Source of the DNA: Geosiphon pyriformis uo1
Taxonomy: Eukaryota; Fungi; Glomeromycota
Assembly: GCA_016748015.1 (NCBI GenBank)
Contig: JAAOMT010000512.1
Span: 1,870,893 to 1,934,892, forward strand
Direction: 5' to 3'
Length of the DNA stretch: 64,000 bases
In this document: piece after piece, positions 1-64,000 of the stretch
Layout of the letters: the number at the start of each line of letters is the position of its first letter
Numbering within the stretch: the stretch's first letter is position 1
Made by a program: the position numbers and the translations under genes
Notes under the pieces: model-generated
Told to the model about the DNA's origin: nothing
Database searches by the model: none
Seen by the model: the letters and a program-made list of their open reading frames with translations, nothing else

Positions 1-406
1 ATTCTGGTGTTTAATGCTACTTTTAAAATCAAATTGGCTTATATTAAGACTGTTTTTTAGTTTGTACTGGTTTTTTGAATGCAAAATCAGTGTTAAAAAA
101 CAATATAAAACTCTTTTGTATAGAGTTTGCTTTTTAAAAGTTTTTGGAAACTGCTCTTTTAATTAAGCTTATAAGCTCTGTTTGTTTAGTTACTTTTAAA
201 ATTGCCAAGTCTTTGGTGGTTTCTGAATTTGGTTCCTCTTTTTTTGCTGCTATTGTGCTGCATAATATGTTTTTGGATATATCTGCTGTTAATATTAAGA
301 CAGCTCTTAGTGTGTTTAATAAAGTCACTTGTATTGTGCTAAAATCTACTGACATTTAACAATATGTAATTATTTATTTTGAAAAACTGAATTCTGCTGT
401 GTTTAC
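1..406 (+). mobile_element. Decayed LINE-like element, ORF1 (RRM-like) fragment; continues at 21085 after the insertion of element B
   Basis: ORF 144-359 (VLHNMFLDISAVNIKTALSVFNKVTCIVL) is homologous to 60869-61116 and has an RRM-like pattern. The frame EKLNSAV- resumes as -SALN..SVLV after 21085. Confidence 0.6.
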
Positions 407-1368
407 TGTTACTGAAAATTTTTAGTCTCTTTTCTTAAATACTATTAATGTCTGTTTACTGTTAATTTATGTTTTTTAAAAGCTAATGAATCTTCAATAA
501 CTGAATTTATCTTTAAATTATCTCTTATAATTTGAATTACTGGGCTTATATATAAAATGGCCAATTTTATGCCAGTTATTTTGTATAGTTATATTGTAGT
601 AAACATTAACTTTTTTTCAGAAATTGTTTATTTAAAAGCTTATTAAAATGTATAATTACTTTATTGTAAAAGTCAATTCATCTACAAAAATTTTGTCTGT
701 AGGCTACTTTAATAAATATAATAAGAAATAAAAGAGAAAAATAAAAAAAAATTAGAATTTTGTTAAGAGAATTATTTTCTATTTGGATCTGGAGTTATTA
801 ACAAATTACTGAAATTGATAACTAATCAATTTCAAAACATTAGTTTAATTTCAAAAAATGTTAAATTCAATTATTTTTAAGAATTGTTTTTCAAAGTATA
901 GTTTTTATTTTAAATTGTACTAAATAAGAATAATTTTAAAAAAAATAAGATATTTATAGTAAGATATATTTTCTCAAAGAAAAAAACTCTTTTTTTATAC
1001 AATTTGTTGTAGTATTAGTTTATGAATTTGAACTTTTTTTTTGCTATAATTTCAACAAACTAAAAATATATTTTAATAAACTACAAGTTATTTTATTAAA
1101 CTATTAACTATTTCAGTAAATTACAAGTTATTTCAGCAAATTTCTGCAAATTTTTGCAAATTCTTAAATATTATATAGTTTAAAGTATTGTGTTATTTGA
1201 TTATTCTAATTTCTATTATGCAAATTGAGTTATTATTAAATAGTAATATTTGATAATTTGATTTAAGTAATAAATGATAATTAAAATAATATTAATATAT
1301 ATTAATTAATGATAAGAATTATAAAAGTAATTTTATGCTAATTAATAACTAAAATTTTATTGGTAACA
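407..1368 (-). repeat. 3' LTR of element B
   Basis: Direct repeat of 20194-21084; the decayed PPT complement (taatttttttctt) follows at 1369. Confidence 0.85.
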
Positions 1369-1379
1369 TAATTTTTTTC

Positions 1380-2050
1380 TTAAAATTGAGCTTTGTTAAA
1401 ATCCAAGCACTATCTGTAATTTTGAGATAGTAATCCAAAATTATTGAAGTAATTTGGTCTGAAAATTGTTAAAATTTTAGTTCTGTAAGTTTGCCAATGT
1501 ATTGAATCTTTATTGGTTGAAGTATTAAATTTTGTAGAATGTTTTCACATATGTTAAATAAGTTATAAAGTCTACAAGCTGTTCTGAGTTTGTAGTGAAC
1601 ATTTGTTGGTCTAATTATTGTCTTGAATTTGTTGTATATTTGCTTTTATATAGCTTCAGAAGTAAAATTGATTGCTTTTAGTTCCAGTTTCCATTGGTGT
1701 AGTGTTTTTTCAATTTGGAAATATTGATAACTAAAAGTATATTTACTGCTTTCATTAAGACACATTTAAAGTTTTTGTTGTATTATAATATTCAGAGAAA
1801 TGTTAATAGATGTAAACAATAAGTTTTTTTTTAAAGCTTGTTTTAAAAGTTCTGGTAATTGACTTTCAAAATAACTTTTTGTGTTTTTTCTATAAAAATA
1901 ATAATTTTAAGAATTATTTATTATTAAGACTGTGGTTTTTCTTTGAATGTAATTAATTTGATTTTTATTAATTGTTAAAGAGTATTTTTAAAGCTAATAT
2001 TAATTTTTGGAATATTTTTTAAATGTTTTGAAAAATAAGCATTATAAATT
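1380..2050 (-). pseudogene. ORF3 homologue of element B (degenerate)
   Basis: Minus strand reads YQYFQI..., ACRLY..F, IGKLTE..F and C-terminal LDFNKAQF, matching ORF3 of A, C and D. Start is approximate. Confidence 0.6.
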
Positions 2051-2299
2051 TAAATAGAATTTAAATAAATTTTTGTAAAAATAAAAGAATAAAGAAGAAA
2101 TTATTTTTGTATAGAAATTTTATATATTTTTGGTTTGGGTTTTTTTTAGTAGTTATTTTACTATTTTTGTTTAATGTTTCTGTATTATTTTAAGAAAATT
2201 ACTAATAAAATTAAGTTAAATGTTCAGATTTGGTTGTTGTTTTTTACAACTATTGGTTCTAAATTTTGGAGAATATCTTCTCAATTAATTAAAAAAAAA

Positions 2300-5200
2300 T
2301 GTGTACTAATTTGTGGAATTAATGATTTAGGATTGTTTCTGAATTAATAGTGCTTCAATCAATTTTTATGTACAACTTTGGCTAAAATTTTGTTATCAAG
2401 TCTTAATTTATATAATCTATTGCTTAAAATTTTGTGAATATAAAATGATCTGTTTTATTTAAGTTCAAATTTTTTACTTTATTGTTTTTTAGTTTTAGTT
2501 TTATATAAAAAAACTTTGTTTCCAATTTTAAATTTATTGGTGACTGGTGATAATTTGTTGTTATGCTATTCTTTTTATTAAGCTTAAAAATGTTTAATAT
2601 AAGTTGTTGTTATTTATTTTTTTTCTTTTAATATACTAAAAAAAGTGTAGGCTTTTTATTAAAATGGTTTTTAAAAGTTTTTTTCATTAATTAGTTGCAT
2701 TGAATATGTTTCTACTAAAAAATTAATTGTTAGTATTGCTGTTTTTTCATAGATAAAATCAAATAATGTATGTTTTATGATATTTTGTTTTAGTGTTCTA
2801 TAAATTAGTAATACTGATAGAATAAAAATATTTTATTTCTGCTCAAAATTAGTTGAAACTTTGTCTAGTTACTTACATAATATCTGGTTAAAATGTTCTA
2901 CTAATTTATTTGTTTATAAATAATATAATAATAATAAAGATTGTTTGACATTGAATCATTCACAAATTTTTTGTATTAAATTGTTTATAAAGTGTGTTTC
3001 TTGATTAGATAGAAATTTAATTGAACATTTATGTCTACAAATAATGTTTTCATAGATAAAATTTGCTATTGATTTTGTGTTTGCTTTTTGGATGGCTTTG
3101 GCTTTAGGCTATTTAATAAAATAATTTACTGCAACTGCTATATGACAGTTTTTTGGGATTGTAATAAGTAATGATCTGACTAAATTAATTTCAACTTTGT
3201 CAAAAGATTGTCTAACTTTAATTAAATTTAGAGATTTAGTGGAACAAATTTCTTCTTTTTTTTAACAATTATTACATAATTCTATATATTATTAAATGTT
3301 TTGGTGTATATATAACTAAAAATAATGTTCAAGTGTTTTTTGAATTGACCATCTTTTCTTAAGTGTACTAATAATAGGTTTGTGTACATGTTATATAAAA
3401 TGGTTTTTATTTTATTTTATTAGACTAATCTGAGTGAATTTGTTAAATTTTTGTAATTTCAATAATAAATTTTGTTGTAATAAATAAAGTATTGTTTTGC
3501 TTGGTTTTGTAATCGGTGTTTTTTATCTAAAGACCAGTTTTTTGGTATTTTAAAAGTCTCCAAATAGTTTTTAATATTGTAGTTTTTAGGATCCATTGTT
3601 TATTAATTGTTTTGTTATTATTGAATTGTTAAATTGTAAGTATTAATTTTAATCTTACCTTATTTTTAAAAGACTATCTATATTGATATATAGTTTTTTT
3701 GGTTTGTAGTGTATAATATATTTGTAATTGGCAAGAAAATCAGTCTATTGGGATTGTTTTACACTAAATTTGAAGCTTTTTTTTTAAATTATTTGAAGCC
3801 AATATTATTAATAATAATATTAAATTAAAGTTCATTTTAAAAGTATTGTTGAAAGTATTTAAGAGTCCAAATAATAATTACTGTTTCTAATTTGGTTGAA
3901 TCTTATTTGAGTTCTGTTGGCTTGAGTGTTTTACTGGCATATGCAATTACTTACTTATTGTCATTGTCATCTAATTGTGATAAAATAACACCAAAAACTA
4001 TGTGTAAAGCATCAATAATTAACTGGAATCTTTTGTTGAAATTAGAATAGACAAGAATTAGAGCTGTAATTAGTTTTTTTTAAGAATATTAAATACTTTT
4101 TGTTGAACTAAGATCTATTAATATTGAATATTTTTATTGATTAAATAATTGAGAGGTTTGGCAATTTCTGAAAATTTTTTGATAAACTTTCAGTAATAGA
4201 AAACTAATCCTATAAATTTTCTTAATTCTATAGTATTTTGAAAAATCTAAAAGTTTTTAATAACACTAATTGTTTCTGGATTGGATTAAACTCCATTTTT
4301 GTTAACAATATGTCCAAAAAAAATTAAATTCATTTTTTTGAAGTGACATTTTTCAATGTTTAATTTTAGTTTTGTTTTTTATAATTATTGAAAAACTTCT
4401 TATAGATAAATTAGATAAGCTTTAAAACTTGAAGAGTAAACATCAGTATTATTAAGATAAACAACTATTAATTATTATAAAAATTCTTTATAAATAACAT
4501 TCATTAGTTTTTGGAATATTGCTGGTGTATTATAAAGTTCAAAAGACATAATATTGAACTTGTAATTTCCTCTTTGTGTGATAAATGCTGTTTTAGAACA
4601 GTCTTTTAGATCTATTTTAACTTGTCAATATCTACTTTTCAAATCTAAAGTTGAAAAAAACTTGGCTTTTTCTAAAGCATTTAGCATATTGTTGATTCTT
4701 AAAAAGAAATATGCATCTCTAATTATTACACTATTGAGTTGACAATAATCTATACAGAATTTGATCTTGTCATTTTTTTTTTGATAAAAACTACTGATAA
4801 GGCCCAAAAATTTCTTGATAATTAGATAAAATCATTGTTAAGCATTTATTGTACTTTTTTTTTAATAAATTAGTAACTGGCAGATAGAATTTAATAAACT
4901 TGTTGACATTTTAGTAAAACATTTTCTGTGTAAATTTGATGTTGTATTATGTCAGTTTTTCTGAGATTATTATTATTTTTAACAAATATATTAGCATATT
5001 TGGCAATTAACTGTTTTAATTGTTTTTGTTGTTGGGGTTTCAAGAGATCTATGTTGATTTGAAAGAGTTTTTCTTTAATAAGATGATAGTTTTTGGTAGT
5101 AAACAGAATATTTGAGTTTGGAAGAAAGATGTGTCTTACAATTTCAATAAAATTAAAAACAATTTAAAAGGTTTCATTTTGAAAGATATTGTTATATATG

Positions 5201-8200
5201 ATTTCAATTTCTAATTTATTTAATAAAACAATAAAGTATCTGTTAGAATTGTAAAAAATAACTTGAAATTTCTTTATTCTTTTCGGAATATAAACATTTA
5301 GAATTGAAATTTTATTTTTTAAACAAATTTATTTATTTAATTTGAAAATTTGTTGAATGGTAGTTGGTTTTAAACAAATATAAATTTTGTAATATTTTCT
5401 AAAAGATAAAATAATAATTGGTTAAAGAAATTAAAAAATTTGGTAAGATTTATTTTGTGCATTAAAAACTATATTTACTGAAACTGTAAAACGTTTAGTT
5501 AAACCAAAACCTTAAGTTTTTTTATTATTTTTGCCTAATTGTTCTCTTTAATTAACTAATTGTAAACTCGAAATGTTGATTAAAGATAAATAAATTGCTT
5601 GGGCAATCTTTTTGGCATGCTCAATTTTAAATGGTTTATTAGTTTTGTTTTGTAACATAATTGTAATGTTTTTGTGTATCTTGTATTTATAATTTTTTCT
5701 CTAATATTGATTTTTTTGCTTGTTAATAATGAACAGAAAGCAATTTAAACTATTGCTCCTAGTGAGATTTTGAGAGCAATTCTAAAGTTGATTTTTGTTA
5801 AGAACTTGAATTAAAAAATTAAAGTGTTTTTGCCAAAATATTATAGATTATATCCTATATTAATTTTGTGAGCTTTTTTAGGCTTAATTTTTTGATCATT
5901 ATTGTCAAAGTATTTAAGTTGTAGGACTAGTTAATTCTTGAACAAATAAATTGGTATAGTTGGCAGTTTTTTTTTGGTTTGAGTTCTCCAAATTCGATTT
6001 TTTTCTGGTTATTTTTGCTGGACAAAAAAATGCTAAGAGCATAGTATTTTGAACATTATTTGCATTACAAAACATAATACATTCTTTACACAATTAAATG
6101 TTTATTTGCTTTAATTATTAAATTTAAGCTTTTTTGGTCAGATAAGTGTAACTTGCAATTTGGTAATAAGTTTTGACTTCATTCTCATAATTATATTTAG
6201 CAATTTTGAAGATATATTCAATATATTTAGCTTCTTTTATTTGGTGGACATTTTTTTAAGTTCTTTTATTGATTAAAATTATGACTATTTTATAGATTAT
6301 TTTAATATTATGTAGATAATAGTACAGTTTATTAAGAACATTATTGTAAACAACATTAAATGGAGTTTTTTATTTTATTTTTTTAACAATTAAGAATACA
6401 TATTAACAGATTTAATTACAGACTCTTTTTCTTATTGCAATATTAATTCAGTTGCATTCTTCTGATAATATTTTTTTGTATGTAAGACAAAAGATGTTGT
6501 CATATTTTTTATTTTGTTTGGGGTATTCAAATTATTTCTGGTGGCAGGCCTTACAGTAATAGCAAATATGCATCTTATATTCTTTTTTTGGAAATACACA
6601 AGCTTTTATTAACAAAAACTTTTTGTTATAATCCTTGTATTTGAGTAGAATATATAGTGGTTGTTTTTATTGTTATAAGTAATTATTTGAAGTGTTGGAA
6701 CAAATAACAAATTCATAATTTGGTGCTCAATAGCTAGAAATATTGGTAATTTTTAAAAATTTTGGAGTTTGAAGGTTTTAATTAAGTTTTTTGTATAATA
6801 AACAAAAATTTAATTAATAATTCTTCTGTGAATTTCTTTTTTTAATATAATGGCCAGTTTATTTTGAAAGTTGTGCTCTTTTGGTAAGCTATTCTTAAGT
6901 TTTTTATTCTTATTTTTAGGTTTTTTATCAGGCTATTTTTAATATTAAATACTTAACACTTAATTTTTTTAATCAATTAGTAAACAACAAAAAAATAAAA
7001 CAAAAAAAAACAAAAAATTATTATTCTGTCAATAGCTATAATTAAAAGCTATTGGCTTAGTGTAATTAAATATTAGATTCTATTAATATGAAGTGTTAAT
7101 AGTATAGAATAGATTAATATTCTTTAATCAAGTAATAATAATATAAATTTGGGTAATAATAAATGTTTTATTGATATAAGTATAATTTCATTTCAAGTTA
7201 TAAAAAACTATTTTTTGAAAAGAAAGGTAGTGTTATTTTGAATTAAATTGTCTTTTTTTATTATATTTTTTTCTTATTGGCTATTTTTTTATCTATTATA
7301 ATTTTTATTTCTATAAGTAATACTATAATTCTAATTTAAAATAGTGAACAATATTTTATCTTTTGGTTTTTTCAAAATTTTCTTGTTCTGTTTCTTTGGT
7401 CTAATTAGATGTTAATTTAAGAGCCATATAGGTTTTAGTAATTAACAATTTTTTTTAAATTTAAATACAGAGATTTTTTCCAATTATTTGTTAAAAATAT
7501 TACAAATAGCAAGTATTTTGGTGTATTGTTTTTGATATAAGATCTTTAATTTCTGAGTTTTCTAATTTAGATTTGTATTGGTTTTAAAAAGCCAATAATT
7601 TTCAACCAGAGCTTGGTATTGGGGTATATTTATAATAAGAACTTTGATAAATATGGTAATTTTATTAATTATAAATAAAAAGTTGTCAATTTTTTTTATA
7701 CTATTGGCTGTAATAATAATTGTTTAAACAGATTTGTCAATATTTTGTTGTAGTTTTTATATTAATTAATAGATAATAATGCTTTTAGCAAATCTACTAT
7801 TTAAAATTAATCAAATTGGTTTTTCTTTAACTTCAGTTTTAATGTATATAGTTGTAATTGCTTTTTGTTTAGTAATAGCTGTATTGCTAAGTAAAGATAG
7901 TAATTTGTTGGCCTCAAATTCAAATAAAAAAATATTAAACAAATTGGTGTTTTGGACAATTTTGGCTAGTAGAATGGTATTACTAAAAGAATCTTGTTTT
8001 GTTGCTATAACTTTATCTTCAAAAAGTGCAGTTTGTTGAAAATCTGATTTTTATGGCATTGTAAGATAACTAAGTTGAGTGTAGTAATGTGTAAGTGTTT
8101 GTTGAATTTGATTTTGAAGAACTAATTGGTTATTGAGGTTAAATTTTTTGTTATTTGTTGTAAATTGGTTTTGAAGTGCAAATTTATTTTGTTAAACCAA

Positions 8201-9442
8201 TTTTCAAACAAATACTTGATATTGTTAAACTAGAGATTGTGAATATTATTGTTGAATAAATTGTGAAGTAGATTGATAGAAGTTGTTTTAATATTAAAAT
8301 CTTGGTAAATAATAAGTTGGTAGTAGAGATTTATAATAAAATTGTTAAGATTGAAAATAATATTAATTATTTTTTGATTGTTGGTTTCTTTGCATTTTTG
8401 GCAATTTTATTTTCAGTATTTTAAAATTTTACAATAATAATAGTTTTGTGGTTAGTTGTTAGATGATAATAAGAAAAAGCTGTTCTAATTTTGTTATTGT
8501 AATAACTAGTACCTTGGTTGTTACTACTGTTGTTAATTTGTAAAATAATTTTTTACCTTCTTGGTAAGTTGATTGGTTTTTTTTTCAGCTGCTAAGCTGG
8601 TTTTTTCAATGGTTAAGTTTACAAGTTTAATATAGTTTGCTTTTTTTATTGCTATTTTATAGTTCTTTACATGTTAAATAGCTATAGCTAAGTTTGCTAA
8701 AACATGAAAACAAATTTTTTTTATTAATTTATTCTTTAATCTAGTAATAAATTGGTCCAAAATTTAAGCATTAAAATAATTTTTATTGGTTTTTAGTTGT
8801 TAAATTTGTCAAAAAAGTTTGTTGAACTTTCTAAAATAAGTTATAACAGATTTAAATAGTTTTTGCTTGATGTTTTAGAATTGGTTTTGAAGAATAATAG
8901 AGGTGTTGTTGTTATTGAATTGTTTTATAAAAGCATTTTTAAATGCTTGCCAGGTTTTAAAAAGTTTTTTTAAGTTTTTAAACCATTTGTTTGCAATTCT
9001 TTAAAAAAAATAAGAAATCATTTCATTTGTTTGCATTTTTTGCTTTCTAGACTTTGTTGAAACATTCTTGTGAACTGGTGTTAACATTTTCTCTAATAAA
9101 TTCAGTAATTTTTACAATATAAATAATTGTTATTTCTTCTGCATTTTTGTTTTTATCAGTTTTTTTCTCAATGAATTCAGAAATATTTTTATTGTTATTA
9201 AAGTGATTACTCTGGTTTTTTGTTAAAAAGTCAAGAAATTTTGTGCTAATAACGATTTGTTTTGGCTGTTGTGCTGGATTTTTTGGTAAAATAAAGTTTT
9301 TTGGTCTTAAAAACTAGATAAGAGGTAAATTAGATATTTGTAGTTAAGCAAATAAAAGTGATAATAATATAATAGAAAGTGGTAATTTGATACTGGTTCC
9401 TTGTTTAAGTATTTGCAAATGTTTGGCAGTTGTTTTTGGTGT
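2300..9442 (-). pseudogene. gag-pol remnant of element B (Gag, PR, Cys-rich region, dUTPase, RT, RH, IN)
   Basis: ORF 4625-4807 (FCIDYCQLNSVIIRDAYF...FFSTLDLKSRY) is RT. Other motifs are recognisable through many stop codons. Confidence 0.8.
6671..7322 (-). mobile_element. Solo LTR (A/C-related, short, lacks the GGAATT array) inserted in element B
   Basis: Starts tgttataagtaattatttga like the LTR of C, ends ctataagtaata, contains both LTR hairpins (7030-7102); TSD ttat/ctat. Confidence 0.7.
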
Positions 9443-10331
9443 TGTTACTCATAGAAATATAGGAAATATATTAGCATAATTATTAGCCAATCAGAAGTAA
9501 GCATAGTAAATGTGGAATTCCAGGATTCCTCTCAGGAATTGCAGAATTCCAGGAATCTCAGGATTTTCCAATGAGGAATTGCAAGATTCCAGAATTCCAA
9601 GATTCCTCTCAAAGGAATTGCAAGATTCCAGGAATTGCAGGATTCCAGAATTCCAAGATTCCTCTCAAAGGAATTGCAGGATTCCTGTCATGAAAAATCG
9701 AGGAATTGAGGAATCTCAATTATGTATATATAGTGGTAGTGTTAGAAACAAAAAAGACAGAATTGATACTACAGAATTCTTAGCCTAGAAACAAAAATTA
9801 TCAAATAAATAATTATTCCATATCTTAATCTACTCTCCACTATCAACATTTTATGTTGATAATAAGTGATACTTAACCACACTGAAACAATAGCTCTTGA
9901 TTACAGCTATTGATGGAATACTAATCTGCAAATTGCCTTGGCTTATTTTTTTCTTTCTTTATTTTTCTCTTATTTTTCTTTATTTTATTTTGATTTATTA
10001 TTGTGTACTAACCCATTGATTAAAAAGCGCTGATTACTGACATCAAAGATTGCTTGGTAAAAGACTCCTGCGAGAGGATAGGACATGTACAGAAAATACG
10101 GATTACTTACCAGAAGATTGCCGGCCATCAAGCTGAAAAAAAAATTGACAGACTTGTGAGTCTGAGAAGCTATGGATAAAACAACTATTGAATCTCTGTT
10201 CATTATACAAAAAACTCCATCAAAACCTTCAGATACAATACTTGCAAAACCTCATCAATGGAAGTAGTTTTATGAGCACCAAGTTATGGGTTTGTTATTT
10301 ACTTCAACAACAGAAATAATCCCTTGTAATA
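9443..10331 (+). repeat. 5' LTR of element A (889 bp)
   Basis: TGTTAC...TGTAATA; CCAAT box ~9487, GGAATT/GGATTCC array, TATATATAG ~9725. Confidence 0.95.
9513..9720 (+). repeat. U3 tandem array of GGAATT(G/C)CA / GGATTCCA units
   Basis: Visible 8-10 bp periodic units, with one extra 39-bp block compared with the 3' LTR. Also present at ~23250-23450, ~24780-24950 and ~34980-35150. Confidence 0.9.
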
Positions 10332-10333
10332 TT

Positions 10334-10350
10334 TGGTGCTCCCTGTGAGG
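10334..10350 (+). promoter_or_regulatory. Primer-binding site TGGTGCTCCCTGTGAGG (probably tRNA-Ile(UAU)-like 3' end)
   Basis: TGG lies 2 nt after the LTR. The reverse complement CCTCACAGGGAGCACCA resembles eukaryotic tRNA-Ile(UAU) 3' ends; the tRNA identity is inference. The same motif occurs in C at 34367-34383. Confidence 0.8.
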
Positions 10351-10390
10351 TATAATCCTACAGAGAACCAGCACCAACCCAAATCTAAAT

Positions 10391-13300
10391 GTGACAGAAT
10401 CAGAAAATATAAGAGCAAACCATTTAGGATTTGCAAAATTCTTGTTTCAACAATACAGCCAACAATTAGGATTAAACAGTAATCATTACCCAGCTGAATC
10501 AGCCTTCAACTTTTACATCAACGACAGAATCACTGAATGCTTAGGAGAAACAGTTAACATTGAAGCAGCAAAAGAAAACTTTTACACAGAATTATTCCAA
10601 CACATCAACTTACCAAGGAACTATAGTTTTGTACCAATAATTAGAGAAATCAACCAGACTATTAAAAGGTACACTCAACAACAATTTTCTATTACCTACA
10701 CAGACAAAAGTAAAGGAAAAATACAAACACCAGCAGCAACACTAAAAGGAATACAGTTACCTAGTTGGAAGAAGCACAGAGTAGAATCACCAACCACTCT
10801 ATCATATCACTACACACTTGAAAGCACCATCAACATCTCATTAGCAGACACGTCCACCTTAAACACAACATTAACAGTTGGAAGATTCCAGTTTTAAAGC
10901 AAACAACAGAAAGAAGATTTACTAGGGCCATATAGAGCATATTTTGAAGAATTTAAATCACAATCACCAACTTCATCAAGAATTCGATCACCGCCACCTC
11001 AACCAGACTTTGGAATTGCTACCCTGTGGGAACTATCTGAAAAAGAAGAGGAAGAAGAATTGGAAGATCAAGAATTTACTTACCAAAACCCAATCACTGA
11101 AAACCCGGAAGTTGAAACCCCAAATTTTCAAGCTCAGCAAAGTCTAAATCTAGAAAATTTGGAAATCAAAATCCCGAATCATCAAAGGCAGAACAATCCA
11201 AACTCCGAATTAAGTAATCAGCAAAACTTACCTCCAGTAATTGTCATTGATCAACTGCCGATTAATCCAGTAGCTGAACCCATACAACAGCCATTTCAAC
11301 TACCACTCCAACAACCAGTACAACAACAACCACTTCAACAGCCACCACAACAACCCAATTTAGATCCAATAGCCTACGCATCAATTGCAAAACTTGACAA
11401 CTTTACTGGTAAAGAAGATGATGTGCAAGTATGGCTAAATGACATAGAGAAAGCCATCACTGCGAACAGATGGAATGATGCCCAAGCACTTCAAGCCATC
11501 TCATACTTTCTAAAGGACACCACAGATGCATGGTATCAAAGTCTAGCTGTCAAACCCCAAAACTTCAATGACTTCAAGATGGAATTTGTAAGATATTTCA
11601 GCAACAATAATAGTATCAACAAATTAGCCAACTTTTTCACTACCATCAAACAAGGAGATACTGAAGCAGTCACTACTTACCTGGGATGCTTCCATAGAAA
11701 CTTACACCAGATCCAAGCAATTCAAGCTGACTATTTTACAGTGTCACAGATTTTAAACCAATTTATTAGAGGTTTGCACAGTAATCTCCTCCAACAAGTA
11801 TGCCTAATGCATCCAGTTAACCTTCCTACTGCAGTTACACATGCCAGAGATTTTGAAGCAGCTGAGTTAGAAGCCAACCACACCCAAGCAGTAAACCTAG
11901 TAATGAATAGATCATCTGAATTGAACTCCAAACTGAAACAATTCAGTGAGTCAATTAATCAGAAACTAGAGGAATACTTAGCTGACAATTGCACCATATA
12001 TCAAACACCACAATGATGCCATAATTCAGAAAACACAACTCGTTTCCAAAATCAATTATGGTTATCATCCTCAACTGCATCTAGTCTACCATGGCAGCTG
12101 GAAACACGTGCCTGCCACAACTGTGGTAAACAAGACCATATTCGAGTTAATTGCCATACTTATAGCAACCAACAATTGGAAAATCAATACAGAAATCCTG
12201 ATTGCCAGTTCCAAACTCCAAATCGTTATCCGAATCAAGATCAAAACCAATATCAAACTACTTACCTACCAATAATGCAGCAACCAATTTATCAACTGCC
12301 AGTATATTAATCTTCAATTTATTAACAGCAGTCTCCAGCAATTTATCAACAGCAGCCTCCAGTAATTTATTAGCCACAGCTCTAAATAATTTATCAGTTT
12401 CAACCATCAATTCAAACACCACTCCAAAACTCAGCTATGATGACATCAGAAAACCCGAGACCCAGAATTGCTCAAAATTGGAGATTGGCAATGGTTGTTC
12501 ATCAACTGGTTCCCAGCTCTTCTCACCAGAGCTTAGGACCCCATTCTCGAAATTTGGGTACAGGCACCACCCAAAACCCGACTTCCCAACACTATTTAAG
12601 TCTCCTGGTTACCTCAGAAGACACTTCAACTAACAACCAAGAATTCACCCAAAAACAACAAACACTTACCAGCAATATTCTACCAGCAACAGTTACCAAT
12701 GATGAATCACTAACCACCATCTTCCTATTTGAGATCAAAGAACCGTCAAGTACACCATTATTTAGTGGAGCCACTCTTAATGAAAAACCCATCACTACAA
12801 TGTATACAGATGCTAAGGTTGATGGTCAATTCATTAAATTGATTCTCAATAGTGGTTCAGCAGGCAGTATCATCACATAACAACTCATGGATCAATTAGA
12901 TTGCCAAGTTGATCGAGCTGCCAGTGCCAGAATCATCACAGCCGATGGAGTGATCAAAACTCCAATTGGCGAAATTGACAACTTCCTTTTCAAAGTTAAT
13001 AGTATCGTGACTCCCATTAAAGTTCTAGTGATGGAAGCCACTCAATATCAAGCTCTCGTTGGTAATAACTGGCTATCCAAAGTCAACATGACATTAAACT
13101 GAAACACCCAGGAACTCCAGCTAACATATCAGGACTGACACATACATGTACTAGCCACGTGTGGCCATTTCAAGACTCCTCCAAGAGAGAAACTATTGAT
13201 CGAACTGGAGAAGAAGAAAGAGAAACCTACCTGGGAAGCATACCAAGTCTCGTGGGCCAACACCGACCACAACGAGCTGCCACCAATACTCGCCTAGGAT

Positions 13301-16300
13301 GACAATAACAATGGAAAAGAGAAGCAAGGAAAAGAACCTACCTGTGAAACCACTATCGACACTAGGACCAATGACAAAGACCACTATGAGTTACCACCAG
13401 TACTATTGTGGGACGACAACCCCAAGGGAAAACAAAGAGAGAAACTTACCTGGGAAACCAACAATCTGACTTGGACCAATAACGAACAAAAAAAAGCCTC
13501 AAGTTGGAAATGGAACGAAGATAAGAGAAAAGGAAAAGAAAAGAAAGAAAGAACACCACCAACGATTGACAGTTATAATTCCTACACCTACCACACTCCA
13601 CAACAATCCAATTATTGACGGCCAAGGCTGGTATGTGTCAATTGCAGCAAAAAACTGTCATCAATGGGTGCATGCTGTAGCAACAATAAGGAATACCACA
13701 CCGTAACAAAGTTTTACTGTCATCCATGCTTACTCGAATGCTTTAGACAACCAAAGAGGCAAAAAAAATGGGATAACCAACTTTGTCTCGCTTGTGAGAA
13801 GACCTTACTAGATAAAGGGATGTGGAATGACATCCCAAAACATGGAGGAACATGCGACGTATCGTGTCAATACACAATTTTAATAAGTGACTGGATAAGG
13901 AAAAGAACCCCAATAGAAGTGGTCTGGAGAAGAGCTGTACAGCGACTGGACAGTTGTCCACATGACAATGACAAATTGTGGAGAATGGCAATCACCAAAA
14001 TAGAAGAAGCAACACCTGAAGAAATCAGAGAAATCAAAAACAACCCACTAGAACCCATCGAGCTTGACTGGAACGCAAAGCCAGCCATAAATTCTCTGAA
14101 ACTCGAAGAGTTCCATGAACACTACCAAAACTTGGCACCCACTAGAGAAAAGCAAAAACAATGGCTAACACAGTTGAATACAAGACTGTGTTGCCATTGT
14201 TTAATTCCCAGTGACTTTAAATATTGTGACAATTGTGACCTCCTTTACAATCTACCACCATGCATAATCTACTCAATCCCTAAAGAAGAGAAACCAATCA
14301 GCAGCTGTGTATTGGAATCAGAATCACTGATCAATTGCAATTCAGACTCCGATGACGATGACAAAAACATCAGTTCCAGCTCCGTTCAAAATGGCAATAA
14401 CAACAAAAACAATTTCAACTCAGATTCAAACTCCAATTTAAACCATGAACAATACATTGCACTACCAGATCTCTCCAAGAAACAAAAGTTAAAATGGTAT
14501 AGTGACAATGGGGAGGGTATTATGCCAGAACGTGCGCATGATATAGACGCAGGGTTTGATCTGAGATATTCAGGAAAAAATGCCATCAAATTGGAACTGC
14601 ATTCACACACCTGCATTGATCTGAAAATAGCATTAGAAATTTCAGCAACAACAATAGTTCAATTAGCATCTAGGAGTAGTTTAGCAAAAAGAGGAATCAA
14701 TATAAGAGGAGGAATAATTAACACAGAATATGTAGGAAATATCATCACTATGCTACAAAATAACTCAGAAAAGGCCTACATAATAGAGCCCAACAAAAAG
14801 ATAGCACAGGCAATATTTCTGCCTCTGGTTAGAGTAGTTCAGTTAGTATTAGTGGGAAAGAAAGAGGAATTAGGAATAACAGCAAGAGAAATACAGGGAT
14901 TTGGATCAATGGATAGAATAAATGTACCAGTTAATATGGTGGAGGAAGAAATTGTTGGCCAAGGAGAAATTATCTCAACTGGTCAAGCTATTTTCATTCC
15001 ACCATATAGCCAGTACATGCTAACAATAGGAAGGAAAAAAAAGGAGCAAGGACAAATTTTTGAAGCTGAAGCAAACCTTTGTGAATCAGGAGAGATTGAA
15101 TTGATCAATCTCCACATACCAGCCAAAAGCTATAGCAGCATAAAAATTTCCATCTACAACAACACTGGTAATGTCATCAACATACCAAAAAGAACCACCA
15201 TCAGATATGTAACCACAGAAATAGAAAACCAACCACCAAACCTCATTCTAAACTTTCCACAACTTTGTGGATATGTTGACATCACATCACAAACAATCTA
15301 TGGACGAGATGAATGTTATTTGCTCCAACCAGAACAATTGGAACAAATGAACATAGGAAACTTAGATCCACTTCAATGTATACAGCTCAAGATGTTACTC
15401 AACAATTTCAATGACATCTTTGTCAGCGAAAATGAGTTTGGCCGAACTGACATCATCCAGCATCAGATCAAGACTGAAGATACAATGCCAATCAAACAAA
15501 GAGCATATAGAGTGCTGCCAGCCAGCCACGAAATCATTTGTCAAGAGATAAACAGAATGCTTGACAATAAGCTAATTCAACCATCAATGAGTCCATAGTC
15601 GTTATCAGTAGTACTTGTCTGTAAGAAGAATAGAAAAATCTGGTTTTGTGTAGACTACAGGAAACTCAATGGTGTAACTTGTGAAGACAGTTATCCAACT
15701 CCACGAATACAGGAATTATTCGACGCTTTTGGTGAGAACAAATGGTTCTCAACATTAAATTTGAATAGCGGTTACTGGCAAGTAGCCATGAATTCAGCTG
15801 ACAAAGAGAAGACAGCATTTACTACTAGAAAAGGGAATTTTGAATTTGAAGTGATGCCATTCGGCTTAACCAATGCCCCAGCAACTTTCCAATGGCTAAT
15901 GGAAATCATTTATACTGGTTTATTGTGGAAATCAGTAGTTGTATACTTAGATGACACCAATGTATTCTCAAAAACTTTTGATGATCATCTTTATCATCTT
16001 TAACAAGTGTTTGAAAGACTAAGAAGAGCAGGACTAAAGTTAAATACAACAAAGTGCTTCTTCGGCAAGACAGAACTAAAATTTTTGGGACATATAGTCA
16101 GCAAAAATGGCATCAAAATGGATCCAGAGAAAATAGAGATAGTAAAGAACTTTCCAGTGCTGACCAATATAACAGAACTGAAATCATTCTTGGGATTTGC
16201 CAGCTACTATTAACATTTTATCAAGAACTTTTCCAAGATAGCACAGCCACTCAACCAACTGCAAAACAAAGACACAAAATATGAATGGACCAAAAGTTAA

Positions 16301-18193
16301 CAAGAAGCTTTTGATATTCTAAAAAGAAAGCTTATACAAGCTCCAGTACTGATCTATCCAGATTACAGCAAACCATTTATCATCACCACGAATGCATCCA
16401 GCCAGGCATTAGGAGCAGTATTATCTCAAAGAGAACCAGATGGCAGAGAACATCTAGTGGCATATGCCAGCAGAGGTTTAACACCAGCCAAAAAGAACTA
16501 TAAAACACTGAAAAAAGAACACTTAGCAATATACTGGTTAGTCATGAAATGGAAAGAATATTTGAGCCAGAAGTTTGAGGTGTACATAGATCACAAAAAA
16601 TTAACATCACTTCAAAAACAAGAATTTGGAGATAAAAGACAGTCAAGATGGAAAATGGCACTTGCACCATATAAGTATACTATACATTATAAAAAAAGAA
16701 AAGACAATGGAAATATGGATGGTTTATCACAAATGAGACAAATCTAAGAACATTTCAACCCAAAAATATAACAAAACCAGAACAATACCAACAGAAAAAT
16801 ACAACAAAAGATGAACATACAAAAATATCAACAATTGCAACATTATATAAATACTCAACAGTTCAAGGAGAATTTATCTCAAATGGAATGAAAGAGTATC
16901 AAACAACAATCAAAATATTTTATCACTCATTAAAATATAATTTATCAGAAAAATAGAAGGGATCCAGATCAACCAACCAGAGTAATTATGGAGCCAGAAA
17001 AAGAAACAATATTATTTAACATGCACTCAAATCTAACAGCAAGACATTTTCACAAAAAAACAACCATAGAAAGAACCAAAAAGAGATACTATTGGCCATC
17101 AATGTACTCAGATATCATTCAATATGTTCAAAATTGTAATGCTTGTCAGTGAAGAAGAGGAACAAGACCCAGTGAACCATTAAAACCAATCAAAGTGGGA
17201 CAACCATTTAACCATATTGGAATTGATTTAGTTAAACCATTAACAATCACCAGCAGAGGAAACAGATACATAGCAGTAGCTATGAACTATCTCACTAAAT
17301 GACCAGAGACAAAAGCAATTCAAAGAGTGGATGCAGAATCCGTTGCCGAATTCATTCATCAGGATTTGATTTGTCGACATGGATGTCCAAAAGAATTATT
17401 ATCAGACCAAGGAACTCATTTTGTGAACAAAACATTAACAAAATTGAGCCAAAGATTCAGAATCAAGAGACTATTATCATCACCATACCATCCACAAACC
17501 AATGGATTAGTAGAAAGCTTCAATAGAACACTGTGTAAAGCAATAGCTAAGCTCAGCCAAGAAAACCAGAACAATTGGGATTTGTTCATACCATCAGTAC
17601 TATTTGCTTATCGGACAATGAAACAAGATACTACACAAGCAACACTATTTAAATTAGTATATGGGAGAACAGCAACATTATCAATAGAAAGAGAAATTAA
17701 TACATATCCAGCTGAACCAATAACAAAAGAAAACTTTCAAGAAACATTGCTGAGAAGAACATATAACTTAATGGAAACATTGGAAAACAAACAAAAAAGA
17801 GCAGCTAATAATATTCAAAAGTCACAAGAAAAACAGAAAAAAAGACACGATAGTCAACTACCAGACAAACCAGTTGAATTCAAAATTGGAGACAAAGTAT
17901 TACTACATTGTACCAAAGCGGAAAAACAATGAAATGGAAAATTCGACCCCAAATGGGATGAACCATTTCACATAGAAGAAATTCTAGGAAATAGAGCTTA
18001 CAAATTAAGATTGGATAACAAAATTTTAACCAAAGCAGTACATGGAGATCAACTGAAGCCATATTGTGACATTACACTACCATCTATTAATAATATTCTA
18101 CAATTAGGAGTACAGAGAATACTAGTCCAACCAGATGAAATTCCATGAGATCTGAAACCAATAGTTATTATTAACAATAACATGTTAAATTGA
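10391..18193 (+). pseudogene. Single-frame Gag-Pol polyprotein of element A, broken only by transition-derived stops
   Basis: All major ORF pieces (10391, 11060, 12437, 12887, 13406, 13664, 15761, 16007, 16457, 17327) share one frame. Motifs: retrotransposon Gag, CCHC knuckle 12113-12154, PR LIL(D>N)SGS, dUTPase, RT YLDD ~15945, RH T(D>N)AS, IN HHCC and D-D-E (IDLV/SDQG/NGLVE). Confidence 0.93.
14520..14915 (+). other. dUTPase domain within Pol of element A
   Basis: All five trimeric dUTPase motifs: DAGFDL, ASRSSL, GGII(D>N)TEYVG, KIAQAIF, RxxxGFGS. Confidence 0.92.
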
Positions 18194-18206
18194 TCAATCA
18201 AAAGAA

Positions 18207-18215
18207 TATATAAAG
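18207..18215 (+). promoter_or_regulatory. Putative internal TATA box upstream of ORF3
   Basis: TATATAAAG near the IN end; TATATAAA is at the equivalent position in B (2126-2118), C (25704-25696) and D (62693-62683). Confidence 0.5.
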
Positions 18216-18217
18216 AC

Positions 18218-18877
18218 ATGATAGATGCGACAGGAAATATCAGAAAAATGGAAATTACAGACAACATTCACACACTAGCACAACAACTCTTTCAATTAAT
18301 CCAATACCAGGAAATGGAGATTACAATCAACCAACAAACCATTCGATATCAAGATACTAGAAAGACATTGCAACTCAGAACACCAAAGAAAACTAAAGAT
18401 ATGGTGGACAAAATCATGGCGAAAGTAAAATTAGCAATAAAAGAATCAACAAAAGAGTCACTATATCAAGAGTTGACTAAAAAAACTTGGAATTGGTAGA
18501 TACAACAATTTCCAAGAAACTATTGTTATTTTTACTTGGGACAACACATAAATATTCAGAATCTATATACGGATAAAACAAAGTGATTATTCAACAAAAA
18601 AATACTACAACAATTAGAACATTTTGTGGGAAAGAACAACTTATCTACACAAGCCCGAGCCATATACCAAATACACACAGCATTTCAGGATAAACCAGAA
18701 ATATTGCTCAACAAAGCAATAGATATGGTCACCAGTAATCAATTGGGAAAAATCACCAACACTCAATTTGAAGAAGTACAGACCCAAATAACACAAGTAA
18801 TTCTTGAAAATAAAATCCAGAAAATACTTCAAGAGGGGGAATTACATGAGTTGGATTTTGACGGAGCTCAATATTAA
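18218..18877 (+). pseudogene. ORF3 (extra 3' ORF, ~210-220 aa, unknown function) of element A
   Basis: ORFs 18218-18499 and 18626-18877 are in one frame with two transition-derived stops; homologous to the intact ORF 61922-62635. Confidence 0.85.
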
Positions 18878-18890
18878 AAGGAGGAAATAA
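18876..18890 (+). promoter_or_regulatory. Polypurine tract of element A
   Basis: AAAAGGAGGAAATAA immediately before the 3' LTR TGTTAC. Confidence 0.9.
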
Positions 18891-19740
18891 TGTTACTCAT
18901 AGAAATATAGAAAATATATTAGCATAATTATTAGCCAATTAGAAGTAAGCATAGTAAATGTGGAATTCCAGGATTCCTCTCAGGAATTGCAGGATTCTAG
19001 GAATTTCAGGATTCCCCAATGAGGAATTGCAGGATTCCAAAATTCCAGGATTCCTCTCAAAGGAATTGCAGGATTCCAGGAATTCTAGGATTCCTGTCAT
19101 AAAGAATTGAGGAATTGAGGAATCTCAATTATGTATATATAGCGATAGTATTAGAAACAAAAAAGACAGAATCGATACCACAGAATCCTTAGCTTAGAAA
19201 CAAAAATCATCAAATAAATAATTATTCCATATCTCAATCCACTCTTCACTATCAACATTTCATGTTGATAATAAGTGATACTTAATCATATTGGAACAAT
19301 AGCTCTTGATCACGGCTATTGATGGGATACTAATCTGCAAATTGTCTTGGCTTATTTTTTTCTTTCTTTATTTTTTTCTTATTTTTTTTTATTTTATTTT
19401 GATTTATTATTGTGCACTAACCCATTGATTGAAAAGCGCTGATTATTGACATCAAAGATTGTTTGGTAAAAGACCCCTGCGAAAAGGTAAGACATGTACA
19501 GAAGATATGGATTACTTACTAGAGGATTGCCAGCCACCAAGCTGAGAAAAAAATTGACAGACTTGTGAGTCTGGGAAGCTATGGATAAAACAACTATTGA
19601 ATCTCTGTCCATTATACAAAAGACTCCATCAAAACCTTCAGATACAATGCTCATAGAACCTCATCAACGGAAGTAGTTTCATGAGCACCAAGTTACGGAT
19701 TTGTTATTTACTTCAACAGCAGAAATAATCCCCTGTAACA
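18891..19740 (+). repeat. 3' LTR of element A (850 bp)
   Basis: TGTTAC...TGTAACA; about 92% identical to the 5' LTR by hand alignment. Confidence 0.96.
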
Positions 19741-20193
19741 GTGTGTTGTAAGTTGTATAGCTAACTCAAAATGTTTTTTTCTTCTGCTTTTTACAGTTGC
19801 TATTTTCTGGTTTTAATTTAAAATCAAAAGAGTATTTAAATTATATCAAATATTTTCTTTTACAATATTAAATAATGTTGAAGTTGAGTTTTTGAAAGTA
19901 AGTGTTAAGTATTTTACTGTTAAAGTTTTCTGTTTTTAAGTAGAAATAGTATAGTAGGTTTTTATAAAGATTGTTTTTAACTTCTAAAATGTTATAGTTT
20001 TGAAAAAATAATTATTGATGTGGTTTTTGATGTATTAGTATAATGATTTCTTGATAATTTCAATTCCATCTTGGATGTTGAATTTTTGCTTGCAGTAAGT
20101 ATAAATTAACTAATAATACTTTAAAGTTGTTATGTCAGTTGTGGTTGCCACTTTAAAGTTGTTGTTGTGTTATTTCTATAAAAGAATATTAAA

Positions 20194-21084
20194 TATTACT
20201 AGAAGTTTTTAGTCTCTTTTTTTGAATGCTATTAATGTTTGTTTGTTGTTAATTCACATTTTCTGGAGTTAATAAATCTCTGATAATTGAATTTATCTTT
20301 AAATTATTTTTTATAATTTGAACTATTGAGCTTATACATAGAATAATCAATTCTATGTCAATTATTTTGTATAGTTATGTTGTAGTAAATATCAACTTTT
20401 TTTCAAAAATTGCTTTTCTAGAAGTTAATGAATATAATAAAAAATAAAAAATAAAAATAAAAAAAATGAAAAAGAATTAGAATTTTATTAAGAGAATCGT
20501 TTTCTATTCAGACCTGGAGTCACTAATAAATTGCTGAAATTAGTAGCTAATTAATTTTAAAATGTTAGTTGAATTTTAAGAAATATTAAGTTCAATTATT
20601 TTTAAAAATTGTTTTTTAAAGTATAGTTTTTATTTTAAATTGTACTAAATAAGAATAATTTTAAGGAAGATAAGATATTTATAATAATATATATTTTCTC
20701 AAAAAAAAAGCTCTTCTTTTATACAATTTGTTATAGTACTAGTCTATGAACTTGAACTTTTTTCTTTGCTATAATTTTGATAAATTAAAGATATATTTTG
20801 ACAAATTACAAGTTATTTTATCAAACTATTAATTATTTTAGTGAATTATTCATTATTTTTGCAAATTTTTACAAATTTTTGAATATTACATAGTTTAGAG
20901 TATTGTGTTATTTGATTATTCCAATTTCTATTATGCAAATTGGGTTATTAATTAAATAGTAATATTTGATTATTTGATTTAAGTAATAAGTAATAATTAA
21001 TACAATATTAATATATGCTAATTAATAGTAAAAATTATAAGAGTAATTTTATGCTAATTAATAACTAAAATTCTATTGATAATA
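20194..21084 (-). repeat. 5' LTR of element B
   Basis: Repeat of 407-1368 with a ~70 bp internal deletion near 20420; a decayed PBS lies to its left. Confidence 0.85.
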
Positions 21085-22071
21085 CTGCTTTGAATTATTA
21101 GTCAGTTTTAGTAAGTAAGAATAGTGTTAAAATTTTTCTTCTTAATGAATTAAAATAAGACTATTTTGTTTTATAATAAGTTTAAAGACAAGTTGATCAA
21201 TCTTTTTTTTGACTGTATTGTATTTGAAATTAATAATATGATCTTTCAAGTTGGTAATCAAATGTGTTTTATTTCTCACTTTTTTGATTCTGGTTATTGT
21301 TTCTGGTTTGCTTTAATTATGTTTAAATTTTAGATTGATTTAGATGTTGCTGTTAATACTGTTTTAAGTATTAAAAGTAAACTATCTGACTGTAGATTGT
21401 AAAGTGTTTTTATTTTTTTTCCCAAAATTTCTAAGGTATTTACACTTTGTTTTGTAAACTCTAAATCATATGCCAAAGCTTTTGCTTCTTTAAACTCTTC
21501 TAAGTTTTTATTTCTAATGATTTTTGTCTTTTTTTTCATTATTTTTGATAACTCTTTAATGTTGTTTCAATTGTTCTCTTTAGAATTTAATCTGACCAAA
21601 CTCTTTACATTAATTGGATTAATTGTTAAGTTTATTGGCTTTTTAGTTGCTACTTTTGAACAGCCTATTAAAGATGATTTGGTTTCAAGTAGTATTTTTA
21701 GCTTTAAGATTAATAAACTTATAGTTTATTTGGGTTTTTTTAGCAAAGTTTTTAGTAAATTGAAAAAAAAGTGGTTTTACTAAAAAAAGAGTGTTGCATA
21801 AATGATGTTAATATGCCTGGTAATTTGAATTATTTAGTTGACATTAATGATAATACATTTTCTAGTTTAATGTCTTTTTGAACACATAAGCCTAATAATA
21901 TTAAAACTAATTTTTTAAAAACAATTAAGTGGCTGGTTGAATTAGTTCTTTGTAGTTTTAATTATTTAATATAGTTTAAAAAATATTGGCTTTGGATAAG
22001 TTTACTTTTATTGTAACAATATAGCATAGTTTAAACTGACTTAAATAGTTGATTACATATAAAAAGCATAT
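21085..22071 (+). mobile_element. Continuation of the decayed LINE-like element
   Basis: Resumes the ORF1 frame of 1-406. A further piece at 23062-23132 contains a decayed IDYIW-like endonuclease motif. Confidence 0.5.
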
Positions 22072-22447
22072 TGTTATAGATAAACTTGATGGAGTATTGT
22101 GGTAATATTTAATGCTTTAAACTTAAATAATAAAAGTTTAAAGTTTTTTATTTCAGATATTTAAGATAAGTTATTTAATATTAGTCTTTAAAAATTTTTT
22201 GTTAGTTTTACCTATAAAGTTTTTTAATTATAAAGCACAAAAAAATATTTGGCTATTTGTAACTTAAGTGTATAAACTATTTTCTTTGAACTAGTTGAAT
22301 ACAGTCATTAGGATCTAACAGTATCTTTTCATTTTTCTGATAAGTTAACAAAATAATATTAATATCTAATCCTAAGAAAAGTTTTTTTTTACCAAACTGT
22401 TATAAAGTTTATTTTCAGACAGTCAATTTTTTAATATTGTTATTTTA

Positions 22448-22487
<40 letters not shown>

Positions 22488-23061
22488 AAAAAAAAAAGAA
22501 ATTAATATTATCAATCACTATAATTAAGAGTAATTGGTCCAAGTCATTATTTGTTTGAGACATTTTATGCTAAAAACATTTGGCCAGAAATAAAGATAAA
22601 AAAATAAGTAATTTAGTTTAAATATAAGATTCATGGATCATAAATAAATAATTTTTTGTTTTAAATATTTTCTTTATTTAAGATAATATAGATATATAAA
22701 TAAGATAGATCTAATAGATATGAGTAAAAAATATATTTTTTATTTAATTATTTCTTTTGTTTTTTCTTTACTGCTAAAACTACTTGTTTTTATACATATT
22801 TTTAGTTTTATAAGATTGCTTTTTAATTATTTGTTATTACTAATTATTACTTACTATTTCTGTTGTTGCTTTTTTTTTTATACTGTAACTAGTTATTTTA
22901 TATTATAGCTAGTTATTTGTGCTATTTTATATTATTGTATTATTTTAAGTTATAATGTATTATAATGTATTATTTTATATTATTATATTTTTCAATGTTA
23001 TCACATTTTCCAATTACATTTTTTCAATATCTTTTGGATTTGTTTTTTTATTTAGGTAACA
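22072..23061 (-). mobile_element. Solo LTR of a related Gypsy family
   Basis: tgttatag...ggtaaca; TSD atat/gcat (transition-related); an internal A-tract followed by the conserved LTR hairpin at 22512-22536. Confidence 0.65.
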
Positions 23062-23178
23062 GCATAAACTATATTTAGTTTAGAATACTTAGTTTGTTCT
23101 AAAGTACTAGATAGTAGTTGATTTATACTCATTGTTACAAGTGATTATTTGAGGTCTCAAATCAAATAACAAACCTGT

Positions 23179-24234
23179 TATTACTCATAAAATATAGAAA
23201 GTATATTAGCATATAAATTAGCCAATCATAGGTAGACATAGTAAATGTGAAATTCCAGGATTCCTCTTAGAGAAATTGCAAGATTCCAGAAATTACAGGA
23301 TTCCAGAAATTGCAGGATTCCAGAAATTGCAGGATTCTTACATGAAGAATTGCAAGATTCCAGAATTCCAGGATTTTTCTCAAAGGAATTGCAAAATTCC
23401 AGGAATTCCAGGATTCCTAACATGAAGAATTAAGGAATTGAGGAATCTCAAATATGTATATATAGCAGTAGTATCAGAAGTTAGAAAATTAGTCAATGGG
23501 ACTTAGAATCAATTGATTCACGGAGTCAATTAGACTTATATAATCAATTAGACTTGCAAAATCATAATTATTAAAATTACAAAAAAAAAAGAATCTTTTA
23601 GTGAGACCTCTCAGTTTAAATTTTATTTCCAAAACCACAAATAAATAACTGTTTGTTATCTCAAACCTGCTGCCACTATCAACACTTCATGTTGATAGTA
23701 ATTGATACTTAACCACACTGGAACAATAGCTCTTGATCACAGCTATTGATGGGATACTAACTTGTAAATCGCCTTGGCTTATTTCTTATTTTTTCTTTTA
23801 TCTTTTTTTTATTTTTTTTTTTGTCTACTAACTTGATTAAAGGATTTACTTTTGGAGGACTTATGGAGGAATAAAACTTACTTAAACAATACTTACTCTT
23901 GGAGGACTTACGAAGGAATAAACTTGCTTAAACAATACTTACTCTTGGAGGACTTATGGAAGAACTGACGTCAGGAAACAGCACTGATATACACTTACAG
24001 AGGATATTGTACTAGGAGAATTATCAACCATCAAGCTAAGCAAGCAATCAATGAAACTACAGTTTCAGGAAACTATTGATAAACTGTTATCATTGAATCT
24101 CTGTCTATTATACAAAGAACTTGATTGGAAAACCTTCAGATAAAATACCTTCAGATTATCATTGTCACCAATTGCTTTGCGCACCAAGTTATGGATTTGT
24201 TATTCACTTGACATCCCAAGAAACACCTGTAACA
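23179..24234 (+). mobile_element. Solo LTR (A-related) inserted antisense into the 3' LTR of C
   Basis: tattactc...tgtaaca, TSD ctgt/ctat; removing it restores the C LTR sequence aacaaacctgt|aacttggtg. Confidence 0.88.
23846..23962 (+). repeat. 46-47 bp tandem repeat (~2.5 copies) inside the solo LTR
   Basis: Units ttactcttggaggacttatggaggaataaaacttacttaaacaatac at ~23846, 23893 and 23939. Confidence 0.85.
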
Positions 24235-25037
24235 CTATAACTTGGTGCTTAAGTAGTATTTTGGTATGTTGATATCTGAAGGTTTTGTTATGGAGTTTTT
24301 TGTATAATAGACAAAGATGTAATTAGTTGTTTTTATTTGTAGCTTTCTGAAACCACAGTTTCATTAATTTTTTTTTAGTGTATTGACCAGTAATTTTTCT
24401 GGTAAGTTATCCTCAATTCCGAGTGTCTACCTTTATTTCTGGGTCTTTTAGTGCTATATCCTGACATCAGTACCTCTTCATGTAAATCTTTTTAATCTAG
24501 TTAGTAATACACAAAAAAAATAACAACAGAAAATAAAATGAAATAAAAGAAATAAGCCAAGGCAATAGTTGTTAGTATCCTGTCAATAGCCATAATCAAG
24601 AGCTATTGTTCTAGTGTGGTCAAATATTCAAGACTATCAACACTTCATGTTGATAGTGAAGAGTAGATTGAAATATCAAATAACTCTTTATTAATATTTG
24701 TAAATTAGAAGGTTGCTTAAATTAAATCTAAACTAAAAGATCTGTTTTTCTACTTCTAATGCTATTACTATATATACATAATTGAGATTCTTTAATTTTT
24801 TAATTCTTCACATCAGGAATTCTGGAATTCCTGGAATTCTGCAATTCTTCTGAGAGAAATTTTGGAATTCTAAAATCCTGCGATTTCTTGTATAAGAATC
24901 CTAAAATTCCTGGAATCCTGCAATTCCTTTGAGAAAAATTCTGGAATTTCACATTTACTATGGCTACTTCTGATTGGCTAATTTATATACTAATATACTT
25001 CCTATATTTTATGAGTAATATTATTCTCTTTTTTTTA

Positions 25038-25693
25038 CTATTGAGTTCTATCAAGATCTCCTAATTCTAATTCTTTATCTTTGAGTATTTCTTGAATTTT
25101 TTTTTCAAGAATTACTTGTGCTATCTTGTTCTGTAATTCTTCAAATTGAGCATTTGTTATTTTTCTCATCTGATTAATGGTAATAGAGTTCATTTCTGGA
25201 TTGAGTAAGATTTCTGGTTGATCTTGAAATCCAGTATGTAGCCAATAGATGGTTCTTGCTTGTATGGTCAAATTGTTTTTTCTCACAAAATGTTTTAGTT
25301 GTTGTAGTATTGTTGTGTCAAATAATCGTTTTGTTTTATCTGTGTATAAACTCTTAATGTTTATGTGTTGTCTCAAGTAAAAATAACAAAAGTTTCTTGG
25401 AAATTGTTGTATCCACCAATTCCAAGTTTTTATAGTCAACTCTTGATATTGTGTGACTTTTGGTTATGTTTCTATTACCAATTTTACTTTTGAAATTATT
25501 TTGTCAACAGTGTTTTCTGTATTTTTTCTTATTTTATCCTATGGTCTTCTTCTGATGTGTGTGTATCTGATAGTTTGTTAGTTGATTGTAATTTCCATCT
25601 CTTGTTGTTGGATCAGTTGAAAGAGTTGTTGTGCTAGTGAGTAGATGCTGTCAGTAATTTCTATTTTCTGTTGTCTTTTGTTATGTATATCAT
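25038..25693 (-). pseudogene. ORF3 of element C
   Basis: ORF 25038-25439 (WNWWIQQFPRNFCYFYL...ITNAQFEELQ...DLDRTQ) is highly similar to ORF3 of A. Confidence 0.85.
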
Positions 25694-25719
25694 GTCTTTA
25701 TATATTCTTTTGGTTGTTC

Positions 25720-28700
25720 AATTTTATGTGTTCAGTCCACTGATTATAATTGGTTCTTGATTTTCTAGAATCTTATCTGGTTTGACTAGTATTCTCTGTA
25801 CCCTTAATTGTGGAATATTACTGGTGGATGATAATACTATATAATAATATTGTTTCAGTTGATTACTATGTGCTGCCTTGGTTAAGATTTTGTTGTTCAA
25901 CCTTAATTTATAAGCTTCATTTCCAAGAATTTTTTCTATGTGAAATGGTCCATCCTATTTGGGATCAAATTTTTCACTCCATTGTTTTTCCGTTTTAGTA
26001 TGATGCAAAAGTACTTTGTCTCCAATCTTGAATTCAACTGGTTTCTCTGGTAGTTGGTTATCATGTCTTTTTTTTTGTTTTTTTTGTAACTTTTGAATGT
26101 TATTAGCTGCTTTTCACCATGTGTTTTCTAGTGTCTTCATTAAGTTATATGTTTTTCTCAACAGTGTTTTTTGAAAATTATCTTCTGTTATTGGTTTTGT
26201 TGGATATGTCTTGACTTCTATCTCAACTGGTAATGTTGTTGTTCTACCATATACTAATTCAAATAGTGTTGCTTGTGTAGTGTCTTGTTTCATTGTCCAA
26301 TAAGCAAATAATACTGATGGTATAATCAAATCCCATTTGTCCTGGTTTTCTTGGCTGATTTTGACAATGGCTTCACACAATGTTCTGTTAAATTTTTTAA
26401 CTAGTCTATTTGTTTATAAATGGTATGGTAATAATAATGGTCTTTTTATCCCAAATCTTTAACTCAATTCTGTTAATGTTCTATTCACAAAGTGAGTTTT
26501 TTGATCCGATAACAATTTTTTTGAACATCCATGTCAATAAATCAAGTCTTGATAAATGAATTTGGCAATGGATTTTGCATTTGTCTTTTGAATGGCTTTT
26601 GCTTCTGGCCATTTTGTGAAATAATTTATGGCTATTGCAATATATTTGTTGCTTCTGCTGGTGATTGTTAATGGTCTAACTAAGTCAATTCCAATGCAAT
26701 CGAATAGTTGTCTCACTTTGATTGGTCTCAATGGTTTACTGGGTTTTGTTCCTCCTCTAACAAGCATCACAATTTTGAACATATTGGATGATGTCTGGAT
26801 ATATTGATAACTAATAGTATCTTTTTCTGATTCTTTCCATGGTTGCTTCTTTATGAAAATGTTTTGCTGTTGGATCTGAGTGCATGTTGAATAATATTGT
26901 CTCTTTTTCTGGTTTTGTAATTACTCTGATTGGTTAATCTGGATTCTTTCTGTTTTTCCAGTAAAGTATATTTTAGTGGTTAATAAAATATTTTGATTGT
27001 TGTTTTATGTTGTTTTGTTTCTTTTGAAATAATTTCTTCTTAAACAATTGAGTATTTATATAATGTTGAAGTTGTTAATTTTTTTGTATATTCATTTTTT
27101 ATTATATTTTTGGGTTGAAATGTTTTTAAATTTGTCTCATTCATAACAGACCATCAGCATTTCTATTGTCTTTTCCTTTTTTATAATATACTGTATAATT
27201 AAATGGTGAAAGTTTTATTTTTCATCTGGCATGATAATTATCTCCAAATTTTTGTTTCTGGATTGAAGTCAATCCTTTGTGATTAGTGTACACATCAAAC
27301 TTTTAACTCAAATATTTTTTCCATTTGATAACAGCCCAATAGATAACTAAGTATTCTAGTGCTGGAGTTCCATAGTTCTTTTCTGCTGAACTTAAGCTTT
27401 TACTGATATAAACTACTGAATGTTCTCTTCCATCTGGTCCTCTCTATGATAGTATTGCTTCCAATGCTTGGCCTGATGCATTGGTGGTAATGATGAATGG
27501 TTTGCTGTAATCTGGATACATCAACATTGAAGCTTGGATAAGCTTTCTTCTTAATGTGTCAAACACTTTTTGTTGAGCTTCTGTCTATTTGTACTTTACA
27601 TTTTTGGTTTGTAGATAATGAAATGGCTGAGCCAGTTTAAAAAAGTCCTTGATAAAGCAGCAATAATAGCCTACAAATCTCAAAAATGCTCTTAGTTCTA
27701 TCAAGTTGGTTGGTACTGAAAAGTTTTTTACTATTGCAATCTTGTCTGAATCTGTTTTGATATTATCTTTGCTTACAACATGTCCCAAAAATTTGAGTTC
27801 TGTTTTTCCAAAAAAACATTTGTTTGTATTCAACTTCAATCCTGCTTTTTTTAATCTTTCAAACACTTGTTGAAGATAATGTAAATGATCATTAAATGTC
27901 TTGAAGAACACATTTGTGTTGTCTAAGTAAACAACTACAGATTTTTACAGTAGTCCAGTATAAATAATTTTCATGAGCCATTGGAATGTGGCTGGAGCAT
28001 TCATCAATCCAAATAGCATTACTTCGAATTCAAAATTTCCTTCTCAAGTTGTAAACACTGTCTTTTTTTTATCCTCTGGTTTTATAGCTACTTATCAGTA
28101 ACCACTGTCTAAGTCTAATGTTGAGAACCATTTCTTTTCTTCAAAAGCATCAAACAATTCTTGGATCTTTGGAGTCAGATAGCTATCTTCTTTGGTCACT
28201 TCATTTAGTTTCTGGTAATTCACACAAAAGCAGATTTTTCCATTTTTCTTATGGACTAGTACTACTGGTAATGACTATGGACTTATTAATGGTTGAATTA
28301 ACCTGTTGTCAAACATCTGATTGATTTCTTGATGAATGATTTCATGGCTGGCTAGTGGTATCCTGTATGCTTTTTGTTTTATTGGCATTATATCTTCAGT
28401 CTTAATCTGATGTTGAATTATGTCAGTTTTGCCAAATTCATTTTTGCTGGCAAAGATGTCATTGAAGTTATTGAGTAATATTTTGAGTTGTATACATTGT
28501 AGTAAATCTAGATTTTTCAAGTTTATTTGTTTTAATTGTTCTGGTTGGAACAGATAACATTCTTCTTATTTATATATTGTCTGAGATGTAATATTCACAT
28601 ATCCACATAGTTGTGAAAAATCTGGAATAGTGTTTGGTAATTGTTCTTCAATTTTGGTAGTTAAATATCCAATAATAGTTTTTTCCAGTATCTTGATAAT

Positions 28701-31700
28701 GTCTCCTGTGTAGTTATAAATGGGAATTTTAATGTGGTTGTGGTTTTTGGCTGGTATGTGTAAATTAACTAATTTAATCTTTTCTGATTCACAAAAGGTT
28801 GCTTCTGCTTCAAAAATTTAAACCTAATCCTTCACTTTTCTCTCTATGGTTACCATATACTGGTCATATGACGAAATAGAAATTGGTTAACATGTAAAGA
28901 TAATTTCTCTCTTGTTAACAATTTCTTTCTCTGTCATATTGACTGGTACATCTATTCTACCTGTGGATCCAAATCCCTGTATCTTTCTAACTGTAATCCC
29001 TAATTTTTCTCTGTTTCCCACTAATACTAGTTAAGCTATTTTCACTAGAAGCAGAAATATTGTCTGTGTTATCTTTTCATTTGGTTCTATGATATAGGTT
29101 TTTACTGAATTATTTTATAGCATAGCAATAATATTTTCTACATATCCTGTGTCAATTATCCCTTCTCTGATGTTGATTCTCTTTTTTACTAAACTACTTC
29201 TGGATGCTAATTGAACCATAATTGTTGCTGGAATTTGCAGTGCTATTTTGAGATTGATGCAGGTGCATGAATGTGGTTCCAATTTAATGATATCTCTTCC
29301 TGGATACCTCAGATCAAATCCTGCATCAGTATTATGTACATATTCTGACATGATATTCTTATTGTTATTGCTAAACCATTTTAGTTTCTGCTTTTTGGTA
29401 AGGTCTGAAAGCACAATATATTGTTTGTAGTTTATATTGGAGTTTAAATCTGGGTTTAAATTATTGTTGTTATTATGGCCATATTGAGTGGAACTGGAAC
29501 TGTTGTTTTCATTGTCATCATTGTTAGAGTTTGAATCAGAATTGAACTTTGATTCCAATTCTGATGCACAGCTGCTAATTGGTTCTTCCTCTTTTGAGAT
29601 TGTGTAGATCATGCATGGTGGTGGATTATAAATAAGATCACACTCATTACAATATTGAAATCACATGAAATTAAACAGTAATCATATAGTCGGATATTTA
29701 TTTGAGCCAAATACTGCTCTTGTTCCTCTCTTGTTAGTGCCAAATTTTGTTAATGCTCATGAAATTCTTTTGGATCTGCTTTCAGATCCAGGAAAGCATT
29801 TGAGTTGAGGATCAGAACAATGTTGACTGGTTCTGGAGAGTTGTTCTTGATTTCCAATATTTCACTGGGCATAGTGTCTTTTACTTTGGCATTTGCCATC
29901 TGCCAAATCTCATTCTTGTTGTGTGGATAACCATCCAAGCAAGAGATCACATGGTGCCAGATGACAGTTATTGGCATATCACAACTTATCCAATTGCTAA
30001 TAAGGATCGTGTATTGACATAAAGTGTCACACATTCCTTCTCAACCAGGAATGTCATTTTACATTCTTTCATCAAGCAGTTGTTCACTATAAGCAAGGCA
30101 TAGTTTATTGTCCCACTTGCTTTGTTTTTTTTGATAGCCATAGCATTCGCAGTAACAAGGCTTGCAATAGTAATGGATTTATGTCCAGTAATCTTCATCT
30201 GATACAACCTAAGCTCTTATGAAAGACAATTTTTTTTTGCAGTCTTTGCACCTAAGGGGAATATAAGGTGGTTCTGACCTGGTATCTGTTGAGTATGTAC
30301 TTCCCTAACTGCTTGTTATGGTGGTGTCATTGGTTTTTTTAGGTATGGTTTTCTCCTTTTTTTTCCCTTTTCTTTTGTCTTTTTTTTCCCAGTCTAGAAT
30401 CAGTGACATTTTATTTTGATTATTGTTATTCCATGTGTTTTGATCAATTCTCCAGATAAGTTTTTCTGTGCACTTTTTTTTTTCTTGTTTGTTTTATGAA
30501 AGTATTGGTGATAGCTTGTTGTGGTTCTCATCAGCTCACAAGACTTGATAGGCTTTCCAAAGAGATTTGCTTACTTCTTTCTCGAGTTTTATTAATGGTG
30601 CTGGCACATTAGTGGTTTTAAAATGACTGCATGTTGCTAGTGCTTGTGTGTATTGGCCATTTTGGCTGATTTGCAATTTTTGAGTAGTCTAATTAAGTGT
30701 CATGTTGGTTTTGGACAGCCAATCATTTCCTATTAGAGCTTGATATTGGATGGCTTCCATAACTAATACTTTGATTGATATGATGATGTCATTGACCTCT
30801 ATAGGAAGGTCACCAATCAGGGTTTTGGTCACTCTATTAGCAGTAATTATGTGCATACTGGCAATGTGATCAACTTGACAATCTAATTGGTCCATGAGAT
30901 GTTGTGTAATGATGCTGCCAGCTAATCTACTGTCTAGAATTAGTTTGATGACATGACCATTAACTTTTATATTAGTGTACATGGCAGTAATTGGTTTGGT
31001 GTTAAGAGTGGCTCCACTAAATAATAGGACTAGTGTGGTTTCTTCTAGTTCAAAAGAAAAAATAACTGCTAGAGATTTGTTATTAGAAATAGTTGCTGGT
31101 AAAATATTACTGGTAAGTGGTTAATTCTGGTTAGATTCTGGATTGTTGGATGGGGTGCCTTCTGGAATAACCAGAAGACTTAAATAGTTCTGGAAATTCA
31201 AATTTTGGACATGGCTGGTGCCCAAATTCTAGTGACAAGATCTTGATTGTTGGGCTGATAAACTGGAGATCAGTTGGTGAATTATTATTGCTGATTTCCA
31301 GTTTTGTTGTGTCATTCTTGGCCTGTGTGTTCCATTTTAAGGTAAGTTTTGTGGCAGTGTTTGAATTTGTTGGAGTTGATAGATTACTGGTGGCTGTGGT
31401 TGATATATTACTTGTGGCTGTGGCTGATAAATTGGAGTTTAATATACTGGTGGTTAATAGATTGGCTGCTGCATTATTGGCAGGTATGTAGGTTGATATT
31501 GATTTTGGTTTAAGTAAGGATTCGGGTTTGAAACTGGCAATTGGGGTTTCTGTATTGATTTTCTGATCATTGGTTTTTATTATTAAATTGGCAGTCAATT
31601 TTTAGATGGTCTTGTCTTCTATAGTTGTGGCAAACATGTATTTCTGGCTGTCACAACTGATTGGATGATAATGGTTGTGACTGATGTTGGAAATGATTCA

Positions 31701-34323
31701 CATTTTCTTGGTTACTGCATCATTGTGGGGGTTGATAAACTGCCTGATTATTGCTAGTTAAGTATCTCTCTAGTTTTTGATTAATTGAATTACTGAATTG
31801 TTTCAATTTGGAATCCAATTCAGATGATCTATTTATTACTAGATTTATGGCTTGGATGTGGTTGGCTTCTAACTCAGCTAACTTAAAGTCTCTGGTATGT
31901 GTAACTGTGTCTTAAAGAATGGCTGCATGTAATGGATGTATGTGTTGTAAAATGCTACTACACAGACCACAAATGAACTGATTCAAGATTTGTGGTTCTG
32001 TGAAATAGTTGGTGTTAATTGCTTGAATTTGGCACAGATTTTGCTGGAAACATCTCAAGTAAGTGGTAACTGCTTCAGTATCTTCCTGTTTAATGGTGGT
32101 GAAGATATTGGCCAAGCAATTAATGCTATTATTATTACTAAAATATTTTAAGAATTCAAGTTTGAATTCTTGGAAGGTTTGTGGTCTAGCTGCTAAACTC
32201 TGATACCATATATTAGCAGTATCTTGGAGAAAGTAAGAAATCACTTGAAGGGCTCTGTTGTTATCCCAATTATTGGCAGTAATGGCTTTGGCAACGTCAT
32301 TGATCTATGCTTAAGCATTGTCTTCTTTATCAGTGAATTTCTTAAGTTTGGCAATTGGAGCATAGGCCATTAAATTCATGTTTTGTTGTTGAGGTGGTTG
32401 TTGCAGTGGTTGTGGTTGTTAAAGAGGTTGTTGAATTAGTTGAATTAGTTGTAGAGGCTCAGTTATTGGATTAATCAGTGGCTGATTGATGATGATTATT
32501 GGAAGTATATTTGGTTGATTAATTAATTTAGAGTTTGGATTATTCTGATTTTTTAATGGTAGAATATTTGGAGTTTTGACTTCCAGATTTTCTAAATTTG
32601 GATTTTGTTGAGTCTGAAAGTTTGGGGTTTCAATGTCCAGGTTTTCTGGAATTAAATTCTGGTAAGTAAATTTCTGATTTTTGGTTTCTTCTTTTTCTTC
32701 CTTTTTTGATTCTGTTACCTCCTATGGATCAGCTGTTTCAAAATCTGGTGAAGGTGGCAGTAATCAGTATCCTGATGGGATGGTTGATTATGATTTAAAT
32801 CTTTCAAAATAATTACCATAAATTCCTAATAACTCTGCTTTTTTTTGTTTACTTTGAAATTGGAGTCGTTCAAATGTTGATGTCACATTTGATGTGGACA
32901 TGCCTGTTGATGAGATGTTGATGGCACTTCCAAATGTATAATGGTATGATGGGTTTGTTGGTAATTCAACTCTGGTTTTCTTCCATGTGGGTGGTTGGAT
33001 CTCTTTTGGTGTCACTGTTGGTGTTTGTACTCTTCCTTTGCTTTTGTCTATGTAGGTGATGAGGAATTGTTGTTGAGTATATCTTTTAATGGTTTAATTG
33101 ATTTTTCTGATGATTGGTGCAAAACTGTAGTTTCTTGGTAAGCTGGTATGTTGAAACAATTCCATATAGAAATTTTTTTTTGCAGTGTTACCAGATGAAA
33201 TTAAAGATATTGCTTAGTATGAAATTACCCTTATAATTCTTATCATTTCAAATTATCACTTATTACATTAACAAAATATCCGAAATTATCATTTAATTAA
33301 TAACCCAATTTGTACATAACACAAATGTAACCTAATTGCGATGATCAATCATGCAATACTCCAAACTATATAACATTCAAAAAGTTTGCCAAAATTTGTA
33401 GAAATTCACCAAAATAATTGATAGTTCACTGAAATATCTAATAGTTTACAGAAATAACTTGTAGTTTGCCAAAATGTATCTTTGATTCAGTGAAATTATA
33501 GAAAAGAGCAAAGTTCAAGTTCATAGAATAGTGTTATGACAAGTTGTATAAAAGAAAAGCTTCTCTCTTCGAGAAAATGTATCTTACTTTAGATTTATTA
33601 CTTAGAACTATTCCTACACACACAAAAAAAAATAAATATCAAATAAATTTGAAAAACCAAATTCTTTAATTATTGCTTAGAAAATCTCCAAAAACCCAAT
33701 TAACATTTTGAAATTGATTAGCTACCAATTTCAATAAACTGTTAGTGACTCCAGGCCTGGATAGAAAACGTTTTCCTTGACAGAATTCAATTTCTTTTAC
33801 ATTTTTTTTATTTTTTTTTTCTTTTCTTATTACAATCATTAGAGTAGCCTACAGACAAGATTTCTGTAGAAGAGTTGACTTTTACAGTAAAGTAACTACA
33901 CATTTTTAGTGAGCTTTCAGATGAGCAATTCCTGGGAAAGAGTTGACATTTACTACAACATAACTACATAAAGTAACTGGCAAAAAATTGGCTATTCCAC
34001 TATAAGCTCAGCAGTTCAAATTATAGGAGATAATTTGAAGATAAATTCAGTTATTGGAGGTTCAACTATTTCTAGAAAACGTAAATTTGCAACCAACAGA
34101 CATTTACAACATTCAAGAAAAGAGACCAAAAACCTCTGGTAACAGCAGATTCAATGTTAACTGTTTCTCCTAAGCAGTCTGTGATTTTATTATTGATGTA
34201 GAAATTAAAGGCTGATTCTGTTAGGAAATGGTTATTGTTTAATTCCAATTGTTGGCTGTATTGTTGAAACAAGGATTTGGTGAATCCTAAATGATTTGCT
34301 TCTATGATTTCTGATTTTGCCAC
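25720..34323 (-). pseudogene. gag-pol remnant of element C (interrupted by a solo LTR at 33186-34144)
   Basis: Gag 31912-32244, PR ILDSRLAGS 30689-30982, dUTPase DAGFDL/SRSS/IIDTGY 29115-29612, RT 27585-28520, IN 26114-26782. Confidence 0.9.
33186..34144 (+). mobile_element. Solo LTR of the B family inserted in the gag 5' end of C
   Basis: TGTTACCAG...CTGGTAACA, perfect TSD GCAG (33182-33185/34145-34148); reverse-complement homologue of 407-1368. Confidence 0.92.
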
Positions 34324-34385
34324 TTTTAGATAATTGTTGTTGGTGCTGGTTCTTTGTAGGATTATATTTCACAGGAAGCACCAAT

Positions 34386-35217
34386 TGTTACAAGTAATTA
34401 TTTGAGGTCTCAAATCAAATAATAAATTTGTAACTTGGTGCTTGAGTAGTATTCTGGTATGTTGATATCTGAAGGTTTTGTTATGGAGTTTTTTGTATAA
34501 TAGACAGAAATATAATTGGTTGTTTTTATCTATAGCTTCTCGAAACCACAGTTTCATCAATTTCTTTCTCAGCATAATAGCCAGTAATTCTTCTGGTAAG
34601 CTATCCTCAATTCTAAGTGTCTACTTTTATTCCTGGGTCTTTTACCAGTGCTATATTCTGACATCAGTATCTTTGTGCATAAATCTTTTTAATTCAGTTA
34701 GTAATATACAAAAGAAATAACAACAGAAAATAAAATGAAATAAAAGAAATAAACCAAGGCAATAGTTGTTAGTATTCTGTCAATAGCCATAATTAAGAGC
34801 TATTATTCTAGTATGGTTAAGTATTCAAGACTATCAATATAAAGTGTTGATAATAGAGAGTAGATTGAAATATCAAATAACTTTTTATTAATATTTGTGA
34901 ATTGGAAGGTTGCTTAAATTAAATCTAAATTGAGAGATCTGTTTTTCTACTTTTAATACTACCACTATATATACATAATTGAGATTCCTTAATTTCTCAA
35001 TTCTTCATACCAGAAATCTTGGAATTCCTGGAATCTTGCAATTTCTTTAAGAAGAATCCTGGAATTCTGGAATCCTGTGATTCCTTGTATAAGAATTCTG
35101 AAATTCCTGGAATCCTGCAATTCTTTTGAAAGGAATTCTAGAATTTCACATTTACTATGGCTATTTCTGATTGGCTAATTTATATGCTAATATACTTCCT
35201 ATATTCTATGAGTAATA
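34386..35217 (-). repeat. 5' LTR of element C
   Basis: Matches 23133-23178 + 24239-25020; the PBS is adjacent. Confidence 0.92.
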
Positions 35218-38200
35218 TTATTAAACTTTAATAAAATAAAATTAAAATTCTAAAATTTACAATATATTAAATTTTAAATATATATTGTTTTATTTTAAAA
35301 AATTTACATATTTAAATAATTATAATATTATTAAATTTTATATTAACAAATTATAATTAAGTTTAATTTTAATTATTATTATTATTATTATTATTTTGTA
35401 ATTTATAATTTAAGTATTTAACAAGTATTTTGTAATTTGTAATTTAATTATTTAATAAGTATTTTGTAATTTATAATTTAATTGTTTTAATATTTACAAT
35501 TTTGTAAACTTAATATATATTATTATTAATTTTGTAAAATAATTTTACAAAATAATTTTTTGTTTTTTACATTAATAAGTAAACTAAATAATAATAACAC
35601 TAATAATAATAATATAAAAATAAATAATATTAACATAAATAAACAATATTTAATAGAAAAAATTTATTATTTTATTAAAATAACAATATAAATTTAAATA
35701 ATATAAACACAATTTCAAAAATTTTTAAAATTAAAATTAAATAAATAATTACAAAATCTTTAAAAATTAATTTTAATATTATCATTAATAATTTAAGTGC
35801 TTTTTTTCTCTTTTTTTTAAAATTAAAGTTAATATTTTTATTATAAAGTTATTGTATTAAATATTAAGCTTTTTACAATTGGTAATAATTTTTTTAAAAA
35901 AAAATTAAAAATAATTAAGAATATGTTTTTAAATATAAATAGTTTTAAAAAAGTTTTTACCTTCTTAAAATTTGATAAAATTATTTATGTTATTTTTACA
36001 TATAAATTAATAATGTTAAAAACTGTGAATTTAACAAATATTAACAATATAATAGTAAACATTAATTTTAAAAATAATTAATTAATTATATAACTCAAAT
36101 TGTAATACTTAAAAAAAAATCTTATTAGAACTTTTTTTAAAGCTATATATATTGTATTGTCTAAATTTGACAATATTAAATTAATTAAAATATTAATAAA
36201 ATTATAATAAAAAGCATTAGTGAAATTTAAAAATCAAGCTTAAATTAATTTTTTTATATTTAAATAATTTATTCTAATTAGTAAAAATATAATTTATATA
36301 ACTAAATCAATATTAATAAGTTATTATAAAATATTAAAATATTTATTGAATTTTGTTTTATATTTTGTTAAATAAATATTATTGTACATAATTTGTAAAT
36401 TTTTCTAAAATTAATTAATAAAAAAACTTGTATAATTAATTATTATTATATTATATATGTTTATACAAAATATATTATTGTTTGTTTTAAATTTAAAAAA
36501 ATATAATATAAATTTTGATTATAGTTTTAGTTTTTAAAAACATTAATTTAAATTAAATTAAGTTAAATTTGCTTAAATATTCTTTTTGTAAAAATTTTGA
36601 TCATATTATATTAATATGTAATTTAAATACAATTTTATCTTTAAGAATTAAAACCAGAAAATCATTTTTAAATTTTAATAAAAGTAGTTTAACAGCTATT
36701 TATACCAAAAAATCAGCTTTTATTACTTGTTTAATGTTTTTAAAAGTAAATTTTAGATCCAAATTACAAGTAATAATTATTTTAATATTTTTTTGGTTTG
36801 TTTTTTAGTAGTTTTTTATTTATAAATACTTAATTTTTTTTATTATTTAATATTTTTATTTTTTTGTTGTAATTACTGGTTTAAATTTAATTATAAATAA
36901 TTTTTTTGTATTTTTATTATTAATTTTATTTAATAATATTAATAATTTCTTATTTCTAAATATAAGCAATAATAATAATAATATTTTTAAACTTAATAGT
37001 TTCAAAATTAATATGTTAAAACCTAAAAACTCTATAGAAACTGTTTTTATAAAACTAATTATTTGTGTATTAATTCGGTTTTCTCTTTTTTTCTATTTTT
37101 AATATTAAAATTAATTTAAAAAATGGCTATATACAATATTTAAAATATAAATAATTTAATTTTTATAGTTGTAGAAACAAAATTAAAAGATTAAATTAAA
37201 CTTTAAATAAAAAATAACTTTAATAATATATATATTTTTATATTTGGTTTAGATATTAGTTATTTAAACTATAATATTACAATTAGTATAAACAATAATC
37301 TAATTTATTATTTTTATAAAATTTTTAAAATAGTTAATTAATTTTTGTTAAGATTACTATTATTATAAGTAAAAGTTTTGAGATTTATAAAGTTTTTATA
37401 ACTTAATATTAAGATTAGTTGTTGCTATAATTTAAAATTTTTTTAAATATTTGGTTTAAAAGTTTTTTGTATAATAAACAAAAATTCAATATAATAATAA
37501 ATAATACTTAATATTTAATTTTTTTGGTATAATAATTGGTTTATTCTAATATTTACACTTTTTTAATAAACAATTCTAGTTTTTATAACTATATTTATAT
37601 TTTTTCTTGGTATTTTTTACTAAATAATTTTTAATATTATAATTTTAGTGTTTTTTTTAATTAATTAGTAAAATAAAACAAACATAAAAAGAAGCAATAA
37701 TAAAAATAAAAATTCGTATTTTATTAATAATTATAATTAAAAACTATTGTTTTAATGATATTAAATATATAATATTAATTTAAATAAGTTAAATTTTAAT
37801 AAATAAAACTTTTTTTTATCCCAAATTTCCAAAAAAGAGTTAAATTTTTGAAAGAAGTTTTTTTTGTTTTATATTTATTATTTATCAAGAAATAAATCTT
37901 TTCATTGTTAAACTGTTGTTAAAAAAAAACCAGTTAAAGTTATAACTTTGGGCTTTTTTAATAAAAGCTTAGCTCAAAAACAAAAAGTATCTTTGGGTAA
38001 TATTAAGCATTTTAACAATAAAACAAATATAAGTTTTTATAGAATTAAGCAGATAATTAATTAGTTTGCTAAAATAAATACAGATAAAGAAATATCAGTA
38101 ATTTTTTTTGTAAATATTAAAGGTAGTTATAAAGTTAATAGTAAAAATAAAAGTTACTTTAATTCAAAAATAAATACTTTAAAGACCAAAAAAATTAATA

Positions 38201-41200
38201 TTGGTGAAATAATTGGGTTTTTTATTAGTACTTTAGAATATGCTTTGAATAATAATAAAATTATGCTCTTTTTCTATCTTCTAATATTTTTGAATTAAAG
38301 ATAATTAATTTAAAATTGTTAAAACTTAGATAGAAGTAACAATCAAAAAATTATTTGCTTTGAACATTAATTTTTTAGCAGTAGAAAACAAATTAACAAT
38401 AGTAAAAACTTAAACAATTAAGAAATTGTACTTATTAGTTAATAATTTTAGAAGAATTACTATCTTTTTAAAATTTAAAAAAATAATTAAATCTATATTT
38501 ATATTAGAAAAAAGCATAAAAAAAGCCACATTATTGGTTAAAAAAAAGAGTATTAATATAAACAATAATCTTAAAAAACAAAAATTCTATTTAGATTAAA
38601 CTATAATAATTAAAAAAATTCTTATAAATACATTAAAGGAAATAATTATTACAGCTTTTTTTGAGTTTGGTTAAGTAGTATTAATTTAATTATAATTTAT
38701 TAAGCTGTAATAAAAGACTAATAAAATATGCTAAATTGAATTAAACTGATTAGCTAGCATTAAAATAATTATTTTTAATTGAGAAAAATTCAGTATACAT
38801 AACCAAAACTGTAAAAAATTATAATATTTGGATGTTAAAAAATTAATTTAAAGTGTTTTTGTTTACTTTGTTTATGAGAAAAATTGCTTATAACTTTGGT
38901 GTTTTGTTAAAAAAAACTAATAGAAAAACTTATATAATTAATTAATTATTTAATACTAATAATAGGATTTATTGTACTATAAAAAATTTTAGATTAAAGA
39001 AAGATTTGAAATTAGTATTTTACATAAAGCCAATTTTAGATAATATAAAGTTATTTGGATTAAAATGAATTTGGGTTGTTATAAAAAGTATAGATATATT
39101 AAACATTCTATTTTTGAATACAATATTGCTGATTTGTCTGTTTTTTTATTAAAAAAGTTTATAAGAAGTTTTTTTTTACTAAAAATTATCTTTAATTGAT
39201 CTATTTCTATTTAAAAAAAATGTTTTTATTTTATGATTTGCAGCTTTTGGTAACAAATTTTGAATATAAGTAATATTTTTAACTATTGTTTTTATTATAA
39301 TTTATAATAGTTTTCTTATTGAATATTCTTTTTTTAAAGTTTTTTCTTTTAGTTTAAGTTGTTTTTTGTTGTAGCTTGTCTCTATTATTAATATTTATTT
39401 GAATTTTTTGAAATGATTTTTAAAGCTTTTAGTTAATTAAATTTCTGGTATTTTTTATAGACTAGAAAATATAAATTTTGCTTTTTAGGTGTTTACTACT
39501 TTTTTTTTCAATGAAAATACTGGTTTTTAGTCTAGAATTTGATTTAAACTTGGTTATAGATAGCTTATATAAAATGCTTTTTTCTATATTAAATACAAAA
39601 AAATCATTTATTATAAATAGCTACTCAATAAATACAATACCAAAATATTTAAAAAAATAATAAATATCAAAAAAAATAAAGATATTTAAAACACAAAATA
39701 TTAAAATATTATAAATAAAGTAAAACATTAACAATAAATTTTTTATAAAAAAAAATAAAAATTCAAAAACACTTTAATTATGCTAATCAAAAAATTATTT
39801 ACTAAACTAATTTTTAATTTAATAAAAAATTACAAAAAATAATTAGAAGACCAACTTGAAATCTGCAAGTTTAAAAACTTATAATTAAATAGATAACCAA
39901 AAATTTTGTCTGTATTTAAAAATGTAATCATTAAAGTTATCTTGTTTTTAGTTTATATTTGTTTAAATATCTTTAATTTATACAAAAAATAATAATAAAT
40001 AGTCTTATTAAAAAAGTTTTTAAATAAACCAAACTTTTTTTTAAAATTTTTCTTAATAAGAACATTTTATTTATAATATATACTCTTAAAAATAAAACTG
40101 AATTGTGTTTTATAATTAATTATTGGTTATAAAATAGTTAACACTAAGTATAAAAATTATTTGTTTGTAATAATTTTTTTTAAAACTATATTTGTAAAAA
40201 ACTTAATATTTAAATAAGTTTTAACCAAATTAGACTTAAACAAACCAAAAAACAATAGAAAAATATTCAAATATTTATAAAATTTATTTTTTTTGCAATT
40301 AAAATTAACAAGTTATTAATAAATAAATATAATGTCTTTATCTAATAATTAATAAAATTTACTATAATCTTATTATTATTAATTGAAATATTATTAATCT
40401 TAAAAAATTTATTCACAATATTTAAAATATACTATATGGCAGCTTAACTGTTTTTTACCCAAATTGTATTATTAATAAAAACACCAATTACAAAAAAAAT
40501 AACAAACCAGTTTAGTTCTTGATTTTTTTAAATTTAATAACAAACTTAATATTAATTTTATATTTATACAGATTTTTTTGCCTTTTAATTTTGCATAAAA
40601 AAAAATCATAAAAAATTTTCTACAAAAGCAATAAAAAATTTTTACTTTAATCTAAGCTATTATGTATTTTGTATTCTTTTGTCAAATTAAATCTGTTATA
40701 ATTTAGTTAATTTTGTCATTGTAAATATTGCTAAAAAAATAAATAAACTTATTATATATCTTAATCTGAAACAAATTTTTTCTTAAATAATATTATCCAA
40801 CAAAGTTATAAGTTTATACATATCTTATAAAACTAACTAAAGTTTATAATTTTTTTTAAAGTATTTTTTATCATGAAATTAATTATAAAAATTAGAAACT
40901 TAATTGTAGTGTTTTTAAAAACTAAGAAATTATTATTATAAAAAATATCAAACTTATTACATACTAAAAAAATTTTGTCTAAAAAAATCTTAAAAAAAAT
41001 CTTTTAAAAAGTTTTAATTAAAATAATAGATTAATTATTTATTAAAATTTCTTTCTATTTATATGGTTTAAAATTTAAACTTTTCTTTAAAATATAAAAA
41101 CTAACTTATTAATTAATATATATATTTAAAAAATTCAAAAATATATATAATACAAAAACATTATAATGCTTTTAAAGTTTATTAAAAATATTAGACAAAT

Positions 41201-44200
41201 TAGCAATCTTTTGTTAACTCTTTAATAAAAAAATTAATTTTTTCTATTTTAATCAAAGTTTTTTTTTTATTAAGGAGTTTTTTGATTATATTAAACATTT
41301 TATCAAAACCAATAATAATTATAACTTTAAAAAAAGCATTATTATTTATATAATCTAAAAATAAATATTAATACTATTACAAATTAAGAATATTCTTTAA
41401 AACAGTTTTTTTTTGGTCTAATTTTCTATAATAATATTTATTTTAATCTAAACATTATTAAGAACTAGAATTAATTTATTGTTTATAATTAAGTAATTTA
41501 AAATTATTTTTCAAAATAGATGTTTTAAAATATTTTTAATAGTATAATTTTTATTAAATATAATAATTTTTATATATTTAAAAATAGTAGATCTGATTTT
41601 TATTTTTTTTACTTGTAATAACTTTTTAAGCTTAAATATATAATACAATTTTTTAATATTATACAGAACAAAATAAATATTATCAAAACTTAAACTAGTT
41701 TTCAAAAAAGCTTAAATCTGATTAGTATTTAATTTATTAAGAGATTTTTAGTAATTTATAAATAATTTAAACTTTAATGTTATATTATATTACAAGTTTT
41801 TAACAATTTTAAACACCAAAATTTTCAAATTATGTAATTTAAACAAGGCTTTGGTAAAAACAGTATTATATTTTTTATATTATATTTTTAAAAAAATTAG
41901 CCAAAAGATATATCACTTTTTAAATTATATTTTATATAATATTTAAATTAAAAACCCATTTTAAAAAGACAAAATTAGCCTAAAACAACATACAATTAGT
42001 TAATATTGTATTCTTAAAAAATTGAAATCACTTGGCATTTTCATATTTTTAATATTAAACTTTTACAATTTTTGTTTATTTATTTGCAAAAAAATTCAGT
42101 TTTATATTTAAAAATTTATTTAAACTAATATAAAAACAATTTAATAATTAGTATTAAAGAAATCATTAATATTTATTATATTTTTGTTAACTACTGTATT
42201 AATAAAACTAGTAAAAATAAAAATAAGTCAATTTTTTTTATTATATCTTTAAAATTTGCTTATATAGTAGCTTTAAAAATTGTATTTTTATCAAAAAATT
42301 TATTAAATTCAAATTTTGGCATTTTTTAAAATAAATACTTTTTTGAAACTTATTTTTATTAAAATTATTACCAAAAATTACAAAAAAAAATTAATTAATA
42401 TATTTTGTTTAATTAAAATGTGTTGTTATAGCTGTACTAATATATAACTCTAAAATAGAAACAAAAAGTTTGTTTTTAAAAAACAATCTAATTAATAAAA
42501 GATAATTATTTATTTTAGTAATCTTATATATATGTCTAATTAAATTATTGTTTATAATAATAAGTATGTTAAAATTTAAATAACCAAAATTTAAACCAAA
42601 AGTATATATTTAAATACTATTAAATTTGTTTATAATTTATAAATAAATATTGTATCTTAGTTTTGTTTTTATAAAAATAGAAATAAAATTTTTTTTACTC
42701 TTATATTATTTAATTATATCTTTTTTTTGCAGAATTATTTATATTTTTAATATTACATATAATAATTTTCCAAATAAGTTCAGTTATTAAAAAAAAAGAT
42801 AAATATACCAAAAACCAAAATTAATCTATTAAATTTTATTGTTAAATTTATTATAAATGCAAACAAATTATTAATTAAATCTCTGATTTTATTATGTTTA
42901 AAAGTGCCAAAAAAAGTAATGTCATTATAGTTTTATTAATAATAATTACATTTAAATTTATTATTATTATTATATTATTTACCTGATTTTGTAATAAAAA
43001 AATCATTAGTAGTTGACATCTAAAACTAAACTAAAAAATTATTGACATAAATATGTTTAAGCTCTTAGCCAACTTATTAATCTGTTTTATAAAGCTGACA
43101 AAACTATATTTCAAATTACAATCATAACTTTAAATTATATAATATTAACAAAAAAAAATTAATAATATTAATTAAATTAAAATCAAAATCAGAAAAAAAA
43201 TTTTAATGTAAAATATACCAACAACAAAAGCTCAAAATTTGCTACCAAAAACTATTAAATATAAGACAGAAGTCAATCTTTTTACATAAATTATTATTAA
43301 TCTAAGCTAGTTTAAACTTAATAATAAAGCTTTTTTTATTTAATAATATATTTGTTTATAGTTAATTTACAATTAATAAAAATATAACCAATTTTACTAT
43401 AAAATAAGTAAATTATTAAGATCAAACAAAACCAGCAAAGTATAATACTTTTTATAATTAAAATTATAAATACAGTTTTATTTAAACTGTTTTTTGAATT
43501 TAAATAAACAAAAATATATTTAGCATAAAAATAGTTAACAAAATTACAATTTATAATACAAGTTTTTTACTAATTAAACCAATAAAATTTTAAAGATTAT
43601 AAGCAATTGTGTTTATTGAAAAATATAAAATAAAACTCTATAAATATTTTTTAAATTTTATAAATGTTTATTAATATTGGCTTTAATCATATAAACTGTA
43701 TTTTTTTTAATAAAAATAGACTACTAAAATATTAAAAAATTGATTTGTTTTTGATTATTTAATTTAATTATAGCTTTTTACTATAGTTTTATTAATTATA
43801 TTTTAATTAATTTAAAATTAGTTAATATAGTTTATACAATCTTTATTAATGTTTTTACAAGAATTTTTTTTAAGATTATTGTCTAATTTATGTGGTTGTT
43901 TACCAGTTTTTTAAAATTAGTATTTATTACAATACCAGAATTATTTATCAAATTCATTAAAGTTATTATTACTTTTTTAAAAATAAAAAATACTTAAATT
44001 ATCTCACCAAATTTCAAAAGAATAGAAATTTTTTCAAAACTATTTACATTAAAAAAAAATTCTTAATAGTCTTTAATTTTTTCTGAGCAAGTTTTTTAAT
44101 TACTGCTAAAAAATTAATATCTAAAATAAAAAATTTACAAACTAGAATATTAATTAAAGACTTTAAAAAAAAGATAAAAAAATTTAAAGGTATTTAAAAT

Positions 44201-45600
44201 ATTATTATTATCATTATTAAAATTAATTTTGCCAAAAAACTTTTTAAGAATCTATTTTATTATTATTTTTTTGGGTTTTTAAATATTATATCAATATTTT
44301 TAGAACTTAATTCATCCTTATTGTTAATATAAAAGCTGGTTTTTTTGATTAAATATTTTTGTTCTATGTTTATATTATTAATTTATATTATATTGTTTAT
44401 ATTTAAATCTTAAAAAGTCTTACTTATATTAATAATTGGCTTTTTTAGCATATTACTTTTATGTTTTTTATGAGCTATTAGCTTTATTGTAATTAAACTA
44501 GCATTAAATTTTTTTTTTATTAAAACTGTTAATATTATATTATTAAAAAAAAAGATTTAAAAAAGTAATATTAAATATTAAAATATAAAATAAAACAGAA
44601 AAACTTTTTTAAAAAACTTTCTTTTTGGAAAATTTGAAATATATAAAATAAAGAAGTTTTTTTAATATTATATAAATTTAAATTGAAAATATTAAAATTT
44701 AAGTTGTAAAATTTATTTAAGTTAATAAAATTTATAAGTAAAAAAATTGAATTTACCAAAATAAATTTTATTATAAATATTAAAACTTATTTTATTTTTT
44801 TAAATATTCAAATTAAATATATTTTTAATTTAGTTACTGGTTTGTTTAAAAGTTTTATTTAGTTTAAAAATAAATACAAATATTATTTTTTAAATATTTA
44901 TAATATAACTAATTAATTAATTATAATTTACAATAAAAAAATTTATTTAATTCAAATTATTATAAATATTATAATTTTTTATTAAATTAAAATTAATTAT
45001 AAATTTATTATGCTAATTATTATGTAAATATTTAAAAATATTAAAAATTTTTAAATAAGTTAAATTTTGTAAAATTAATTTTATATATTTTTTTTAAGAC
45101 ATTTTTAATAAAAAAATATTTAAAATTAAAAAGTTATTGTATTTAAGCATATTATTTTAATTTGCAAGTATTTTAAACAGTTTTTAATAATATAATTGGC
45201 TTGATTTTATTGTCATTATTAGAATTTATTAATATTTTGTTACATTTTTAATTAATATAATTTATTTATTAAAAATTATGTATCAGTGTTTTTAAAAAAA
45301 AAAGCTTTTAATAACTTATTATTAAAACTATTATTATATAAAACAATTATTTAAAACATAAATGATAATAATATATTGCTTGAATTATTGTATGTTTTTG
45401 GTAATAAATTAAAAAATAGTTTTGTCAAAACAGACCAATATAAAAAGCTTGTTGTTAAACTTGTTTTTATTTATTGCTAGCATACTTGTATTTACAGTTA
45501 TTGTAATTTTTTCAAGTACACTTTTTTTAAAAAAGCTTTTTGTAAAGTTTAACAAAAAATATATTATTAATGATGTATTTTTCAATAAGGAATTTATGTT
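35218..45600. mobile_element. Terminally AT-decayed repeat field: LINE-like ORF1/APE remnants (+: ~35.8-37.35 kb, ~37.8-39.6 kb), probable minus-strand LINE ORF2 (~40-44.6 kb) and an LTR fragment
   Basis: Decayed APE-like motif (A-x-x-N-I...VETKL ~37125-37190) and ORF1-like KKxFALNIN..AVE (~38345). CpG is almost absent and AT content is extreme. Internal boundaries are uncertain. Confidence 0.5.
37361..37790 (-). mobile_element. Truncated LTR fragment of the A/C group
   Basis: Decayed U5 end (tattataag), the conserved ttttttgtataataaacaaaaatt block, A-tract and hairpin remnant at ~37723-37750. Confidence 0.5.
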
Positions 45601-47549
45601 TTATGCATTTTATTAATGTGTATTTCATTTCAAACCAAGAAATATTGAACTAAAAAGCAATAGTTTTACTTATATAGTTATCTAAGTAAAGAATCCAAAT
45701 GTTAAACTAAAAGACAGTAGTGTTTCATGAAAACTTACGGCATGAAATATTTTCAACATTAGAGGGTTTAAGTTTCTGAAGTCAAACAAACAATATGATA
45801 TTGTAAATGCTCTACTTGTTATTTTGAAAGCATATGTTGACCCATTTGGGAAGGAGTGGAATGGGAATAAACGAAGAGAGAAGATTGCAACATTTTTTCC
45901 TTTTTGGCGTAAAACAAAAAATATTATGTAATGTAAAAATTTACATGTTTCATCTGATAATTTTTAATAATTTTCTTAATGATGAAATATTTGCCTATAA
46001 CTTATTCATTTTTCTTGCGGATTCAATTTGAGTAGACCTTAAGTCGAAAATATCTAAACTTACTTTCAAATAATTTTCTATGAACTAACTCATTTGAACT
46101 TTAAATATTTTTATTATTAGGAATTCAAAGATAGGGTCTTTCAAAATATAAAGCATGATGAATTCAAACTCTGTTTCAATTTTTATATCATCGACATTTT
46201 GGTTTAAAAAAAATTCCAAGAGAGTTGGATAGATTTCAAATAAACATGAAAATTTTCTAAACCAGGATATCAAACCATACTTTTCAATCCATTCAAAGTT
46301 TCTTTTGTCTTGATGATGCATATATTTATCAAAATTGTAATAATTCTTCGATATCTGAGGAACAAAGACGAAGAAAGTATGGTTAGTTTTAACTTTAAAA
46401 AAATGTGAAAATAATTTTTTCTTTAGGAACGCAACAATCCAGGGTAATTATTTGACAACGTTTCAAACGAAATGAAACCTATCTCGGAACAGAATGGGTG
46501 AGATGGGAATCGTTCAACTTCTTTATTCAGAAAGTAATTTATTATTTCAAGCTTTTAATTCTTTTTATTACCAATAAAAAATATAATTATCTATGGATCT
46601 CTTTCAAAAAAAAAAGGTTTTATTATGGAACATTACTTCTTTACTCTAATTATTTTATTTTTTGTTGATAGTCATTTTCAAGAAAAATATAAGAAGCATT
46701 AATCTTATAAAGATGACGGTTGTAGATACTCTTGGATAAGAATTTAAACGATGATTCAGACGGTGAAAGCCGATATTGAATTAATTCCCATTTTGGAATA
46801 ATTGGCTCCAAATAGATAAGTGTTTTGAATTTCTGACTCGACAAAATAATTATACATTGGATAATCATGTCCGTTTACGGGATATTTCTGTTTGATTTAA
46901 AATTTTTTCAAGAGATTATTAACTCCCGAACCTCATGGTTTTCTTTTGATTGAATGAAATGTAATAAAATGCGGTTTAAAATTTCCTATTAAAAGGAGAA
47001 AAATTTGTTTACAATGAGAAAAATTTAATCTCGCATCATCCCATAAAACCTTCATCAAAATCCCAAGAAATAATCCTTTTCTTTTTTATACTCCTTTGGT
47101 GAGTGTCCATTTTATCAAAAAGAAAGTTTTAAGATTCTAAGGCTAAGATAGATTAAGTGCAAGAGAAACAATCACAAAGGGCCAGTCTTCTCTAAATCTA
47201 ACTTATTTTCAGAAGTGAAATTTATTGATATTGAACTAATTCTGAACAAGTTCCAACTTTCGATCAAAGCGATGCAAAAGTGAGAAAGTGAAATTCCCGA
47301 AACCCTACTTTTTTGCAACCTGAATGTATCAATTCGGATCATTCTGACAGGAATCTATCAATGATTCCCTTATTATATTATTCTTCTTTTGAAGGCTATA
47401 ATTAAATTCCCTGCAAGGACAATATTTTCTAAATCCAACCTACCAACTTAATTTAACCGTATTTCGATTATAATTTTTTAATTCTCAATAAAAATTACTT
47501 AACAATGACCAAAGATTGACTCAAAATAGAAAGCCGTAGTGTACAAGCC

Positions 47550-49202
47550 ATGGGGGATAAAAGAGATAATTTTTCAAAAATTTCCCCGCTAATTAAACGG
47601 TGGGACGTTTTCAAGAACAAAAGTGATAGAGATATATCCCGTGAAACCGTTGATGATAAACCGAACTCGAAGTCATTCATCGAAGGGGAAGAAGAGGATC
47701 AACCTTTATGTAAAATTGTCAATAGTAAAAGCCGAAAAAAGAAGCGGAGAAGCCGAGTCAAGTCCGCAAAATTGTATAATGTAATTCAAATGGTAGTGGA
47801 AGAAAAAGAGGGTAAATCTTAAAAAAAAAGCTTTAAACAAAATCAGAATAACTTGAAAAAGCCTCCAGTGTCACCTGATGGAAATGAGTCTCATATTTTA
47901 ATAAAAAAAGAAGAGGAGGACATACCTCTGAAAGAAATTTTCAACCAAAAAAAACAAAAGCTAAACCAGGGCAATCCGAAAAAGATTTCAGGGATATCTA
48001 CTAAAAATCGGACTCACATTCTAAAAGACGAGGATCAACCGTTAAGCAAAAGAGTCAAACAAAAAAGGGGAAAGATTTCAATAGAAGAGAGTCCTTTGAA
48101 AAGTAATGTGGAATCAGTGATTGGGACAACTTACGTTTCTAGTCTTCAGTCTCTTAATGAGATGCTGAAAATAAAAAAAATGTCCTTAATTGAAGGAAAT
48201 GTCGGTATGGAACATTCAATCTCGGTAAATAACTTGCTTAGGAATACTGTGGAAGATGGAAAACCTATATTGAATTTTAATGAAGAACCAAAGGTTAGCA
48301 GCTCAATGACCAGTACGATTCAGATAGTAGAAGATGCGAATCAAGATGAGGATCAACCTCTGTATGAACTACTCAAAGAAAAACGAAAAAGGCATCAAAC
48401 GGAAGATAGTGCTGAAGAATTGGAAAAAGTATCGCGTAATAGTCGTACAATATATCACGTTAAGAAAAGAAGACATTGGTCAAAAGAAGATGAAGATAAA
48501 TTAATCACCGGAGTTGGAGAGTACGGTAAAAACCAAATGGAAAAAATTGCACGCGAGTACTTTGGCAACCAAAGGACCATAAAAAGCTTGGGGGCACATT
48601 GGTATGAAATGGAGCATCCAGAATGCGCAAACAAAAAGAGGGAGGTGACAGCTAAAGGTAATCGGAAAGAGAGAAATGATCGATACTGGTCTCAAGAAGA
48701 TATTTACAAACTTCGCACTGTGGCAAAAGAGTTTAAAAATCAATGGAAAACAATATCCAAGAAATATTTTGCCAAAACAAGAAGTCCGAAATCTCTTTGT
48801 TCAAAATGGTATAGGTTACAAAATCCTGTGGAAGCGAGACCTTGGACCGAGGAACAGGATAAGCGTTTAGAAAAGTTGGTAATGAAATATGGAGTAGAAA
48901 GGTGGAAAAAGATGGTAAATCTTTTTCCTGGAAGAAACTCGGACCAATTATACAACCGATGGGACGTCTTTTGCCAAGAGAAGGCCAGACCATGGCCAGA
49001 AGAAGAGAGAAAGAAGTTATTGAGTTTAGTGGAGGTTTATGGAAAAGACCGGAAGCGAATTTCCCAAGAAATCTCCCGTACCCCAAAACGAATAGCTATT
49101 TTTTATGAAAAGTTGGAATCCCAAATTGGATGGCCACTAGTGAAATTATTTGGAAGTCATAATAGTAAATATAAAGTCATCTATTCAATTAGATCGAATT
49201 AA
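47550..49202 (+). CDS. Myb/SANT-repeat DNA-binding protein (4 repeats) with a long basic/acidic N-terminus
   Basis: Repeats HWSKEDEDKL..., YWSQEDIYKL..., PWTEEQDKRL...GRNSDQLYNRW and PWPEEERKKL. ORFs 47550 and 47853 are in frame and separated by one TAA (possible intron 47781-47846). Confidence 0.85.
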
Positions 49203-49817
49203 TTATTATTCACGCTTGAAGTTTCGTGTTTTATAATTTTTATTTCGGAGGAAATTAGTTTAACTAAAAGTACTCAAAAAAGCTTAAAAAGGTTTAAATT
49301 TCAACTCTCACTTTTTACCGTCAATTTAATTTGATACTGAACCACCTTTAAAATTATCCATTTACTTCTTAACCATAATCAAATTCGGTAAACACTATAA
49401 AAAAAAATTCAAATCATAAAAGTTGAGAATGTGACAACCACCAACACAAGTCAAAGGAAATGTATGATTGTCAACGAACCTGAAGAAAGTTGAAGATTTT
49501 CCAAGAATCTGGCTTTAAATCCTTTTAGTGCTTATTGTCAGAGTGTAACACTTGATAAAAAGAAGAAAAATCCTTAAATCTTTATTTCTTGAGTTTTTGC
49601 ATGCCTTGTAAAAAAGTCTACAATTAATCAATCAACACTTCGAATTTAAAGAAATTACCCTATCAATACAAAGGAATAAAAGCTAAATTAGACCATACAA
49701 CATAAAAATATATATTATCCATTTCGTACAAAAACGGTGCGAAGCTAATTGTTAGTTTTGGCCAAAAATAAACAAATTCAAGCTTTTTTAATTTTGAAAC
49801 AAAGGCAAATTCCCACT

Positions 49818-51925
49818 TTATTCCCCCATAGCCACGACTCCTTCGTTATTTTTCCCAGCAGATTCCACACTGGAATCACTGGAGTCACTTGAAGTCTCGA
49901 CGTCCGACTCCAAATAGAGATTAATAGATTCATCATAATTAGAGATTGGCGGAAGATTTTGGCTTCCTTCTGGGCGCATTGAATTTAATAAATTTGTGGA
50001 TTGATTACTTTTAGGCTCCAATGGAAAACTCTTCCTTCCTTTCGGTAGGCTTGGCTGTGAATTCAACGGAATTCTTGGTTCTTGATGATTATTATTTGCT
50101 GGTAATGAAATTTGTGGGATATTGGTCTGGGAAATAAATTTTTTAGTGTTGTATGGATCTATGTTATCAAAAAATGTGGCTTTATGTCTCTCGGGAATAG
50201 TTTGAGGAGATTGAGCATATCTGAGAAAACTATGAGTATTATCCAGTATTACTCCTCTTTGGGGAGAGAAATCTTGTGGATAAGAGGTCGTTAAATTGGT
50301 TAGGGAATTGGGTGCAAATTTCTCTTGTGAGGAGACAAATTGATTAGATTGAATTTTCAGCTCACTACCCTTTGTGTTAGTGATACCCCCCTCTAGCTGA
50401 TTTTCCCTTATTTGATAGGCTTTTGATGTTCTAAGGTTTATATGCTCAGGTGATTGAGTTTTTGACTGCCTAAAGTTCTTTGCAGCAACCTGTGAGTGTC
50501 TGATTTCGGTGATCACAGTTGATAATGGCCCTGTTACTGGAATGAGTCTTCCCTCATCTTGTCCTATTTGACGAGAATTATTTTTCCTTGCCTTATTCTT
50601 TGAAGAAGCTGGAAGTTGCCTAACTAAGGGAGTCAATTCAAGCAGTTTAGGTTTATTGAATAGTGTATGATGAGATTGATGAGATTGACTCTTCACATAT
50701 GTAAGGCCCTCATTTGAATTCGATCCTGAGATATTTCTCATGACTTCATTCGGAGCGATTAATTGACAAGTAATATGACGTGTTGGCTCAGATTTATATT
50801 GAGGATAAATTTCTTCCACTTCATCAGATCCTGACGAATCAGATTCTATCTCAATTGGATTTTCAAAAGTCCCAATATTAGTAGGAGTCTTATTTTGAGA
50901 GATGGTCCCTAAACCCATCTCCACTTGATTGATTAGGGGAACACATATTGGAGCCTGACCAGGAATAAAACTCTTATGTAAATTTTTGCGATTAATCCAG
51001 CTTTCTAGACGATAATTCAAATGTAGCACTGCTAAAGGTCTATCTTCGTCAACCGTATCCAGAGTTGAGATTCCAGTATTATGAGTGAACACTTCGATCG
51101 GCTCTTCTTGAAAAATAGTAGTGATCTCTACTCCATCGTGAATATAACCGTTTGTTTCTTCGATCCCAGCTTGTTTTAAATCAAAATATCCCATGCCTTC
51201 ATTGTTAATTTTATTCTTGACTGCTTGATAAAAATAAACGGATACTGCGCCCACGCCACCATTTCCTGAATAAATAAAATGGTTTTCTAGCCCACTGTTT
51301 CGAAAAATCCTGGCAAAGTGGAAAGTATAAAATTTTCTACGGTCTGAACTTCGAAACCCACCACGAATCACTGGTTCTGGTTCAAAGAATTCGTGATATC
51401 GGTTGTCATTTTTACCATCCACATAAAGATATGCCTTTATTGGATCATTCTTACTCGCGATACATGCATTGAATTTTACCCCATAATTCAGGAATCCTTG
51501 GGCGAGGTTGAAGGCTTCTATTGGCACCGCAGCATATACATTTGCCCCACTTTCATAAGAGAGATAAAAAGTCAATTGAAAAAATTAATAGTTAAATTTG
51601 GGCTCTTCACTATGTCAAAACAAATTAAAACATTCATGAAACAGTATTTAAAACACATCATAAAAATGATCATACCTTAATCGACGCCCATTAAAACAAT
51701 ACGCGTCTTTAATATATGATGGGCCAGTGGAATAAAACTGAAGAATACATATACATACAAAAGGATTATCTATTTTAAACTCGCCTTCTCCGTGATAATC
51801 GTGTTAAGGAAATAGGTGAGAAAAAAGTTCTTTGAGCTAACCTCACAATCATCACGAGTTTCTGTATATTCAGGAATTGGTCGGCCATTTACCAAGATAC
51901 AAAGTTCAAAATCGCCAAGATGCAT
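49818..51925 (-). CDS. Uncharacterised fungal protein (N-terminal beta-rich domain, DUF7918-like; disordered C-terminus), 3 exons
   Basis: Exons 51925-51842 (MHLGDFELCILVNGRPIPEY...), 51737-51676 and 51549-49818 join in frame with GT-AG introns. The family name is from recall of the ILVNGxPxPEY/YVDG/LxYR pattern and is not verified. Confidence 0.75.
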
Positions 51926-52692
51926 GTTTCAAATATTATCTTTCACATGGAAACAATGTGAAAAGGAGTAAAGGGTTAGAATTGAATTCGAGACAAAAAA
52001 TGGTGGAAATGAATTATCAGGAAAGGAGTTTGAAAATTTTTTCAAAAATATGACAGACAAGAATTGTCTAACGAGTTTAACTAAATTATTCTTCCCATAA
52101 AGGATTTCTTGTAGAAATTAATTAACTCTAAACTTTGTTTGGGCTCAAATCTTAACGTGAATTACGTGTCATTCAAAAACTGTGACAATTGAACTTTATC
52201 ATTATCAGTGCCATAGGTGTTAAATGTTATAAGTTTAAATGATAAAGATTATTTGTAATGAAGTGGACATGTGATGTCGTGTAGTCTTACAATGTTATAT
52301 TCTTTTAAAAATGAATTTTTTAAAAACATGAACAAATAAGATTTTCCAATTAATTAATCTTTGTAATTGTTTCAACTTTTTTTTTTAGCTCTCAATTCTG
52401 ACCCCTTTCAAGGAATATGGAAATACCAGAATATCAATGATTCAGGCTAAGCTGAAGCTTGAAAACAATTTCAGCATTCTGATTTTATTATCTCACGAAG
52501 GGAATAAAAGAAAAATAATGATTTCGAGAAATTATTCCCAAGATCATATTAAAAAATTAATTTAATATCGCAAAAGTCCCCCTCAAACAATATTTTAAGG
52601 GAAAAGAAATTAAGTAAACAACCATTCAGTAGATCAAAAATTTTTAATAGTTTTGACCTCATATTAAAGAGAAAACTTTAATATAAATACAA

Positions 52693-54120
52693 TCACCAAG
52701 TCGGATTTTTTCCATTTGTACTCGGACTTTTCCCTTCTTTATTTTCTTTAGCTTCAATTTCGTTCTCCAGATCTCGGCTCAATAGATCATCAAAACTCTC
52801 ATACAATGATTCCATTTGTAAAATATTTGGGATCTGTATGGCACCATAATCTGATCTTTCACCATCGCCCTTTGTTAATAATTGATTGGTTTCAGATAAC
52901 ATAACTGGCATCGAGAATCGACGTTCGACTGAAGTGGTAACCGTAGTACGAGTAAATGTACCAGCTGCTCCGGTCGGCTCGTTTACATTTCCCCTATAAG
53001 CCCAAGATCGAGGTCTCGGTCGGTTCGTATGAGAAGTTGAACATTTACTATATGAAGGTGGATTGCTGCTCGGAAATTCTGTAAATTTATCCTGCGTTAC
53101 TTCAATATGGGTTTCATTCTGGAAATTTGTTTGGGAAATGTTTTTGTAATCTTTTTTAGTGATAGTTGTTGGGATTTCTTTTGAATATTTTATTGAGTTC
53201 TCGATATCACCCATTTCGTCTGCCTCAAGATCAGAATCTTGCAATTCATCCCCATCACCATAATGGTAAGAACGATCTGGAGTAGTCTTATTACAACAAG
53301 TATATGTACCAAACATCAATCTAAAGAAAATGGGAACAATAGAAATAAATGCAGCATCCATTATCGTTAACACATTTGTCGTCTCAGAAATAGAATTTTT
53401 TGCAATATGTGGATTCTGATAATATTTTTCCATTATAAAAATGATCATATGTGCCATTCCTACTAATATTCCAGCAAAACCTTGTACGATCCAAAGTTTA
53501 AATTCCATAATTTTCTTTTGTGATTTCCAGAGTTTCCCCAAGAGATAGAAATAAAGTATCCCGTAATATGTAATTAATATTACGTATGCCAGGGTCCAAC
53601 TTGAGCTATGACAACATTCATCCTTAATAATCAAAGAAAGGTTTGATTTTTCACAAGTTTTTTGTGTGATATTCAAAAATATTAGGGTTAACACGCCAGG
53701 GAACAAGTTTAAAAGAATGAGATAAAACGAATGTAGTGGAAATGATGTAATGATTGTCTTTCGTATTAAGGTAAAATATGAATCAAGAAGTGGAACAAAT
53801 GTTGCAGAAAACCAAAGTGGAAATCCGAAAACGAATTGAGCGAGTGAAGAACAAGAAAATCGCAATGGTAACCATGATAAAGAAATGTCGTCGAGGTCAA
53901 GCGTTTTTTCATATTCACTTAATATCCAAATCATTCCACCCACTATCGATAGGAATAAACACCCATAGTCTAAATGATTTTTAGTGATCCCATCATGATT
54001 ATTTTTTTCCTTTGAAGAGAATGTAATATAATATGCCAAAATGATAAATCCAATGATAATACTAAATCCTATGATGTAAGAAAAAACAGAAGCTGTAATG
54101 TCTAGCTCACTAAAAAACAT
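52693..54120 (-). CDS. Seven-transmembrane (GPCR-like) protein with a ~200-aa cytoplasmic tail
   Basis: Intact 475-aa ORF with about seven hydrophobic segments in residues 11-270, Cys residues in the extracellular loops and a Ser/Thr-rich tail. Confidence 0.75.
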   Translation of the reverse strand: MFFSELDITASVFSYIIGFSIIIGFIILAYYITFSSKEKNNHDGITKNHLDYGCLFLSIVGGMIWILSEYEKTLDLDDISLSWLPLRFSCSSLAQFVFGFPLWFSATFVPLLDSYFTLIRKTIITSFPLHSFYLILLNLFPGVLTLIFLNITQKTCEKSNLSLIIKDECCHSSSWTLAYVILITYYGILYFYLLGKLWKSQKKIMEFKLWIVQGFAGILVGMAHMIIFIMEKYYQNPHIAKNSISETTNVLTIMDAAFISIVPIFFRLMFGTYTCCNKTTPDRSYHYGDGDELQDSDLEADEMGDIENSIKYSKEIPTTITKKDYKNISQTNFQNETHIEVTQDKFTEFPSSNPPSYSKCSTSHTNRPRPRSWAYRGNVNEPTGAAGTFTRTTVTTSVERRFSMPVMLSETNQLLTKGDGERSDYGAIQIPNILQMESLYESFDDLLSRDLENEIEAKENKEGKSPSTNGKNPTW

Positions 54121-54145
54121 CTTTTTTGTGGTGGAGTTTATTATT

Positions 54146-54176
54146 ATTGTTGTTGTTGTTGTTGTTGTTGCTGTTG
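54146..54176. repeat. (TTG/CAA)n microsatellite upstream of the 7TM gene
   Basis: Run of ttg units. Confidence 0.9.
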
Positions 54177-54982
54177 AAATTGAATGGATTTTGCTTTTAG
54201 ATCCAAAAAATTATATTTTTACGTGCCAGTTTTCGATCGGCTTTAAAGTCAAAGAGTGTTTATATCAAAATAATATGAAGCTGTAGACTTTTATTTTAGA
54301 AATAAAACTCTTTATTTATAATCGTATCGAAAATTTTACACGGTAAAACAATGGTTCATCACGAGTGATATTCTATACCCGTGAGAAAAATACCATAAAC
54401 TATCACCTTTTTAACGGTCTTCTTCGTTCTATGATTCACGCTTGGAATGTTTTGCCTTTGTTTTTTTTTTGTTTGACATACTCTTGATTTGGGAGGATGA
54501 CCTAGATTACAATGCTTAAAATGTGTCTACATAATAATTACGATGGAAAAACGGACTCTCAAGTTCAATTTCTAAAACTTTAATTATCAATGCCACCATT
54601 TATTTATTTATTTATTTTTTTATTTATTTAAGTGAAATGCAATTCTCCTGTGGAAACTAACCGTACTAAATTTTAAAAAAAATTGTGAATCACGATTTCA
54701 CCGATTTTTGAGAAATTTTGCCTTTATCCTATTTGAGCTAATTTTTTTTTTTCCTAAATTATCCCGATCGATGTCAGGCGAGGGACTTCGTCAAGAATAG
54801 GTTTCAATCAGCCGACGAAAATCTTATCATCGAGCAGACTAACAAATTTTAGAAATTCGTTAGACTATATAAATCTAACATTAATAATCCATTTTTGATT
54901 GATAGATATATTAGTTTGATTGGTCAATGTTTAACATAAATCTTTCTCTTCTAACGTAATATCCTTGCTCCTCTTAAACAAA

Positions 54983-55742
54983 ATGGCTAAAGCTATTGCC
55001 GTTCTCAGTCAAAATGTCAAGCAAGGGGAGATTCCCTCAAACACTAAACCCAATGGCTATGTAACGCTTTCAGAAGAAAACGGGCGAACCAGGATTGACG
55101 TTAATCTCACAGGTATAGAGCCCGGTGAACATGGCTTTCATATTCAGTAAGTTAAAAATAAGAAAAGTGCACCTATCTATATTATATACGAAAAGGTCGT
55201 GTGGTTCAATGAAGGAACAGAGAATTTTTCTCCCTACTTCATTTTTGATTCTGTTTTATGTCAATGAATCCTGATCAATCATCTTTCAACATCTATAGTG
55301 AATTCGGGGACCAAACCGATGGATGTGTTTCAGCTGGTCCTCATTTCAATCCATTTGGTAAAAAGCATGGCGCTCCAACTGCTCAAGAACGTCATGTTGG
55401 TGATCTGGGTAATGTGACCGCCGATAAAGACCAAAATGTTGTCACCACAATCTACGATAGCCAAGTAAAGTTGTCCGGTGAAAACTCGGTTGTCGGGTAA
55501 CGAACTAAAGTCATACAATTTAAATTCCTATATTTTCTTATTAAATAATAAACTTATTGCAAGATTTTTTTTATAGGCGCTCGGTCGTTGTTCATGCTCT
55601 CAGGGATGATCTCGGTTTGAAAGAGAACGATGAAGAGAGTCTCAAAACTGGCAATGCTGGAGCTCGTCTTCTATGTGGTGTTATCGGTAGGGCTTCTTCC
55701 TCATCTACTACTAATGCCACTCCTACAAAATCAATGCTTTGA
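54983..55742 (+). CDS. SOD1: Cu/Zn superoxide dismutase, 3 exons (54983-55146, 55299-55496, 55577-55742)
   Basis: Spliced product contains HGFHIHEFGD, [11 protein letters not shown], [17 protein letters not shown] and TGNAGARxxCGVIG; canonical GT-AG introns. Confidence 0.97.
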
Positions 55743-56949
55743 ATAACAAGGATTCAAGGGATGAAAATCTCCAATGTTTCCAAGTCATTCAATTATTGTA
55801 CATAATCTTTTTTCTCTTCTTTTCTTTGGATTTAAATTTCCTGCCTATTCTTAAATTTATACTTATCACATTTTGTTTTGTCACCACAGGGCTTTCTAAA
55901 TAAGGAATGAACATTACATTTTGCTTTTTCAAAAATTGATCTCCAATCATTCTTATTATAACATAAGCCAGAAGTCTTCGTTGGGGATCCTGATTATATC
56001 AAAAAGAAATTACAGAGTTTCTACTATTTGTACAAATTTTTACTTTTTGAATTTTTCATAATGGCATGATTGACGATAGTGTTAAACAGAAATAAATAAA
56101 TAATATAAAAAGGATAATATAAACGAACTATGAGTCGTAGATGGTAAAAAATAGTAACTTTATCCCCATTATTAATCATGGATTACTTGGTAAAATGCAA
56201 ATTTGCGAAAATCTCAAAACCTCAAAAGCGTTATCTACAATAATTTTGAATATCTTTTTAGAATCCAAAGATTGGTGACGAGACCTACTATTTTAATCAA
56301 TTGATTCTCGATAAATATTCATTATCAAGAAGATAGCATTTTTTGTTAGAGATAAAATGCAAATAAAGCAAGATGACAACTAAAGAGAAATCTTCAATTC
56401 TTTGGTCATAATGTTTATGGTCGACCTATAAATAAGCTAACTACTAAGCGAATTAAGAAATCGGTTGCTGATCAGCGTATCCTGGAACCCAAGAAGCTAG
56501 TCTTGTTGTGGAAAACGGTTGAAGGTGCCTGGTTCATCCATCAACAAATAATAATTAACCAACTTAATAGACGAGCATGACCCAACAGGTGGTGCCAAAA
56601 ACTCATTGCGCTAATATCAATATAAAAAGATTAAAAAATCTTTATAATTTTCAAAAGTCGCAGAATGATAAAGAAAATAGTTGTATAAAAGACAATGAGA
56701 GAGATATGCCTCTTCTTTTAACACCATTTTGTTCTTTCCTTTCAAGTCTGGTTTTTTAATAGAAAAAGTAAGTTGATAATAATTAAATAGAGAAAAAGTA
56801 TGGAAATAAAACTTCTTAAGATAACAGATAAAACTGGAGTTTCTTTCCTTTTTTTAATGTATTAATCCTAACGAGTTATCATAAGGAATAGAGGTTTTGA
56901 ACTTTCCTAATCTATCTGTTTATTTGACATGATTTCTTTAATAAACTTT

Positions 56950-59900
56950 TTACAAGCAAGTAAAATTAAAATTAAATTACTAATATAATGTTGATATAAA
57001 TATGGCTTATTTAATTACACTATATAAAATAATAATTTTAAAAAAAAATAAGTATAATATTTTCTTATCAATAATTCTTTATGTAATTTAATTTGTAATA
57101 AAATTTTGAATAAAAAAATTATTTTGTGTTTTGTAATTATCTGTTGTAAAATGTTTTTGTACAATAAAATTTATTTTTAATATTATTATTTGAAAATTTA
57201 TATTATATATAATTTAATTAATTTATATTTTTTAATAATTATATAATATTTACAAACTTTTTTTTTTTTAATTTTATAACTATAATTAAAGCAAAAAATT
57301 ATCTTTTTACTTCTTTTATTATTTAAAGCAGTTAGTAGTTTTTTTATAAATAAAATATTAATAGCTATAAAAACTGTTTAATAATACTTTATAAAAGCAT
57401 TTTTTTTAAATAATATAATAATTATATAGTCTTTTATTGTTCTAAGAATACTTTTTTTATTTTTGGTTAAAAGTTTTTTTTTCAAAGTTTTATTAAAGTA
57501 ACTTATCTAAAATAATTCTAATGTAATTTTTATTTTTTTTAAAAGTCTTAAAGTTTTTTATAAAAAAGTAGTAACTAAATTACTTTTTTTATTTTTATTA
57601 TTATTATTGCTTAAATAGCCAAAAACCAACTTATTTAATTATTTATTATGTTTAATAACAATTTTTTTAAAGTATTAAAAAAAATTTCTGGTGTTTTTAA
57701 TAGTTTTAGTGTTTTAAAATCTGTTTTTTTTCTTGTAAAAATAAAAATTTGGTTTTTTTTGTTTTTTTACTTTTTTATTAGTTTTATATTATTAATATTA
57801 ATTATAATACTTAGTTTTATTATAATTATAGATAAAAATAATTTTTTTGTTTTAAACAATAACAACAAAAACATGTTAACTAATTTTAAAAACAAAACAA
57901 AACATGTTTTTAAATATGTTTTTAATTAATTAGTTTGCCAAATTACTTAATCTTAAAAATATATAAAGCTTTTTTATATAAGATTTGTTTTTTAAGCTTC
58001 TTTAAATAATATATTTTAAGCTAGTTTTACTGATTTGTTTTGTTTTTTATTTTTAAAATTGTTAAATTTTTTATAATATATATTTGTAACTAATATAAAA
58101 ACAATTTTTAATATTTATAATAAAAGTTTTAAAATTTTTTTAAAACTTATTAGTGTTTAAAAATATTTTATTATGTATTTTAAATTTCTTAATATATTTA
58201 ATATATTAATTAATTTTAATAAACAAAAACAATATCAAATTTTTTTTTGTAATATGTTTAAAACTAAATTGATCAATTTTTTTTTAGCTATATAGTTTTT
58301 AAAATTAATAAGCTGGTTTTTAAAATTAGTAATTATATTTGTTATATTTTTTGTTTTTTTAATTCTGTTAAGCAAATTTATTATGTAGTTATTATTTTTG
58401 GTTTTAAAAATAATTTTAATACTGCTGTTATTAAAATTAGTATTTTCAAAAAATATTGTATTTAATAAAAAACATTTAAATATTAATGATGTTTTAAATA
58501 TTAGAATTTTGGTTATTTAGCTTTAAAATATAAAATATATTTTTTTTTAAATCTTTGTTTTAATTAGCTACTTTTTTATTTTTATTTTTATTAGTTTTTT
58601 TGCTANNNNNNNNNNNNNNNNNNNNAATATGTTTTTAATTAATTAGTTTGCCAAATTACTTAATCTTAAAAATATATAAAGCTTTTTTATATAAGATTTG
58701 TTTTTTAAGCTTCTTTAAATAATATATTTTAAGCTAGTTTTACTGATTTGTTTTGTTTTTTATTTTTAAAATTGTTAAATTTTTTATAATATATATTTGT
58801 AACTAATATAAAAACAATTTTTAATATTTATAATAAAAGTTTTAAAATTTTTTTAAAACTTATTAGTGTTTAAAAATATTTTATTATGTATTTTAAATTT
58901 CTTAATATATTTAATATATTAATTAATTTTAATAAACAAAAACAATATCAAATTTTTTTTTGTAATATGTTTAAAACTAAATTGATCAATTTTTTTTTAG
59001 CTATATAGTTTTTAAAATTAATAAGCTGGTTTTTAAAATTAGTAATTATATTTGTTATATTTTTTGTTTTTTTAATTCTGTTAAGCAAATTTATTATGTA
59101 GTTATTATTTTTGGTTTTAAAAATAATTTTAATACTGCTGTTATTAAAATTAGTATTTTCAAAAAATATTGTATTTAATAAAAAACATTTAAATATTAAT
59201 GATGTTTTAAATATTAGAATTTTGGTTATTTAGCTTTAAAATATAAAATATATTTTTTTTTAAATCTTTGTTTTAATTAGCTACTTTTTTATTTTTATTT
59301 TTATTAGTTTTTTTGCTATTGCTTCTATGTTAATCTTTTGATTAGTTTTTGTTTGGTTTTTTTGAAATTTAAATTAAATGCTTTGGTTTTTTTGGTTAAA
59401 TTTATTATTGAACTTATTAATATTTTGGTTGTTTTAATTATTATTTTATTAAATACTTTTTTAGTTTTAAATACAAAACTTAAAAGTATAATTGCTATTG
59501 TTTAAAATAAAAAATTTGTTTTGATAAGATTTTAAATAAAGTTTTAATAATACTTTAAATAAAAATATTTAAATTTAATTATTGGTTTTTTAAAAGTATT
59601 AATCAATTAATATTAAATTAAATATAAATAAAACTACTAAATAGATAAGTAATATTGTTATTAACAATTATATATTAATTAAAATTATACATAAAATGTT
59701 TTTTTAAAGTAGATTTTTCTTTTTAAATTTAACATAAATTAATTTAAATTAGATTTATGTTTAATTATATATAAAAAATATGTGAATTATATTTAATTGT
59801 TGTTATTTAATTTGATTTATTGTATTAAATAATAATTAGATTATATATTAAATAAAAATAATATTTACAATTAAAATTTTAATATATTAATAAATTTAAT

Positions 59901-59990
59901 TAATTAATTAAATTTATAAAAGTCTAATATTAAACCAAAAATATACAATATTATATATAATAATAATATTTATTATAATATTTAATAAGT
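56950..59990 (+). mobile_element. Terminally AT-decayed repeat, probably LINE-like
   Basis: Extreme AT content, essentially no CpG, faint similarity to the other ORF1 remnants. Confidence 0.4.
58606..58625. other. Assembly gap (20 N) flanked by an identical 693-bp duplication (57913-58605 = 58626-59318)
   Basis: Read directly from the sequence. Confidence 0.95.
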
Positions 59991-60006
59991 ATTATTAAAA
60001 AAAAAA

Positions 60007-61116
60007 CTCTTTGTCTTCTTAATTTTATGATCACAATCAGAGCAAAGAGTAAAAAAGCTGTACTTAATATCTTTCCTAAGATATTTTATAAGATTTCAAT
60101 CAAAGAAGTTCTTTTTGTTATAAAAGCAACCAGACAGAATGTTTTAAAAGTCTTTTCTTTATTTAATAATCATGAAAAGCTGTCTTTAATAACTACTAAA
60201 ACAACTTTCTTTTCTTTGGCTGGTTTTTCACCAGTCAAAGTTCTCTCAAAGAGACACATTTGAATTAGTCTCAATATTGCCTTTATTCTTTTAAAGAGCC
60301 CAAAGTTTTTAATAACAGACTGGTTAACAAGTTAGTTTTTTTTTCTATTGCTTTAACATCTGGTGCTACTAGTACTACTTCAAAAAAAATGGTCAAAAAG
60401 ACCAAAAGTTTAGAAAAGTGAAAGCAGTTGTTTGCCTCTGCTATTGTTACACCAAACTCCTTTGTGATTCCAACTGAAATCTTAGGTAAGATTTCTATTG
60501 CATTATCTGGCATATTATCTAAGTTGGACTAAGATCAACTACTGGCTGTATTATTAAATATGGTGCTTTTTGGCAGATTTTTACCAGTTTTAAAAGCAAA
60601 ACAACTATCTCTTATTGGATTACCTGTTTTTGGGAACTGGGCTGATTAGATGAAAACTAAATCATTTCCTCTGGTTTTTGGTGCTGTCACTAGTGGTGCT
60701 TGGAAAATTATTACTAATTATTAAAAGTTTGCTAAGTGGATGGTTTTTTTTCTGGTGCTTGGTGCTACTTTTAAGATCAAATTGGCTTATGTTAAGACTG
60801 TTTTTTAATTTGTACATGGTTTTTTAAGTGCAAAATCTGTTTTTAAAGACAATGTAAAGCTCTTTTGTATGGAGATTGCTTCTCAAAGTTTTTTAAATAC
60901 TGCATTTTTAGTTGAGTTTACAGGCTTTGTTTATCTTGTCACTTTCAAAATTGCCAAATTTCTGGTGGTTTCTGAGTTTGGTTTCTCTTCTGCTGCTGTT
61001 ATACTGTGTAATATGCCTTTGGATGTGTCTGCTGCTGATATTAAGGTAGCTCTCAGTATGTTTGGTAGTGTTACTTGTGTTTTGCTGAAGTCTGCTAGCA
61101 TTTGGCAATATGTGGT
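60007..61116 (+). mobile_element. LINE-like ORF1 remnant (same family as 1-406), interrupted by element D
   Basis: ORF 60869-61171 aligns with ORF 144-359 up to WQYVV. Confidence 0.65.
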
Positions 61117-61748
61117 TGTTATTATGAAATGGTTTTCTTGGTATATTTTAATTGTTGATCTCCCATTTTAATTGCAATCAGTTTTTCGTGAGTTCCTCTA
61201 TTTTATGTGTTGGATATTAATAATAATGTACTGAAGGTTTTCTCTTAATGTTGTGATGTAAGTCTTCTTTTTAATTCTAGTTGTCTTTGTATGTTGTGTA
61301 CTCCTTCCCAGAGGCTAATCTGAAATCTACCCACTGTTTGAAGTCTTCTCTGAGGCTATTCTTGCAATTGCCTGATGTGTTTCTCTAATCTAAAAACATA
61401 GAATGTTAATGGCCTTTTCACGATTTCTCTAAGTATATAATAAAGCTTTTTTCAATTTAATTAGTAACTACATGAATAATCTTGATTAGGGATTATTCTT
61501 CCAAAGAGTTCAGAGATGGAATGATAGTTTCATTTGCTAGAGAGGGTATGTGAATTTTATTGTTAATCTTGTAATTGTAATGTTCATTTAATTTATTATT
61601 TTTATTAATTCTTTTTGAATAAGATTTTATTTTAGATATTTGTTGCTTTTAGTTGAAGCTTTTTCATTATTAAAAACTATTGTATATATATATAATTATT
61701 GTTTTACAAAATAATGTCTTGTAATATTTTATTTCTGTTATTTCTAAA

Positions 61749-61812
61749 TAGTGCTTGCTGCTATTGCACAATAGTGCTTGATGCTATTGTAAAATAGTGC
61801 TTGCTGTTATTT
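61749..61812. repeat. ~23-bp tandem repeat in U3 of LTR D
   Basis: aatagtgcttgctgctattg(c/t)a, about 3 copies. Confidence 0.8.
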
Positions 61813-61921
61813 GTAAATCATTTTTTTTTTATAAATTGTTGCTGTGCTATTTCATGATTGGCTAATTTATATTATTTATAATTCCTATTAAATTCTTGAA
61901 CTGTAACATTATCCCCTCCTT

Positions 61922-62635
61922 TCAAGATTGAGCTTTGTCGAAATCGAAGTTAATTTCTTCATTGATTTCTATATTATTGTAATAATCTAATATTGTATTA
62001 TTAATTTGTTGTTGTAAATTTTGAAATTGTAAATTGGTTAATTGCCCAATGCTATTAATTGTTATAAGATTCATAGTTGGATCTAATAGTACTTTGTGAC
62101 AGTTTTCGAAAGTTTTAAAAATTCTGTAAACAGCTTTTATATGAAGTATATTGTTGGTTTTTTCAATAAAACTTTCCAATTGTTGTATCATTGTTTTGCT
62201 GAATACTTTGACTGAATCTTTTGAGTATAATGTTTGTATGTTTAATTGTTTTCCCAATTGGTAATAACAATAATTAATAGGAAGTTTTTCCTTCAGCTGT
62301 TCAAATATACTTGGTGTTAATTTTACTATGTTTATTTCTTCTGTTATCAATGTATTATTCAATGCTATTCCTAAATTTTTAATGGTTTTGTTGATAAAGC
62401 TATTACTGTTTTTGGCAATAGTAGTATATGGTGCAAAACTAGATTTCTTATTTATTGTAGAATTTGGTATCATTTTTCTTTTATATGATATCTCGGAACT
62501 ATTGATTGTAATTTCCAAATCTGAATTTGATTGTTGTAAGCTTCGACATAGTTGTTGGGTTAATTTACTAATGTTTTCTAAAATATATGTCATTGTTTTA
62601 ATTCCTGACTGCTTTTTGGGCTCTTTTGCATGCAT
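61922..62635 (-). CDS. Intact ORF3 of element D (237 aa, unknown function)
   Basis: Uninterrupted ORF between IN and the PPT; motifs LTQQL, LEITIN, NYCYYQLG, AVYRIF..F, SIGQLTNLQFQ and DFDKAQS are shared with A, B and C. Confidence 0.85.
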   Translation of the reverse strand: MHAKEPKKQSGIKTMTYILENISKLTQQLCRSLQQSNSDLEITINSSEISYKRKMIPNSTINKKSSFAPYTTIAKNSNSFINKTIKNLGIALNNTLITEEINIVKLTPSIFEQLKEKLPINYCYYQLGKQLNIQTLYSKDSVKVFSKTMIQQLESFIEKTNNILHIKAVYRIFKTFENCHKVLLDPTMNLITINSIGQLTNLQFQNLQQQINNTILDYYNNIEINEEINFDFDKAQS

Positions 62636-64000
62636 TTTTATGCCTTGTTAACTGTTTTTTGGTGTAATTTAAGATTAATTATCTTTTTATATAATGTTCA
62701 ATTAAAACTACTGGTTTTAAATTTTGCAGAATCTGATCTGGTAATACTAGTGGTATTTGTGTTCCAATTCTAAGTGTTTGTGTTGTTATTACTGGTTTGT
62801 TGTAATATAATTTCAGCCAGTTGTCATGTGCTGCTTTTCTTAAAATTTTCTCATCTAGTCTTAACTTGTATGCTCCATTGCCAAGTATTTTATAAATATA
62901 GAATAGTCCATCCTACTTGTGGTCAAACTTTCCACTCCATTGCTTTTCTGCTTTGGTATGATGCAACAATACTTTGTCTCCTATTTTATAGCTAATTATA
63001 TTATCTGGTAACTGGTTATCATGTCTCACTTTTTGTTGTGCTTGTAATTGTTCAATATTTTAAGTTGCTTTTCTTTTTTTGTTCTCCAAAATTTCCATTA
63101 ACTCATATGTTCTTCTAAGTATTGTTTCATGAAATGTTGTTTCTGTAATAATTTTATTTGGATAAGTTGGAATAGTAAGTTCAATTGGTAATATGATCTT
63201 TTTTCTATAAACCAATTCAAATGGTGTGAATTGTATAGTATTTTGTTTTAATGTTCTATATGCTAATAAAACTACTGGTATGAACAAATCCCATTCTTTT
63301 TTATGTTCACTGCTGATTTTGGCTAATGCTTCACATAGTGTATGGTTAAACTGTTCAACTAATCCATTTGTTTGGAAGTGGTATAGTAATGATAGTGGTC
63401 ATTTAATTCCAAATCTTTGGCTGAGTTCATTTAGTGTACTGTTTATGAAATGTGTCCCTTGGTCTGACAACAATTCTTGTAGACATCTATGGTAGCAAAT
63501 TAAATCTTCATGTACAAAGTAGGCTACAGATATAGCATCAGCTGTTTGAATGGCTCTAGCTTCTGGCCATTTAGTAAAATAATCTACTGCTATTGCAATA
63601 TAATGATTGTTTTTTGCTGTTATTAGTAATGGTCCAACTAAATCAATTTCAATCCTATCAAATAGTTGTTCAACTTTTATGGGTCTTAGTGGTTCTGTTG
63701 TTTTTGTTCCTCCTCTTTGTTGGCATGGATCACAATTTCTTATGTATTAGATAATATCTGAATGCATTTTTGGCCAATAATAACGACTAGTTATATGTTG
63801 AATAGTTGCTTCTTTTCCAAAGTGGTCTGAATGGATATCCAAGTGCATGTTAAATAAAATAGTTTCTTTTTTATTTTCAGTTATAATTCTCAATGGATTA
63901 TCTGGATTTTGTTGATTCTGATAATAAAGTATGTAGTTTTGAATAAAATAATGTTTTGATAATTTCTGGAACTTAATTAGTTCTTTTATTGGTGTATCTT

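Follow-up and report, generated by a model that had tools for sequence, protein, structure and literature searches.

Fungal LTR retrotransposons are usually depicted as gag-pol only (PMC3248453), and LTR elements are given as 41% of the Geosiphon pyriformis genome (PMC11952901). The window analyzed here, a stretch of 64,000 nucleotides of this genome, is an AT-rich pile of such elements surrounding a few host genes. Four of them (A-D) are Ty3/Gypsy elements with LTRs, gag, a pol in the order PR-RT-RH-IN and a PPT. Each has a third open reading frame (ORF3) between integrase and PPT, which raises the question why a third, non-Env gene has been retained in subfamilies too diverged for their LTRs to be aligned, and what its product may do. 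The relevant features are the following.

9443 to 19740, forward strand: element A, inserted within B, with LTRs at 9443 to about 10329 and 18891 to 19740; it encodes gag with a CCHC knuckle, PR, a Cys-rich insert, dUTPase, RT, RH, IN and ORF3
9439 to 9442 and 19741 to 19744: 4-bp TSD of A, GTGT
18218 to 18877, forward strand: ORF3 of A, with ATGs at 18218 and 18248 and two in-frame stops
Reverse strand: element B, containing the nested element A
1349 to 2042, reverse strand: ORF3 of B, with an ATG at 2042, a frame shift near 1985 and four stops
24238 to 35222, reverse strand: element C, with LTRs at 24238 to 25025 and 34431 to 35222
25038 to 25693, reverse strand: ORF3 of C, with three stops and a 1-nt indel close to the start
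Reverse strand: element D, truncated by the window end
62682 to 64000, reverse strand: integrase of D, with rve core, SH3-like region, a 41-aa tail, no chromodomain and four stops
61922 to 62635, reverse strand: ORF3 of D, open, first ATG at 62635 (237 aa)
61922 to 61945, reverse strand: DNA motif before the PPT of D, read as DFDKAQS-stop in D and in a different frame in B-type elements
61912 to 61923, reverse strand: PPT of D, overlapping the ORF3 stop
61908, reverse strand: start (TGTTAC) of the 3' LTR of D

The LTRs of A and C share 72-77% identity across 500+ nt, and those of D and B have only pieces of 33-46 nt in common with other elements, in agreement with the original prediction that the LTRs of A/C, B and D cannot be aligned. 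A chromodomain, the hallmark of chromoviruses, is absent from all four elements: the integrase stops 40-42 aa past the SH3-like region and no chromo family of Pfam is matched. The CpG observed/expected ratio is 0.07-0.27 in the elements vs. 0.84 in the gene region, and the differences within LTR pairs are almost all transitions (66 of 66 and 86 of 90). Strong methylation and deamination have acted on the elements in the past, and the four copies of the window are likely dead.

Element D as a query in tblastn retrieves the ORF3 of A (31% identity, E 3e-30) and of C (30%, E 6e-27), and not that of B. The latter is detected by a profile made without B (1373-1591, iE 3.6e-6) and aligns with B-type Geosiphon gene models over 199 aa with 59% identity in a single frame (1981-1388, E 1e-65), for which reason a heavily frameshifted B was rejected. 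An ORF of 210-240 aa is thus found between integrase and PPT in four of four elements, as had been claimed. The identity of ORF3 amounts to 62-64% between A and C and to 22-34% in the remaining pairs, vs. 68 and 40-56%, respectively, for the C-terminus of integrase; ORF3 thus diverges faster than integrase between lineages with non-aligning LTRs. Of the sequence blocks that had been described as conserved in all four, L(A/T)QQL, EITIN and P-x-N(Y/F)CY belong to A, C and D and do not extend to B, where the B-type counterparts are LSQKL/IFQKL, SITVT/SLTIN and P(P/T)IYRYF. A relative of ORF3 borne by an LTR is absent from the window (best other score 4.5 bits).

In the case of D, the frame runs from stop to stop over 61922-62647 (reverse strand, 241 aa), directly beyond the integrase tail, and its lineage-conserved start is not the ATG at 62635 but the one at 62593 (MTYILENI), giving 223 aa. 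D had been called intact. Its frame is indeed open, but the pol part of D carries four stops in 439 aa, at which rate 223 aa would be free of stops with a probability of 0.13. The open frame is therefore not significant alone and is compatible with chance, and D is likely as dead as A-C.

Whether ORF3 is a gene of its own or a C-terminal extension of Pol depends on the junction with integrase, where each element has a pol stop.

18191 to 18193, forward strand: pol stop of A, TGA, the codon being TGA or TAA among related copies
25718 to 25720, reverse strand: pol stop of C, TGA
62679 to 62681, reverse strand: pol stop of D, TAA, with ORF3 in another frame
2224 to 2226, reverse strand: pol stop of B, TGA

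The stop lies at an equivalent position in all four elements. The spacer from this stop to the first ATG is in frame in A and C (24 nt; eight stop-free codons in A) and out of frame in D (43 nt, or 85 nt to 62593) and B (181 nt). The arrangement in A, with ORF3 in frame past a single conserved stop, would suit a Pol extension that is produced by read-through, as known for the env-like gene of SIRE1, or that belonged to integrase before a sense codon decayed into the stop; in addition, one partial Geosiphon model (P0109) alone extends over the junction and has Leu in place of the stop. Decay was assessed on 814 contig pieces of one DNA run (X1) aligned to the junction; this run is possibly the window's own source and informs on A-like copies only. 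At the A stop codon it has one variant of at least 5%, G>A at 18192 resulting in TAA (25,614 of a summed depth of 92,064, from 41 contigs), and as a control the decayed stops of A at 17930 and 18497 are a sense codon in most copies. Since just TGA or TAA is seen, decay of a sense codon is excluded for A-like copies, and an integrase extension broken by a decayed CGA or TGG codon was rejected. Read-through is contradicted by the frames of D and B: a position in frame behind one stop is found in A and, by inference, in C. Moreover, 72 of the 120 listed Geosiphon models begin at a lineage ATG, integrase motifs are present in 7 of the 120, and six inspected models in which integrase and ORF3 are joined (P0047, P0104, P0113, P0136, P0177, and P0199) all skip the junction or change frame. 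An extension of Pol is therefore very doubtful as a general explanation, while read-through for the A lineage alone is possible. The conserved pol stop, the differing spacers and frames and the models starting at lineage ATGs argue that ORF3 is its own gene, distinct from pol as originally proposed, and we conclude with high confidence that it is a separate gene under selection.

The selection is apparent from the comparison of the copies, with Nei-Gojobori dN/dS values for ORF3 of 0.21 (0.12-0.33) for A-C, 0.46 (0.23-0.71) for A-D and 0.51 (0.28-0.81) for C-D, none of them near 1, and of 0.20-0.26 for integrase (A-C 0.26). Because deamination inflates transitions, the differences were permuted within the same base and neighbor in a spectrum-preserving test of 2000 rounds, using an alignment from DNA only. 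Between A and C, 133 of 208 codons are identical vs. 112.2 +/- 4.3 after permutation (0 of 2000 rounds, z 4.8), three stops are present vs. 10.5 expected, no gap occurs across 624 nt and the mismatches per codon position are 52/33/66; the LTR control yields z 1.8, seven gaps and 38/39/42. For the core, z is 3.2 for D-A and 2.2 for D-C (50 of 2000). A transversion-only test, weaker for its few sites, gives p 0.22 for A-C, 0.03 for A-D and 0.036 for C-D. Purifying selection, as anticipated in the original prediction, is thus supported.

The same data weigh on the reading that the region is a passenger or is maintained just as cis-acting DNA or RNA. The open frame of D, not significant alone, leaves room for it, and so do the last approximately 25 nt before the PPT, which constitute a DNA motif read in differing frames. 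The same bases read DFDGAQY-stop in A, DFDKAQS-stop in D and WILTKLNFKKKIML in the ORF3 frame of B, where DFNKAQF-stop lies outside that frame. The ORF3 of B continues across the PPT and ends inside U3 (1349-1400 of the window, reverse strand), and B-type models likewise pass the PPT into the LTR, ending in TELSLEEEVML. DFDxAQ, which had been listed among the conserved protein blocks, must consequently be given up as such, and the accompanying caveat that the last codons may be constrained as DNA proved justified, with frames differing between lineages. The codon-position bias, stop avoidance and lack of indels between A and C speak against a cis-only or passenger region, as do protein homology down to 21-30% identity and metagenome proteins with open frames of 221-234 aa. 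This reading is highly improbable and largely refuted.

Two word-index searches (125 matches, 120 listed; 25 matches, 20 of them new) yield at least 140 named homologs, all listed ones being Geosiphon pyriformis gene models, to which the window copies show a best identity of 66-92%. Sorted by best match, the 140 models comprise 110 A-like, 15 C-like, nine B-like and five D-like sequences, and the remaining one represents a fifth type. In a tree built from the 34 rows that are nearly complete, with fragments excluded, the lineage groups are separated, although support is rough and branches are long. The ORF3 family spans at least five lineages, and at least 140 'hypothetical proteins' of G. pyriformis are fragments of transposable element genes rather than host genes. 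Additional Geosiphon lineages of ORF3 that are absent from the window are represented by P0123 (aa 154-301) and P0223, and by P0158, P0181, and P0185.

When a mixed profile is run with HMMER against 1.84 billion representatives, it gives 121 matches with E up to 0.001, of which 89 are new; 20 of these, picked for length or divergence, stem from Geosiphon (17) or from unnamed metagenome clusters (3). Two of the latter, P0169 (E 2e-24) with 234 aa and P0172 (E 9e-23) with 230 aa, are complete ORFs that, though just 28-29% identical, retain the B-type ending at the PPT and LTR as ELSLEEEIML or ELNLEEKIML. Because of this ending, they are likely proteins of related elements in other hosts, as far as can be judged from the sequences. 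P0230 (221 aa, 21 members) is borderline with E 9e-4 and about 20% identity end to end, but with an independent profile it reaches 30 bits vs. 0.2 when reversed. At its locus L010, on contigs of 1.6-1.7 kb, no integrase is found within 677 nt upstream and no purine tract past the stop. If P0230 is a true homolog, the family also exists outside the slot between integrase and PPT and would, via this borderline member, link ORFs of transposable elements with unnamed proteins outside retroelements. The ORF upstream of P0230 (L010:3-560) contains a tract rich in Asn as well as the motif YWKLG and matches neither integrase nor Pfam nor the ORF3 profile, and downstream a short inverted repeat (L010 1370-1460) is also present in L011. 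P0222 (1042 aa, seven stretches, best domain 6 bits) was dropped as a false positive. A metagenome scan with ORF3 as a query and viral scans with ORF3, P0230, and P0172 return no loci, and tblastn of P0128 against phages gives no match.

The ORF3 protein is basic (pI 9.0-9.4) and has one to three Cys. The maximal Kyte-Doolittle mean over 19 residues is 0.27-1.05 in five of five sequences, which leaves no TM segment, and the N-terminal maximum over eight residues is 0.77-1.32, indicating no signal peptide by hydropathy (not SignalP). The claim that both are missing thus holds for all five sequences, and the product is predicted to be soluble. That ORF3 would be a degenerate Env or small fusogen is suggested by position and sense orientation only; given the lack of a TM segment or hydrophobic N-terminus in all five sequences, the one to three Cys and the lack of any Env family in the Pfam scans, this is next to impossible, and the non-Env character proposed earlier stands. 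In an alignment of 14 sequences, the 30 columns that are at least 70% conserved consist of hydrophobic residues, G, N, A, Q, T, P and M, plus a single R. Because D, E, H, C and K are all missing from these columns, an enzyme is unlikely.

The chain is predicted to begin with a helix, followed by a hairpin of two strands; a variable, basic linker then leads to a helical core of about 110 aa. Two AlphaFold models, made without diverse homologs, are helical with one N-terminal hairpin (pLDDT 48 and 52, pTM about 0.3). With these poor models, Foldseek finds nothing with E under 0.001 in the PDB or a viral library, and the best VIA-align match (Z 6.7) consists of helical hairpins only and barely covers the core; because of the model quality, such blanks say nothing about the fold. 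Pfam, PHROGs and NCBIfam contain no match at the curated cut-off, just scattered weak ones, so that the libraries searched offer no confident match to a known accessory domain of transposable elements. A sequence search of the PDB with three profiles gives best E values of 0.21, 0.011 (importin-5) and 0.038 (SCIN); with a different best match for each profile, these were taken as chance helical similarities.

One of the weak matches is DUF1016_N (PF17761), the N-terminal domain of the PD-(D/E)XK protein YhcG, which had been named as a lead before the weak matches appeared. ORF3 resembles it weakly over about 60 helical residues (Y[WF]xIG ... R ... F), yet lacks the nuclease domain and has an additional N-terminal helix and hairpin. 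In the Pfam scan P0142 reaches E 0.037 and 14.6 bits, below the cut-off of 32.8; it is the one match among the five ORF3 proteins of that scan, and three other scans have none. Hhalign gives P 0.015 and 0.022 with a probability of 2-3%, falling to 0.1-0.2% with narrower alignments; the signal rose with alignment diversity from P 0.43 to P 0.015. B-type sequences score 9-11 bits where shuffles reach at most 4.8, and for L005 the values are 13.4 vs. 7.2, while D, A-type sequences, P0169, and P0230 lie within the shuffle range, as do seven of eight YhcG sequences. The register of the similarity is constant across four approaches. As presented in PMC1189080, DUF1016_N is mainly helical, with no confident match and no demonstrated function.

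In the Atlas, the top match of P0172 (score 0.94) is an unnamed cluster of 98 members and 190 aa, with Mucoromycota as its commonest phylum, at a recognition of 2186, under the tool's 2300 mark. A likeness to uncharacterized Glomeromycotina proteins had been suggested at the outset; this cluster agrees with it at the level of a lead, but no such family appears among the 20 of 89 HMMER matches whose source was traced.

We propose that ORF3 would be a non-catalytic DNA-binding regulator acting on the LTR of its own element. The protein may have been captured from a non-retroelement gene family, and its DUF1016_N-like helical core would bind nucleic acid. Because spacer length and frame vary between lineages, translation would use a separate ORF3 mRNA, arising by splicing or internal initiation, or else rely on reinitiation. 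Speaking against this, neither a splice site nor an internal promoter was identified. The product would then act in trans on its own element in the nucleus, keeping this element transcribed in a host that methylates it. Mobile elements and retroviruses that encode their own regulators are known, with VANC of VANDAL and Tas of foamy viruses as examples, whose likeness to ORF3 concerns the proposed working mode only. That ORF3 is a non-catalytic nucleic-acid-binding protein is, on its predicted properties, slightly more probable than the opposite; for the whole mechanism, including DNA binding and the LTR as target, we estimate a probability of roughly one in three. The evidence for it includes the CpG depletion and transition-rich LTR differences of the elements, the description of transposable elements in Rhizophagus as methylated and of expressed copies as less so (PMC8647823), and the CCHC knuckle that Gag itself has. 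That ORF3 diverges faster than integrase could be anticipated for accessory genes in general and is no sign of LTR binding. A more specific version, in which ORF3 is a sequence-specific anti-silencing factor with a DUF1016_N-like domain captured from a non-retroviral family that co-evolves with the LTR of each lineage and enabled expansion to a large share of a methylated Archaeosporales genome, is a long shot. If true, it would be the first such factor for a fungal LTR retrotransposon.

Two other roles must be weighed against an LTR regulator. As a cofactor that binds RNA or associates with the particle, ORF3 could assist packaging or export or shield the RNA from small-RNA silencing. The basic, predicted helical protein fits such a role, and the likeness of P0230 (0.92, rank 1) and P0172 (0.93, rank 2) to a closterovirus coat cluster of the Atlas suits RNA binding better. 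However, these matches share 150-156 features, whereas true members of a family typically share 170, no Pfam scan matches the closterovirus coat protein (Closter_coat, PF01785), the viral fold library gives no match (with a poor model) and Gag has a CCHC knuckle of its own, all of which makes this role possible but unlikely. Alternatively, ORF3 could be an integration-targeting cofactor that binds integrase or chromatin in trans and replaces the chromodomain, which is absent from all four integrases, ending as they do shortly beyond the SH3-like region. The TSD of A, GTGT, is compatible with a decayed N-CG-N site. A 4-bp target preference is normally determined by integrase itself, though, no link of ORF3 to integrase was found here, and ORF3 diverges far faster than this supposed partner; we regard targeting as quite doubtful. 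The functions suggested at the outset, a silencing suppressor, an integration-targeting factor or a transactivator, are thus all candidates. On weak evidence, the LTR regulator thus ranks before the RNA or particle cofactor, the targeting cofactor and read-through. Should ORF3 be a regulator or silencing suppressor, it would provide a testable reason for the expansion of LTR elements and a small protein to test it with; without a function, it is another uncharacterized additional ORF.

The slot itself is known from other systems. ORF3 corresponds to the sense additional ORFs between pol and 3' LTR of plant LTR retrotransposons (aORF-3S), for which accessory roles have been proposed (PMC7264820): it is a sense ORF between the pol stop and the 3' LTR, present in all four elements and under purifying selection, similar to the plant ORFs described as present in most copies with conservation near pol. 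In the portion of that review considered here, the sense ORFs are env-like, some with a TM segment, whereas ORF3 is fungal and soluble by prediction (the comparison being via Pfam only), and the nuclear examples, Grande GENE23 and PvRetro13, are antisense whereas ORF3 is sense (PMC7264820). The retrovirus-like LTR retrotransposons of bdelloid rotifers likewise bear a dUTPase and a non-Env third ORF, of types common to other mobile elements (PMC5408684). Those described there are GDSL esterases, DEDDy exonucleases or TM proteins, from which the Geosiphon ORF3 differs, with no Pfam match to GDSL or DEDDy and no conserved D, E or H. For fungal Gypsy elements, the survey by Novikova et al. (2010, PMC2864245) marks an 'additional ORF of unknown function', a likeness by description only; its table is without Glomeromycotina, and elements A-D are without a chromodomain. 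No description of this ORF3 family was found in the literature searched, which was without supplements and most subscription papers. While the kind of slot is known, the protein family that ORF3 represents is new.

Several further observations concern the elements and their surroundings. A dUTPase lies between PR and RT in A (14516-14908, forward strand) and C (29118-29660, reverse strand), as in PosPlaTy3-5 of Postia (PMC2864245). In the interval between PR and dUTPase, both carry an insert of about 290 aa that is rich in Cys and includes several CxxC motifs (A 13619-14500, forward strand; C about 29660-30250, reverse strand), which has no match in a Pfam scan. The PBS of A (10334-10350, forward strand) starts TGGTGCTCC, which we presume to resemble the 3' end of tRNA-Ile(UAU). 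An apparently solo LTR of the A/C type, with 76-79% identity, is located at about 23180-23850 (forward strand). The host-gene region shows no CpG depletion and contains a Myb-repeat protein (47823-49202, forward strand), an ORF of 588 aa without a Pfam family (49818-51584, reverse strand) and a cytochrome b561-like ORF under the Pfam cut-off (52693-54210, reverse strand). Finally, 57913-58605 and 58626-59300 are an identical duplication with a period of 713 nt flanking a gap of 20 N, which is likely an assembly overlap.
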